DNA from: Eledone cirrhosa
Taxonomy: Eukaryota
NCBI GenBank assembly: GCA_964016885.1
Contig: OZ024744.1
Span: forward strand, 9,734,001 to 9,798,000
Direction: 5' to 3'
DNA length: 64,000 bases
Part shown: in pieces, positions 1 through 64,000 of the stretch
Position numbering within the stretch: position 1 is the stretch's first letter
Layout of the letters: each line of letters begins with the position of its first letter
Program-made: the position numbers and the translations under genes
Notes under the pieces: model-generated
Told to the model about the DNA's origin: nothing
Databases searched by the model: none
What the model saw: only the letters and a program-made list of their open reading frames with translations

Positions 1-1971
1 GCGGGATCAATGGACTGACATCGGACGCAGCCTCTAACCACCCCCCGAACACTGTGTCTGCTAACGTCCGAGTCGATTCTCCTGGCTAGGAACAGGCTCC
101 TATCCACCCCCATGTGGTGCATGTCATGCAACCCCTTCAGGTCTAACTCGGTCAGCCGACACACGGCAGCTATCTCATCCTCTACCTCCCCCGGCGCTTC
201 CATCCAGGCTTTCTTCACTCTAGTTAAGATGTCCGCCCTATTTTTCTCTGAAGGCACGAACACTACGCTCAGGTCGAACTCGGTGGCCAGCTCTCGTAAC
301 GTTCCCAGGCGGCGCTTTATCAGCATCTCCGCCGCGCCTCTCGTTCGCACTCTCTTCTCATTGGTGAGCACTGATCTTACCCATCCGAGTACGGTAGCCG
401 AGTCGGTGCGTATCTCGATGGTGCGCAGCCCCCACCGCAGAGCGAGGTTCACCCCTCTCAACACCGCGTCCAGCTCGGCCACATTGATGTGGCTGCAGTC
501 GTCCTTCTTTCTAAGTCAGGCTGCATCCTCGACCTCAACACCTCCTATCTCCAACGTGACACCCAGCGCTATGCTGCTGGCATCGCACCATACGGTCCCG
601 CTCCGTGATTTGGGAACGTACCAGCGTCCCCGCACTGGGTCGTCGGCCTTCACCCTCCCCACGATCTCCTGCATCATGGCCACCGTTCTCTCTCCCACTC
701 TGTCACTCCAAGTCACCCCTCCCGCTCGTCTCTTGACATAGCTGCATGCCGTCCGGAGCCACCCAGCGATCGGGTAGTGACCCACCAGCTTTCCACACAC
801 CGAGAAAAGCTCCCGCCTATTCATACTTGGGCCCAGTTCCGGAACTTCGTTTCCCCTCTGGAACACCAAAACGCCCGTCTTATCTCGCCGTAGCCTAAGT
901 CCCAGCGCGGCTCCTCCCTCCAATGCTTCTGATGGCTTCGCAGTCAGTCCATACCTCTGCAAATGGCTCGTGACCTCCGCCGTCGACACCACCGACTCGT
1001 CCACTAGGATGTCGTCAATGTAGGAGTTAGTAGCCCTCTTTATCCTGTCGGCCCTCCCCAGAGCGGTCTTGAGGACCGCCGCCATGATCTTCGGTGCGGA
1101 GCTCAGTCCGAAACCGAGCCTGGTCAGGCAATATGTCCGGCCCTAAAAACCTGACCAGCTGATACCGCCAGAGCTTCTCATCTATATGCAACTGCAAGTA
1201 AGCCGACTTTAGATCCACGATCGCGTCATGCGTCTCCACTCACGCAGGGTTTCCCCACAGACATCCGTGACCTCGCCACCCGTGTGGCATGACACGTGCT
1301 CGTTCAGCTCTCGATAGTCCAGCACCGGCCTCACCTTGCTCTTCGTGGGTTGCACCACCGCCATTAACGGAAATACTCCGCACTTCAGCTCCTCCTTCCA
1401 GGGAAGCAGTATGCCCTCTTCGATCCATCTCTCTACTTCTCGCTCCTAGCATTTCCCTTCAATGTGTGTTGATAGTAGCCCACTTTGGTCTTCAGTGTTG
1501 GTGGTTCTCCCTTCCAGTACCACTCAACAACCCATCGCTGCCCATCAAACACGGCCTTGAAGTCTTTGTCCTGTACAGTGTAAGCGGGGTATTCCTCCTC
1601 GTGAGCCTTCTGGTTCTCATGACGTGCACTCACAGCGCATACCGATGCAGCGGCGCCAAACGACACACCGACATTGTTCACCGTGACGCCCCCTAGACGG
1701 CCAATCGCGTCCATGCCCATAACCACGCCGATCCCATCCACCACACTGTCTACCACGATGGCGGAAAGCCTTATCGTCCTTCCCCGTACCGCTATTTCCA
1801 TCTCGCTGCGACCTCGGCATTCAATTTTCCTGCCGTCGACTGCCCTTACGCTGCTCTTCCCTCCCCACCTCTGCGCCACCCCCGCGGTCATCAGTGTCGT
1901 CGTACAGCCCGTATCCACGAGGGCTCGCTGTGGCTTCCCCCTCACGAAGACTTCCACCACGGGCAGCGCCG

Positions 1972-2733
1972 CTACTCGTAAGGGGCAACTACCGGCGCAG
2001 TAGTTCCCCTTGGATCGTTTCCCTGGTCGCAGTTAGTAGCGATGTGGCCTGGTCGCTTACACCGGTAGCAAATTATCTCCGGCTTCGACTCTCTACAGTC
2101 TCTAGCCATATGCGGGCCATGACACCTAAAACAGCGGCCCTTAAATTCTCGCGAACGGCCGCGTGCTGAGGTTGCCTCCCTTTGACCATTTCGCTGCCAG
2201 GTGTCCTGAGCCTCCGTAGTCGCTATCGCCGCGACACTCTTTTTGGCATCTTCCGCTATGATCCGGGCTTGTTCCACCAGTGACCGCATTTCCATCTCCT
2301 TGTACCCCGGAACTTGCTGCAGTTTCACCGCTATGTCGTCCGGAAATCCATTGATGAACGCCAACCGCACCGTGCATTCGCATTCCGCCTGGTAACCGGC
2401 CAACATAGCCAACCGCCTTATTTCCGCTGCGAAAATGTCGACGCGCTCACCATTCCACCTGATTCTCTCCAGCTTAGCAAAAGCCGCCAACGGTCCCTCG
2501 GCGAATGCATCCATCAGACGCCTCTCAATCTTCTGCACATCTCTTTGGCTGTGCTCGTCCAACTCAAGGAAGAGTACCAGCGCGTCGCCCTCGAGGTACA
2601 AGGCAATGAGTCCGGCCACGTCTTCTATCTTCTGCAAGCCCGCGACCAGCCGAACCTTCCGCAGCCAAGCGACAACATCACCTTCCCCGGTGAATGGCCT
2701 GATAGCTTCGTTCATCCGTAGTCTTGTCGCCAT
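1972..2733 (-). CDS. gag: Gag-like protein with zinc knuckles
   Basis: Intact 253-aa ORF with CFRCHGPHMARDC and CYRCKRPGHIATNC (CCHC) motifs, upstream of the protease. Confidence 0.85.
   Translation of the reverse strand: MATRLRMNEAIRPFTGEGDVVAWLRKVRLVAGLQKIEDVAGLIALYLEGDALVLFLELDEHSQRDVQKIERRLMDAFAEGPLAAFAKLERIRWNGERVDIFAAEIRRLAMLAGYQAECECTVRLAFINGFPDDIAVKLQQVPGYKEMEMRSLVEQARIIAEDAKKSVAAIATTEAQDTWQRNGQREATSARGRSREFKGRCFRCHGPHMARDCRESKPEIICYRCKRPGHIATNCDQGNDPRGTTAPVVAPYE
1980..2023 (-). promoter_or_regulatory. Programmed -1 ribosomal frameshift signal (gag-pol)
   Basis: G GGA AAC slippery heptamer (2017-2023) followed 5 nt later by the stem-loop AAGGGGAACTAC..GTAGTTGCCCCTT. The -1 frame reads GKRSKGNY..LPVVEVFVRGK straight into the protease. 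Confidence 0.75.
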
Positions 2734-3047
2734 CTTCTGATTTGTTTTGCGGCAAGTGTTTTATTTTTTTTTTTTTTTTTCAGTCGCCGAAATAGCTTGT
2801 GGTTAGAAAAAGCTATCTCACTTACTGCTTTTCACAGGCGCCGCTAAATTCCACTGCAGGTACTCCTCTTCCACGTGCGTCCGACTGCTTAACACCGGGA
2901 GCTGCCCAAAACGCGTCCTCACCGTATGCTGGTCACCACTAGAGAGAGGCCCTCTCCTGGCCCTTCCGGTCGAGCATCCTTCCGGTTAAAGACCCCTTCC
3001 GGTCGAGCACCCCCCCCCCCCCCCCCCGCACGCCACACTATACCCAC

Positions 3048-6000
3048 AACCATCTCAGTCTTGTCTCCTGTACACCACAACTTATCCCTCTTATGCACAG
3101 TTTCTCTCAACTCGTCACATGTCCATACCATCTCAGTCTTCTCACCCACACACCACAACTAATCCTTCTTATGCACAGTTTCTCTTTCAACTCCTCACAT
3201 GTCCATACCATCTCAGTCTTCTTTCCCACACACTACTACTTATCCCTCTTATACACAGTTTCTCTCTCAACACATCACATGTTCATACCATCTCTGTCTT
3301 CTCTCCCACACACCACAACTTATCCCTCTTATACACAGTTTCCCTGTCAACACATCACATGTCCATACCATCTCTGTCTTCTCTCCGGTACACAACAACT
3401 TATCCCTCTTATACACAGTTTCTCTCTCAACACATCACATGACCATACCATCTCAGTCTTGTCTCCTGTACACCACAACTTATCCCTCTTATGCACAGTT
3501 TTTCTCAACTCGTCACAGGTCCATACCATCTCAGTCTTCTCACCCACACACCACAACTAATCCTTCTTATACACAGTATGTCTCTCAACACATCACATGT
3601 CCATACCATCTCAGTCTTCTCTCCCACACACCACAACTAATTCTTCTTATACACCGTTTCTCTCTCAACTCATCACATGTCCATACCATCTAACTCTTCT
3701 CTCCCACACACTATAACTTATCCTTCTTATACACAGTTTCTCTCTCAACTCATCACATATCCATAGCATCTCAGCCGTCTCTCCCACACATCACAACTTA
3801 TCCCTCTAATACACAGTTTCTCTCTTAACGTGTCCATACCATCTCAGTCTTCTCTCCCACACACTACAACTTATCCCTCTTATACACAGTTTCTCTCTCA
3901 ACTCATCACATATCCATAGCATCTCAGCCGTCTCTCCCACACATCACAACTTATCCCTCTAATACACAATTTCTCTCTTAACGTGTCCATACCATCTCAG
4001 TCTTCTCTCCCACACACTACGACTTATCCCTCTTATACCCAATTTCTCTCTTAACACCTCACATGTCCATACCATCTCAGTCTTCTGTCCCACTCACTAC
4101 AACTTATCCCTCTTATACCCAGTTTCTCTCTCAACTCATCACATGTCCATACCATCTCAGTCTTCTCTCCCACACACCACAACTAATCCTTCTTATACAC
4201 CGTTTCTCTCTCAACTCATCACATGTCCATACCATCTAACTCTTCTCTCCCACACACTATAACTTATCCTTCTTATACACAGTTTCTCTCTCAACTCCTC
4301 ACATGTCTATACCATCTCAGTCTTCTCTCCCACACACTACTACTTATCCCTCTTATACACAGTTTCTCTCTCAACTCATCACATATCCATAGCATCTCAG
4401 CCTTCTCTCCCACACACCACAACTTATCCCTCTAATACACAGTTCCTCTCTCAACTCATCACATATCCCTACCATCTCACTCTTCTCTCCCACACACTAC
4501 AACTTATCCCTCTTATACACAGTTTCTCTCTCAACACATCACATGTCCATACCATCTCAGTCTTCTCTCCCACATACTACAACTTATCCCTCTTATACAC
4601 AGTTTCTCTCTTAACGTGTCCATACCATCTCAGTCTTCACTCCCACACACTACAACTTATCCCTCTTATACCCAGTTTCCCTTTCAACACGTCACATGTC
4701 CATACCATATCTGTCTTCTCTCCCTCACACCACAACTTATCCCTCTAATACACAGTTTCCCTCTCAACACATCACATGTCCATACCATCTCAGGCTTCTC
4801 TCCCACACACCACAACTTATCCCTCTTATAAACAGTTTCTCTCTCAACACATCACATGACCTTACCATCTCACTCTTCTCTCCCACACACCACAACTTAT
4901 CCCTCTTATGCACAGTTTCTCTCTCAACTAATCACATGTCCATACCATCTCAGTCTTCTCTCCCACACACCACAACTAATCCTTCTTATATACCATTTCT
5001 CTCTCAACTCATCACATGTCCATACCATCTAACTCTTCTCTCCCACACACTATAACTTATCCTTCTTATACACAGTTTCTCTCTCAACTCCTCACATGTC
5101 CATACCATCTCAGTCTTCTCTCCCACACACTACTACTTATCCCTCTTATACACAGTTTTTCTCTCAACTCATCACATGTCCTTACCATCACAGTCTTCTC
5201 TCCCACTCACTACAACTTATCCCTCTTATACCCAGTTTCTCTCTCAACACCTCACATGTCCATACCATCTCAGTCTTCTCTCCCACACACTATAACTTAT
5301 CCTTCTTATACACAGTTTCTCTCTCAACTCATGACATGTCCTTACCATCACAGTCTTCTCTCCCACACACCACAACTTATCCCTCTTATACACAGTTTCC
5401 CTCTCAACACATCACATGTCCATACCATCTCTGTCTTCTCTCCGGTACACCACAACTTATCCCTCTTATACCCAGTTTCTCTCTCAACACCTCACATGTC
5501 CATAACATCACAGTCTTCTCTCCCACACACCACAACTTATCCCTCTTATACACAGTTTCCCTCTCAACACATCACATGTTCATACCATCTCTGTCTTCTC
5601 TCTGGTAAACCACAACTTATCCCTCTTATGCACAGTTTCTCTCAACTCGTCACATGTCCATACCATCTCAGTCTTCTCACCCACACACCACAACTAATCC
5701 TTCTTATACACCGTTTCTCTCTCAACTCATCACATGTCCATACCATCTAACTCTTCTCTCCCACACACTACTACTTATCCCTCTTATACACAGTTTTTCT
5801 CTCAACTCATCACATGTCCTTTCCATCACAGTCTTCTCTCCCACACTCTACAACTTATCCCTCTTATACACAGTTTCTCTCTCAACTCATCACATGACCA
5901 TACCATCTCAGTCTTGTCTCCTTAAACCACAATTTATCCCTCTTATACACAGTTTCTTTCTCAAATAATCACATGTCCATACCATCTCTGTCTTCTGTCC

Positions 6001-9000
6001 CACTCACTACAAATTATCCCTCTTATACCCAGTTTCTCTCTCAACACATCACATGTCCATACCAACACAGTCTTCTCTCCCACACAGTACAACTTATCCC
6101 TCTTATGCCCAGTTTCTCTCTCAACACATGTCCATACCATCTCAGTCTTCTCTCCCACACACTACAACTTATCCCTCTTATACCCAATTTCTCTCTTAAC
6201 ACCTCACATGTCCATACCATCTCAGTCTTCTGTCCCACTCACTACAACTTATCCCTCTTATACACAGTATCTCTCTCAACACATCACATGTCCATACCGT
6301 GTCAGTCTTCTCTCCCACACACCACAACTAATCCTTCTTATACACCGTTTCTCTCTCAACTCATCACATGTCTATGCCATCTCAGTCTTCTCTCCCACAC
6401 ACTACTACTTATCCCTCTTATACACAGTTTTTCTCTCAACTCATCACATGTCCTTTCCATCACAGTCTTCTCTCCCACACTCTACAACTTATCCCTCTTA
6501 TACACAGTTTCTCTCTCAACTCATCACATATCCATAGCATCTCAGCCTTCGATCCCACACACCACAACTTATCCCTCTAATACACAGTTTCTCTCTTAAC
6601 GTGTCCATACCATCTCAGTCTTCTCTCCCACACACTACAACTTATCCATCTTATACCCAGTTTCTCTCTTAACACCTCACATGTCCATACCTTCTCAGTC
6701 TTCTCTCCCACACACCACAATTTACCCTCTTATACACAGTTTCCCTCTCAACTCATCACATATACCTACCATCTCACTCTTCTCTCCCACACACTACAAC
6801 TTATCCCTCTTATACACAGTTTCTCTCTCAACACATCACATGTCCATACCATCTCAGTCTTCTCTCCCACATACTACAACTTATCCCTCTTATACACAGT
6901 TTCTCTCTTAACGTGTCCATACCATCTCAGTCTTCTCTCCCACACACTACAACTTATCCCTCTTATACCCAGTTTCCCTCTCAACACGTCACATGTCCAT
7001 ACCATATCTGTCTTCTCTCCCTCACACCACAACTTATCCCTCTAATACACAGTTTCCCTCTCAACACATCACATGTCCATACCATCTCAGGCTTCTCTCC
7101 CACACACCACAACTTATCCCTCTTATACACAGTTTCTCTCTCAACACATCACATGACCTTACCATCTCACTCTTCTCTCCCACACACCACAACTTATCCC
7201 TCTTATGCACAGTTTCTCTCTCAACTAATCACATGTCCATACCATCTCAGTCTTCTCTCCCACACACCACAACTAATCCTTCTTATACACTGTTTCTCTC
7301 TCAACTCATCACATGTCCATACCATCTAACTCTTCTCTCCCACACACTATAACTTATCCTTCTTATACACAGTTTCTCTCTCAACTCATCACATGTCCTT
7401 AACATCACAGTCTTCTCTCCCACACACCACAACTTATCCCTCTTATACACAGTTTCCCTCTCAACACATCACATGTCCATACCATCTCTGTCTTCTCTCC
7501 GGTACACCACAACTTATCCCTCTTATACCCAGTTTCTCTCTTAACACCTCACATGTCCATACCATCTCAGTCTTCTGTCCCACTCACTACAACTTATCCC
7601 TCTTATACCCAGTTTCCCTCTCAACTCATCACATGTCCATACCATCGCAGTTTTCTCTTCCACACACCACAACTTATCCCTCTTATACACAGTTTCCCTC
7701 TCAATACATCACATGTCCATACCATCTCTGTCTTCTCTCCGGTAAACCACAACTTATCCCTCTTATGCACAGTTTCTCTCAACTCGTCACATGTCCATAC
7801 CATCTCAGTCTTCTCACCCACACACCACAACTAATCCTTCTTATACACCGTTTCTCTCTCAACTCATCAAATGTCCATACCATCTCAGTCTTCTCTCCCA
7901 CACACTACTACTTATCCCTCTTATACACAGTTTTTCTCTCAACTCATCACATGTCCTTTCCATCACAGTCTTCTCTCCCACACTCTACAACTTATCCCTC
8001 TTATACACAGTTTCTCTCTCAACTCATCACATATCCATAGAATCTCAGCCTTCTCTCCCACACACCACAACTTATCCCTCTAATACACAGTTTCTCTCTT
8101 AACGTGTCCATACCATCTCAGTCTTCTCTCCCACACACTACAACTTATCCATCTTATACCCAGTTTCTCTCTTAACACCTCACATGTCCATACCTTCTCA
8201 CTCTTCTCTCCCACACACCACAACTTTTCCCTCTTATACACAGTTTCCCTCTCAACTCATCACATATCCCTACCATCTCACTCTTCTCTCCCACATACTA
8301 CAACTTATCCCTCTTATACACAGTTTCTCTCTTAACGTGTCCATACCATCTCAGTCTTCACTCCCACACACTACAACTTATCCCTCTTATACCCAGTTTC
8401 CCTTTCAACACGTCACATGTCCATACCATATCTGTCTTCTCTCCCTCACACCACAACTTATCCCTCTAATACACAGTTTCCCTCTCAACACATCACATGT
8501 CCATACCATCTCAGGCTTCTCTCCCACACACCACAACTTATCCCTCTTATACACAGTTTCTCTCTCAACACATCACATGACCTTACCATCTCACCCTTCT
8601 CTCCCACACACCACAACTTATCCCTCTTATGCACAGTTTCTCTCTCAACTAATCACATGTCCATACCATCTCAGTCTTCTCTCCCACACACCACAACTAA
8701 TCCTTCTTATACACCGTTTCTCTCTCAACTCATCACATGTCCATTCCATCTAACTCTTCTCTCCCACACACTATAACTTATCCTTCTTATACACAGTTTC
8801 TCTCTCAACTCATCACATGTCCTTACCATCACAGGCTTCTCTCCGGTACACCACAACTCATCCCTCTTATACCCAGTTTCTCTCTTAACACCTCACATGT
8901 CCATACCATCTCAGTCTTCTGTCCCACTCACTACAACTTATCCCTCTTATACCCAGTTTCCCTCTCAACTCATCACATGTCCATACCATCGCAGTTTTCT

Positions 9001-12000
9001 CTTCCACACACCACAACTTATCCCTCTTATACACAGTTTCCCTCTCAATACATCACATGTCCATACCATCTCTGTCTTCTCTCCGGTAAACCACAACTTA
9101 TCCCTCTTATGCACAGTTTCTCTCAACTCGTCACATGTCCATACCATCTCAGTCTTCTCACCCACACACCACAACTAATCCTTCTTATATACCGTTTCTC
9201 TCTCAACTCATCACATGTCCATATCATCTAACTCTTCTCTCCCACACACTACTACTTATCCCTCTTATACACAGTTTTTCTCTCAACTCATCACATGTCC
9301 TTTCCATCACAGTCTTCTCTCCCACACTCTACAACTTATCCCTCTTATACACAGTTTCTCTCTCAACTCATCACATGACCATACCATCTCAGTCTTGTCT
9401 CCTTAAACCACAATTTATCCCTCTAATACACAGTTTCTTTCTCAAATAATCACATGTCCATACCATCTCTGTCTTCTGTCCCACTCACTACAACTTATCC
9501 CTCTTATACCCAGTTTCTCTCTCAACACATCACATGTCCATACCAACACAGTCTTCTCTCCCACACAGTACAACTTATCCCTCTTATGACCAGTTTCTCT
9601 CTCAACACATGTCCATACCATCTCAGTCTTCTCTCCTGCACAGTTTCCCACTCAGCACATCACCTGTCCATACCATCTAACTCTTCTCTCCCACGCACCA
9701 TAACTTATCGCTCTTATACACAGTTTCACTCAACTCATCACATGTCCATACCATCTCAGTCTTCTCTCCCACACACCACAACTTATCCCTCTTATACACA
9801 GTTTCTCTCTCAACTCATCACATGTCCATACCATCGCAGTCTTCTCTCTTGCACACCACAAATTATCCCTCTTATACCCAGTGTCTCTCTCAACACATCA
9901 CATGTCCATACCATCTCAGTCTTCTCTTCCACACACTACAACTTATCCCTCTTATACCCAGATTTTCTCTTAACTCATCACATGTTCATACCATCTCAGT
10001 CTTCTTGCCTGCACACCACAACTTATCCCACTTATACACAGTTTCTCTCTTAACTCATCACATGTCCATACCATCTCAGTTTTCTCTCCCACACACCACA
10101 ACTTATCCCTCTCATACACAGTTTCTCTCTCAGCACATCACATGTCCATACCATCTCAGTCTCCTCTCCCACACACCACAACTTATCACTCTTATACACA
10201 GTTTCCCTTCCAACTCGTTACATGTCCATACCATCTCAGTCTTCTCTCCCATATCGTCCTTATACACCGTTTCTCTCTCAACTCATCACATGTCCATACC
10301 ATCTCACTTTTCTCTCCCACACACTACAACTTATCCCTCTTATACACAGTTTCTCTCTCAACTCATCACATGTCCGTACCATCTCAGTCTTCTCTCCCAC
10401 ACACCGCAACTAATCCTTCTTATATACTGTTTCTCTCTCAACTCATCACATGTCCATAACATCTCAGTCTTCTCTCCCACACACCACAACTTATCCCTCT
10501 TATACACAGTTTCTCTCTCAGCACATCACATGTCCATACCATCTCAGTCTCCTCTCCCACACACCACAACTTATCACTCTTATACACAGTTTCCCTTCCA
10601 ACTCGTTACATGTCCATACCATCTCTGTCTTCGCTCCCATATCGCCCTTATACACCGTTTCTTTCTCAACTCATCACATGTCCATAACATCTCAGTCTTC
10701 TCTCCCACATACCACAACTTATCCCTCTTATACACAGTTTCTCTCTCAGCACATCACATGTCCATACCATCTCAGTCTCCTCTCCCACACACCACAACTT
10801 ATCACTCTTATACACAGTTTCCCTTCCAACTCGTTACATGTCCATACCATCTCAGTCTTCTCTCCCACACACTACTACTTATCCCTCTTATTCACAGGTT
10901 TTCTCTCAACTCATCACATGTTCTTATTATCTCAGTCTTCTCTCCCACACACTACAACTTACCCCTCTTATACACAGTTTCCCTCCGAACACATCACATG
11001 TCCAAACCATCGCAGTCTTCTCTCCCACACACCACAACTTATCCCTCTTATACACAGTTTCTCTCTCAACCCATCACATGTCCATACTATCGCAGTCTTC
11101 TCTCCTGCACACCACAACTTATCCCTCTTATACCCAGTTCCTCTCTCAACATATGACATGTCCATACCATCTCAGCCTTCTCTCTCACACACTACAAATT
11201 ATCCCTCTTCTACAAAGTTTCTCTGTCAACTCATCACATGGCCATACCATCTCGGTCTTCTCTCCCACACACTACAACTTATCCCTCTTATACAGTGTTT
11301 CTCTCTTAACACATTACATGTCGATACCATCTCAGTCATCTCTCCTGTACACCACAACTTATCCCCCTTATACACAGTTTTTCTCTCAACTCATCACATG
11401 TCCATACCATCTCAGTCTTCTCGCCTGCACACCACAACTTATCCCTCTTATACACAGTTTTTCTCTCAACAAATCACATGTCCATACCATCTCAGTCTTC
11501 TCTCCCACACACTACAACTTATCCCTCTTATACACAGTCTCTCTCTCAACTCATCACATGTCCATAGCATCTCAGTTTTCTCTCCTCTACACCACAATTT
11601 ATTCCACTTGTACACAGTCTCTCTCAACTCATCACATGTCCATACCATCGCAGTTTTCTCGCCTGCACACCACAACTTATCCCTCTTATACACAGTTTCT
11701 CTCTCAACTCATCACATGTCCATACCATCTCAGTCTTCTCTTCCACACACTACAACTAATCCCTCTTATACCCAGTTTTTCTCTTACATCATCACATGTC
11801 CAAACCATCTCAGTTTTCTCTCCCACACACCACAACTTATCCCTCTTATACACAGTTTCTCTCTCAGCACATCACATGTCCATACCATCTCAGTCTCCTC
11901 TCCCACACACCACAACTTATCACTCTTATACACTGTTTCCCTTCCAACTCGTTACATGTCCATACCATCTCAGTCTTCTCTCCCACACACTATAAACTTA

Positions 12001-14457
12001 TCCCTCTTATACACAGTTTCTCTCTCAACATATCACATGTCCATACCATCTCAGTCTTCTCTCCCACACACTACTACTTATCCCTCTTATACACAGGTTT
12101 TCTCTCAACTCATCACATGTCCTTACCATCTCAGTCTTCTCTCCCACACACTACAACTTACCCCTCTTATACACAGTTTCCCTCCCAACACATCACATGT
12201 CCAAACCATCGCAGTCTTCACTCCCACACACCACAACTTATCCCTCTTATACACAGTTTCTCTCTCAACTCATCACATGTCCATACCATCGCAGTCTTCT
12301 CTCCTGCACACCACAACTTATCCCTCTTATACCCACTTCCTCTCTCAACATATGACATGTCCATACTATCTCAGCCTTCTCTCCCACACACTACAACTTA
12401 TCCCTCTTATACACAGTTTCTCTCTCAACTCATCACATGGCCATACCATCTCGGTCTTCTCTCCCACACACTACAACTTATCCCTCTTATACAGTGTTTC
12501 TCTCTTAACACATTACATGTCGATACCATCTCAGTCTTCTCGCCTGCACACCACAACTTATCCCTCTTATACACAGTTTTTCTCTGAACACATCACATGT
12601 CGATACCATCTCAGTCTTCTCTCCCACACACTACAACTTATCCCTCTTATACACAGTCTCTCTCTCAACTCATCACATGTCCATAGCATCTCAGTTTTCT
12701 CTCCTCTATACCACAATTTATCCCACTTGTACACAGTCTCTCTCAACTCATCACATGTCCATACCATCGCAGTTTTCTCGCTTGCACACCACAACTTATC
12801 CCTCTTATACACAGTTTCTCTCTCAACTCATCACATGTCCATACCATCTCAGTCTTCTCTTCCACACACTACAACTTATCCCTCTTATACACAGTTTCTC
12901 TCTCAACTCATCACATGTCCATACCATCTCAGTCTTCTCTCCCACACACTACAACTTATCCCTCTCATACTTAGTTTCTTTCCCAACACATCACATGTCC
13001 AAACCATCTCAGTCTTCTCTCCCACACTCCACAACTTATCCCTCTTATACACAGTTTCTCTCTCAGCACATCACATGTCCATACCATCTCAGTCTCCTCT
13101 CCCACACACCACAACTTATCACTCTTATACACAGTTTCCCTTCCAACTCGTTACATGTCCATACCATCTCAGTCTTCCCTCCCATATCGTCCTTATACAC
13201 CGTTTCTCTCTGAACACATCACATGTCGATACCATCTCAGTCTTCTCTCCCACACACTACAACTTATCCCTCTTATACACAGTCTCTCTCTCAACTCATC
13301 ACATGTCCATAGCATCTCAGTTTTCTCTCCTCTATACCACAATTTATCCCACTTGTACACAGTCTCTCTCAACTCATCACATGTCCATACCATCGCAGTT
13401 TTCTCGCTTGCACACCACAACTTATCCCTCTTATACACAGTTTCTCTCTCAACTCATCACATGTCCATACCATCTCAGTCTTCTCTTCCACACACTACAA
13501 CTTATCCCTCTTATACACAGTTTCTCTCTCAACTCATCACATGTCCATACCATCTCAGTCTTCTCTCCCACACACTACAACTTATCCCTCTCATACTTAG
13601 TTTCTTTCCCAACACATCACATGTCCAAACCATCTCAGTCTTCTCTCCCACACTCCACAACTTATCCCTCTTATACACAGTTTCTCTCTCAGCACATCAC
13701 ATGTCCATACCATCTCAGTCTCCTCTCCCACACACCACAACTTATCACTCTTATACACAGTTTCCCTTCCAACTCGTTACATGTCCATACCATCTCAGTC
13801 TTCCCTCCCATATCGTCCTTATACACCGTTTCTCTCTCAACTCATCACATGTCCATACCATCTCACTCTTCTCTCCCACACACTACAACTTATCCCTCTT
13901 ATACACAGTTTCTCTCTCAACTCATCACATGTCCGTCCCATCTGTCTTCTCTCCCACACACCGCAACTAATCCTTCTTTTACACCGTTTCTCTCTCAACT
14001 CATCACATGTCCATAACATCTCAGTCTTCTCTCCCACACACTACAACTTATCCCTCTTATACACAGTTTCTCTCTCAGCACATCACATGTCCATACCATC
14101 TCAGTTTCCTCTCCCACACACCACAACTTATCACTCTTATACACAGTTTCCCTTCCAACTCGTTACATGTCCATACCATCTCAGTCTTCTCTCCCATATC
14201 GTCCTTATACACCGTTTCTCTCTCAACTCATCACATGTCCATACCATCTCACTCTTCTCTCCCACACACCCCAACTTATTCCTCATATACCCAGTTTCTC
14301 TCTCAACACATCACATGTCCATACCATATCAGTCTTCTATCCCACACACTACAACTTATCCCTCTTATACACAGTTTCTTTCTTAACTCATCACATGTCC
14401 ATACCATCTCAGTCTTCTCTCCCACACACTACAACTTATCCCTCTTATACACAGTTT
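3048..14457. repeat. 80-bp satellite (about 140 units) derived from RTE LINE ORF2
   Basis: Unit ACATGTCCATACCATCTCAGTCTTCTCTCCCACACACCACAACTTATCCCTCTTATACACAGTTTCTCTCTCAACTCATC. The minus strand translates as DELREKLCIRGISCGVWERRLRWYGHV. Confidence 0.97.
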
Positions 14458-14913
14458 TTTAGGAGATTAGTATCGGTGTACATATAACATAAAAAAGACA
14501 GTAAATACCGGTGTCTGTGTTATAATAATGTTTTTACTTCATGGAAGTCAAAGGTATTAAATATTAAGGATTTGTTACCCGATGGTCATAACTCGAGGCT
14601 GAAGTTGGTAGAGAAAAGAAGAGATCTTTTCTAGCTGGTATTGACATCTTAGGCTCTCAGGCTGCAAGTTGCATTGTTCTTGGTAGCGAAGGATTATCAA
14701 GAAGGAATCATCGCAAGCTAAGGTCGCAGGTGTTACCACTTCAGAAATCAGGAGGCAAGAGGGAGATATCATGGTAACCTGTTACTTTTATAGGAGGTGA
14801 CCGGAAGTGACCAACAGGGAGTCTGTCAATCGCAAAGGGAAGCAACTCCAGCTACTTCCTGTCTAGAGAGCGGTGATGAGATTGTCATGACAAGGGAGGG
14901 AACTCTTGCTACA
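14458..14913 (-). repeat. 3' LTR
   Basis: Direct repeat of 19431-19886. Starts TGTAGC on the minus strand and is preceded by purine-rich GGCGGGAGATAA. Confidence 0.93.
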
Positions 14914-15529
14914 TTATCTCCCGCCAGATTTTTAAAACATAAAAATCGAAAGAAGCATGCATGGAGTAAGATGGCGAGCATGTAAGAGGCATGAAAATTA
15001 TGGTACAAATTAATAAAAGTAAGAGAAGAGGTCAAAAGTTCAAATATCTAAAATACAGTTCACATGTGTGCAATCACATGACAGCAGTAAAGAATGTGTT
15101 CCAGAGAATGAATGCACGTGGTTTCTGGTCTGTGGTATAACATGAAATTTCCAACTTCCGAAGGGAATTTCTCACAGGCAGAGTGCTGCAGAAATAAATT
15201 GTCTGGCTTGTTCTGCTGGTTTTAGTTGTTGATGAAGCTGTGTTGTTGTTGTTGATGGTGTGAATGCGTTGACCTGGAAGGGTCAAGAGGCCAGCGACCA
15301 GAGAAATAAGCATTCTTAATAAATGCGCGGTTTTCAACGGCAAATTTACGTGGTAAATTTATAAACCGGCAAATAGAAGAATATAGCTTAAAATGTTCGT
15401 TGTAAAGGAAACGAAAAACATATATATACATCCAGTGAAATGGTAATGAGAGGTACATTGTAATACAATAAATGAATAAATAACAAGAACAGCAAAAAAA
15501 AATATATATATAAGGCTCCAATGGCCAGT

Positions 15530-16738
15530 TCACATAAAAATAGTTTGGCAGAACTTTTTGGGCCAGTGGACTCTCCGACCGGAACGGGTCGTAGTCTTGT
15601 ATGTAGGTGAAGGTGGGGCAAAAGGAGCAGGTGTATGCACAAGAGAGAAAGATTGGGGTATTTGTGGCTCGAGTGTATGAGCGTCATTGTGTGCCCTTTT
15701 CAGTCTATCCACCGAAATTGTCTCTCTGGACCCCTTAACGTCTACAGTGAAATGTTTGTCAGTGCGTGCTAACACACAGTAGGGTCCAGAGTATGGTTGT
15801 GTGAGGGGTGGTCTCACAGCATGGTTCCTTACAAACACATGGATCCACGAGGCAATGTCCCTCGGGACCGCAGGTTTTACAGTTTGCTTCCTCGTATCCA
15901 TCGGCGGCAGGTCCTGAAAATAAGAACGCAGACGGGATACGTAGGAAAGCGGATCTTGGAAAGCAAGATCAACAGGGGCAAGCATTTGCCCAGGCAACGC
16001 TAGAGGAGCACCGTAAATTAATTCGGCCGGGGAGAACCCAAGGTCCTCCTTTATTGATGACCGAATTCCTAATAACACAATAGGAAGGTACTCGCTCCAA
16101 CGTTGAGAGTCTGGATAGGCGCGAAGAGCGGCCTTTAATTGGCGGTGGAATCGTTCCACCATTCCATTTGAAGCAGGATGATAGGCTGTGGTCCGAATCC
16201 GTTGAGCTCCAATTATTTTTGTGAGCTCAGAGAAGAGATGGGATTCGAATTGTCTACCACGGTCTGTGGCGAGTGTAGTTGGTACCCCAAAGCGGGTAAT
16301 CCACCCTGATACCAGGGCACGTGCTACAGTCTCAGCAGTCATGTCTTGTAAAGGGATGGCTTCAGGCCATCGCGAAAAACGATCGACACACGTCAATATG
16401 TAAGAATATCCACTGCTGAATGGCCAAGGTCCAACGATGTCAATGTGGATGTGTTGAAACCGAGCATCTGGAGTACTGAAAGTACCAAGTGGAGTCCGGA
16501 TGTGTCTATGGATCTTCGATTTCTGGCAAGCGATACAGGAACGGCACCAGGCAGCAATGTCGCGCCTCATATTTGGCCAGAAGAATCTGGCTGTTATGAG
16601 TTTAACTGTGGCAGCAGCTCCTGGATGAGAAATGTTGTGCAAAGCCAGGAACACAATTCGACGGTGAGTCTCAGGAACAAGTGGTCGTGGAGCATCAGTA
16701 GATACATCACATAGAATCTGCCTGTCGGTGGTGGACAA
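15530..16738 (-). CDS. Gypsy integrase (separated from RT/RH by frameshifts)
   Basis: H..HPG..C..C zinc-binding motif, [22 protein letters not shown] (DDE core), GPY motif. Confidence 0.93.
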
Positions 16739-16887
16739 GGGCAGATATTTGAAAATTCAAGTCGCAAATTCAGTAGAAAGAGTCTCCAACGATTGGAGTG
16801 CAGGTTGGTCTGCAGCTAAACGACCTAAGTCGATCTCCTGGGATGACGAGATGGAGCTAATTAGAAAACGTGACAATGCGTCTGCAA

Positions 16888-18639
16888 CTATGTTGTGTGA
16901 GCCGGCAATGTGCTGGATATCGTTTGTAAATTGTGCCTTTTCTCTCTGGGCGAATATCTGTCGGCTTTGGCCCTCAAAGCGAAGGTCAACGGTTTGTGGT
17001 CGGTAAAAACCGTAAAATTTCTCCCCTCAAGAATATGAGAGAAATGTTTCACCGACAGATATATGGCTAATAATTCCCGCCCAAACGTGCTATAACGCGT
17101 TTCTGCTGGTTTCAACTTCCTCGAGAAAAATGCCAAAGGTTGTTGGTTTTCAGCGCAAGACTGCTGTAAAACTGCTCCCACAGCGGTATCAGATGCATCA
17201 ACACAAAGCGAAAGCTTGGCCTCTGGTACCGGGTGGGCTAGCAAAGAACTAGCGAGTGCTGTCTTGGCAGACTGGAAGTCCTGAAGCTGTCCTTGTGTCA
17301 AGGAAATGTCTTCATTCTTCTTACGACGATTTTTTAAAATGTCAGTAAGGGAAGATAGCCAATTAGCACAATGAGGAATGAAACGCCTATAGAAATTGAT
17401 TAGGCCTAAGAAGTGACGCAACTGGTGAAGTTTAGTAGGCGGAGGTAACTCCTGTATGGCTTGAACTCGCTGAGGGAGCGGCCTAATACCTTCGGCGTCG
17501 ATGAGGTGGCCTAAAAAATGTAGGGAAGTGGAACCGAAAACACACTTTGCAGGATTTACGCGAACGCGGTAATCCTGAAGTCGCCGAAATAAGAGAAGCA
17601 TGTGGCGCATATGCTCTTCCGGAGAGGAACTAGCGACGAGAATATCGTCTATGTAAGCATAGACGAAGTCCAGACCACGCGTGACCTCGTCTATGAACCG
17701 CTGAAAAGTGCTAGCGGCGTTCCTGAGTCCGAAAGGCATGGTCAAAAATTCGAAGGATCCGAAAGGGGTTGTAATCGCCGTTTTCGGAATATCCTCCTTC
17801 CTGACCGGAATTTGGTGGTAGGCTCGCACTAAATCTAACTTAGAAAAAAGCTTACACCCCTGCAGTGAAGATGCAAAATCGTGGAGATGGGGAATCGGAT
17901 ACCTATCCGGGACGGTCATGGCATTTAACCTCCTATAATCCCCAGTGGATCTCCAGTTGCCGGAAGTCTTGGTCACCATATGTAATGGTGAAGCCCAAGG
18001 ACTCGTAGATGGGCGAATAATGCCCAGCTGCAGCATATGGTCGAACTCGGACCGTGCTGCCTTTAATTTTTCCGCCGGTAAGCGGCGTGGACGCGAAAAC
18101 ACTGGGGCACCGGTGGTGGAAACGAAATGTTCGGTCGAGTGTGTTGGGTCAGTGACTCGAAAATTTCCATCCGTGAGCTCCGGGAAAGAACCCAGCAACG
18201 CATGGTAGGCGTCCCCAGCGGCAGCGACAAAGAATACGGGGCTGACTATTGGAGCATTGGCTTCCTGGCCATGAATTGAACAGCCGGTGATGTTATCCAC
18301 CAGGCGTTGGCCACGGACGTCCACAGTTAAAGAGAAGTTGTGGAGGAAATCCGCTCCTAAGATGGGATATGGCAAATCGGCAACCGTAAAAATCCACTTA
18401 AAATCCCTTCGAAGATTTAGGAATTTAAGAGGAAGCGAGATTTGCCCGTACGTCTTTATAGACGAGTGGTTCACTGCCTGCAGCGTAACAGATGACTCTA
18501 TGGGGGTATCTTTCAGGCAATGGACCGGCCAAATACTACAGGAGGCTCCTGTATCCACGAGGAAACCTCTTCCGGACATTAGGTCCTTAATGAAGAAATG
18601 GCGGTTTGGTGGCTTTATGTTGAGGTCAACTGTCCCCAT
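16888..18639 (-). CDS. pol: Gypsy pol: aspartic protease, reverse transcriptase, RNase H
   Basis: [51 protein letters not shown] slippery GGGAAAC at 18657-18663 puts this ORF in the -1 frame of the gag remnant. Confidence 0.95.
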
Positions 18640-18650
18640 CAGAGGACCTC

Positions 18651-18950
18651 TTAGGCGTTTCCCGCCTTATGAAAGGAGCAAGGTTGCACGCAGTGATTCG
18701 CGTTCTCAGCAAATCGCTCGTGGTACCAGCATAAAGATGAAGCTGGTGACTTAGAACGCCGTCTAAAACTTTGCGATCTCCCGCTACTGCGGGGGCGCGA
18801 ACAGCCACCACACAAGGCCTTCATCTTGTGGAGCTCTATGGTGAGCTCCTGAATGGACCTTTGCATCGCTATAATGGTCGAGCTGTCTGTTGGCGCTGCC
18901 GCGTAGATCGCATGGCCGCGTGTGGCCCGAGCTGGGTGGTGAACACAAGC
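18651..18950 (-). pseudogene. C-terminal remnant of gag
   Basis: SLCWYHERF..C..PC motif ending GNA*. No open gag N-terminal region upstream. Confidence 0.65.
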
Positions 18951-19409
18951 TATTGGTATACCGTAGGCAATCTACCGTTTGGAAAAATGTCTTTAACATA
19001 ACAGAAAAGGAAAACAAAATTTTTCCGTCAAACCACTGGACCGGAAAAATAATGCATCCGGGACAATATGCAAACAAGCGATTAAGTGAATGCTGTTATA
19101 CTAAGGTAAGGGCAAGGAACCTAAAAAAAAAAATCCAACATCGCGGACTATTTCGCGCCCAAAACACTATTGATGGAGAAGAGAGACTCCATCTTGTCAT
19201 CCTCAAAATTTTTTAGCCAGTGAAGAGAAGGGCAGAAAAGGAGAGAAAAAAAAAGGCAAAAACATTTATACAATTGCTGTTTGTCTGTGTGTCAATAATT
19301 GTAGGTGTTCGTTTTGTATTAAATTGTTATATTTTTCTCTTTTTCTTCTGTCTCTCTTTTTTTTTTATATTATATACACCGTATACCATTTCCCATTCTT
19401 TTTTTTTTT

Positions 19410-19429
19410 AAATCACGTCAGGGTCACCA
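19410..19429 (-). promoter_or_regulatory. Primer-binding site for tRNA-Trp
   Basis: + strand AAATCACGTCAGGGTCACCA matches the eukaryotic tRNA-Trp 3' end (AAATCACGTCGGGGTCACCA, recalled) with one mismatch, 1 nt from the LTR. Confidence 0.85.
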
Positions 19430-19430
19430 C

Positions 19431-19886
19431 TTTAGGAGATTAGTATCGGTGTACATATAACATAAAAAAGACAGTAAATACCGGTGTGTGTGTTATAATA
19501 ATGTTTTTACTTCATGGAAGTCAAAGGTATTAAATATTAAGGATTTGTTACCCGATGGTCATAACTCGAGGCTGAAGTTGGTAGAGAAAAGAAGAGATCT
19601 TTTCTAGCTGGTATTAACATCTTAGGCTCTCAGGCTGCAAGTTGCATTGTTCTTGGTAGCGAAGGATTATCAAGAAGGAATCATCACAAGCTAAGGTCGC
19701 AGGTGTTACCACTTCAGAAATCAGGAGGCAAGAGGGAGATATCATGGTAACCTGTTACTTTTATAGGAGGTGACCGGAAGTGACCAACAGGGAGTCTGTC
19801 AATCCCAAAGGGAAGCAACTCCAGCTACTTCCTGTCTAGAGAGCGGTGATGAGATTGTCATGACAAGGGAGGCAACTCTTGCTGCG
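19431..19886 (-). repeat. 5' LTR
   Basis: Direct repeat of 14458-14913, adjacent to the PBS. Confidence 0.93.
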
Positions 19887-19909
19887 GTTTCTTTCTCAAC
19901 TCATCACAT

Positions 19910-20338
19910 TGTAATGACCTACATTCCGCAGGCTCACATACATTCTTCGTGCGTTATTTCGCTCAGCCCAGCCAATGACCGCCAGCGGAGGAGAATGTAT
20001 CTCTACGCGACCTGAGGGAAAAATTCCCGCGTATATTTGAGAAATCTTGCTCTTGCATCCTGACAGTGAAAAGGTAAACAACTAACTTTCTTTCGTCGTG
20101 AAATCACTAGCCAACATATAACACAACTTAACCACAACCTTGCTAGACTTCAGCCAGTGGACCGTGCCTTCTGAAATTCTTAATTCGTTTGTTTTATTAC
20201 TCTTGGCATGCCTGCTCTAGTTAGCTCTACACAGCTCAACCTTGTTAATAAATAATGTAAAACAAACCAAGTCGTTGTCGATGTTCTTATCACATCTTTC
20301 TACCAAACTAATTACGCGTGGCGCTACTAGCTATAACA
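19910..20338. mobile_element. Unclassified insert of about 430 bp in the satellite, possible solo LTR
   Basis: Begins TGTAAT, candidate end ATAACA, internal AATAAA. No clean TSD. Confidence 0.4.
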
Positions 20339-20354
20339 TATCTTAACTGCTAAA

Positions 20355-21017
20355 AGTTTCTCTCTCAACTCATCACATGTCCATACCATCCCAGTCTTCT
20401 CTCCCACACACTACAACTTATCCCTCTCATACTTAGTTTCTCCCTCAACTCATTACATGTCCATACCTTCTCAGTCTTCCCTCCTGTACACCACAACTTA
20501 TCCCTCTTATACACAGTCTCTCTCAACTCATCACATGTCCATACCATCTCAGTCTTCTCTCCCACACACTACAACTTATCCCTCTTATACAGAGTCTCTC
20601 TCAACTCGTCACATGTCGATACCAATGTTGTCTTCTCTCCCACACACTAAAGTTTATCCCTCTTATACCCAGTTTCCCTCTCAACTCATCACATGTCTGT
20701 ACCAACGCAGTCTTCCCTCCCACACACTACAGCTTATCCTTTTTATACCCAGTTTCTCTCTCAACTCATCACATGTCCATACCATCCCAATCTTCTCTCC
20801 CGCACACTACAACTTATCCCTCTCATACTTAGTTTCTACCTCAACTTATCACATGTCCATACCAACACAATTTTCTCTCCTGTACACCACAAGTTATCCC
20901 TCTTATACACAGTTTCTCTCTCAACACATCACATGTCCATACCATCTCAGTCTTCTCTCCCACACACTACAATTTATCCCTCTTATACACAGTTTCTCTC
21001 TCAACACATCACATGTC
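20355..21017. repeat. 80-bp RTE-derived satellite, continuation
   Basis: Same unit, somewhat more diverged. Confidence 0.95.
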
Positions 21018-22261
21018 ATTCCTCTGTTCAAAAAGGGTGACCGCACATCACCTGTGAACTATCGTCCAGTCAGTCTTATTAGTTGCATCGTCAAACTGAT
21101 GGAATCCTGTGTCAGAGAAACACTTTGGAACTTCTGGAGCTCTCACAGTCTTATCCGGCCCTCGTATTTGGATTTATCCCCAACTCCAGCTGCTGTGATC
21201 AACTTATAGAGTTTCTTGAGGACATCACCCGGATCACTGTTGGCGGCTCATGGGTGGATGTTGTTTACCTTTACTTTGCGAAGGCCTTCAATTCTGTGCC
21301 ACACAAAAGGCTTATGACAAAACTCTCTGCAATGGGTGTGAAGGATGATCTTTTTAACTGGTTGAAGTCCTTCATTCTCAGTCGAAGAGAGGTAGTCACG
21401 GTTCTGGGACAGCATTCCTCACCATATGAGATGTCATCTGGTGTACCACAGGGATCTGTTCTTGGCCCCCTTTTGTTTGTGGCATATATTAATGACATAG
21501 ATGCCAACTTAAGGAATGCCACAGTACTAAAGTACGCAGATGACATCAAGCTGTACCTTGAGATAAAAAGGACAGATCCTGAACACTATAGATCTTGCTT
21601 GCAGTCTGACCTGGACACAATGCAACAGTGGATCTCAGACTGGCAACTCAAGCTAGCTGTGGACAAGTGCCCCACCATGCATTTTGGGAGTAAAAACCCA
21701 GCGTCCACATACTCCCTCCACAGCACTAATATCAAGAAGTCTTCTTGTGAACGTGACCTGGGCATTACGGTCAGCAGCGATTTGCGTTGGACGAAGCACA
21801 TCTCTAAAATTGTCAAGAGGGCCGAGGGTGTCTTAGCATCACTCAGCAAGACCTTTGTCAGCCGCTCTCCAGCTATCTATTTAAGGCTGTACATGGCTAT
21901 GGTGTGGCCACACTTAGAATTTGCATCACCAGTCTGTAACCCCTATCTTGCTCAGAACATTGACCGCCTGGAAACTGTTCAGTGACGTGCAACCAAGTGA
22001 ATACCCTCCATCAGGCATCTACCATACTCTGAACGCCTTGCTTCCCTGGGCATGGATTCATTGAAGTTCCGACGCCTGGCAACTGACTTGGTAAACACCC
22101 ACAAAATTGTTAACCATGTTGCCAACAACAACCCTGAGTACCTTTTTGATTTCCATGTGTCTAACACACGTGGGCATGCCCACAAAGTCAGAAAACAGCA
22201 CAGTTCCCATGACTTTCGGAAACATTTTTTCACGCTCAGAGTTGCTGAAGCATGGAACAAA
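21015..22261 (+). mobile_element. CR1-clade LINE ORF2 (RT) fragment, both ends missing
   Basis: VIPLFKKG..NYRPVSL, FAKAFNSVPH, GVPQGSVLGPLLF, YADD, TRGH..RVAEAWN, with a frameshift and stops. Confidence 0.92.
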
Positions 22262-22784
22262 CCATAACGTATCCCTCTTATACCCAGTTCCCTTTCAACT
22301 CATCACATGTCCAAACCATTTCAGTCTTCTCTCCCACACACCACAACTTATCCCTCTTATACCCAGTTTCTCTCTCAATACATCACATGTCCATACCACC
22401 TCAGTCTTCTCTCCCACACACTACAACTAATCCTTCTTATACACAGTTTCTCTCTCAACACATCACATGTCCATACCATCTCAGTCTTCTCTACCACACA
22501 CTACAACTTATCCCTCTTATACCTAGTGTCTCTCTCAACACATCACATGTCCATACCATCTCAGTCTTCTCTCCTGTACACCATAACCTATCCCTCTTAT
22601 ACCCAGTCTCCCTCTCAACTCATCATATGTCCATACCATCTCAGTCTTCTCTCCCACACACTACAACTTATCCCTCTTATACACAGTTTCTCTCTCAACT
22701 CATCACATGTGCATACCATCTCAGTCTTCTCTCCTGCACACTTCAATTTATCCCTCTTATACCCAGTTTCTCTCTCGACTCATC
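22262..22784. repeat. 80-bp RTE-derived satellite, last units fused to the parent RTE
   Basis: About 6 units. The final unit continues without a break into RTE coding sequence at CATC 22781-22784. Confidence 0.95.
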
Positions 22785-23362
22785 TATGCTTGTTCGTTCA
22801 CGCACATTGACATTGCACATCCAACGGAGCATGCTTGCTTCATTTGTCTCCAGCTGTCGCATATCCTCTGCAGTTGCTGCCCATGTCCCACTGCCATGCA
22901 GTATCGCGCATCTAATACAGGCATCATATAACCGGCTTTTCTTTAGTAGCGAGAAACCCTTCTTCGTCAGCAGAGGAATCAGCTCTCTAAACTTCTTCCA
23001 ACCGGTCCTTATTCTAGATACTATGGCCTCGGAACATTCCCCTCCCATGCTAATCCGATCTCCTAGGTACCGGAAGCTGTCCACCACTTCTATAGCACCC
23101 GCCTGCATTTGAAAAATGTGTCTATCAATGTGACTTCTACTGTCTAATTTCCCTGTACATCTTCTGCATACATATTTCTCCCTGTCTGTTAGTTTGCCTG
23201 CTATCCCACTACATCTCTTGTGTACCCAGGATCTGCATTGTGTACATTCTTTAGAATTTATGCCAGTTCCTTTTCTGCATATGGAACATGGCTATTTCTC
23301 TGACGGAATCAGAGTTTTGTCCTCTTTTCTACTCATCAACACTTTTGTTTAGCTAGGTTCAC
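22781..23362 (-). mobile_element. RTE-clade LINE ORF2 fragment with PHD-like zinc finger (parent of the 80-mer)
   Basis: PCSICRK..CTQCRSWVHKRC..CRRC, then VDSFRYLGD..GWKKFREL..LHGSGTW..MLRWMC. Confidence 0.9.
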
Positions 23363-23394
23363 TACATATATATATATATTTCATTGTATATCAT

Positions 23395-23454
<60 letters not shown>

Positions 23455-23455
<1 letters not shown>

Positions 23456-24553
23456 TAAGGCGGGTAAAATTCCCGAGATCCATGGACGAGTTCTCTCCAG
23501 CGCTCTATATCCCTCATTATCGCTGCCATGTCCTGCGTCTGCAACAGACCAGTGTCTGTCATTAGGGCATCAACATACGTTAACTTTGGTCTTCCTCTTC
23601 CAGTGTGTCCATGTAGGGGCTCCCACAGGAGCACTGAGTGCAATGATAACTCTGGATGTCGGCGAGCATGTCCAGCTAACCTCAGTCTCCTCTGTGTCAC
23701 TTTTGAGCTGACTTTTGGGAGGCTCCCATACAGCTCTGAGTTTTTCAACCTCAGTGTATACTGATTAATGTTCAGAGCCATCCTCAGCATTCTCGTGTAG
23801 CACCCATCCACCATCTGAGTGAGTTTCTTGGTCAGTGTCCAAGTCTCAGACCCATACAGCAGCACAGACTCCACTACAGCAATGAAGAGGTGGATCTTCA
23901 GGTCTTTACGAAGGTCCGACTTCCCCACCAATCTCAAGCTGTGGCACGCCACCCAGGCTTTGCTCTTCCTCTCAACCACATCATCTTCTGTATTCCCAAT
24001 CTTTGCTCCCAAATACAGGAAGTCTTCAACTAATTCTAGCGGCTTCCCGCCTACATTAGTGATCCCCTCTGGCTTCTCAACATTCTCTACCAGATATTTT
24101 GTTTTGGTCTCATTCATTCTCAGCCCGACACTCAACGACACTGTCTCAACCTCCCGTATCAAATCCTCTGCCTCCTTCACTGTATTTGTCACTAAAACTA
24201 TGTCGTCGGCAAATTCAGCATCTGATATCTTTTTTGCCTTAACTCTCCTGCTCTGAGCCGGTGCTACAGTAAAGCCAGAGTCCTGGTGTTTCTCCAGTGC
24301 AAGGCGCATACAATAGTCCACTACGATGATAAAAAGGTAGGGAGCCAATGTATCTCCCTGGAGCACTCCAGCCAGTATCTCAAAGAACTCTGTCATCCCA
24401 TCAGGTGTAATGACTTGGGCTTTGGTGTTGGTGTAGAGCAGTGATATCAGGTCCACTATCTTCTTGGCGATTCCATAAGCCTGTAAGATCTTCATCAGGC
24501 AGTGACGGTCCACAGAATCAAAGACTTTCCTAAAGTCAATGAAAACCATGACC
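23455..24553 (-). mobile_element. RTE-like LINE RT C-terminal half (a distinct family), open reading frame, bounded by (TA)n
   Basis: FIDFRKVFDSV, GVLQGDTLAPYLF, FADD, FLYLG, LLYGSETW, RRLRLAGH, GRP. Confidence 0.88.
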
Positions 24554-24579
24554 ATATATATACAAAGATATACAATGAA

Positions 24580-24606
<27 letters not shown>

Positions 24607-24611
<5 letters not shown>

Positions 24612-24685
24612 ATATCACTTTCCAGACATAACCAAGGATAATATACCTTAACGGTTCAAGTTATCACTGGAAAGTGATATCATTG
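24607..24685. mobile_element. 79-bp mini-MITE-like element in a TA tract
   Basis: Perfect 19-bp terminal inverted repeats CAATGATATCACTTTCCAG / CTGGAAAGTGATATCATTG, with TA on both sides. Confidence 0.6.
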
Positions 24686-24966
24686 TATATATATAACCAA
24701 ATGTTAAACATGGTTCATTGATTATTCAATTAATATAGTTTTACAATAGATTAAAAGACCTCAACAAAAAGTTTTCAGGAGTTATTAACATTATTCAAAA
24801 TATTAATAAATGGAGACATTCACATAATGAAAATATATGTTTTATTATATATATTTTGGAGGTACTGTGCTATTTTTTGAGTACGTCCTGATCAGATAAA
24901 ATACATAAATTGATGTATGACATACCTCAAATGTGCTGATGGTTCAATTCCAGTCTTGGCAGTGAA

Positions 24967-25023
24967 TTTTATCTGATGAGGACATACTGAAATAACAGCA
25001 CAGTACCTCCGAAATATATATAA
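24967..25023 (+). ncRNA. Minimal type I hammerhead ribozyme motif (disrupted)
   Basis: TTTTAT-CTGATGA-GGA..TCC-GAAA-TATATA-TA. Stem I' ATAAAA is restored when the Helitron is removed. Confidence 0.6.
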
Positions 25024-25824
25024 TCTATATCTATAAAACTGAGGATGTCTGTCTGTGTGTGTGTGAGTTTGAATCCCTAAAACTCTAGAACCACCCAACC
25101 GACTGTATAATTCTCTGTATAATTCTTAGTCTTTCTCTTTTTAATATCTGTCTGTATGTCTGATTGTTTGCATTACGTCACCTCATTGGGGACGTCTGTG
25201 TGTGTGTGTCTGTGAGTTTGAATCCCTAAAACTCGAGAAGTACCAACTCGAGAAGTACCAAACTGACTTTTTTCAAACTTTACATGTGTATCACTTGTTT
25301 CAGGGAGTGTTATGCACATAAAGAAATTCAACTTTTTGATCCCTTTGAGCCCGCATTAGGTGAAAAACTGCGTTTTTTCAGGTTTTAGGGTTATTTTGAG
25401 TCGTTACGTCAGACCGATTTCCTTGAAATTGTAACTATGTATTAGTGAGTCTCTTCTTCATACCGTGAGCAAAGAAAATCCAACTTTTTATGGCCTAGGG
25501 CCCGCATTAGGTGAAAAACTTCATTTTTTCAGCTTTTTAGAGCTTTTTTGAGGCGTTACATCTAGCCGATTTCCCCGAAATTTCAAGGCATATTATGCAC
25601 ATTAAAAAAAATTCACTTTCTTGATCCCCTAGGGCCCGCATTAGGTGAAAACCTGCATTTTTCCTGTTTCATCGAAGAAAATCTTGAAGATTATCCAGCC
25701 ATCAGAGTATTCGGTTTATTTTCTTTATATATTGTCTAGGCATGCAGTTTTTCCACAATTAGGTCTGTTGGTGGCCCGCGTTCCAAAATACCTCATCCCG
25801 TGCAACGCCGGGTACCACTGCTAG
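25024..25824 (+). mobile_element. Non-autonomous Helitron
   Basis: 5' TC, 3' CTAG, subterminal hairpin CCCG..CGGG, inserted between A and T with no TSD. Flanks rejoin. Three internal GCCCGCATTAGGTGAAAA repeats. Confidence 0.88.
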
Positions 25825-26159
25825 TAAAACATATATTTTGATTATGTGAATGTATCAATTTATTAATATTTTGAATAATATATATATATGCAAAAGTTCT
25901 ATTTAAATTGTTGGGATACAACAAGCAAATATTTTTATAACTGATATAAAGCACTCAACAAGTCTTTGGAATAAACATACGATATTAACAAATGGAAACT
26001 ATATTTATAAAACCATATTTATTTTATAAATATAGTTTCCATTTGTTAATATCGTATATATATATATATATATATATATATAACGGAAGAGTTGTGGTAA
26101 GGAACCAGATGGAGCATAACGCACCAGAGTACTCAATACATAGGCTAGTAGAGTGGGTA

Positions 26160-26292
26160 ATAGGAGAGAGTATGACCCCGACGACAGAGCTCAAGCCGTT
26201 TCGACGGCTATTTCTGGACTAAAGTGACTTTTTAGTCCAGAAATAGCCGTCGAAACGTCTTGAGCTCTGCCGTCGGGGTCATACTCTCTCCT

Positions 26293-26294
<2 letters not shown>
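26160..26294. repeat. Near-perfect hairpin, 64-bp arms
   Basis: 26160-26223 pairs with 26231-26294, 2 mismatches, 7-nt loop. Confidence 0.9.
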
Positions 26295-27612
<1,318 letters not shown>

Positions 27613-27970
27613 AATGAAAGGTATAGAAAGTATTGTAGCAAGAAGCCAACAGTATTCCATAATATATATATATACTGAAATTATCATTGAACTGTCACAT
27701 TATTTTTTGAGAGAGAGAGAGAGATGAAATTAAGGAAAAATAACTAAACAAAGAAACAGCAGCAGGGAAGCAAGCAATGTCTGCCTCTACTAAACTAGAC
27801 CCACTGTAGTTTAACTTGTAGTGGTGGTATTGTTATCAGTGTTGAAGTTTAATTTATACTACTACTACGATTAGTATTGTCAGTACTACTAGTTGGAGGT
27901 GTTGCTGCTACAAGTGTTGTTATTTTGTGCATGTATATATGCATGTGTGTCTACCAGCAGCGCGGGTTTC

Positions 27971-28024
<54 letters not shown>

Positions 28025-28036
28025 CTTAATTTCAAA

Positions 28037-29531
28037 ATGGCGAACAGTGAAGACAACACCCGCAGTACTGATGTAGCTGTAAATGATAGCCAAAATTTAA
28101 GTATTGTCGCTGCTAATGACGGGACTAAATCTGTTAAGGATATTAATGAGAGTCAATCGAGTTCGGTAGATGTTCATTATGATGCAAACAATGCGCCTGA
28201 TTGTGTTAATGTGGACATTAATCCTGTTAAAAATCGCTACAAGTCTAAAAAAACTGGAAGGTTAACATCTTTAAAAGACTATAAAAAAACATGGTTTAAT
28301 CCTCCCAGATATCAATCAAAGTATTTATATTATAAAAACCTTGACAGTTATTTTCCATTACTGACTAGAAGATTCCGATCAGCAATCTTTTTTATTATTC
28401 TCAGTACTATATTATGGAGTATTTTCTGTGGGGTTAACATCGACAAATTAGAATGGTGGTTTTCCTTCATTGTGGTCCTTCTGATTTTCATCGAACTTGC
28501 TTGCCTAGGATTCACATACACCTGGTTCTATCGGAAATTTTACATCATCCCATCAATATTTATGGGGCCTGGAATATGCATCACCATTCTGATAGTCTAT
28601 ATATTTCTTGATAACCCAAACTACGAGGTATCGACATTTGCAGCTTCAGTGACCATCATTATTTTAATGTATACCACCATACCACTGCCCTTAACGTTTA
28701 TATTCCCTGTTGGGATTATCCATTCGACATCTTTGGAAGTTATAAACGTGTTTAAATCCCCATCATCTTTTATTGCCACGGTAATAACCGGAAGGGTTTT
28801 GTTACATCTATGTCTACATATACTTGGTGGTTACTTATACATTATTTTACAAGTGCGACGACATAGTTTATTCCAAAAGCTTCAACAGTCGACACGAAAT
28901 AAACGGACACAGGAGGAAGATAAAAAAATAATTGAACGAATGTTACATTCTCTTATGCCACCCGCTGTTGCTAAAAATGTCATCGATTCTCAGCCTTCTG
29001 GTGATGGGGTTATAACATTCAGACCCTTCCAGATCGATAAAATCGACCATGTTAGCATCCTCTTTGCAGACATTGTGGGTTTCACTAAAATGAGTTCGAA
29101 TAAAACCGCTAAACATCTTGTGGACCTTTTAAGTGATTTATTTGGACGTTTTGATAAACTTTGTGAAACCCTAGGATGTGAAAAAATAAGTACTTTAGGG
29201 GACTGTTACTACTGCGTGTCTGGTTGCCCAGAAGCTAATAAGGACCATGCGAAATGCTGTGTTGAGATGGGCCTTCGTATGATTGAGGCCATACAGGAAT
29301 TTGATAAGGAAAATAACGAACAAGTTAATATGCGAGTTGGGGTCCACACAGGGACAGTCCTTTGTGGGATTGTCGGCTCAAAACAATTTAAATTTGATGT
29401 CTGGTCTAATGATGTTACCCTAGCAAACATCATGGAAGCAACTGGAAAACCTGGACGTGTTCATATTTCTAAAACTTCTTATGAGTACCTTGATGATGAA
29501 TATGAAGTTGAAGAGGGGGAAGACTGCGAAG
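28037..29531 (+). CDS. ADCY9: Adenylate cyclase type 9-like, large first coding exon (N-terminus, M1 transmembrane cluster, C1a catalytic domain)
   Basis: Hydrophobic helices, then VSILFADIVGFTKMSSNK, CEKISTLGDCYYCVSGCP, MRVGVHTGTVLCG, FKFDVWSNDV (AC9-type variants). AAAATGG start context. Donor AG|GTAAG at 29531/29532, phase 1. No later exons were recognised in the window. Confidence 0.92.
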
Positions 29532-29574
29532 GTAAGGTATCACATATTGTTTATTTTTTATTAACGTTTTAATA

Positions 29575-32500
29575 TTTACTGTGAATATGTATATATATAT
29601 ATATAGATTAATGTGAGGTATTATGTGAGGTAAAGCCTTTACTGTGAAAATACAATAGTATATATAGAGTAATGTAAATGTTATGTGAGATATTATGTGA
29701 GGTAAAGCCTTTACTGTGAAAATACAATAGTATATATAGAGTAATGTAAATGTTATGTGAGGTAAAGCCTTTACTGTGAAAATACAATATATATATAGAG
29801 TAATGTAAATGTTCTGTGAGGTTAAGCCTTTACTGTGAAAATACAATAGTATATATAGAGTAATGTAAATATTATGTGAGATATTATGTGAGGTAAAGCC
29901 TTTACTGTGAAAATACGATAGTATATATAGAGTAATGTAAATGTTATGTGAGGTAAAGCCTTTACTGTGAAAATACAATAGTATATATAGAGTAATGTAA
30001 ATGTTATGTGAGGTAAAGCCTTTACTGTGAAAATACAATATATATATAGAGTAATGTAAATGTTCTGTGAGGTTAAGCCCTTACTGTGAAAATACAATAG
30101 TATATATAGAGTAATGTAAATGTTATGTGAGATATTGTGAGGTAAAGCCTTTACTGTGGAAATACAATAGTATATATAGAGTAATGTAAATGTTATGTCA
30201 GGTAAAGCCTTTACTGTGAAAATACAATAGTATATATAGAGTAATGTAAATGTTATGTGAGATGTTATGTGAGGTAAAGACTTTACTGCGAAAATAGAAT
30301 AGTAAATATAGAGTAATGTAAATGTTATGTGAGATATTGTGAGGTAAAGCCTTTACTGTGGAAATACAATAGTATATATAGAGTAATGTAAATGTTATGT
30401 GAGGTAAAGCCCTTACTGTGAAAATACAATAGTATATATAGAGTAATGTAAATGTTATGTGAGGTAAAGCCTTTACTGTGAAAATACAATTGTATATATA
30501 GAGTAATGTAAATGTTATGAGATATTATATGAGGTGAAGCCTTTACTGTGAAAATACAATTGTATATATAGAGTAATGTAAATGTTATGTGAGGTAAAAC
30601 CCTTACTGTGAAAATACAATAGTATATATAGAGTAATGTAAATGTTATGTGAGGTTAAGCCCTTACTGTGACAATACAATAGTATATATAGAGTAATGTA
30701 AATGTTATGTGAGATATTATGTGAGATAAAGCCTTTACTGTGACAATACAATAGTATATATAGAGTAATGCAAATGTTATGGGAGATATTATGTGAGGTA
30801 AAGCCTTTACTGTGAAAATACAATGGTATATATAGAGTAATGTAAATGTTATGTGAGGTAAAGCCTTTACTGTGAAAATACAATAGTATATATATAGAGT
30901 AATGTAAATGTTATGTGAGATATGTGAGGTAAAGCCTTTACCGTGAAAATACAATAGCATATATAGAGTAATGTAAATGTTATGTGAGATATTATGTGAG
31001 GTAAAGCCTTTACTGTGACAATATAATAGTATATATAGAGTAATGTAAATGTTATGTGAGGTAAAGCCTTTATTGTGAAAATACAATAGTATATATAGAG
31101 TAATGTAAATGTTATGAGATATTATGAGGTAAAGCCTTTACTGTGAAAATACAATAGTATATATAGAGTAATGTAAACGTGATGAGATATTGGGTGAGGT
31201 AAAGTCTTTACTGTGAAAATGCTATAGTATATATAGAGTAATGTAAATGTTATGCGAGATATTATGTGAGGTAAAGCCTTTACTGTGAAAATACAATAGT
31301 ATATATAGAGTAATGTAAATGTTATGTGAGATATTATGTGAGGTAAAGCCTTTACTGTGAAAATACAATAGTATATATAGAGTAATGTAAATGTTATGCG
31401 AGATATTATGTGAGGTAAAGCCTTTACTGTGAAAATACAATAGTATATATAGAGTAATGTAAATGTTATGTGAGATATTATGTGAGGTAAAGACTTTACT
31501 GTGAAAATACAATAGTATATATAGAGTAATGTAAATGTTATGTGAGATATTATGTGAGGTAAAGCCTTTACTGTGAAAATACAATAGTATATATAGAGTA
31601 ATGTAAATGTTATGTGAGGTACTATGTGAGGTAAAGCCTTTACTGTGGAAATACAATAGTATATATAGAGTAATGTAAATGTTATGTGAGGTAAAGCCTT
31701 TACTGTGACAATACAATAGTATATATAGAGTAATGTAGATATTATGTGAGGTAAAGCCTTTACTGTGAAAATACAATAGTATATATAGAGTAATGTAAAT
31801 GTTATGTGAGGTACTATGTGAGGTAAAGCCTTTACTGTGTAAATACAATAGTATATATAGAGTAATGTAAATGTTATGTTGGATGTTATGTGAGGTAAAG
31901 CCTTTACTGTGAAAATACAATAGCATATATAGAGTAATGTAAATGTTATGTGAGGTACTATGTGAGGTAAAGCCTTTACTGTGAAAATACAATAGTATAT
32001 ATAGAGTAATGTAAATGTTATGTGAGATATTATGTGAGGTAAAGCCTTTACTGTGAAAATACAATAGTGTATATAGAGTAATGTAAATGTTATGTGAGAT
32101 ATTATGTGAGGTAAAGCCTTCACTGTGAAAATACAATAGTATATATAGAGTAATGTAAATGTTATGTGAGGTACTATGTGAGGTAAAGCCTTTACTGTGT
32201 AAATACAATAGTATATATAGAGTAATGTAAATGTTATGTTGGATATTATGTGAGGTAAAGCCTTTACTGTGAAAATACAATAGCATATATAGAGTAATGT
32301 AAATGTTATGTGAGGTACTATGTGAGGTAAAGCCTTTACTGTGAAAATACAATAGTGTATATAGAGTAATGTAAATGTTATGTGAGATATTATGTGAGGT
32401 AAAGCCTTCACTGTGAAAATACAATAGTATATATAGAGTAATGTAAATGTTATGTGAGATATTATGTGAGGTAAAGCCTTTACTGTGAAAATACAATAGT

Positions 32501-35500
32501 GTATATAGAGTAATGTAAATGTTATGTGAGGTAAAGCCTTCACTGTGAAAATACAATAGTATATATAGAGTAATGTAAATGTTATGTGAGATATTATGTG
32601 AGGTAAAGACTTTACTGTGAAAATACAATAGTATATATAGAGTAATGTAAATGTTATGTGAGATATGTGAGGTAAAGCCTTTACTGTGAAAATACAATAG
32701 TATATATAGAGTAATGTAAATGTTATGTGAGGTAAAGCCTTTACTGTGAAAATACAATATATATATAGAGTAATGTAAATGTTCTGTGAGGTTAAGCCTT
32801 TACTGTGAAAATACAATAGTATATATAGAGTAATGTAAATATTATGTGAGATATTATGTGAGGTAAAGCCTTTACTGTGAAAATACGATAGTATATATAG
32901 AGTAATGTAAATGTTATGTGAGGTAAAGCCTTTACTGTGAAAATACAATAGTATATATAGAGTAATGTAAATGTTCTGTGAGGTTAAGCCCTTACTGTGA
33001 AAATACAATAGTATATATAGAGTAATGTAAATGTTATGTGAGATATTGTGAGGTAAAGCCTTTACTGTGGCAATACAATAGTATATATAGAGTAATGTAA
33101 ATGTTATGTCAGGTAAAGCCTTTACTGTGAAAATACAATAGTATATATAGAGTAATGTAAATGTTATGTGAGATGTTATGTGAGGTAAAGACTTTACTGC
33201 GAAAATAGAATAGTAAATATAGAGTAATGTAAATGTTATGTGAGATATTGTGAGGTAAAGCCTTTACTGTGGAAATACAATAGTATATATAGAGTAATGT
33301 AAATGTTATGTGAGGTAAAGCCCTTACTGTGAAAATACAATAGTATATATAGAGTAATGTAAATGTTATGTGAGGTAAAGCCTTTACTGTGAAAATACAA
33401 TTGTATATATAGAGTAATGTAAATGTTATGAGATATTATATGAGGTGAAGCCTTTACTGTGAAAATACAATTGTATATATAGAGTAATGTAAATGTTATG
33501 TGAGGTAAAACCCTTACTGTGAAAATACAATAGTATATATAGAGTAATGTAAATGTTATGTGAGGTTAAGCCCTTACTGTGACAATACAATAGTATATAT
33601 AGAGTAATGTAAATGTTATGTGAGATATTATGTGAGATAAAGCCTTTACTGTGACAATACAATAGTATATATAGAGTAATGCAAATGTTATGGGAGATAT
33701 TATGTGAGGTAAAGCCTTTACTGTGAAAATACAATGGTATATATAGAGTAATGTAAATGTTATGTGAGGTAAAGCCTTTACTGTGAAAATACAATAGTAT
33801 ATATATAGAGTAATGTAAATGTTATGTGAGATATGTGAGGTAAAGCCTTTACCGTGAAAATACAATAGCATATATAGAGTAATGTAAATGTTATGTGAGA
33901 TATTATGTGAGGTAAAGCCTTTACTGTGACAATATAATAGTATATATAGAGTAATGTAAATGTTATGTGAGGTAAAGCCTTTATTGTGAAAATACAATAG
34001 TATATATAGAGTAATGTAAATGTTATGAGATATTATGAGGTAAAGCCTTTACTGTGAAAATACAATAGTATATATAGAGTAATGTAAACGTGATGAGATA
34101 TTGGGTGAGGTAAAGTCTTTACTGTGAAAATGCTATAGTATATATAGAGTAATGTAAATGTTATGTGAGATATTATGTGAGGTAAAGCCTTTACTGTGAA
34201 AATACAATAGTATATATAGAGTAATGTAAATGTTATGTGAGATATTATGTGAGGTAAAGCCTTTACTGTGAAAATACAATAGTATATATAGAGTAATGTA
34301 AATGTTATGCGAGATATTATGTGAGGTAAAGCCTTTACTGTGAAAATACAATAGTATATATAGAGTAATGTAAATGTTATGTGAGATATTATGTGAAGTA
34401 AAGCCTTTACTGTGAAAATACAATAGTATATATAGAGTAATGTAAATGTTATGTGAGATATTATGTGAGGTAAAGCCTTTACTGTGAAAATACAATAGTT
34501 TATATAGAATAATGTAAATGTTATGTGAGATATTATGTGAAGTAAAGCCTTTACTGTGAAAATACAATAGTATATATAGAGTAATGTAAATGTTATGTGA
34601 GATATTATGTGAGGTAAAGCCTTTACTGTGAAAATACAATAGTATATGTAGAGTAATGTAAATGTTATGTGAGGTAACGCCTTTACTGTGAAAATTCAAT
34701 AGTATATATAGAGTAATGTAAATGTTCTGTGAGGTTAAGCCCTTACTGTGTAAATACAATAGTATATATAGAGTAATGTAAATGTTATGTGAGGTATTGT
34801 GTGAGGTAAAGCCTTTACTGTGTAAATACAATAGTAAATATAGAGTAATGTAAATGTTATGTGAGATATTATGTGAGGTAAAGCCTTTACTGTGAAAATA
34901 CAATAGTATATATAGAGTAATGTGAATGTTATGTGAGATATTGTGAGGTAAAGCCTTTACTGTGGAAATACAATAGTATATAAAGAGCAATGTAAATGTT
35001 ATGTGAGGTAAAGCCTTTACTGTCAAAATACAATAGTATATATAGAGTGTTATGTGAGATATTATGTGAGGTAAAGACTCTACTGCGAAAATAGAATAGT
35101 AAATATAGAGTAATGTGAATGTTATGTGAGATATTGTGAGGTAAAGACTTTACTGTGGAAATACAATAGTATATATAGAGTAATGTAAATGTTATGTGAG
35201 ATATTATGTGAGTTAAAGCCTTTACTGTGAAAATACAATAGTATATATAGAGTAATGTAAACGTCATGTGAGATATTATGTGAGGTAAAGCCTTTACTGT
35301 GAAAATACAATAGTATATATAGAGTAATGTAAATGTTATGTGAGGTATTATGTGAGGTAAAGTCTTTACTGTGAAAATACAATAGTATATATAGAGTAAT
35401 GTAAATGTTATGTGAGATATTATGTGAGATAAAGCCTTTACTGTGAAAATACAATAGTATATAAAGAGTAATGTAAATGTCATACGAGATATTATGTGAG

Positions 35501-35685
35501 GTAAAACCTTTACTGTGAAAATACAATAGTATATATAGAGTCATGTAAATGTTATGTGAGATATTATGTGAGGTAAAGACATTACTGTGAAAATACAATA
35601 GTATATATAGAGTAATGTAAATGTTATGTGAGGTATTATGTGATGTAAAGCCTTTACTGTGACAATACAATAGTATATATAGAGT
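29575..35685. repeat. 60/72-bp AT-rich minisatellite in the adenylate cyclase intron
   Basis: Core GAGGTAAAGCCTTTACTGTGAAAATACAATAGTATATATAGAGTAATGTAAATGTTATGT with an optional 12-bp GAGATATTATGT module. Confidence 0.97.
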
Positions 35686-38600
35686 GATTTCTTTATTTGC
35701 CACTAGGGCACAAAAGGTAGGGACAGATACAAGGGCGGAAGTTTACATATAATTAACGAGTACAAAAATATAACAATGAAATAACAACAACAAACGAAGT
35801 CCTCAATAGGGAGGGGGCATTAACATGGGTCGCACACACCCCGGAAAAAATGTGCGACCCTTCTCCTCAGGAGCACAAAGAGTAGGTGCTTCCCTCGTCT
35901 CCTCTTTTTCCTCGTCTTTCACCTACAGGCTGATATAGAGAGAAGACCCATTCACTCTGGCCATTCTCCCTACTTTCACCCACCTTTCATAAAACTTGCT
36001 GGGGTAGAGCACCTCTCTCTCCATTCTGATCCTTCTTTTAAAACGGTATTTGAAAAAGGGGACCAGTTGTTGGCCGGAGAGAAAGGTGTCTGACCTCAGC
36101 CCTTTCAGCCTCGTCCACCATAGAACTTCTTTAGCCATGGCTATCACACAGAGAAAAACCGCCTCTCCTTCGTTTTTGAAAGGGGGAGGCGGTTTGATCT
36201 TGACAATGGACTCGGTGGTCAACCGGATTGGTCCCACCCTCGACAGTAGTTCCACATAGCCCCACAGGTTAGCAATGCCTGGGCAGTGTACGAATGCGTG
36301 CACAACGGTTTCGTCGTCATGCACGCATCTCGGATAGATCTTATTCAAAGGATCCCTACCCAGGCTCCCATGCCTGTGGAGCTTGTCTCGAACGGGTAGA
36401 GCCCCTCGGTAGCACTGCCAAGCCAGGGACTTTTGGAAGTTGTCCATCGGTCCAGGGCCAAACGTCCTACCAAACAGACTGGCCAGTTCATCTTCCTCCA
36501 TGCCTAGAGCTTCTCCGAGAGCATTGTCACACCTGCTGCGTACCAACTCTCTATAGAATGTCGAGGTGGAGTCTCCACTGATTGCCGGGTCCGCTTTCCA
36601 GAGGGCCGTGAGCGCCTGGGCACATTCAATGTGCCAGTCGCCCACTTTTCTCGGTCTTTGCTTGACCCAGGATTGCAGCTCGGTGAGCGAAACGAGTCTG
36701 GGAAAGGCTCGCCTCACAAACGGGGCCCACACCGGTTGACCAGTGAGGAATACCTGGAGGTGCCGTAGCCTTAATGCGTGTTTACGCATCTGTAGCCACG
36801 GCATCCCCAGCCCTCCTTTCGAAGGGTGTTGACAGCAGATGGATCTCCTCACCAAAGGGGTCCGCTTGTTCCAAAGAAATTGGAACAGCGCGTACTCCAT
36901 TTTGGCGAGTCTTTTCACTGGGCAAGGCACGACGGTCAAGCGGTAGTAGATGACGGATGCTATATAAGTATTCGCCACCTCCGCTCGACCTTTCAGGGAT
37001 AGTTTGCACTGGGCCCACTTCTCGGTCAGTGCAAACACCCTGGCCGTTATCTCGTTCCAGTTTTTCTCCTACTGGAGGTCTGGTCCGAACCAGACCCCAA
37101 GCAGCTTCACCGGGCCCTCCGTCCAGCGTCCGACGACGTTATTGGAGGGCATCGGTTTGCCTCTCCATGTTCCGAGTTGCAAACCAACGGACTTGTCCCG
37201 GTTCAGCTTGGCTCCTGCAAACCTTTCATATTCCTCCAGTAAGGTGCCGATCTCACCGATTTGCGAGGTTTTCGACACCATTACTGTCACGTCATCGGCG
37301 TAGGCCGACGCCGCTTTCTGCAATCCCGGTTCCAAAGGGATGCCCTGCAACCGCTCCAACTTCCGCAGTAGTGGCTCAAGAGCCAGCACATACAGAAGGG
37401 AGGAGAGAGGGCATCCCTGTCGGATGGATCGCATGATTTGGAATGGCCCCGAGAGGTGGCCGTTCACCTTGACCCTTGAGCAGACGTTGCTGCTGTGCAT
37501 CGCAGCAATCCAACCCCTGAAAACGGGTCCGAAGCCTGCCGCCGCGAGCACCGCATCCAGGTAACGATGGTCAACCCTATCGAAAGCTTTAGATTGATCC
37601 AAGTTGATCAGGGCCCCACCAAAGCCGGGTTCATTCCCTACCCTCTCTATGATGTATCGCATAAGGTGGAGATTGTCGTGAATGGACCTGGACGGGATTG
37701 CGCATGTCTGCGCTTCTCCCACCAGGTTTCCGACGACAAGCGCCAACCTCTTCGCTAACACCTTGGCCAAAATCTTTAACTCTGTATTTAGCAGAGTTAT
37801 GGGCCTGAAGTTACTTATGTCATCCCCCTTGTTCTCATCCTTCCTCACCAGCGTAACTACGCCCTTGGTCACAGAACTGGGAATTCTCCCGTTCTGCTGC
37901 CAGTTGCAGTAGACCGCTTCGAGGATATCGGAGAACAAGTCCGGCATCGCTACATATAACTCGTATGGTAGACCATCGAGACCCGGGGATTTGCGTTTGC
38001 CGCATTGGCTCAGCGCCGCCCCTATCTCAGCAGCAGAAATCGGCCTTTAGCAGGACTTTGCCTCCCCGTCCGAGAGGCGCGGCAGACTGTCGAGGTATAG
38101 ATTGAAATCCATAGTCTCACCCGGCGCGCCGCCCCTCCCGAACAGTCGTGCAAAGTGCCGCTGAAAGGCCGCACACATCTGCCCAGGTTCAAGGATCACA
38201 CGCCCATCCTGGTCCTTCAAAGACCGAATCGTGGACTTGTTCCCACTTTTTGCCTCTGTCACTCGGGCCCAGCTCACAGCTTTGGCTCCCTCATTACCCA
38301 GAGCACGTATTTTACTCCTGACATGTACCCATGGGAGGTCGGGTACCCTGTATTACTGCGTGACGCCAGAAGACACACGACCGTGACTTCTGGCGTCACG
38401 CAGTAATACAGGGTACCCGACCTCCCATGGGTACATGCTGAAGCATATAAACAATATGCCCCCCACCGCAAGGTGGTCGTGGAGGTGCCACGGCAAAAAA
38501 GCACCCAGCCCACACTGTAAAGTGGACGTGTAGGCGCCACGAAAAAGCACCCAGCACTCACTGTAAATGAGGTTGGTGTTAGGAAGGGCATCCAGCTGTA

Positions 38601-41600
38601 GAAATCAAGCCAGATCAGTTCCTGTATGAGCAAGGCATGGTCAGCCGACCAGACACTGCCCACAACAGGACAACCCGTCTAACCCATGCTAGCGTGGAAG
38701 AACGGACGTAAAACGGTGATGATGATGATGATGATGACAACGCAGCCTTCATGCTTCACCTCAAAGAACTGGTCTAAGGCCATTCTTGATGCCAGCACGC
38801 CGGCTACATTGCCACTCCTAATCGCCTCTTCTACTCTATCTACTAATTCCCTTTCCGTCTTGTTCCTATCCCTTGCTAATTCCTGACTAAAACCTATCGA
38901 TTCTATTCTAATTGCTCTCCTAAGAGAGCTCCACCACCTGTTGTTGACAATTGCCCCTGTCAAACTCTGCTTAACTAACGTGCTAATCCGTTTACTGTAA
39001 GCTTTGCTTGGCGGTAAGGACAAGTTCAGCTTCCAGTAACCGGGTCCCTGTCTATGGGTTCTATCAAGGTGGCTATGCAGGTCACTAACTTGTGATCCGA
39101 ATAGTCAACCATGAACATTTTTGGACAGCTAAATGTGTCCCTATCCTTCTCTCTAACTAGGACCCTATCTATGTACGACCTAGATGTTCCGCTGCGATTG
39201 GTCCACGTCCATAGTGGTACAGTCGGAAAATCTAGTCGATATCTATCGGCCAGGTCAAATCGGCCGATTAACCTTTTGAGGCTTTTGCATACCCCTCTAT
39301 TGGCACATGCCCCTACATAGTCCCAACGTGCATCCAGGATACCATTCCAGTCCCCCACTAAAAGCAAGGAGCGGGACGTTCCCAGAAAAGTTTCCAGACA
39401 TTGGAAGTATTCCGGCCACGCTGCCCAAAAAGGGGCGTACACAGCAATTAGTCTAAGGGCCCCACTTTCACTACTGCCGACGTCTAAAACCACCATTCGA
39501 CCCTCCGTGCCCAGGTGCACCTTCTGTATGGCGAGGCCCAGGTGTTTTCGCAGCAGAACGACAACTCCACCCCCCGGTTGACAGAGAGATGCGAAGATCT
39601 CAAAGTCGTCGAAGAGGGGTGCCAGTTGGTGCTCGCTGCTGATCCTGGACTCGCAAATAGCCATTACATCCATTCTATGCGACCCGAGATCGTTTAAAAG
39701 TTTGCCTTGTTTCCAAGACAGTCCCAGGCCGCGTACATTCAGACACCCAACTCTTATATCAGCCATGTTGGTTAAAAGAGGAAGGACCTACCTGTTCGGC
39801 TCCTGAGGAGCATGTTGCACAATATCCATGGGCGTATTGGAGGGATTGTTTGGTGGGGTGTTGTTCTGTGGTGGAGTGGGGGTGTTTGGTGAGGTGTGGG
39901 TGGGGAAACGTTTCAAGAGGACGCGTTATAGGGTCGAGTACATGTTTTCCCCACGTCCTCAGGAAAGTTCTCTCTTAGTTTTGCATAGGTGTCCATTGGG
40001 AGTCTTATCATTTTTAAATGCGGTTTGTTGGCCGCGCTTGCAAAGAATTGCCCTTCAGTTTCCACCGAAGGGTCTTTGTGTATTGTTTTTACTAGTTCTT
40101 TGTTATTTGTGTTAATGTATGTATACTGTTTTATTTGTATTGTGTTTGTGTTTGTTTGTTGTTCTTGTGTGTGCTTACGTTTTGTTGTATGTGTTATGTT
40201 TTGGGGTGGGGCGAATTTTGTTTGTTCTGTTTGTTGGTGGTTGTGTGTTTGTTTCGTTTATGTTCGAGTGGTGCTTTCTTTTTTTCCTTTTTACAGGTTG
40301 GAAGAGTCCCCCCTCTTCGTCACTAGGTGCCGTTTCAGCTGGGTCCTCATCCGTGCTGTCGGGTAGTGGTGTATTTTGGGGTTTTGTTGTGTTTGTGTGT
40401 GTTTTTGGAGTTGTTTTGGGTGGGACCGTGTCTTGTGTTATTTTTCCGTGTTGTTTTTGTTGTTGTTGTTGTTTGTGTGTTTGTTTCGTTTATGTTCGAG
40501 TGGTGCTTTCTTTTTTTCCTTTTTACAGGTTGGAAGAGTCCCCCCTCTTCGTCACTAGGTGCCGTTTCAGCTGGGTCCTCATCCGGGCTGTTGGGTAGTG
40601 GTGTATTTTGGGGTTTTGTTGTGTTTGTGTGTGTTTTTGGAGTTGTTTTGGGTGGGACCGTGTCTTGTGTTATTTTTCCGTGTTGTGTTTGTTGTTGTTG
40701 TGGTGGTGGTGGTGGTGGTGGTGGTGGCGGTGGTGGTGTGTGGGGTGTAGGCAAAAGAGCCTTATTTTTTGTCAATTGAGGACAGGCAGCCCTTAGATGA
40801 CCCCTGCTTGAACAGTAGTAACATATGGGCCTCCTACCCTCGGCTGAAATGTATATAAATGTTTCTCCATCGAGGGATACCCTCTGTGGTATTCTAGCTA
40901 TTCGTTCTGGTCTCATTTGGACCAGAACCTCCATGCTCAAACTGCCGAAAATGTCTGTGGTGACTTCTGCTACTGAGAGGATTCCGTCCTCGTCTTCTAA
41001 AAATCCTGTTAGTACCTAGGAAATGCATGCATTTGGCCGGATTCCGGAGACCCTTATCTTCTGCGTTCTTTTCCCTAAATATGTGGGGAAAAATGTGTGT
41101 AGCTTGGAAACAATTGGCGCCACAGAGTATTTCCTGGCCGTCAATTGATCCTTCATTAGCACCGTTATATTCCCATAGAGTGGCCCTTTTTGTATGAACG
41201 ATATATCACTCCACACATTTTTTAGGACCAGCTCAATTTCTTTTTGGGATAATTGAGCTGGTTTCCTTGTTATGTTGGAAATTGTTCTGAAAGATATCGT
41301 TCTTAGTGTCGTGTCTCTTTTGATTTCTTGTGGGGAGGTGATTGTGAAGTCTCCTTCTTTGAAAGTTACATACTGTTTTGCATCCTTCATCTTTTCTCTC
41401 AGAGTTGTAATGTCCAGTTGCTTGCAGGTCTATGTTTTCCGGACCTTCTGTGCAAAGGAGGCACCAGTAGTGGGTTCGCTTTGTTTACTGTTATCGTTAT
41501 TTTTTCCTTGGTTGGTGTTGTGACTATTGCTGTTATTGTCATTGTTGTTTTTGTCTGCGTTTATGTGACTTTCTGGATTTTCACCCATTTTTACAAATGT

Positions 41601-41951
41601 TTCTTTTAATTCTGTGTTCCATGTTTCTTCTGCAGAAGTGAGGAGGGAAGACTTAGAGCCTTGTGCTTCTAGCTTCTCTGTATCACCTTTCTTAGGGGGC
41701 GTGGCTTTCTCGTTAGGATGAGATGTGAAAATTCCGTCCATTTCTATCAGTTTGCCGTAATAAATTTTTAACTGGAAAATTCACCCTAAAAAGGGGCGAA
41801 AATAAATAAACTCAAAGTTTGACGACCCAGGCAAGGGGTTAACGTATATTACAGTAGAAAAAAATTAATCAAAACTTGCTTTTGAGTAAGTAAATCCAAC
41901 TCGGTAGCCGAGCTTGTTCACACACGTCAACACACGTCTCTCGTATACGAC
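35686..41951 (-). mobile_element. Tx1/L1-clade LINE, apparently full length, defective (copy 1)
   Basis: ORF1 with CYYCSSRGHLRAAC knuckle (from 41741). ORF2 from 39766: APE endonuclease (CLNVRGL, YAP, GDWN, SDH), RT (NFRPITLLN, QGCPLS, YADD), C-terminal Cys/His motif. 3' end AAATAAAGAAAT. Confidence 0.95.
38324..38734 (+). mobile_element. 5'-truncated RTE 3'-end insertion nested in Tx1 copy 1
   Basis: Matches 56795-57165, ends in a (TGA)n tail, TGACA duplicated at 38319-38323 and 38735-38739, absent from Tx1 copy 2. Confidence 0.9.
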
Positions 41952-42327
41952 ATGTTATGTGAGATATTATATGAGGTAAAGCCTCTACTGTGAAAATACA
42001 ATAGTATATATAGAGTAATGTAAATGTTATGTGAGGTATTATGTGAGGTAAAGCCTTTACTGTCAAAATACAATAGTATATATAGAGTAATGTAAATGTT
42101 ATGTGAGATATTATGTGAGGTAAAGCCTTTACTGTGAAAATACAATAGTATATATAGAGTAATGTAAATGTTATGTGAGGTATTATGTGAGGTAAAGCCT
42201 TTAATGTGAAAATACAATAGTATATATAGGGTAAAGGCTTTACCTCACATAACATTTACATTACTCTATATATACTATTGTATTTTCACAGTAAAAACTT
42301 TACCTCACATAATATCTCACATAACAT
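41952..42327. repeat. 60/72-bp minisatellite spacer containing the strand-inversion point (about 42230)
   Basis: Forward units run to ..TATATAGG, then reverse-complement units begin GTAAAGGCTTTACCTCAC. Confidence 0.93.
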
Positions 42328-45300
42328 CTCGTATACGAGAGATGTGTGTTGACGTGTGTGAACAAGCTCGGCTACCGAGTTGGATTTACTTACTCAAAAG
42401 TGAGTTTTGATTTATTGTTTTTGTACTGTAATATACGTTAACCCCTTGCCTTGGTCGTCAAACTTTGAGCTTATTTATTTTCGCCCCTTTTTGGGGCGAA
42501 TTTTCCATTCAAAAATTTGTTACGGCAAACTGATAAAAATGGACGGAATTTTCACATCTCATCCTAACGAGAGCAATAGTCACAACACCAACAACAGCAA
42601 TACTCACAACAACAACCAAGAAAAAAATGAAAAAAATAACGATAACACCAAACAAAGCCAAACCCACTACTGGTGCTTCCTTTGCACAGGCGGTCCGAAA
42701 AACACAGACCTGCAAGCAACTGGACATTACAACTCTGAGAGAAAAGATGAAAGAAGCAAAACAGTATGTAACTTTCAAAGAAGGAGGAGACTTCACAATC
42801 ACCTCCCCACAAGAAATCAAAAGAGACACGACACTAAGAACGATATCTTTCAGAACAATTTCCAACATAACAAGGAATCCAGCTCAATTATCCCAAAAAG
42901 AAATTGAGCTGGTCCTAAAAAATGTTTGGAGTGATATATCGTTCATACAAAAAGGGCCACTCTATGGGAATATAACGGTGCTAATGAAGGATCAATTGAC
43001 GGCCAGGAAATACTCTGTGGCGCCAATTGTTTCCAAGCTACACACATTTTCCCCCACATATTTAGGGAAAAGAACGCAGAAAATAAAAGTCTCCGGAATC
43101 TGGCCAAATGCATGAAGTTCCTGGGTACTAACAGGATTTTTAGAAGACGAGGACGGAACCCTCTCAGTAGGAGAAGTCACCACAGACGTTTTCGGCGGTT
43201 TGAGCATGGAGGTTCTGGTCCAAATGAGACCAGAACGAATAGCTAGAATACCACAGAGGGTGTCCCTCGATGGAAAAACATTTTTATACATTTCAGCCGA
43301 GGGCAGGAGGCCCATATGATACTACTGTCAAGCAGAGGTCATCTAAGGGCTGCCTGTCCTCAATTGACAAAAAAAAAGGCTCTTTTGCCTACACCCCACA
43401 CACCACCACCGCCACCGCCACCACCACTACCACCACCACAACAACAAAAAAAACAATAACAACAACAACAACAAAAACAACACGGAAAAATAACACAAGA
43501 CACGGTCCCACCCAAAACAACTCCAAAAACACACACAAACACAACAAAACCCCAAAATACACCACTACCCGACAGCATGGACGAGGACCCAGCTGAAACG
43601 GCACCTAGTGACAAAGAGGGGGAACCCTTCCAACCTGTAAAAAGAAAGAAAAGAAAACACCACTCGAACATAAACGAAACAAACACACAAACAACAACAA
43701 AAACAAAACAAACAGAACAAACAAAATCCACCCCACCCCAAAACATAACACACACAAGAACAACAAACAAACACAAACACAATACAAATAAAACAGTATA
43801 CATACATTAACACAAATAACAAAGAACTAGTAAAAACAATACACATAAACCTTTCGGTGGAAACTGAAGGGCAATTCTTTGCAAGTGCGGCCAACAAACT
43901 GCATTTAAAAATGATAAGACTCCCAATGGACACCTATGCAAAACTAAGAGAGAACTTTCCTGAGGATGTGGGGAAAACATGTACTCGACCCTATAACCGC
44001 GTCCTCTTGAAACGTTTCCCCACCCACACCTCACCAAACACCCCCACTCCACCACAGAACAACACCCCACCAAACAACCCCTCAAATACGCCCATGGATA
44101 TTGTGCAACATGCTCCTCAGGAGCCGAACAGGTAGGTCCTTCCTCTTTTAACCAACATGGCTGATATAAGAGTTGGGTGTCTGAATGTACGCTGCCTGGG
44201 ACTGTCTTGGAAACAAGGCAAACTTTTAAACGATCTCAGGTCACATAGAATGGATGTAATGGCTATTTGCGAGTCCAGGATCAGCAGCGAGCACCAACTG
44301 GCGCCCCTCTTCGACGACTTTGAGATCTTCGCATCTCTCTGTCAACCGGGGTGTGGGGGTGGAGTTGTCGTTCTGCTGCGAAAACACCTGGGCCTCGCCA
44401 TACAGAAGGTGCACCTGGACCCGGAGGGTCGAATGGTGGTTTTAGACGTCGGCAGTAGTGAAAGTGGAGCCCTTAGACTAATAGCTGTGTACGCCCCTTT
44501 TTGGGCAGCGTGGCCGGAATACTTCCAACGTCTGGAATCGTCCCGCTCCTTGCTTTTAGTGGGGGACTGGAATGGTATCCCATAGACAGGGACCCGGTTA
44601 CTGGAAGCTGAACTTGTCCTTACTGACAAGCAAAGCTTACAGTAAACGGATTAGCACATTAGTTAAGCAGAGTTTGACAGGGGCAATTGTCAACAACTGG
44701 TGGTGGAGCTCTTTTAAGAGCGCAATTAGAATAGAATCGATAGGTTTTAGTCAGGAATTAGCAAGGGATAGGAACAAGACGGAAAGGGAATTAGTAGATA
44801 GAGTAGAAGAGGCGATTAGGAGTGGCAATGTAGCCGGCATGCTGGCATCAAGAATGGCCTTAGACCAGTTCTTTGATGTGAAGCACGAGGGCTGCGTTGT
44901 CAGGAGTAAAATACGTGCTCTGGGTAATGAGGGAGCCAAAGCTGTTAGCTGGGCCCGAGTGACAGAGGCAAAAAGTGGGAACAAGTCCACGATTCGGTCT
45001 TTGAAGGACCAGGATGGGCGTGTGATCCTTGAACCTGGGCAGATGTGTGCGGCCTTTCAGCGGCACTTTGCACGACTGTTCGGGAGGGGCGGCGCGCCGG
45101 GTGAGACTATGGATTTCAATCTATACCTCGACAGTCTGCCGCGCCTCTCGGACGGGGAGGCAAAGTCCTGCTAAAGGCCGATTTCTGCTGCTGAGATAGG
45201 GGCGGCGCTGAGCCAATGCGGCAAACGCAAATCCCCGGGTCTCGATGGTCTACCATACGAGCTATATGTAGCGATGCCGGACTTGTTCTCCGATATCCTC

Positions 45301-47534
45301 GAAGCGGTCTACTGCAACTGGCAGCAGAACAGGAGAATTGCCAGTTCTGTGACCAAGGGCGTAGTTACGCTGGTGAGGAAGGATGAGAACAAGGGGGATG
45401 ACATAGGTAACTTCAGGCCCATAACTCTGCTAAATGCAGAGTTAAAGATTTTGGCCAAGGTGTTAGCGAAGAGGTTGGCACTTGTCGTCGGAAACCTGGT
45501 GGGAGAAGTGCAGACAAGCACAATCCCATCCAGGTCCATTCACGACAATCTCCACCTTATGCGATACATCATAGAGAGGGTAGGGAATGAACCCTGCTTT
45601 GGTGGGGCCCTGATCAACTTGGATCAATCTAAAGCTCTCGATAGGGTTGACCATCGATACCTGGATGCGGTGCTCGCGGCGGCAGGCTTCGGACCCGTTT
45701 TCAGGGGTTGGATTGCTGCAATGCACAGCAGCAACGTCTGCTCAAGGGTCAAGGTGAACGGCCACCTCTCGGAGCCGTTCCAAATCATGCGATCCATCCG
45801 ACAGGGATGCCCTCTCTCCTCCCTTCTGTATGTGCTGGCTCTTGAGCCACTACTGCGAAAGTTGGAGCGGTTGCAGGGCATCCCTTTGGAACCGGGATTG
45901 CAGAAAGCGGCGTCGGCCTACGCCGATGACGTGACAGTAATGATGTCGAAAACCACGCAAATCGGTGAGATTGGCACCTTACTGGAGGAATATGAAAGGT
46001 TTACAGGAGCCAAACTGAACCGGGACAAGTCCGTCGGTTTGCAACTCGGAACATGGAGAGGCAAACCGATGCCCTCCAATAACGTCGTCGGACGTTGGAC
46101 GGAGGGCCCGGTGAAGCTGCTTGGGGTCTGGTTCGGACCAGACCTCCAGGTGGAGAAAAACTGGAACGAGGTAACGGCCAGGGTGTTTGCACTCGCCCAG
46201 AAGTGGGCCCAGTGCAAAACTATCCCTGAAAGGTCGAGCGGAGGTGGCGAACGCTTATATAGCATCCGTCATCTACTACCGCTTGACCGTCGTGCCTTGC
46301 CCAATGAAAAGACTCGCCAAAATGGAGTGCGCGCTGTTCCACTTTCTTTGGAACAAGTGGACCCCTTTGGTGAGGAGATCCATCTGCTGTCAACACCCTT
46401 CGAAAGGAGGGCTGGGGATGCCGTGGCTACAGATGCGTAAACACGCATTAAGGCTACGGCACCTCCAGGTATTCCTCACCGGTCAACCGGCGTGGGCCCC
46501 GTTTGTGAGGCGAGCCTTTCCCAGACTCGTCTCGCTCACCGAGCTGCAATCCTGGGTCAAGCAAAGACCGAGAAAAGTGGGCGACTGGCACATTGAATGT
46601 GCCCAGGCGCTCACGGCCTTCTGGAAAGTGGACCCGGCAATCAGTGGAGATTCCACCTCGACATTCTATAGAGGGTTGGTACGCAGCAGGTGCGACGATG
46701 CTCTTGGAGAAGCTCTAGGCATGGAGGAAGATGAACTGGCCAGTCTGTTTGGTAGGACGTTTGGCCCTGGACCGATGGACAACTTCCAAAAGTCCCTGGC
46801 TTGGCAGTGCTACCGAGGGGCTCTACCCGTTCGAGACAAGCTCCACAGGCATGGGAGCCTGGGTAGGGATCCTTTGAATAAGATCAGTCCAAGATGCGTG
46901 CATGACGGCGAAACCGTTGCGCACGCATTCATACACTGCCCAGGCATTGCTGACCTGTGGGGCTATGTGGAATGACTACTGTCGAGGGTGGGACCAATCC
47001 GGTTGACCACCGAGTCCATTGTCAAGATCAAACCGCCTCCCCCTTTCAAAAACGAAGGAGAGGCGGTTTTTCTCTGTGTGATAGCCATGGCTAAAGAAGT
47101 TGTATGGTGGACGAGGCTGAAATGGCTGAGGTCAGACACCTTTCTCTCCGGCCAACAACTGGTCCGCTTTTTCAAATACCATTTTAAAAGAAGGATCAGT
47201 ATGGAGAGAGAGGTGCTCTACCCCAGCAAGTTTTATGAAAGGTGGGTGAAAGTAGGGAGAATGGCCAGAGTGAATGGGTCTTCTCTCTATATCAGCCTGT
47301 AGGTGAAAGAAGATGAAAAAGAGGAGACGAGGGAAGCACCTACTCTTTGTGCTCCTGAGGAGAAGGGTTGCATATTTTTCCGGGGTGTGTGCGACCCATG
47401 TTAATGTCCCCTCCCTATTGAGGACTTCGTTTGTTGTTATTTCATTTTTATAATTTTGTACTCGTTAATTATACGTAAACTTCCCCCCTTGTATCTGTCC
47501 CTACCTTTTGTGCCCTGGTGGCAAATAAAGAAAT
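42328..47534 (+). mobile_element. Tx1/L1-clade LINE, defective (copy 2, inverted relative to copy 1)
   Basis: Same 5' end (TCGTATACGAGAGA..) and 3' end as copy 1. ORF2 44157-47302 with deletions in ORF1 and the endonuclease and frameshifts. Confidence 0.95.
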
Positions 47535-48095
47535 TACTCTATATATACTATTGTATTTTCACAGTAAAGGCTTTACCTCACATAACATTTACATTACTCT
47601 ATATACCATTGTATTTTCATAGTAAAGGCTTTACCTCACATAATATCTCACATAACATTTACATTACTCTATATATGCTATTGTATTTTCACAGTAAAGG
47701 CTTTACCTCACATAATATCTCATATAACATTTACATTACTCTATATATACTATTGTATGTTCACAGTAAAGGCTTTACCTCACATAATATCTCACATAAC
47801 ATTTACATTACTCTATATACTATTGTATTTTCACAGTAAAGGCTTTACCTCACATAATGTCTCTCATAACATTTATATTACACTATATATACTATTGTAT
47901 TTTCACAGGAAAGGCTTTGCCTCACATAATACCTCACATAACATTTACATTACTCTATATATACTATTGTATTTTCACAGTAAAGGCTTTGCCTCACATA
48001 ATATCTCGCATAACATTTACATTACTCTATATATACTATTGTATTTTCACAGTAAAGGCTTTACCTCACATAATATCTCACATAATCTTCTCACA
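47535..48095. repeat. 60/72-bp minisatellite, reverse orientation
   Basis: Reverse complement of the 29575-35685 unit. Confidence 0.95.
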
Positions 48096-48297
48096 TAGTA
48101 TTGAATCTTTGAGATTTTGATGATATTATTTATTTTGAGAATAATACCTTAACATAGGAATGAGTGATTAGTTATGGCCGGTTTGAACAGAAGGAGGTGA
48201 GGGATTTCTGGCTGGGTATAGCTGGGTTAAATGTTAAAGGGTCAGCAAGTTTATTTTTAAAATGAAGTTTACTAATAAGGAAAAAACAGGGGGAAAA

Positions 48298-48670
48298 TAT
48301 CGTTTAACATCCATCTTCCACGCTAGCATGGGTTAGACAGGAGTTGTCCCACTTGAGGCAAGGTTGGTCGGGTGACTGTGTCTCGCTCATATAGGACTAT
48401 CTGACAGGTTTTCTATGGCTAGATGCCCTTCCAACACCAATCAGGTTTACAGTGTAGACTGGGAGGTTTTTACCGTGTTACCTACATGGCCACATTACAG
48501 CGTGGATTGTGTGTTTTTTTGTTGTGACACCTACACGACCTCATTTATTTGGACTGGATGTTGTGGTACCAACATAACTTTACAGAGAAAGAGGTGGTGT
48601 TGATGGGGGTGCAAGGATGGGGTATGGGTAGTGGGTTGGGGTATATATTTGGTTAGGAGGGTCCTACTGA
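48298..48670 (-). mobile_element. RTE 3'-UTR fragment
   Basis: Colinear with 57705-58055. Confidence 0.75.
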
Positions 48671-48789
48671 CAAAAGAAAGAGAAAGAAAGAAGAAAAAGA
48701 AAGGGAATGGGTTGTAGAAGAGGGGAGGGCAAGAGTGATTGGGCTTTGGGCTTAGGGCAAGAGGACAGAAATGCTGCACCCCGCGGACA

Positions 48790-49095
48790 AGATGGTAAAA
48801 GTCTGATGTCTCGACAGAGGCCAAACAAACCCCGGTATTTGTTTATTTTACGTTGTTCAATGAAGCAGGCTATGATGCCGGGGTTTGTGGCTGAAGCAAC
48901 TAAATTGGAGATGGAGAAGGTGTTGTAGCAGCTGGCGTCCCAGATGAAGGATCTACCTCCTTCGAATGGGAAGAAGGTGATTCTGTCGTGGCTCTTGCCA
49001 TCTCCTCAGTCTAGACAACCTGGTTCCAGTTGAGATGGAAAGCCAGACTCCTCTTTACTCACCGATCTTGCAAAAGAGCTTGGCAGTATGGGGTC
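48790..49095 (-). mobile_element. Degenerate CRE-like (restriction-like endonuclease) non-LTR fragment
   Basis: Manual translation GFPSQLEP..GDGKSHDRITFFPFEGGRSFIWDASCYNTFS..EQRKINKY..VET. Confidence 0.65.
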
Positions 49096-49109
49096 CAAAT
49101 ATTTTCTAT

Positions 49110-52072
49110 ACACACAAAATTATTAACCATCTTGCCAACAACAACTATGAGTGCCTTTTGGATTTCCATGTGTCTAACACACGTGGGCATGCCAACAAAG
49201 TCAGAAAACAGCCCAGTTCTCATGACTTTCGGAAACATTTTTTCACATTCAGAGTTGCTGAAGCATGGAACAAACTACCTGCATCAGTTGTTAGCTGTCG
49301 AGACACTGCATCCTTTAAAACCTCCATGGAAAAAACTACCTGCACCAGTTATTAGCTGTCGAGACACTGCATTCTTTAAAACCTCCATGGAACAAACTAC
49401 CTGCATCAGTTGTTAGCTGTCAAGACACTGCATCCTTTAAAACCTCCATGGAACAAACTACCTGCATCAGTTATTAGCTGTCGAGACACTGCATTCTTTA
49501 AAAACTCTATAGAACAAACTACCAGCATCAGTTGTTAGCTGTCGAGACACTGCATCCTTTAAAACCTCCATGGAACAAACTACCTGCATCAGTTGTTAGC
49601 TGTCGAGACACTGCATCCTTTAAAACCTCCATGGAACAAACTACCTGCATCAGTTATTAGCTGTCGAGACACTGCATCCTTTAAAACCTCCATGGAACAA
49701 ACTACCTGCATCTGTTGTTAGCTGTCGAGACACTGCATCCTTTAAAACCTCCATGGAACAAATTACCTGCATCAGTTATTAGCTGTCGAGACACTGCATC
49801 CTTTAAAACCTCCATGGAACAAACTACCTGCATCTGTTGTTAGCTGTCGAGACACTGCATCCTTTAAAACCTCCATGGAACAAATTACCTGCATCAGTTA
49901 TTAGCTGTCGAGACACTGCATTCTTTAAAACCTCTATGGAACAAACTACCAGCATCAGTTGTTAGCTGTCGAGACACTGCATCCTTTAAAACCTCCATGG
50001 AACAAGCTACCTGCATCAGTTATTAGCTGTCGAGACACTGCATCCTTTAAAACCTCCATGGAACAAACTACCTGCATCAGTTGTTAGCTGTCGAGACACT
50101 GCATCCTTTAAAACCTCTATGGAACAAACTACCTGCATCAGCTGTTAGCTGTCGAGACACTGCATCCTTTAAAACCTCCATGGAACAAACTACCTGCATC
50201 AGTTGTTAGCTGTCGAGACACTGCATCCTTTAAAACCTCCATGGAACAAACTACCTAAATCAGTTGTTAGCTGTCGAGACACTGCATCCTTTAAAACCTC
50301 TATGGAACAAACTACCTGCATCAGTTGTTAGCTGTCGAGACACTGCATCTTTTAAAACCTCCATGGAACAAGCTACCTGCATCAGTTATTAGCTGTCGAG
50401 ACACTGCATCCTTTAAAACCTCCATGGAACAAACTACCTGCATCAGTTGTTAGCTGTCGAGACACTGCATCCTTTAAAACCTCTATGGAACAAACTACCT
50501 GCATCAGCTGTTAGCTGTCGAGACACTGCATCCTTTAAAACCTCCATGGAACAAACTACCTGCATCAGTTATTAGCTGTCGAGACACTGCATCCTTTAAA
50601 ACCTCTATGGAACAAACTACCAGCATCAGTTATTAGCTGTCGAGACACTGCATCCTTTAAAACCTCCATGGAACAAACTACCTGCATCAGTTGTTAGCTG
50701 TCGAGACACTGCATCCTTTAAAACCCCCATGGAACAAACTACCTGCACCAGTTGTTAGCTGTCGAGACACTGCATCCTTTAAAACCTCCATGGAACAAAC
50801 TACCTGCACCAGTTGTTAGCTGTCGAGACACTGCATCCTTTAAAACCTCCATGGAACAAACTACCTGCACCAGTTGTTAGCTGTCGAGACTCTGCATCCT
50901 TTAAAACCTCCATGGAACAAACTACCTGCATCAGTTGTTAGCTGTCGAGACACTGCATCCTTTAAAACCTCCATGGAACAAACTACCTGCACCAGTTGTT
51001 AGCTGTCGAGACACTGCATCCTTTAAAACCTCCATGGAACAAACTACCTGCATCAGTTGTTAGCTGTCGAGACACTGCATCCTTTAAAACCTCCATGGAA
51101 CAAACTACCTGCACCAGTTGTTAGCTGTCGAGACACTGCATCCTTTAAAACCTCCATGGAACAAACTACCTGCATCAGTTGTTAGCTGTCGAGACACTGC
51201 ATCCTTTAAAACCTCCATGGAACAAACTACCTGCATCAGTTGTTAGCTGTCGAGATACTGCATCCTTTAAAACCTCCATGGAACAAACTACCTGCATCAG
51301 CTGTTAGCTGTCGAGACACTGCATCCTTTAAAACCTCCATGGAACAAGCTACCTGCATCAGTTGTTAGCTGTCGAGACACTGCATCCTTTAAAACCTCCA
51401 TGGAACAAACTACCTGCATCAGTTGTTAGCTGTCGAGACACTGCATCCTTTAAAACCTCCATGGAACAAACTACCTGCATCAGTTGTTAGCTGTCGAGAC
51501 ACTGCATCCTTTAAAACCTCCATGGAACAAACTACCTGCATCAGTTGTTAGCTGTCGAGACACTGCATCCTTTAAAACCTCCATGGAACAAAACTACCAG
51601 CATCAGTTGTTAGCTGTCGAGACACTGCATCCTTTAAAACCTCCATGGAACAAACTACCTGCATCAGTTGTTAGCTGTCGAGACACTGCATCCTTTAAAA
51701 CCTCCATGGAACAAACTACCTGCATCAGTTATTAGCTGTCGAGACACTGCATCCTTTAAAACCTCCATGGAACAAACTACCTGCATCAGTTGTTAGCTGT
51801 CAAGACACTGCATCCTTTAAAACCTCCATGGAACAAACTACCTGCATCAGTTGTTAGCTGTCAAGACACTGCATCCTTTAAAACCTCCATGCTTCCTGAG
51901 ATTCGCCAACACTACACCTGATATTCCCCCTCCATACACACACATGTATATCATGACTCATACACTATTCACTCCCTTGACATTTGTATATTATTCTATG
52001 TACTATACATGCACCTTTGACGAGTTGTAGTGCACCTGAGCACTGTGCACAATATTTTCATTATTATCATTA
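49110..52072 (+). mobile_element. CR1 LINE 3' end containing an internal tandem expansion
   Basis: HKIINH..TRGH..RVAEAWNK before the array. MLPEIRQHYT*, 3' UTR and ATT-like tail after it. Confidence 0.9.
49264..51891 (+). repeat. 61-bp tandem array, about 43 highly similar copies
   Basis: Unit CATGGAACAAACTACCTGCATCAGTTGTTAGCTGTCGAGACACTGCATCCTTTAAAACCTC. First CATG at 49264, last at 51888. Confidence 0.98.
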
Positions 52073-52575
52073 GGCCGTTGCGAAAGAGGTTATATGGTGG
52101 ACGAGGTTGAAAGGACTGAAGACAGACACTTTTCTCTTCGGCTAATCCCTCATCAACTTCTTCAAGTTTCACCTGGAAAGGAAGGTGAGGGTGGAGAGAG
52201 AAGTGCTGCCCCCTAGTACATTTGCTAAAAGGTGGATGAATGTGGCGAGAATGCCCCGTTTGAATGGGCCTACTCTGACCATGCGCCTATAGGCTAGCTA
52301 ACTTGAGGAGAGGGGTGCTCTCCCTGGGTGGCCGAGAAGCGCAGGGTGGTTCAGGATTGGTGGGGTACCTGAGTCACCCCTGGGTCGTCCACCACCTATA
52401 GGGGAATTTATTTTGTTATATTTATGCATAGTTTATTTTATATTTTTTTATATCTTCATTGTTGAATTAGTCTTGCCATTGTGCACTTTTACTCGACCTT
52501 ATTGTAAACCCCCACTGTCCCTGTCTTTGTATCGTCCCCTACATGTCGGCTCTTGTGGCTAATAAATGAAATCAT
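52073..52575 (+). mobile_element. Tx1-related LINE 3' fragment
   Basis: AVAKEVIWWTRLKGL..EREVL, similar to the Tx1 ORF2 C-terminus. Ends TTGTGGCTAATAAA. Confidence 0.8.
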
Positions 52576-52578
52576 TAT

Positions 52579-52757
52579 TGGATTGGCAGTATCGGTAGAG
52601 GGTCGGACACCATGCTTTCCAGCATAGTTACGTCCCTTTATGATCCGAGTTCAAATCCCGCCGAGGTTGACTTTGCCTTTCATCCTTACGGGGTCGATAA
52701 AATAAAGTACCACTGGGTAATTGCTGGCCTTGTGCCTAAAGTAGAAACAATTATTAT
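52579..52757 (+). mobile_element. tRNA-derived SINE (resembles the octopus OK-type repeat, from memory)
   Basis: A-box-like TGGCAGTATCGG, B-box GAGTTCAAATCC, body GACTTTGCCTTTCATCC..GGGGTCGATAAAAT. Confidence 0.7.
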
Positions 52758-52852
52758 TTTTATATATATATATGAATGTGTGATTTAGTGCGAATGTGTG
52801 TATGAGTGTGTGTATATATCTATATAAATACCATCTACACATAAATAATAAT

Positions 52853-53223
52853 GGAGGCACATGGCTTAGTGGTTAGAGCATTGGGCTTGCATTCGAAAGG
52901 TTGAGAGTTGGGTGATGTGCTGTTTCTTTGAGCAAGACACTTTATTTCACATTGCTCCAGTTTACTCAGCTGTAGAAATGAGATGATAGGGACTGAGGTC
53001 CCTATCATTCCACTTGTAATGTGGACGTGTAGGCGCCACAGGAATAAAAGCACCCAGCACTCACTGTAAATGAGGTTGGTGTTAGGAAGGGCATCCAGCT
53101 GTAGAAAACCTGCCAGACAGTCCTATACGAGCAAGACAACTAATCTTGCCTCCAGTGGAACAATTCCCATCTAAACCCATGTTAGCGTGGAAGATAGACA
53201 TTAAACGATGATGATGATGATGA
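52853..53223 (+). mobile_element. tRNA-headed SINE with CORE-like middle and RTE-type tail
   Basis: TGGCTTAGTGG A-box, TTGAGCAAGACACTT domain, tail GGTGTTAGGAAGGGCATCCAGCTGTAGAAA..(TGA)n shared with RTE 3' UTRs. Confidence 0.82.
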
Positions 53224-53734
53224 TATATAAACATGTATATATATGAACCTTCGAGTTTCATTCACATTACATATACCAGCAGAAAAGCACCCTTCGTGTG
53301 TAGTGTGTATATTGATATTATATGCAAATATATATGCATGTAGATATGATCAAATAGAAACAGTTCCCGTCCCACCCTTGCAAGCAGGGAAAAGGGGACG
53401 TAAAATGATGATGATGATGATTCTATTTTTGTTCACTAGTGTGTTTATATGTGTTTGTTGTTATTGTACTTGTGTATATATTTATTTATTTATTTATTTT
53501 TCCCTTAAGTCAGAATTGTTTGTTTGGGTATGGTTGTTGTTATTCCATTCCTTTTTTCTGTTTAATTTTGGTCTTCTTAATTCTATCTCAGTTGCTTCTC
53601 TGATTTGCCTACCTGTTGAGTCATTTCTATGTTTAGATATTATTTTAATTTCTATGTTGTCTATATTACTGTCATGTCTTTGTCTGCGTGTTCATATAGT
53701 ACTGAACTGTTTATTTGTCCTTATTTCATTTCAT

Positions 53735-54056
53735 TTTACATCTGCTTTTCCCCTGCTTGCAAGGGTGGGACGGGAACTAATTCTGGCTTGATTTCTACAG
53801 TTGGATGCTCTTCCTAACACCAACCTCATTTATAGTGAGTGCTGGGTGCTTTTTGCCGTGGCACCTCCACGACCACTTTATAGTGGGATGATATGGACCC
53901 CAGTCCCTACCATCTCATTTCTACAGCTGAGTAAACTGGAGCAATGTGAAATAAAGTGTCTTGCTCAAGGAAACAACACATCACCCGGTCTGAGAATTGA
54001 ACTCACAACCTTTCGATAGCAAGGCCAATGCTCTAACCACTAAGCCATGTGCCTCC
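53735..54056 (-). mobile_element. Same SINE family copy
   Basis: A-box, B-box GAGTTCAATTC, same body and tail. Confidence 0.82.
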
Positions 54057-54113
54057 ATATATAACAATATTTATTTCAACACACGATTTCATATCAAAAA
54101 CCTTGCAAAACAA

Positions 54114-54145
<32 letters not shown>

Positions 54146-54511
54146 TTATTAAAATAACAGATTAAAGTTTAAGCAAAGAATCGCTGCTTTCATCCTTAAC
54201 GGGATCTTCTGAAACTGATAAAATCAATCTGTGAACGCAGAAGTAAATATTTCAAAATCATTGTAATCAAAGGAAAACAGGAAGACGATACTTTGGTTCG
54301 TGATGACGTTCCCTGGCAATGAACAGAAAAAAAGCGAGGATAATACGTCGTTATGTGAAGCTATGAGAACAAATACACGCAAAGACAAAACCATGTTTAT
54401 GGTATAAATGAAGTCATAGACTAATATACTATTTGGGAAACCGAATGAATCTCGGCTTCAGAGTTAAGAATAATGTAAATAAATTAGTAGAACGAAAATG
54501 ACAGGTTATTA

Positions 54512-55100
54512 ATATAATAATAATAATAATGAAATTATTGTGTACAGTGCTCAGGTGCACTACAACTCATCAAAGGTGCATGTATAGTACATAGAATAAT
54601 GTACAAATGTCAGGAAAATGAACAGTGTATGAGTCATGATATAATAATAATAACAATAATGAAATATTGTGTACAGTGCCCAGGTGCACCACAACTCATC
54701 AAAAAAGTGCATGTACAGTATATAGGGCAATGCACAAACATCAGTAAAATGAACAGTGCACGAGTCATGATACACACATGTGTGCATGTGTATGGAAGGG
54801 GTACATCAGGTGTAGTTTTGGCGTATTTCGGGAAGCATGAGTGTCTTAAAGGATGCAGTGTCTCGGCAGCTAACAATTGACGCAGGCAGTTTGTTCCATG
54901 CTTCAGCAACTCTGAGCGTGAAAAAATGTCTACGAAAGTCATGGGAGCTGTGCTGTTTTCTGATCTTGTAGGCATGTCCACGTGTGTTAGACACATGGAG
55001 ATCAAAGAGGCGCTCAGGGTTGCAATTGACGAGATGGTTAAAAATTTTGTGGGTATTCACCAAGTCCATTGCCAGACGTCGGAGCTTCAATGAATCCATT
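54512..55100 (-). mobile_element. CR1 LINE 3' end without the expansion; 3' UTR present twice in tandem
   Basis: MDSLKLRRLA..RVAEAWNKLPASIVSCRDTASFKTLMLPEIRQNYT*, followed by two UTR plus (ATT)n tails. Confidence 0.9.
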
Positions 55101-55714
55101 AAAGTAATAATAATTAGATATATATACACACATCTATATACATACATACACATGCATACGCGAAAACACACGCCATGCATCCAAAAAGATGCATGTACAC
55201 ATAAACGCGTGCACACATACAAACCTATAAACCAAATACACATAAAAAATATATGTGCGTGTGTATACATAGAGCACTAGAAGTCGATGGAAACTGCGGA
55301 GTGGGGAGACCCAAGAAGACCTGGGATGAGGTGATAAAAACCGACCTTACCCAATTACACCTCTCAAAGGCGATGACACATGACCGTGACCTCTGGCGTC
55401 ACGCAGTAATACAGAGTACCAGAGTACCTCTCACAGGACCGTGACCTCTGGCGTCATGAAGTAATACAGAAAATCCAACATCTTTTAATGTAGTGACACA
55501 ATTGGCAAGTGACGTGGAGTGCCTTAGTTTTTTGTTCTGTTTAACTTTGGTCTTCTTAGTTCTATCTCAGTTGCTTCTCTGATTTGCCTACCTGTTGAGA
55601 CATTTCTATGTTTAGATATTATTTTAATTTCTATGTTGTCATTATTACTGTCATGTCTTTGTCTGCGTGTTCATATAGTACTGAACTGTTTATTTGTCCT
55701 TATTTCATTTCATT

Positions 55715-56038
55715 TTACATCTGCTTTTTCCCTGCTTGCAAGGGTGGGACGGGAACTGATGCTGGCTTGATTTCTACAGCTGGATGCCCTTCCTAACACC
55801 AACCTCATTTACAGTGAGGGCTGGGTGCTTTTTTTTGCCGTGGCACCTCCACGACCACTTTGCAGTGGAATGATAGGGACCCCAGTCCCTATCATCTCAT
55901 TTCTACAGCTGAGTAAACTGGAGCAATGTGAAATAAAGTGTCTTGCTCAAGGAAACAACACATCACCCGGTCTGAGAATTGAACTCACAACCTTTCGATT
56001 GCAAGGCCAATGCTCTAACCACTAAGCCATGTGCCTCC
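55715..56038 (-). mobile_element. Same SINE family copy
   Basis: Near-identical to 53735-54056. Confidence 0.82.
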
Positions 56039-56276
56039 ATATATATATATATCAGAAAAAGGAAAATCTGCTTCGTAGAATCAAGACGTATTTGAGGACC
56101 TTGTGATTTTCAGAGTCAGGTTTGATCATCACATCGATGGTGCCTTGAGCTGGTCGTCAGAGAAACGATTGTAATATGTCCAATAAATTCTATTCGTCAC
56201 AACACTGATTCACTTTTTTTCTGTGATATTATACCCTGCTCATATGGCCTACCGTATACTTTAAGCATCCAACACC

Positions 56277-56306
<30 letters not shown>

Positions 56307-56307
<1 letters not shown>

Positions 56308-57165
56308 GCAGCGGAGGTGGGTGTTCAGAAAGTACAATAACTAGGGTAAGAACGGGATGGAAAAAGTTTAGGGAACTACTACCACTGCTAACTGCAAAAG
56401 GCTTCTCCCTCAAAATGAAAGGCAGACTGTATGATGCGTGTATCCGAACAGCGATGTTACATGGTAGTGAGACCTGGGCGCTGAAGGTGGAAGACTTATG
56501 TAGATTAGAGAGAAACGAAGCCTGCATGCTCCGATGGATGTGTAACAGTAATATATGCGAAGGACAAAGCATATATGAATTGAGAGAGAGACTGAGCATA
56601 AGAGGAATCAAATGCTGTGTGCAAGAGAGGCGGTTGCGCTGGTATGGACATGTGATGCGTATGAAGGATGAGAGCTGCATAAAAAGGTGCAGAGCACTAG
56701 AAGTTGATGGAAACCGCGGAGTGGGGAGACCCAAGATGACCTGGGATGAGGTGATAGAAGCCGACCTTACCCAATTACATCTCTCAAAGGCAATGACACA
56801 CGACCGTGACTTCTGGCATCACGCAGTAATACAGAGTACCCGACCTCCCATGGGTACAAGCTGAAGCATATAGACAATATGCCCCCACACCCCCCACCGC
56901 AAGGTGGTCGTGGAGGTGCCACGGCAAAAAAGCACCCGGCCCACACTGTAAAGTGGACGTGTAGGCACCACGGAAAAGCACCCAGTACTCACTGTAAATG
57001 AGGTTGGTGTTAGGAAGGGCATCCAGCTGTAGAAATCAAGCCAAATCAGTTCCTGTATGAGCAAGGCATGGTCAGCCGACCAGACACTGCCCACAACAGG
57101 ACAACCCGTCTAACCCATGTTAGCGTGGAAGAACGGACGTAAAACGGTGATGATGATGATGATGA
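56307..57165 (+). mobile_element. RTE LINE 3' portion with UTR and (TGA)n tail
   Basis: KGRLYDAC..LHGSETW..MLRWMC..ERRLRWYGHVMRM..GRPK.TW. Confidence 0.9.
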
Positions 57166-57247
57166 TTATATATATATATATAAAATATGTATATATATAA
57201 ATATGTTTATATATATATATATATATATGAGATCATGATCGATTTCA

Positions 57248-57502
57248 TGTAGGTGTCACGACAAAAAAACACAGTCCACGCTGTAATGTGGCCGTGTAGG
57301 TAACACAGTAAAAACCTCCCAATCCACACTGTAAAGGTGGTTGGTCTTAGGAAGGGCATCCAGCTTTAGAAAACCTTCCAGATAGTCCTATACGAGCGAG
57401 ACATGGTTACCTGGCCAATTTTGACTCACGTAGGACAACTCCTGTCTAAACCCATGCTAGCATGGAAGATAGACGTTAAACGATGATGATGATGATGATG
57501 AT
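57248..57502 (+). mobile_element. RTE 3'-UTR fragment
   Basis: Reverse complement of about 57693-57928, (TGA)n tail. Confidence 0.75.
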
Positions 57503-57692
57503 TACATAAGACAGTGAAACACAGTCTTCGTTCAATTTCTGTGTATATTGTCACAATTTTATTTGATCATATCTACATGCATATATATTTGCATATAATA
57601 TCAATATACACACTACACACGAAGGGTGGTTTTCTGCTGGTATATGTAATGTGAATGAAACTCGAAGGTTCATATATATACATGTTTATATA

Positions 57693-58510
57693 TCATCATC
57701 ATCATCGTTTAATGTCTATCTTCCACGCTAACATGGGTTTAGATGGGAATTGTTCCACTGGAGGCAAGATTAGTTGTCTTGCTCGTATAGGACTGTCTGG
57801 CAGGTTTTCTACAGCTGGATGCCCTTCCTAACACCAACCACGTTTACAGTGGACTGGGAGGTTTTTACTGTGTTACCTACACGGCCACATTACAGCGTGG
57901 ACTGTGTTTTTTTGTTGTGACACCTACACAACCTCATTTATTTAGGACTGGATGTTGTGGTACCAACATAACTTTACAGAGAAAGGGTTGGTGTTAATGG
58001 GGGTGGGGGGATAGGGTAGTGGGATGGGTGTATATTTGGTTAAGAGGTGCCTACTGATTGTAGGTTTCACTTTGTACAAGGTAAGGCGGGTCTTCTCTAT
58101 TACTGTGTAGCACCAAAGATCTCGGTCCAGTGACATTGTCTTGGAGAGGTGTATGTGTGTGAGGTCGGAATTTATCAACTCATCCCAGGTTTTTCTGGGT
58201 CTGCCTACTACGTAGCTTCCATCTATATTGATCACCCTGCACTTTTTTATACAGCTGTCGTCTTTCATGCGCATCACGTGACCATACCAACGTAGTCTTC
58301 TCTTGAGTAAACAGCATCTGATCCCTCTTATTCCTAATTTCTCACTTAGTTCATTTATGTTTTGCCGTTCACGTATATTACTATTACACATCCAGCGGAG
58401 CATGCAAGCTTCGTTCCTCTCCAGTCTGCGCAGATCCTTTGCACACAATGCCCAGGTTTCACTGCCATGTAACATCGCTGTTCGTATGCAGGCATCATAC
58501 AATCTGCCTG
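57693..58510 (-). mobile_element. RTE LINE 3' portion
   Basis: ORF 57942-58502 LHGSETW..RRLRWYGHVMRM..GRPRKTW, then UTR and tail. Confidence 0.9.
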
Positions 58511-58536
58511 TGTATATATATATATATAAATGTGTG

Positions 58537-58880
58537 TCATCATCATCATCATCATCATTTTACGTCCGCTTTTCCCTACTTGCAAAGGTGGGACGGGAAC
58601 TGATTCTGCCTTGATTTCTACAGCTGGATGCCCTTCCTAACACCAACCTCATTTACAGTGAGTGCTGGGTGCTTTTTTGCCGTGGCACCTCCACGACCAC
58701 TTTGCAGTGGAAAGATAGGGACCCCAGTCCCTATCATCTCATTTCTACAGCTGAGTAAACTGGAGCAATGTGAGAAAAAGTGTCTGGCTCAAGGAAACAA
58801 CAAATCACCCGGTCTGAGAATTGAACTCACAACCTTTCGATAGCAAGGCCAATGCTCTAACCACTAAGCCATGTGCCTCC
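58537..58880 (-). mobile_element. Same SINE family copy
   Basis: Complete head, body and (ATG)n tail. Confidence 0.82.
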
Positions 58881-59040
58881 ATGTGTGTGTATATATATAT
58901 ATATATGTGGGTGTCGGTGACCTATATCACACGTCATATACACACACATATACATATATATATATATACACACACACACACTCACATATATATATATATA
59001 CACATATATACACATATATATACACACACACACACATATT

Positions 59041-59075
<35 letters not shown>

Positions 59076-59294
59076 CATCATCATCATCATCTTCGTTTAA
59101 CGTCCATGTACCACGCTTGCATGGGTTTGGACGGGAGTTTTCCCACTTGAGGCAAGAGTGGTTGTCTTGCTCGCATAGGACTGTCTGTCGGGTTTTCTAC
59201 AGCTTGATGCCCTTCCTAACACCAACACATATATATATATATATATACACTGCTCCAATTTACGTGAAACTTGTTTTATCCCATTTGTATTCCC

Positions 59295-59965
59295 ATGTAC
59301 CTAGGAGATCAGATTAAAATGGGAGGGGGGTGTTCCGAGGCCATAGTATCTAGAATAAGGACGGGTTGGAAGAAGTTTAGGGAGCTGCTTCCTCTGCTGA
59401 TAAAGAAGGGTTTCTCTCTGTGTACGAAAGGCCTGGTTATATGATGCCTGTGTGTGGAGCGCGATGCTGCATGGTAGTGAAACATGGGCAGCAACGGCTG
59501 GAGAGAAATGAGGCAAGCATGCGCTGTTGGATGTGCAGTGTAAATGTGTGTGAACGACCCAGCATGGATGTGTTGAGAGAGAAACTGTCTGAGAGGGGTA
59601 GAATGTAGTGTACGGGAGAGGAGACTGAGGTGGTATGGACATGTGATGTGTTGAGAGAGAAACTGTCTGAGAGGGGTAGAATGTAGTGTACGGGAGAGGA
59701 GACTGAGGTGGTATGGACATGTGATGCGCATGGAGGATAACCGATGGGTGAAGAAGTGCCAGGAAATGCCAGTTGAAGGAAGACGTGGTAGAGGTAGACC
59801 ACGAAAAACATGGGCGGAGGAGGTGAGAGCAGACCTCAGATTGTTGAAGCTCATGGTGGAGATGACGAGGGAGTGTGACAAGTGCAGAAATGTGGTGCTG
59901 AATAAGACCTGTCCCAGCCTTGCAAGCAGGGAAAAGCGGACGTAAAATGATGATGATGATGATGA
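59295..59965 (+). mobile_element. RTE LINE 3' portion with an internal 78-bp tandem dimer
   Basis: GWKKFRELL..ERNEASM..RWYGHVMRMEDNRWVKKC..GRPRKTW. Dimer at 59567-59722. Confidence 0.9.
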
Positions 59966-59969
59966 TTTC

Positions 59970-60480
59970 AGGATCAACTTCCTTTCAGAGTATTTTCCCA
60001 TTATGCATCTTGGTTGCGGCTGGAGAAAGTGTCGCCATAATTGCCATCTCAGGCGAGGGGTTTGCCACCGCAGAACAGGAAGATGGTTGTACCGTCTGGC
60101 CTTTTGCCATCCTTTCAGTTTAGTCCCGCCTTCTCTAGTTGGAAGGGGAAGCCTGCAGCATCTAAGCCATGTTTTATGACTTTGTTGAGGGCAACATGGC
60201 ATGGAAGGCAGCCAGCACTGTGGCGACAAGGGTTGAGGCCGAAAGAGTCCACAGTTGATTCACAGCGACATTTATGTGGATTGCAAATCCAGAGGCCCAG
60301 ACTGGGGAAACGCCGATGCACAAGCTATTGTTATCCAGCTGCATGCAAGTGGAGAAGAAGGGTAAGGCTTGGAGCCAAGCACCACTGTGGGGTTTGGAGG
60401 CCGTGCGAAAACAGGCAAGGCGGTGCTGGTCGAGCTGGCACGTGAGCCTGTCTGCACTGGGCAGCATCCCAAATGCTTTG
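59970..60480 (-). mobile_element. Degenerate CRE-like RLE non-LTR fragment
   Basis: PHSGAWLQALP, ICNPHKCRC..C..H zinc finger, GFPFQLE..DGKRPDG. Confidence 0.72.
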
Positions 60481-60519
60481 TGGGGGTGGGGGAGGGGGGT
60501 GTCTTCTTTTCTTTTTCTT

Positions 60520-60839
60520 TTCATTCTACGTCCACTTTTCCCTGTTTGCAAGGGTGGGACGGGAACTGATTCTGCCTTGATTTCTACAGCTGGATGCCCT
60601 TCCTAACACCAACCTCATTTACAGTGAGTGCTGGGTGCTTTTTTGCCGTGGCACCTCCACGACTACTTTGCAGTGGAATGATATGGACCCCAGTCCTATC
60701 ATCTCATTTCTCCAGCTGAGTAAACTGGAGCAATGTGAAATAAAGTGTTTTGCTCAAAGAAACAACACATCACCCGGTCTGAGAATTGAACTCACAACCT
60801 TTCGATTGCAAGGCCAATGCTCTAACCACTAAGCCATGT
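60520..60839 (-). mobile_element. Same SINE family copy
   Basis: Same head, body and tail. Confidence 0.8.
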
Positions 60840-61177
60840 CTTATGAATCCAATTCTCTAACCACTCAGCCACATGCCTTATATCTAAAAATATCTCAACC
60901 TATCTGAAATCCAAGCCTACCTAATCAATAAACACACCTGTTTCTTCCGTTCTATCAATCAGTCAATAAGCTGCCTGTGTGTCTGTAATAGCATTCCATA
61001 TATATCTGTATTTCTAAGCCAGATAGATTTCGCCTGCAATTTTATATTCCTGTGTGTACTTGTGTGGGGGGAGTGTGTGTTGCATACACGAGAAAAAGAG
61101 TATGTATTTGACTGTATTTTTGCTACAATTTTTTGATATCTCTCTTTCTATCTGTCTATCTATCTATTTATATTTTA

Positions 61178-61995
61178 CTAGCAGAATGGCCCGGCGTTGC
61201 TCGGGATTTGCTATAGGGTTCTTATATATTTGATATATATTTATCCTTATCGAACCTCGTGAAATAAATACGTTTGTTTATATTTTGTTATTGTGTATGC
61301 AAAAATATCTGTCCATAAATATATAATTATATATATATATTAAAATAACAGACTAAAGTTTAAGCAAAGAATCACTGCTTTCACCCTTAACGGGATATTC
61401 TACCTAAAAGCAGTATGAAGTACATACACTAAGACTAATTGATGTAATCTTTGGCCTTGTTTGCTTATATTTTGTTTTTGTGTGTGCAAAAATATCTGTA
61501 CACGAATATCTATATTAAAATAACATATTAATGTTTAAGCAAAGAATCGCTGCTTTCAACCTTAACGGGATCTTCTTATACTAAAAAAATCAATCTGGAA
61601 AACAGGAAGACGATACTTTGGTTCGTGAAGACGTTCCCTGGCATAAGAATATATATACACACACACACACACTATATATATACATATATACACACACACA
61701 CTGATCGCGTCATAATGACGTAATGCAGACAGTCAGGCATACAGACAAATATTATGAAGGTGCGACGTCATATCTATGTATCTATCTAAAAAGAGAAAGA
61801 CTAAAAGAAAGAGAAAGAGATCGCTAAATCGCCTAATGCGGTCCCTAGGGCATTGAAAATTTGAAATTTTTTTTTGCTCAAAACACTTCCGGGGTCATAC
61901 GAGTTACATGTATAAAGTTTGAAAAAAACCAGTTGGGTACTTCTCGAGTTTTAGGGAAACAGACACACAGACATCCTCTGTTTTATATATATAGA
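61178..61995 (-). mobile_element. Non-autonomous Helitron related to 25024-25824
   Basis: Minus strand A|TCTATATATATAAAACAGAGGATGTCTG .. CCCGAGCAACGCCGGG-CCATTCTG-CTAG|T. Confidence 0.85.
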
Positions 61996-62635
61996 TTAAT
62001 AGTTTTATTTTCATATGTAAACTCCCCATTTGTATTTGTCCCCTTCTTTTGTGCCCTTGTGGCTAATAAAGAAATTTATCTATTTATCTCTCCGGACAAC
62101 AACCCATTCCCTTCTTTAGGTACCACTTTAGAAGGAGAATTAGAGTGGAGAGAGAGGTACTGCACCCCAGTAAATTTACTGAAAGCTGGGTGAATGTAGC
62201 AAAAATGGCCCGAGTGATTGGACCTTCTCTCTTTATAAGCCTGTTGGTTAAAGAAGAGAGCAAAAGGAAGAAAGGAGCACTTGCATAACACGCTCCTGAA
62301 GTTGAGGGTTGTTCTATCGACGGGGTGTTAAATAACCCATTTGTGGCGCCTCCCCCCCTATTGGGGATTTCGATTGTTATAATTGTTTGTTTCAATATTT
62401 TTACACGACTGTATGTAAAATCCCCGGCATGTGTCTTTGTATTGTCCCCTTTTCTTGTGCGCCCTTGTGGCAAATAAAGAAATATATCTATCTGTCTGGA
62501 TAACAATTGATTCCCTTCTTTAGGTACCACTTTAGAAGGAGAATCAAAGTGGATAGAGAGGCACTGCACCCCAGTAACTTTACTGAAAGGTGGGTGAATG
62601 TAGCAAAAATGGCCCGAGTGATTGGGCCTTCTCTG
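61996..62635 (+). mobile_element. Tandem Tx1-related 3' fragments
   Basis: IPFFRYHFRRRIKVDREAL..ERWVNVAKMARV-type sequence twice. CTTGTGGC..AATAAAGAAAT ends near 62072 and 62483. Confidence 0.75.
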
Positions 62636-62764
62636 GAAAGGGCATCCAGCTGTAGAAATCAAGCCAGAATCAGTTCCCGTCCCACCCTTGCAAGCAGGGA
62701 AAAGCGGACGTAAAATAAAATGATGATACGGGCCTTCCAGTTTCATTTCACATTATATACATGT

Positions 62765-63372
62765 CTGTCATCATCATCACCGTTTTACGTCCGTTCTTCC
62801 ACGCTAGCATGGGTTAGACGGGTTGTCCTGTTGTGGGCAGTGTCTGGTCGGTTGACCTTGTCTTGCTCATACGGGAACTGATTCTGGCTTGATTTCTACA
62901 GCTGGATGCCCTTCCTAACACCAACCTCATTTACAGTGAGTACTGGGTGCTTTTTTACCGTGGCACCTCCACGACCACCTTGCAGTGGGGGGATATTGTT
63001 TATATGCTTCAGCTTCAGCTTGTTCCCTTGGGAAGTCGGGTCTTCTGTATTACTGCGTGACGCCAGAGGTTACTGTCATGTGTCATCGCCTTTGAGAGGT
63101 GCAATTGGGCAAGGTCAACTTTTATTACCTCATCCCAGGTCTTCATGGGTCTCCCCACTCTGCAGTTTCCATCGACTTCTAGTGCTCTGCACCTTTTTAT
63201 ACAACAGTCATCCTTCATACGCATCACATGTCCATACCAGCGCAACCGCCTCTCCTGCACACAGCATTTGATTCCTCTTATGCTCAGTCTCTCTCTCAAT
63301 TCATTTATGCTTTGCCGTTCGCGTATATAACTATTACACATCCATCGGAGCATGCAGGCTTCGTTTCTTTCT
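62765..63372 (-). mobile_element. RTE LINE 3' portion
   Basis: MLRWMC..ERRLRWYGHVMRM..GRPMKTW. UTR matches 56865-57165. Confidence 0.9.
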
Positions 63373-64000
63373 GTGTATATTTTAATTATTAAAAAATTAT
63401 TTTTAAGTGAACGTGTCCCAATGGGTCACGGGTGATTTAGTATATTACTAATAACACATGGTTGTCAATATATGTGTTGTGAATGAATGACAGCTGCATA
63501 AAAAAGTGCTGTGCGCTCAAAGTTGTTGGAAGCTTTGGAGTGGGGAGACCTGGGATGAGGTGATAAAAGCCGACCTTACCCAATTGCACCTCTCAAAGGA
63601 GATGACACACGACCGCGACCTCTGGCGTCACGCAAAGGATCTATATAGACAAAGGATCTAATATAGACACAAACACATATGTATATAGTCTAACAAAGTT
63701 CTTTCGTTGCACATCTGCAACATCGTCAGTGGTGCTATTATGTTCCACCTGTTGTATTGTATATCTATTGTATATTGAGGACCGAATAAATTAACTGATA
63801 TAAAAGATACAGAAGCGAAAACCAACCAAACAGTGAGTGTGTTCTGTTATTAATTCTGGCAATATTATTACAACATGACCCTCCCCAAGTACAACAATAC
63901 ATGCATCAGTGGCGAAGGGTAACCTGAAAAGCAGGGCATGCAGTCCAATCGCCATGGTGCAGCGATACCCCCCCCCCCCCCCCAATTCCCTCTAAATGAC

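What the first reader, a model, noticed from the sequence alone, without database searches (positions are those of the whole stretch)
3048..23362. 80-bp satellite is a tandemly amplified slice of RTE reverse-transcriptase coding sequence, with the parent junction preserved
The minus-strand unit encodes DELREKL.IRGISC.V.ERRLRWYGHV. At 22781-22784 the array continues into ordinary RTE ORF2 (..MLRWMCNVNVRERTSIDESREKLGIRGI). The unit closes at GATG, which occurs in the parent at both D-E-L and V-M-R. About 20 kb of this window, including nested insertions, grew from one RTE fragment. The array is strongly strand-asymmetric (G/purine-rich minus strand) and could template RNA against the RTE family (inference).
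Basis: seen in the sequence. Interest (0 to 1): 0.7.

Follow-up and report, generated by a model that had tools for sequence, protein, structure and literature searches.

The report
Satellite spreading through its parent retrotransposons
An 80-letter piece of a jumping gene is repeated head to tail inside more than 200 separate copies of that gene, almost all on small chromosomes, and it likely spreads from copy to copy by DNA repair, which would show how one chance duplication can become a genome-wide satellite.

Summary
The 80-bp unit is a slice of the C-terminal coding part of an RTE-type LINE. The array has 571 units over 56 kb and runs 33 kb past the window. It is not a one-off: at least 222 separate insertions carry 2 or more units at the same register, against 6,112 single-unit copies. 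None of the 222 lies on the four largest chromosomes (54% of the genome); at least 60 lie on one 29-Mb chromosome. Expanded copies are not one clade (p-AU 0.00016), so no duplicated master. The closing GATG is weak: 660-7,900 equal or better sites exist nearby. Units of a foreign subfamily sit between host flanks in 7 of 16 young arrays against 0 of 19 single copies. Best reading (0.55): a rare junction spreads into other RTE copies by ectopic conversion, then expands locally. Rival (0.3): a recurring in-place hotspot with later exchange. No RNA role was testable. The scan noted similar LINE-slice satellites before (e1-9515023, e1-9529664), not this slice.

The parts
22785..23363 (-). 5'-truncated RTE-type LINE fragment (subfamily A) upstream of the array: end of RT region, PHD finger, start of C-terminal region
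   Evidence: PHD PF00628 E 2.2e-05
22705..22784 (-). First unit, the element's own slice, still in frame with the ORF
22257..22784 (-). Array segment 1, 7 units
21018..22256 (+). Nested fragment of another LINE (CR1-like by recalled tail motif), not in register with the array
   Evidence: RVT_1 E 2.6e-27; junctions
20355..21017 (-). Array segment 2, 8-9 units
14458..20354 (-). Nested Gypsy-type LTR retrotransposon; 462-bp direct repeats at 14458-14919 and 19431-19892 (453 of 462 identical); the same 5 bases on both sides; 19893-20354 not assigned
   Evidence: RT, RNase H, integrase
3049..14457 (-). Array segment 3, 144-145 units
1..3048 (-). Nested LTR element (gag zinc knuckle, RT-like), TG...CA ends, 5-bp target duplication; its second LTR lies about 1.1 kb before the window, and beyond it the array goes on for 410 units
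59297..59960 (+). Second RTE copy of the same family (subfamily B) with two units (59567-59720, period 78), both parent flanks and the (ATG)n tail
56306..56864 (+). Copy of a more distant RTE family, single slice
57942..58502 (-). Copy of a more distant RTE family, single slice
63015..63380 (-). Copy of a more distant RTE family, single slice

Best explanation
This is the far-expanded member of a family of at least 222 arrays that sit inside separate insertions of one RTE-type LINE, and the unit-to-unit junction likely arose rarely and then likely spread into other RTE copies by homology-directed repair. Steps. (1) Shown: single-slice RTE copies inserted genome-wide, each with its own 5' truncation and tail. 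(2) Inferred: in one or a few copies a chance duplication at a short GATG match, in the most G-rich and C-poor part of the element, made the junction. (3) Partly shown: in repeat-rich domains (small chromosomes, some chromosome ends and Mb-scale blocks) a broken RTE copy uses an array-bearing copy as repair template, copies across the junction and returns to its own 3' flank, gaining units without crossover. Foreign units between host flanks are shown; that this is how most arrays start is inferred. (4) Inferred from established minisatellite behaviour: unequal exchange and slippage expand and homogenise each array, here to 571 units, which then collects other mobile elements. No function is implied.
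For: 222 entry junctions followed by a second unit against 6,112 single-slice copies; none of the 222 on C1-C4 (1,617 of 2,996 Mb), 60 of the 100 listed on C25. One A subtype: 32 of 80 single copies and no expanded copy on C1-C4, 3 single and 8 expanded on C25 (p 1e-6). Flank tree of 108 elements: 30 label changes against 32 shuffled, one clade rejected. 55 arrays with both ends have different truncation points and flanks, 13 with a candidate target duplication. The register has a 2-4 bp match, with 661 to 7,942 equal or better sites in 760 nt of five single copies, yet all 15 expanded copies among 30 in 744 kb of contiguous DNA use it. 15 of 44 arrays with B flanks mix unit subfamilies; 4 of 44 hold an A-type unit against 0 of 54 single copies; youngest hosts 7 of 16 against 0 of 19, p 0.0017. 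L111: two units of two subtypes, youngest-type flanks, target duplication intact. L287: B flanks, units B, then A, then A front with B back. L114 and L117, 1 Mb apart with different flanks, share three unit types. A-type arrays share four alleles that are minor in single copies.
Against: Import into an existing array is shown; import as the first step is not. 10 of 14 two-unit B arrays show no foreign marker, though a donor of the host's own subtype is invisible. First and last unit share a rare allele in 15 of 60 complete arrays against 2-3% of single-copy pairs; 9 of the 15 are at positions 22 or 66, which are subfamily-like variants, but the window's own two-unit copy, L096, L100, L106 and L119 look like in-place duplications. 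A first unit is closer to its own array than to others (2.7 against 4.1 differences). Units sharing two rare alleles between arrays are not above a shuffled null (1 pair against a mean of 1.6). Most units match their host's main subfamily. Recombination rate and chromatin of the domains were not measured. The first 30 arrays were picked by likeness to this window's units, and my markers were chosen on part of the same data.
Confidence: 0.55

Rival explanations
1. Recurring in-place hotspot. The G-rich, C-poor slice duplicates again and again at the same register by slippage or template switching wherever the chromosome domain is unstable. Foreign units come in later, because arrays are recombinogenic.
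For: The slice is the most C-poor window of the parent. A second register (174 bp, 21 junctions at about 15 loci, all on C22 and C25-C28) and arrays of a distant RTE family return to the same 5' region. Some arrays share private alleles in all units. The domains are 37-42% tandem DNA against about 1% on C1 and C2.
Against: Only a 3-bp match in most B hosts, among about 2,450 equal sites; the 174-bp register has the better match (11 of 13, read) but is far rarer. No hairpin in either strand. 4 of 14 two-unit B arrays already hold a unit with markers foreign to the other unit (L091, L107, L111, L281).
Confidence: 0.3
2. Same spread, but carried by extrachromosomal circles or rolling-circle products of the 80-bp unit that integrate into RTE copies by homology.
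For: Gives whole foreign units at a fixed register between intact host flanks. Proposed for Rsp-like satellites (PMC7403614, passages).
Against: Does not by itself explain Mb-scale clustering, such as 13 of 14 C20 arrays within 3.6 Mb. Not separable from conversion by sequence alone; no circle data.
Confidence: 0.1
3. RNA-level origin: a duplicated master element was retrotransposed, or the reverse transcriptase jumps back at GATG (which resembles its (ATG)n tail) during insertion.
For: A fixed 5' boundary with several 3' boundaries would fit a template jump, and a jump between two RNAs would give mixed units.
Against: Retrotransposition is genome-wide, yet no expanded copy lies in 1.6 Gb. Expanded copies are not a clade. 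Foreign units lie between two host-type flanks.
Confidence: 0.05

Closest known systems
SINE-derived satellites (sSat) of squamate reptiles, Vassetzky et al. 2023, PMC10702118 (read parts 1-4 of 5 of the text; supplements not read)
   Same: An internal slice of a dispersed retroelement is tandem at many loci with one dominant register (67 nt in snakes), a few to hundreds of units, parent sequence at the ends, subtelomeric bias while the parent is evenly spread, units alike between loci.
   Different: Here the parent is a coding LINE, both parent flanks are usually kept, and subfamily markers show units moving between loci. In the parts read, that paper invokes unequal recombination and concerted evolution and does not test import.
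Rsp-like satellite spreading into 1.688 clusters on the Drosophila X, Sproul et al. 2020, PMC7403614 (passages)
   Same: A rare microhomology junction is shared by distant loci and is proposed to seed new clusters where homologous repeats already lie, by interlocus conversion or eccDNA.
   Different: The landing sites there are another satellite; here they are single copies of the parent retrotransposon, and the junction is the satellite's own head-to-tail joint.
LINE ORF2-derived satellites (PROsat, chicken HinfI/CR1, seal Pvc 20), as listed in review PMC9659126 (passages and table)
   Same: Satellite monomer derived from LINE coding sequence.
   Different: Listed there as sequence similarity to a LINE; here the series from 1 to 571 units stands in place in hundreds of insertions.
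TE-derived minisatellites in the human genome, Ahmed and Liang 2012, PMC3389668 (passages)
   Same: Tandem repeats born inside TE copies; slippage and flanking direct repeats explain only 6% of them.
   Different: No genomic hotspots were seen there and registers vary; here one register and strong regional restriction.
Maize CRM1TR/CRM4TR, Sharma et al. 2013, PMC3648361 (abstract)
   Same: Retrotransposon-derived tandem repeats, gene conversion as source of variation, nested LTR insertions.
   Different: Two or three loci, with little or no movement between loci 1.4 Mb apart; here movement between loci is seen.

Membership tests
RTE-clade LINE (parent) | Single ORF of about 1,050-1,100 aa with APE endonuclease and RT | tested here: met
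   Near-intact neighbour 5 kb past the window: Exo_endo_phos and RVT_1 in one frame, one stop; best homologues are 1,040-1,100 aa with the same domains plus PHD
RTE-clade LINE (parent) | Short-repeat 3' tail, 5' truncation, target duplication | tested here: met
   (ATG)n tails and varied truncation in 55 elements; candidate duplications in 13 of 55
RTE-clade LINE (parent) | RT phylogeny within the RTE clade | not tested
   No named RTE reference was returned; the clade name rests on architecture and recalled motifs
Retroelement-derived satellite (sSat type) | Unit is an internal slice of a dispersed retroelement, with parent sequence at an array end | tested here: met
Retroelement-derived satellite (sSat type) | Many loci, one dominant register, few to hundreds of units | tested here: met
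   222 loci, 7,886 exact junctions, 2 to 571 units
Retroelement-derived satellite (sSat type) | Subtelomeric location | tested here: inconclusive
   The C7 cluster is terminal, but C25 is covered almost end to end and the C20 cluster is at 9-13 of 37 Mb
Retroelement-derived satellite (sSat type) | Parent is a SINE | tested here: not met
   Parent is a coding LINE; it works like an sSat but is not one
VNTR carried by a mobile master (SVA or Ogre type) | Repeat present in the master, expanded copies form a lineage and follow the insertion pattern | tested here: not met
   6,112 single against 222 expanded; no clade; different chromosome distribution
Satellite spread by interlocus conversion (Rsp-like model) | Identical junction shared by distant loci that already held homologous sequence | tested here: met
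Satellite spread by interlocus conversion (Rsp-like model) | Donor-type sequence beside the junction, discordant with the host | tested here: met
Satellite spread by interlocus conversion (Rsp-like model) | 3D contact between loci, or satellite on eccDNA | not testable with these tools
   no Hi-C or eccDNA data
Small-RNA source against its parent TE | Antisense transcripts and piRNA or siRNA from the array | not testable with these tools
   no RNA run was available to lay

The most novel reading that the evidence does not exclude
The head-to-tail junction acts like a protein-free homing element: it colonises dispersed copies of its own parent LINE by gene conversion, turns about half of the copies in permissive chromosome domains into arrays, and is one case of a general engine (a 61-bp slice of another LINE shows 706 such entries) that has made the small chromosomes about 40% tandem DNA.
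Probability: 0.4. Interest if true: 0.75.

Novelty: new variant of a known kind. Interest (0 to 1): 0.56.

Why it matters
Satellites made from retroelement pieces are known, but how the same register turns up at hundreds of loci is open: the reptile study sees the pattern without testing the cause, and the human survey explains 6% of such repeats. Here every stage from one to 571 units stands in one assembly, inside insertions whose subfamily markers tell host from donor. That makes birth in place against spread by conversion countable from sequence alone. It also shows a sharp split of one animal genome into domains where dispersed repeats stay single and domains where they turn into minisatellites.

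Tried and rejected
Duplicated master: rejected (apart from the two query loci, none of the 56 close relatives with a detectable unit has more than one, and 2 had no unit). Segmental duplication of whole loci: among 12 C20 loci the shared sequence was confined to the RTE and other repeats. Hairpin at the unit: none, z 0.5 to 1.1. The 62-nt short unit shared by three arrays as proof of transfer: rejected, the same 18-bp loss occurs in single copies between two internal 6-bp repeats. Rare-allele haplotype sharing between arrays: not above null. The count '26 of 78 mixed' was discarded because A-type units were miscoded and one A host (L104) was counted as young; redid it with flank typing. Higher-order repeat in the long array: only weak periodicity (best lags 18, 26-27, 42). 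Expression: no RNA holder listed. Other organisms: short contigs in runs X4-X6 touch the unit-to-unit joint, none with 31 letters on both sides; small shares, no conclusion. Pattern for an alternative short junction gave 2 hits, not followed. Literature: nine searches listed no paper on this satellite or on marker-shown import of units into dispersed LINE copies; subscription journals are mostly not covered, and the supplements of PMC10702118 may bear on this. A scripted identity table of the long array's majority unit against the window's RTE copies was not made; the figures given are hand counts.
Full report
Observation. TRF finds 80-bp arrays at 3049-14457, 20355-21017 and 22266-22784, all on one strand. 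On the minus strand a LINE reading frame runs into the first unit at 22784, and the unit opens and closes at GATG. The window holds 160 units. Fetching 60 kb upstream showed 410 more, so the locus has 571 units over 56 kb, each about 7% from the array majority. Three mobile elements are nested in it; the two LTR elements have 5-bp target duplications in register with the unit. The parent's 3' flank is missing at the far end.

Parent. A near-intact copy 5 kb past the window has endonuclease and RT in one frame, the window fragment has a PHD finger after the RT, the best homologues are single ORFs of 1,040-1,100 aa with these domains, and copies end in (ATG)n. This fits the RTE clade; no tree with named references was made. 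The slice lies in the C-terminal region, about 75 codons before the stop, and a second unit shifts the frame into a stop. The organism is likely an octopus by earlier notes of this scan and by recall; I did not test it. Active RTE LINEs are described in octopus (PMC9115989, passages).

The window itself holds the key lead. The RTE copy at 59.3 kb has two units at the same register and keeps both flanks. A search of the own genome gave 30 loci, 29 of them new, with RTE 5' flank, 3 to more than 22 units, and mostly an RTE 3' flank. Queries made of flank alone returned single-unit copies: of 58 loci other than the two queries, 56 had one unit and 2 none. Exact patterns count 7,886 unit-to-unit joints, 222 entries followed by a second unit and 6,112 single-slice copies. 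All three are lower bounds.

Distribution. The listing is in contig order and starts at C5: none on C1-C4, which hold 1,617 Mb; 40 on C5-C24, 13 of the 14 on C20 within 9.4-13 Mb; 60 on C25; 122 unlisted further on. For one A subtype listed whole, 32 of 80 single copies are on C1-C4 and 3 on C25, where 8 expanded copies of that subtype lie. In 744 kb of contiguous DNA from C25-C28, 15 of 30 copies of the family are expanded; the stretches were chosen around 5 known arrays, so 10 of 25 without them. These stretches are 37-42% tandem DNA, against 1.0-1.4% in 160 kb of C1 and C2.

Not a master element. On a tree of flanks (108 elements, those with both flanks well aligned) expanded and single copies are interleaved in both the older A and the younger B subfamily: 30 changes against 32 shuffled, one clade rejected at p-AU 0.00016. 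The tree is poorly resolved, but each array has its own truncation point, tail and flanks (55 examined, 13 with a candidate target duplication).

The microhomology does not explain the reuse. In five single copies the register used has a 2-4 bp match, and 661 to 7,942 sites in the same 760 nt match as well or better without gaps. With one gap the best hosts reach about 8 of 9 (read), but 34 of the 48 B-type hosts listed start AATG and share only ATG (hand count). All 15 expanded copies in the contiguous survey use this register; one also uses a 174-bp register, which has 21 joints at about 15 loci, all on C22 and C25-C28. The slice is the most C-poor 80-nt window of 2.1 kb of parent (4-5 C against a median of 12), so a sequence bias is likely too; neither strand forms a hairpin.

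Units move between loci. Two linked sites split B units into B1 and B2, and intermediates are rare in single copies (3 of 50). After adding 32 arrays and 8 single copies, 15 of 44 arrays with B flanks mix unit types, 4 of 44 hold an A-type unit against 0 of 54 single copies, and among the youngest hosts 7 of 16 arrays against 0 of 19 single copies carry a foreign unit (p 0.0017). The effect was weaker in the added set (1 of 5 young hosts that passed flank typing; two more mixed arrays, L266 and L273, lacked enough upstream flank). L111 has youngest-type flanks, an intact target duplication and one B1 plus one B2 unit. In L091, L270, L287 and L288 the last unit is A-type in front and host-type behind, a pattern seen in 0 of 103 single copies. 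That is what copying across a donor's junction and returning to the host would leave, though a circulating mosaic unit would look alike. L114 and L117 share three unit types.

Against pure import. 10 of 14 two-unit B arrays show no foreign marker. First and last units share a rare allele in 15 of 60 complete arrays against 2-3% of single pairs, and several arrays, the window's own two-unit copy among them, look like duplications in place or full later homogenisation. First units are nearer their own array than others. Sharing of rare two-site haplotypes between arrays is at the null level. So both local ancestry and exchange are real; which one starts most arrays is inferred. I give 0.55 to spread of a rare junction by conversion, 0.3 to a recurring hotspot with later exchange, 0.1 to circles as carrier and 0.05 to an RNA-level origin.

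Reads. Raw DNA reads of another sample under the same species label show joints that go back 80 bases (149 reads, 2 starts), so the tandem form is not special to this assembly. The junction at 22784 is ordinary parent sequence and needs no separate support.

Comparison. The pattern matches SINE-derived satellites of reptiles (PMC10702118, parts 1-4 of 5), and the proposed spread matches the Rsp-like model in Drosophila (PMC7403614, passages). LINE-coding satellites are listed in PMC9659126 (passages). PMC3389668 (passages), PMC3648361 (abstract) and PMC11610590 (passages) give contrasts: no regional hotspot, no movement between loci, and no conversion signature. Nine searches listed no description of this satellite or of marker-shown import into dispersed LINE copies. 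Earlier notes of this scan read related LINE-slice arrays as local duplication; a look-up by sequence found none for this slice.

Verdict. A real feature and a new variant of a known kind. The single array is ordinary; the value lies in the genome-wide series, the sharp regional restriction and the markers that make the mechanism testable. Interest 0.56.

Noticed in passing
window 49264-51891: 61-bp satellite (43 copies) made of the 3' coding end of a CR1-like LINE, closing at CATG. Its entry-plus-junction pattern has 706 hits, clustered mostly toward the ends of C1-C3 and in blocks on C4. Whether the parent master is single-slice was not checked.
   Followed up: partly
window 29611-35685, 41952-42327, 47533-48085: 72-bp AT-rich satellite, recurring at many loci on C25-C28; parent not identified. 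One block is flanked by an inverted pair of L1/Tx1-like LINE copies (35.9-41.8 kb and 42.4-47.3 kb).
   Followed up: no
G000 C25:8.0-8.4 Mb, C26:9.0-9.1 Mb (L171-L230): About 45 minisatellite arrays per 100 kb, 37-40% of the DNA, with recurring 48/49-, 61-, 65-, 72-, 107- and 108-bp families, against 3-6 per 100 kb on C1 and C2.
   Followed up: partly
G000 C25:8213100-8216700 (L192) and C25:8301000-8302000 (L201): A distant RTE family forms 151-, 141- and 59-bp arrays from the homologous region; the 151-bp array lies next to what reads like an MCM4 exon (recalled, not searched).
   Followed up: partly
window 28025-29572 (+): 515-codon stretch with an adenylate cyclase catalytic domain, E 1e-60: the satellite-rich block lies in a gene-bearing region, probably an intron.
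   Followed up: partly
window 23455-24600 (-): A different RTE-like LINE with an open RT frame lies directly upstream of the parent fragment; an 81-bp array from its homologous C-terminal motif occurs on C27.
   Followed up: no
L127:4794-7868 (-), 5 kb past the window end: Near-intact single-slice copy of the parent family with one stop codon; the family has a PHD finger inserted after the RT core.
   Followed up: partly
G000 C28 (136 Mb): The window's contig is large but numbered after the smallest chromosomes, as sex chromosomes often are (recalled convention, not tested); the longest array seen here lies on it.
   Followed up: no

Follow-up and report, generated by a model that had tools for sequence, protein, structure and literature searches.

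How did an intron of an adenylate cyclase gene in Eledone cirrhosa come to hold two head-to-head LINEs that carry the same nonsense codon? An earlier note on this DNA had proposed that a single dead insertion was later duplicated in inverted orientation. We examined the window, that is, the whole stretch of 64,000 nucleotides that was analysed, together with related copies across the genome. The palindrome does lie within an adenylate cyclase gene, as the note had presumed. The large exon upstream of it encodes a Guanylate_cyc domain (Pfam, E 1e-60), and its product matched an Argonauta ADCY9-like protein at 81%. The downstream ADCY9 exons that the note had proposed to look for were located, the next one starting at window-equivalent position 79977 and three further ones reaching up to ~192600. 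A contig from run X3 links the upstream exon with the next ADCY9 exon, supporting splicing of a 50.4-kb intron that contains the palindrome. The exon had no contig match in runs X1 and X2, where such blanks can be false.

The near-palindrome spans ~13 kb, with inverted BLAST pieces covering 35114–48093 at 91–97% identity. Its features are as follows.

28037–29531, + strand: first coding exon, large, of a gene resembling adenylate cyclase type 9, with a GT donor at 29532
29561–29579, + strand: likely decayed left end of the host transposon (TTAA and terminal inverted repeat), adjoining the flipped array
29575–35688, + strand: array of 72-bp (also 60-bp) units, the internal repeat of the host MITE, 6.1 kb, in flipped orientation
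35689–41951, − strand: left LINE, full length, sub-lineage B (B-type at 21 of 26 marker sites)
38324–38734, no strand: later short-repeat insertion of 411 bp in the left arm, 95% to window positions 56795–57166
41952–42230, + strand: inner satellite, 3.9 units
42207–42235, no strand: strand switch at the palindrome apex, the unit's own 5-bp inverted repeat around a 24-base core
42231–42327, − strand: inner satellite, with the orientation normal for the host
42328–47535, + strand: right LINE with both ends kept, mostly sub-lineage A (A-type at 17 of 26 marker sites)
47536–48101 (end approximate), − strand: outer satellite, ~8 units, normal orientation
48092–48245, + strand: unique tail of the host MITE and its right terminal inverted repeat (48228–48241)

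This is the order that the note had described, with the satellite strand switch at 42230/42231. Its start near 35100 was misplaced: the left array measures 6.1 kb rather than 0.6 kb, so the structure extends far to the left. The spacer of less than 400 bp was confirmed as the 376 bp between the LINE 5′ ends, but this spacer is itself inverted satellite, leaving an apex loop of only 24 bases (42207–42230). The note's exclusion of a read fold-back also held, as the LINE arms are ~96.6% alike, with 174 differences in 5153 aligned columns, and each has private indels. The left LINE is broken by the 411-bp insertion (one end a 116-bp self-complementary sequence, the other a GAT-repeat), two stops, and a 232-bp tandem duplication (40231–40708). 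The right LINE has deletions of ~160 bp near 42572 and ~280 bp at 44579, and also a TAA and a frameshift near 46217. A profile search found ORF2 domain remnants in both arms; both copies are dead.

The host of the satellite is a TTAA-flanked non-coding DNA transposon of ~225 bp, whose internal unit has expanded into an array in the ADCY9 intron. Exact left ends of this element numbered 7918 genome-wide. Among 25 hosts picked by their left end, 14 had one unit, 8 were expanded, and 2 carried the LINE. Flanking TTAA and short terminal inverted repeats that begin with CCC are features of piggyBac-type MITEs. Intact host copies have TTAA and a terminal inverted repeat starting with CCC at both ends, making the host a candidate non-autonomous piggyBac-type MITE. 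In the window copy, both ends have decayed. A foldback-transposon reading, in which the satellite would form long inverted arms, was rejected: the repeat has a single orientation in every intact host examined.

The LINE family comprises ~300 copies, nearly all full length, with both ORFs open in 12 of 62 sampled copies. Among 296 exact 5′ ends, 288 adjoin one same base of the 72-bp repeat, directly after CATAACAT, and the 11-base upstream flank is exact in 44 of 46 full-length copies. At the 3′ side, all 20 family loci continued into the 72-bp repeat; the other 10 of the 30 loci examined belonged to sister families, located in microsatellite or other sequence. The LINE inserts at one base of the MITE unit, in one orientation and nearly always full length; this pattern is observed, and the mechanism is what we infer from it. 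At the junction, 5–7 target bases are missing, or a duplication is masked by the repeat period. A long target duplication as a general feature was rejected, as several private variants common to both sides were found only in L051 among 46 junction pairs. Tandem stacks of LINEs within one host are common. Near-identical young LINEs occupy hosts unlike one another, which is what retrotransposition into existing hosts predicts. Because every family copy has such ends and satellite flanks, the matching junctions of the two arms say nothing about duplication.

The LINE is classed as an L1-group non-LTR retrotransposon by its ORF2, which combines an apurinic-type endonuclease and a reverse transcriptase with a zinc motif at the C-terminus. 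In the intact copy L045, Exo_endo_phos, RVT_1, and zf-RVT scored above the Pfam cut-off, and ORF1 has 621 codons with zf-CCHC below it (E 0.0075). Its closest solved relative was human LINE-1 ORF2p (E 2e-53, versus 3e-23 for R2). Its placement in the Tx1 clade is putative. Among 73 relatives, and among the best 120 of 908, none was named Tx1, and the named ones were Argonauta, fish, and Xenopus proteins.

We consider it probable that the palindrome arose from two independent insertions in one MITE array, a ~12.6-kb inversion (29580–42230), and gene conversion of the stop codon. LINEs of sub-lineages B and A would have landed in tandem within the array. Next, TTACT of the first unit would have recombined, or undergone template switching, with AGTAA of a unit far away, and the first units would have been turned around together with the left LINE and the 6-kb array; one junction would remain at the left terminal repeat and its reciprocal at 42231. 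The inner satellite at 41952–42230 would, on this inversion, represent the host's original first units. Short conversion tracts may have passed between the neighbours before or after the flip.

Several observations at the junctions bear on this reading. The left-end look-alike has 4 mismatches in 14 positions to the host left end, a closeness equalled at 1 of 744 background sites (P ~5e-4 from local composition). The right junction differs from the expected reciprocal product by one base. Elsewhere in the genome, the 24-base core flanked by the 5-bp inverted repeat is inverted in place at two loci, and one locus (C10:866747) shows the left junction type. No match was found genome-wide for an exact flip that forms a perfect palindrome at the GTAAAG core of the repeat; a mismatched flip at that core was seen at C8:33.01 Mb. 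Against the inversion stand those 4 mismatches in the left terminal repeat, a 5-bp loss needed at the left junction, and the right flank, where the terminal repeat is followed by TCAG versus TTAA in other host copies.

Two MITE hosts lying head-to-head, both of which carried a LINE, would account equally well for independent sub-lineages; a deletion at AGTAA microhomology would have removed their left ends and the spacer, and the left host would have lost its tail. Such a pair exists at C10:40.29–40.31 Mb, where complete hosts lie ~1 kb apart and the arms are 98.8% alike over 6 kb. At the ADCY9 locus, however, the left array lacks a tail and a right terminal repeat, and the exon lies too close to leave space for them. 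Instead, the array adjoins the terminal-repeat look-alike, with repeat-like sequence to within 14 bases of TTAA. We regard this two-host origin as unlikely.

The proposal of a single dead LINE, duplicated in inverted orientation through fold-back at a short inverted repeat and then blurred by exchange with dispersed copies, draws on the apex, which falls exactly on the short inverted repeat with its 24-base loop. It also draws on trees of the two arms, which the note had expected to be sisters. Whole-length trees grouped them weakly (support 84/99 with 41 rows, and 76/55 in a 3.3-kb tree), and a 62-row whole-length test did not reject their monophyly (p-AU 0.63). When an arm-identical tract, chosen for removal after the data had been seen, was left out, sisterhood was rejected (p-AU 0.037, post hoc, on 20 of the 62 rows). 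The whole-length trees are ambiguous on sisterhood.

Allele comparisons argue against duplication. At 31 sites the arms carry discordant alleles, each present in at least three other copies, whereas simulated duplicates averaged 10 such sites over 2000 runs, with a maximum of 21. Of the 26 sub-lineage markers, 15 distinguish the arms, 14 of them in the same direction. The distance between left and right arms (3.4%) equals that of the right arm to unrelated copies and exceeds that of the left arm to them (2.3%). The sub-lineage labels are not clean, because the right arm is mosaic (B-type at 9 of the 26 markers), as are several dispersed copies. The flanking satellite units had no variants common in register, a comparison that is weak since few right-hand units were parsed and the parser merged several. 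The two arms likely represent sub-lineages B and A, and separate insertions into a single MITE array are therefore likely.

The shared stop codon, central to the earlier note, was confirmed. TAA is present at 45172–45174 (+) and 38049–38047 (−), and all 28 other copies examined read GAA at this position. Its 20-base context has two exact matches in the 3.0-Gb genome, one per arm, in a search that would overlook copies carrying a further change within this stretch. In both arms, the TAA falls within an arm-identical tract of 315 bp:

37960–38274, − strand: left copy of the tract with the TAA, likely conversion recipient
44947–45261, + strand: right copy of the tract with the TAA, likely donor

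This is the longest arm-identical run, compared with a mean maximum of 166 bp in 10000 shuffles (P 0.0027). The left-arm tract has A-type (right-type) alleles within and B-type alleles on either side. Altogether, 10 sites, the TAA and 9 others, are private to the two arms, a point in favour of conversion as well as of duplication. Among all pairs, 1729 of 1891 had no privately shared site, and of the top 7 sharing pairs, 6 lay side by side in the same array, 4 of these in tandem. However, tandem neighbours from different sub-lineages share sites at the same level as the palindrome arms. From these allele patterns, the TAA likely became common to the arms through gene conversion, with the 315-bp tract copied from the right arm to the left. 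With the shared stop confined to one tract, and with the discordant sites and marker differences given above, the duplication reading is largely refuted, and we judge it very unlikely.

An assembly product, either with arm reads mixed in the consensus or with the array joined in the wrong orientation, appears highly improbable: the locus is repeat-rich and no read or contig was seen spanning the junctions or tying the tract to arm-specific sites, but both junctions lie on one built-in inverted repeat, one of them with its own substitution, the 174 differences and large private indels persist right up to the tract, and other loci show junctions of the same types.

In Xenopus, Tx1L lands in tandem repeats of Tx1D. 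Published accounts place Xenopus laevis Tx1L in Tx1D (PMC4494074, PMC6719617, PMC1950540), and one of them assigns Tx1D to a piggyBac family (PMC4494074). Both systems combine an L1-group endonuclease/reverse transcriptase LINE with a fixed site within a non-autonomous DNA transposon, and the piggyBac assignment in Xenopus (PMC4494074) is matched by the TTAA flanks and CCC-starting terminal repeats of the Eledone MITE. They differ in that the Eledone LINE is molluscan, has another target, and lacks a target duplication of ordinary size. The crocodilian Tx1-Mar and Tx1-9_AMi are also described as Tx1-type LINEs preferring a DNA-transposon site, but their hosts are Mariner and Harbinger, and the description is of a preference rather than a tandem-repeat target (PMC4494074). 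The LINE-in-MITE system parallels Tx1L/Tx1D, and the origin of the palindrome is the new part. In our literature search, no paper described a Tx1-type family of cephalopods with a MITE repeat as its target; the family may be present in Repbase, in Dfam, or in the supplements to PMC4494074 and PMC13282606. In the portion of the Octopus vulgaris repeat annotation considered here, L1-Tx1 appears only in a table (PMC13282606).

Template switching is described as inverting the spacer between short inverted repeats (PMC8604942), as seen in the 24-base core inverted at two other loci here. The palindrome event, however, would use repeats 12.6 kb apart, beyond the short range given in that paper, and break-and-rejoin at microhomology is as likely as template switching for this flip. 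Arm-to-arm gene conversion is described for palindromes (PMC3403216), and the inverted arms likely exchanged sequence here too; the present arms differ in being 96.6% alike, with short tracts and no gene, and tandem neighbours exchange equally.

The ADCY9 pre-mRNA is predicted to fold into ~5–6 kb of 96–97% paired RNA; the note's expectation of long dsRNA is reasonable. In most of the animals sampled in one study, nearby inverted repeats in pre-mRNA are described as the principal substrate of A-to-I editing (10.1101/2020.01.19.911685). Alignment of runs X3, X1, and X4 to the left arm gave unstranded contigs that recovered the whole LINE family rather than the palindrome locus, and the main X3 contig, a family-wide one, has a sense codon at the TAA position. 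In these family-wide unstranded contigs, A>G and T>C places were in balance in X3 (45 and 46), as they were in the DNA run X4 (81 and 94). It seems doubtful that the LINE, together with a MITE repeat that contains its own inversion site, recurrently generates LINE palindromes of several kilobases, such that stacked copies flip, neighbours pass on inactivating mutations, and hairpin RNA of both strands, from a palindrome in a gene that is transcribed, such as ADCY9, silences the family that is still active.

These results correct a misreading: identical junctions and a common stop resemble duplication, and a site-specific LINE with conversion between neighbours would produce them without it. 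They provide a clean case of a nonsense mutation that likely passed between two independent insertions. The LINE family is a tractable cephalopod model for sequence-specific retrotransposition, and the ADCY9 locus offers a ready substrate for tests of editing within introns, in a lineage where A-to-I editing is heavy.

Comparison of the window with itself returned inverted matches of 91-97% identity from 35114 to 48093. Sequence reading and repeat mapping resolved this region, and the array leading into it, as follows.

29575-35688, + strand: array of a 72-bp repeat
35689-41951, - strand: left LINE
41952-42230, + strand: inner array, with the strand switch after it
42231-42327, - strand: inner array
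42328-47535, + strand: right LINE
3' side of the 42328-47535 LINE to ~48101, - strand: outer array

The mirrored layout of satellite, LINE, flip, LINE and satellite proposed in the earlier note was thus recovered, and its spacer of under 400 bp measured 376 bp between the LINEs. A domain scan found remnants of endonuclease, reverse transcriptase and zf-RVT in both LINEs, whose inactivating lesions differ apart from a common TAA stop. The left LINE also contains a short repeat (38324-38734) with a 116-bp self-complementary end, 95% identical to 56795-57166.

The satellite forms the interior of a MITE: arrays open with TTAA and a terminal repeat and close with a tail of 140 bp, which leads into the reverse terminal repeat and TTAA. 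Exact left ends of this host number 7918. Among 25 hosts chosen by left end, 14 held a single unit (~225 bp in those with an identified right end), eight were expanded and three were truncated or interrupted; two, both expanded, carried a LINE. It was common for one host to carry a stack of 2 to 6 LINEs in one orientation.

Insertion of the LINE is target-specific. Of 2519 genomic candidates for a 301-base query, 40 were scored, and the fetched copies were without exception joined to one fixed base of the 72-bp repeat and oriented alike. Genome-wide, 288 of 296 exact 5' ends were preceded by the repeat's CATAACAT; a shorter family motif plus the repeat junction gave 334 matches, in a pattern not nested with that of the 325 exact 3' ends. 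When 30 loci were chosen by a looser 3' motif, all 20 with the family's own 3' end continued into the repeat, and the other 10 had different 3' ends, mostly running into TC/TATC microsatellites. The 5' end was also present in 20 of 20 further copies chosen by 3' end, and family-wide there was hardly any 5' truncation, with exact ends numbering 296 on the 5' side and 325 on the 3' side. The junction lacked 5 to 7 of the unit's target bases, and the last two bases of the LINE varied by sub-lineage. The 11-base flank upstream, almost invariant across the family, may originate by copying of the LINE RNA or be needed by the endonuclease. Both ORFs were open in 12 of 62 sampled copies and some of the 62 were nearly identical to one another; the family has therefore been active recently.

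Individual loci showed further features. In L045 (1928-7252), ORF1 and ORF2 share a frame with one TAG between them and a Met seven codons after, a candidate for readthrough or reinitiation. At L051 (C4:78.18-78.19 Mb), a host has one unit on either side of its LINE; the flanking 54-base stretches have five private variants in common, resembling a long target duplication, as did none of the others among 46 junction pairs. On C1, 22 exact LINE 5' ends lie at 0.5-31 Mb, eight at 423-434 Mb and none between. Of the first 100 host left ends listed, by contrast, 79 fall at 31-60 Mb. Expanded arrays may be a requirement of the LINE, and they may be distal.

The earlier note read the palindrome as one dead Tx1 insertion followed by inverted duplication, citing a nonsense codon common to both LINEs. 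That codon is real: the TAA context was found only in the two arms, which alone have 10 sites in common among the 62 copies compared. The duplication was not supported. Of 5153 columns compared, 174 distinguish the arms; in 31 of the 174, each allele is held by at least three other copies, whereas 2000 simulated duplications with CpG rates raised tenfold averaged 10 such sites and never exceeded 21. At 26 markers separating group A (a tree clade) from group B (older copies outside it), the left arm carries the B allele 21 times and the A allele four times, the right arm 17 A alleles and nine B alleles; they disagree at 15. The TAA lies within an exact 315-bp identity (44947-45261 = 37960-38274), longer than expected by chance (P 0.0027), inside which the left arm carries A-type alleles, with B-type to both sides. 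Since many copies in this family are recombinant, the B-type sites in the right arm may have been inherited from its source or acquired by conversion from left to right. The private substitutions of the arms are mostly C>T and G>A, as in neutral decay.

Sharing private sites is a general property of neighbouring copies. It was zero in 1729 of 1891 pairs and highest in C1 tandem neighbours (15), the palindrome arms (10) and two further tandem pairs (7 and 6), followed by two pairs with 5 each, one dispersed and one on C8, and by C10 tandem neighbours (4). Whole-length trees point the other way, towards duplication: they grouped the arms weakly or did not reject the grouping (p-AU 0.63). With the 315-bp tract removed post hoc, in a subset of 20 rows out of 62, the left arm joined B and young copies at 100/99 with the right arm outside, and sisterhood was rejected (p-AU 0.037). 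Judged from these alignments, plain duplication does not account for the arms.

A single host right end (48092-48245) is present in the window, an intact left end is absent, and the left array lacks a tail. Sequence resembling the repeat extends up to a 14-mer at 29561 that departs from the host left end at four positions; among 744 background sites, one came as near (P ~5e-4). Each unit holds a 5-bp inverted repeat, TTACT/AGTAA, flanking a 24-base core. Inversion between the first unit's TTACT and an AGTAA 12.6 kb distant would turn an ordinary two-LINE stack into the observed arrangement: the predicted product is one substitution from the centre junction, and a 5-bp loss plus edge decay from the left junction. 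In-place core inversion by the same inverted repeat occurs at C15:34.81 Mb (L186) and C17:40.25 Mb (L193), and the left junction type recurs at C10:866747. At L186 the inverted unit has spread to seven copies within a higher-order repeat. The flip may have occurred by template switch or by break and rejoin, and before or after conversion.

The main rival is a second route to such palindromes, two complete hosts lying head-to-head, and such a pair does exist at C10:40.29-40.31 Mb. This second head-to-head near-palindrome (L168-L170) has hosts ~1 kb apart and arms 98.8% alike over 6 kb, with no privately shared sites. Elsewhere, a tail-to-tail LINE pair (L137-L138, C8:33.00-33.02 Mb) switches strand at the GTAAAG core of the unit; an intervening 5' LINE fragment and a repeated unique flank suggest local inverted duplication. 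For the palindrome in the window, the probable origin by inversion plus conversion is what this analysis adds.

The presumed adenylate cyclase intron was confirmed. In an ADCY9-like gene, the first coding exon ends at 29531 and the next starts at window-equivalent 79977, with three further exons beyond. The best relative of the first exon comes from Argonauta (81%), which makes an octopod genome likely. Because a contig from run X3 (kind unrecorded; sample other than that of X1/X2) exits the first exon at a GT donor and resumes in the next, the gene is spliced across a 50.4-kb intron in the X3 sample, from an individual that may or may not carry the palindrome. Host copies without a LINE, in normal orientation, lie in ADCY9 introns at window-equivalent 76237 (L124) and 111089 (L127). 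Arrays of an 80-bp satellite lie 5' of the exon (3049-14457, 20355-21017 and 22266-22784), as do putative LTR retrotransposon gag, protease, reverse transcriptase and integrase ORFs, judged by eye (516-2760 and 15530-18666, - strand). At 49264-51891, a 61-bp tandem array of 43 copies encodes the C-terminal words of the adjoining LINE-like ORF (48981-49355), and is apparently derived from a LINE 3' end. Fragments of the 3' ends of sister LINE families (~70% DNA identity) lie at 52074-52289 and 62013-62635, the latter followed by TATC-like repeats.

Since a + strand transcript of the intron would carry the antisense and then the sense LINE 376 bp apart, a duplex of ~5-6 kb is predicted, with 96-97% pairing and a longest perfect run of 315 bp. 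In most of the sampled animals, which included an octopus, nearby repeats in opposite orientation are described as the principal A-to-I targets (10.1101/2020.01.19.911685), so editing of the palindrome transcript is likely but ordinary.

The palindrome is real and well explained, and it is a by-product. The LINE-in-MITE arrangement matches that outlined for Xenopus Tx1L/Tx1D (PMC4494074, PMC6719617, PMC1950540). The target-specific LINE family is of more interest than the palindrome, though paralleled in Xenopus.

What the first reader, a model, noticed from the sequence alone, without database searches (positions are those of the whole stretch)
49110..52072. Nascent 61-bp satellite inside a CR1 3' end with both parental flanks intact
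The parent reads ..GAAG-CATG-GAAC..ACCTC-CATG-CTTCCTGAG. The CATG-to-CATG interval is repeated about 43 times with few variants, then the ORF end and 3' UTR resume in register. The related unexpanded copy at 54806-54905 shows the ancestral state. The unit includes a palindrome-rich centre (TAGCTG TCGA) and two CTGCATC repeats.
Basis: seen in the sequence. Interest (0 to 1): 0.7.

Follow-up and report, generated by a model that had tools for sequence, protein, structure and literature searches.

The report
Minisatellite spreading between retrotransposon copies
A 61-letter piece of a jumping gene is repeated 43 times here, and the same piece with the same ends is repeated inside at least 860 copies of that gene, mostly near chromosome ends on the three largest chromosomes examined; the repeat likely spreads from copy to copy by recombination rather than arising anew each time, which would show how scattered jumping genes seed satellite DNA.

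Summary
In detail: 43 units of 61 bp (49264-51891) sit inside the ORF2 end of a 5'-truncated CR1-like LINE, with both flanks colinear. It is not a one-off nascent satellite. The exact junction occurs 17,473 times genome-wide, and 863 LINE copies are expanded against 5,323 single-unit ones. The first 100 listed hold 2 to at least 75 units and cluster at chromosome ends. Expanded hosts are not one clade (AU p=0.00025). All 5 arrays in subfamily-B hosts carry junctions of other subfamilies (0 of 34 B-type). Rare junction types cluster locally (3 of 4 loci within 2.2 Mb), and neighbouring arrays share variants. Best reading (0.6): the junction is passed between dispersed copies by ectopic recombination, then amplified locally. 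Against it: some arrays match their host throughout, and large arrays have unexplained short 5' flanks. The closest published system is the squamate SINE-derived satellites; the transfer evidence is the new part. The scan earlier noted other LINE-born satellites in this genome, but not this sequence.

The parts
49108..49263 (+). 5'-truncated remnant of LINE ORF2 (about 156 bp) upstream of the array
   Evidence: BLAST to a near full-length copy starts at 49108; translation; extent 156
49260..49269 (+). Left arm of a 10-bp inverted repeat centred on the first CATG
   Evidence: the stem appears in MFE and centroid of a single-unit copy
49264..51891 (+). Array of 43 x 61-bp units plus terminal CATG; A-type junctions; one unit carries a 1-bp insertion
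51886..51895 (+). Right arm of the 10-bp inverted repeat
51888..51921 (+). Last codons of ORF2 and stop codon (TGA 51919-51921)
51922..52072 (+). LINE 3' UTR ending in a short ATT-rich tail; no target-site duplication longer than 6 bp found
54613..55099 (-). Single-unit copy of the same LINE family, subfamily B (unit 54840-54900); comparison copy, not the direct parent
   Evidence: 97.3% to B reference L184; 8 of 61 B-type differences

Best explanation
This is one of at least 863 tandem arrays of the same 61-bp interval at the ORF2 end of a CR1-like LINE, concentrated near chromosome ends on the three largest contigs, whose head-to-tail junction likely arose only rarely and is likely passed to other, already inserted copies by ectopic recombination before likely being amplified on the spot. 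Steps: (1) The LINE inserted as ordinary 5'-truncated single-unit copies (single-unit copies shown). (2) One or a few copies duplicated the CATG-to-CATG interval, perhaps helped by the 10-bp inverted repeat (repeat shown, role inferred). (3) A break in a single-unit copy is repaired on an array elsewhere, often nearby on the same chromosome; copying runs across a junction and the recipient keeps its own flanks but gains foreign junctions (mosaic products shown; pathway inferred). (4) Unequal exchange or gene conversion lengthens and homogenises the array, mainly in distal regions (positional bias shown; link to recombination rate inferred). No function is implied; it is most likely selfish or neutral DNA.
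For: Same breakpoints at 863 left-anchored and 779 right-anchored arrays, although 110 other microhomologies are available. Expanded hosts are polyphyletic on flank-only trees: 29 changes in 138 rows and 44 in 172 rows; one clade rejected, p-AU 0.00025. B-flanked hosts: 5 of 5 arrays end in a B-type last unit, yet 0 of their 34 internal junctions are B-type, while 22 of 23 B-flanked singles have a B end. Genome-wide there are 45 B-type junctions against 2,393 B-type 3' ends, and 17,473 A-type junctions against 1,422 A-type ends (the patterns differ in length). B-type junctions cluster: 6 of 11 chromosome-placed loci lie on C12 between 35.9 and 47.3 Mb (p at most 0.009), including a G-flanked host with a B junction 79 kb from a B-junction array. 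A rare junction haplotype occurs at 4 loci, 3 of them within 2.2 Mb on C1, in one B host and one G host, and in 0 of 110 singles examined. Arrays closer than 1, 3 or 10 Mb share propagated variants more than arrays on different contigs (72 arrays; permutation p 0.005, 0.002, 0.001). Position on C1: expanded copies 14 distal and 1 interior, A-type singles 16 and 84 (Fisher p 5e-9); 10 of 11 interior arrays have only 2 units. 17 of 20 right-anchored arrays keep a left LINE flank, which argues against long arrays being retrotransposed whole.
Against: For A-flanked hosts (85 of 95 scored arrays), import, inheritance and fresh duplication give the same junction, so transfer is shown only for the minority. 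Three of 5 G-host arrays and four B-junction arrays (L132, L141, L143, L147) match their host's end type throughout, as in-situ duplication would give; 3 of 25 two-unit arrays are identical or nearly so in their variants (L046, L050, L096). Arrays of 3 or more units have shorter 5' LINE flanks than singles with the same right-flank motif (median 144 bp, n=34, against 379 interior and 525 distal, n=50; p 2.5e-4), with a pile-up at 140-180 bp. This is unexplained and would fit array-bearing RNA from short source copies; B-host arrays show the same trend (250 against 575, p 0.053). The expanded label is clustered on the tree beyond chance (0 of 500 shuffles as low), and starred branches force only 3 changes. 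Whole-region folding is not significant (z -1.4 RNA, -1.0 DNA), and organism B has the junction mostly with B-type ends, where the stem is shorter, so the inverted repeat may be incidental. No recombination map was available; the 45-Mb 'distal' cut was chosen after seeing the data; only C1-C3 were sampled in detail.
Confidence: 0.6

Rival explanations
1. A source element that already carried a short array (2-4 units) retrotransposed many times; the arrays were inherited at insertion and later expanded locally, and ectopic exchange explains only the few mosaics.
For: Short 5' flanks and the 140-180 bp pile-up in array hosts. The expanded label is clustered on the tree. Three G-subfamily hosts on three contigs each have 4 units. 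3 of 20 right-anchored arrays (2 independent) start inside a unit. One breakpoint is explained directly.
Against: One clade rejected. Interior copies of the same subfamily are almost never expanded (1 against 84 on C1), and interior arrays are mostly 2 units, so array-bearing RNA would need a very strong distal insertion bias of its own. The three 4-unit G arrays each carry their own variants across units. No shared 5' end or shared upstream sequence among large arrays. B hosts carry non-B junctions.
Confidence: 0.2
2. The interval duplicates afresh at each locus because the 10-bp inverted repeat with its CATG core is a breakage or slippage hotspot (for example paired nicks joined at CATG), most often in the A subfamily, whose stem is longest.
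For: The inverted repeat brackets the unit exactly and is the only one of 8 bp or more in the ORF-end part of the span scanned. The A stem is 10 bp; B-type ends shorten it, and B hosts are less often expanded (1 of 13 arrays against 23 of 60 singles on C1 0-32 Mb, p 0.049). Some arrays are host-type throughout.
Against: It predicts host-type junctions, but 0 of 34 junctions in B hosts are B-type. It does not predict local clustering of rare junction types. Folding is not significant. B is the younger subfamily (2% against 4.5% divergence), which alone could explain fewer arrays. Organism B has B-type junctions.
Confidence: 0.15
3. One reading: a unique, very recent local duplication at this one locus.
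For: Low unit divergence (3.6%), both flanks intact, and variants weakly clustered along the array (p 0.045), as expected for local growth.
Against: 863 or more loci with the same breakpoints; the junction also occurs in another organism label.
Confidence: 0.03
4. Assembly artefact: collapsed or looped reads in a repeat.
For: The copy number at this locus was not checked with long reads.
Against: Units carry distinct, patterned variants; the 61-bp go-back joint is seen in contigs of runs X1, X4 and X11.
Confidence: 0.02

Closest known systems
SINE-derived satellites (sSat3) of snakes and other squamates, PMC10702118 (abstract and sections 5, 18, 19 read)
   Same: A fixed internal segment (67 nt in snakes) of a dispersed retroelement is tandemly repeated at up to thousands of loci, with the same unit limits, hundreds of units at most, and a subtelomeric bias that is stronger for long arrays while the parent element is evenly spread.
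   Different: The host here is a LINE and the unit is ORF2 coding sequence. Most arrays here keep both parental flanks, whereas in squamates one extended end is the rule and two a minor variant. The sections read invoke unequal recombination and concerted evolution but do not use subfamily markers to show junction transfer between loci; the supplements were not seen.
Alu- and other TE-derived multilocus minisatellites in human, PMC3389668 (parts 1-2 of 4 read); Jurka and Gentles 2006 and Haber and Louis 1998 seen only as cited in PMC6947457 (passages)
   Same: A TE segment flanked by short direct repeats is duplicated and then expanded locally; an incomplete terminal unit (here the final CATG).
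   Different: In human only 185 of 5,932 clusters are multilocus, and Alu-derived arrays average about 2.3-2.4 units. Here one interval dominates 14% of anchored family copies, with a median of 8 units. The microhomology is 4 bp rather than 5-10 bp.
[quoted passage not shown]
   Same: The same repeat family expands from within many dispersed copies of one retroelement.
   Different: Hexamer or shorter units; a SINE or LTR host; original papers not read.
CR1-derived satellites of chicken (HinfI repeat; CR1-C centromeric repeats), as listed in PMC9659126 and PMC6947457 (passages)
   Same: Tandem repeat containing CR1 ORF2 and 3' sequence.
   Different: As listed, these are satellites containing a CR1 fragment, some centromeric; they are not described there as hundreds of dispersed arrays each nested in its own LINE copy.

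Membership tests
CR1 clade LINE (host) | ORF2 with APE endonuclease and reverse transcriptase domains | tested here: met
   Relatives L194 and L184: Exo_endo_phos E 1e-16, RVT_1 E 1.7e-36; no RNase H family was hit in the 711-aa frame
CR1 clade LINE (host) | ORF2 similar to vertebrate CR1 through to the C-terminus | tested here: met
   The best hits named for an animal are a stork and a turtle RT protein; 38% identity over 481 aa including the unit's own codons. That bird LINEs are mostly CR1 is recalled, not from a call
CR1 clade LINE (host) | Placement inside CR1 rather than L2 or another Jockey-group clade on an RT tree with reference elements | not testable with these tools
   No labelled reference LINE set was available, so 'CR1-like' is used
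CR1 clade LINE (host) | Simple-repeat 3' tail, frequent 5' truncation, little or no TSD (features recalled) | tested here: met
   ATT-rich tail; truncation in most copies; no TSD over 6 bp at this locus
TE-derived multilocus minisatellite (sSat-like) | Unit is a fixed internal segment of a dispersed retroelement at many loci | tested here: met
TE-derived multilocus minisatellite (sSat-like) | Subtelomeric bias, stronger for long arrays, with the parent element spread evenly | tested here: met
   89 of 100 within 45 Mb of a contig end; rho -0.34 for copies against distance; singles spread along C1. Contig ends are taken as chromosome ends
TE-derived multilocus minisatellite (sSat-like) | Units more alike within arrays than between parent copies | tested here: met
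   4.5% median within arrays of 5 or more units against 8.2% among 34 single A/G units
sSat in the strict sense | Derived from a SINE | tested here: not met
   The host is a LINE ORF2 end
Retroelement with an inherited internal VNTR (SVA- or LTR12-like) | Array-bearing copies form a clade and are spread like the family | tested here: not met
   AU p 0.00025; positional bias p 5e-9. A short-array source contributing part of the copies is not excluded
Polymorphic VNTR | Copy number varies among individuals | not testable with these tools
   Only short contigs and RAD-seq runs were offered

The most novel reading that the evidence does not exclude
A 'contagious' satellite: one tandem junction behaves like a passive homing allele within a LINE family. 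It converts single-unit copies, including copies of younger subfamilies, into expanding arrays by short-range ectopic repair in distal chromosome arms, so that a dispersed retrotransposon family is being turned into a dispersed satellite family copy by copy, with donor-recipient pairs readable from subfamily markers.
Probability: 0.5. Interest if true: 0.7.

Novelty: new variant of a known kind. Interest (0 to 1): 0.52.

Why it matters
How the same tandem repeat comes to sit in hundreds of separate transposon copies is open: repeated birth, inheritance from a master, or spread between loci. Here thousands of copies of known subfamily, with and without the array, along whole chromosomes, form a natural experiment. 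Subfamily markers separate the three routes and already show foreign junctions in some hosts. If transfer is the main route, it gives a direct model for the first step of satellite DNA evolution and a way to measure ectopic gene conversion by distance in an animal genome. The arrays would also be hundreds of candidate length-polymorphic markers. No host function is suggested.

Tried and rejected
Pfam on the short ORF ends found 0 families for 2 of 2 proteins; the domains were obtained from long relatives instead. A TSD search at the locus gave nothing over 6 bp. The attempt to show that the LINE splits an older element failed: the right flank matches 47084-47286 and 35939-36141 at 73%, but the left flank aligns no better than shuffles. 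Hairpin stability was not significant; the stem is reported only as present. A shared 5' end or shared upstream sequence among large arrays, which would mark a short master, was not found. A subfamily explanation for the short 5' flanks failed. TRF on 60 single-unit copies found no tandem repeat of period 20 or more inside the LINE part; the listed hits lie upstream of the homology. The donor search for L089 was inconclusive because its haplotype also occurs in 7 of 110 singles. The end-type classifier flagged 7 B-like ends inside four A hosts, probably point changes or frame offsets; these were not used. No 61-bp joint was listed for runs X6 and X8 (only 15 of 177 joints shown) or for X7, X10 and X12; contigs cannot show absence. 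X11 laid only 10 contigs. Seven literature searches listed no paper on this repeat or on subfamily-marked junction transfer; only titles and abstract starts were seen for unread papers, and most subscription papers are not held. One paper id was not held. The scan's notes had nothing by sequence.

Full report
Observation. The window holds 43 head-to-tail units of 61 bp at 49264-51891 (TRF 43.1 copies, 96% matches; 41 spacings of 61 bp and one of 62). About 156 bp of LINE ORF2 precede it, and the last codons, stop, 3' UTR and an ATT-rich tail follow it. The minus-strand copy near 54.6-55.1 kb has one unit but belongs to another subfamily (8 of 61 differences).

Host. Long relatives from the same genome encode an endonuclease and a reverse transcriptase. 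The best hits named for an animal are bird and turtle RT proteins, aligning through the unit's own codons. This fits CR1; the clade was not tested against labelled references, so I write CR1-like. The genome (G000, 3.0 Gb) is unnamed; earlier notes of the scan call it probably an octopus, which I did not test.

Not unique. The exact head-to-tail junction occurs 17,473 times (control 0), at least about 1.07 Mb. With the same left anchor, 863 copies continue into a second unit and 5,323 do not; 779 arrays match a right anchor. I fetched the first 100 listed expanded loci (25 on C1, 48 on C2, 27 on C3): they hold 2 to at least 75 units, median 8. The 61-bp go-back joint is also seen in public runs of organism A (X1), organism B (X4, mostly with B-type ends) and, in 2 contigs, organism H.

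Position. 89 of the 100 lie within 45 Mb of a contig end (cut chosen after seeing the data). On C1, expanded copies number 14 in 0-45 Mb and 1 in 45-387 Mb, while A-type singles number 16 and 84 (Fisher p 5e-9; the two patterns differ in stringency). Ten of 11 interior arrays have two units, and copy number falls with distance from the end (rho -0.34). That distal regions recombine more is inferred; no map was available.

One master? Trees of flanks only used 81 of 101 arrays and 57 of 60 singles; rows with under 60 bp of left flank, open arrays and two with broken ends were dropped. They need 29 changes of state, or 44 after adding 34 further singles and leaving out one long-branch row. That is fewer than shuffled (44 and 57), so the label is clustered, but one clade is rejected (p-AU 0.00025). 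Of 20 right-anchored C1 arrays absent from the left list (20 of 22 fetched), 16 have a left LINE flank by BLAST and one by eye; three start inside a unit, two of them duplicates of each other. Long arrays therefore were not copied whole through RNA.

Fresh duplication or transfer? Three flank types (A, B, G) go with three unit-end types in single copies (55 of 60 concordant). Duplication in place should give host-type junctions. In B hosts, 5 of 5 arrays end in a B-type last unit but 0 of 34 internal junctions are B-type. B-type junctions are rare (45 matches against 2,393 B-type 3' ends), and 6 of their 11 chromosome-placed loci lie within 11.4 Mb on C12 (p at most 0.009). One of them is a G host with a B junction, 79 kb from a B-junction array. 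A rare junction haplotype occurs at four loci, three within 2.2 Mb on C1, in a B host and a G host. Across 72 arrays, neighbours share propagated variants more than arrays on different contigs (p 0.001-0.005); segmental duplication was not excluded for every pair. B is the younger subfamily, so transfer happened after B copies inserted.

What counts against. 85 of 95 scored arrays are in A hosts, where the three routes look alike. Three G-host arrays and several B-junction arrays match their host throughout. Arrays of three or more units have short 5' flanks (median 144 bp, n=34, against 379 and 525 for 50 singles with the same right motif; p 2.5e-4), with a pile-up at 140-180 bp. I cannot explain this. 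B hosts with arrays show the same trend (p 0.053), which suggests an effect of host length rather than of array-bearing RNA, but this is weak. The inverted repeat folds as a stem but not beyond shuffles, and organism B has the junction with the shorter stem, so its role is open.

Mechanism. Most likely (0.6): rare origin of the junction, ectopic repair that copies junctions into other family members, mostly nearby and distally, then local amplification. The window's own array shows weak clustering of variants along its length (p 0.045), as local growth predicts. Rivals: a short-array source element (0.2) and recurrent duplication at the inverted repeat (0.15); a mixture is probable.

Comparison. 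It works like the SINE-derived satellites of squamates (PMC10702118; abstract and sections 5, 18, 19 read), which also have a fixed unit, many loci and a subtelomeric bias; it is not a member, as the host is a LINE. Human TE-derived minisatellites (PMC3389668, first half read), the mouse B1 VNTR family and chicken CR1 satellites (passages in PMC6947457 and PMC9659126) are further relatives; PMC10294476 (passages) lists CR1 among mollusc LINE clades. Seven searches showed no report of this repeat or of subfamily-marked junction transfer, within the limits of the library.

Verdict. Real, and larger than reported. The kind of thing is known; the readable evidence of copy-to-copy spread is the new part. 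New variant of a known kind; interest 0.52.

Noticed in passing
window 54514-54772: The B-subfamily copy carries a two-copy tandem duplication (131 bp, 86%) of its 3' UTR end.
   Followed up: no
window 21014-22262: A third, longer copy of the same LINE family (89% to L184) stops 12 bp into the 61-bp unit and is followed directly by the 80-bp satellite at 22266.
   Followed up: partly
window 3049-14457, 20355-21017, 22266-22784, 59563-59726: A large 80-bp satellite with strong strand skew, in several blocks.
   Followed up: no
window 29611-35685, 41952-42234, 47577-48085: 72-bp minisatellite blocks flanking two oppositely oriented RT-bearing elements (about 36-41 kb and 43-47 kb); earlier scan notes describe a Tx1-like LINE in such a repeat.
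   Followed up: no
window 28025-29569: An uninterrupted 515-aa frame with an adenylate/guanylate cyclase domain (E 1.4e-60), unusual as a single long exon in this repeat-rich stretch.
   Followed up: partly
window 15533-18666 (minus): LTR-type retroelement frames with RT, RNase H and integrase domains.
   Followed up: no
L132 (G000:C4, 99.147-99.173 Mb): A B-type array is repeated five times within a larger tandem block with spacings of 5.5-8.6 kb.
   Followed up: no
L045 and L115 (G000:C1 332.4 Mb, C3 235.7 Mb): Two interior two-unit copies on different contigs are sisters on the flank tree (support 98) and share unit variants, a possible case of an inherited two-unit source.
   Followed up: no
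L184, L194: B-subfamily copies are young (about 2% divergence) with long ORF2 frames of 604 and 711 aa, so the family was active recently.
   Followed up: partly
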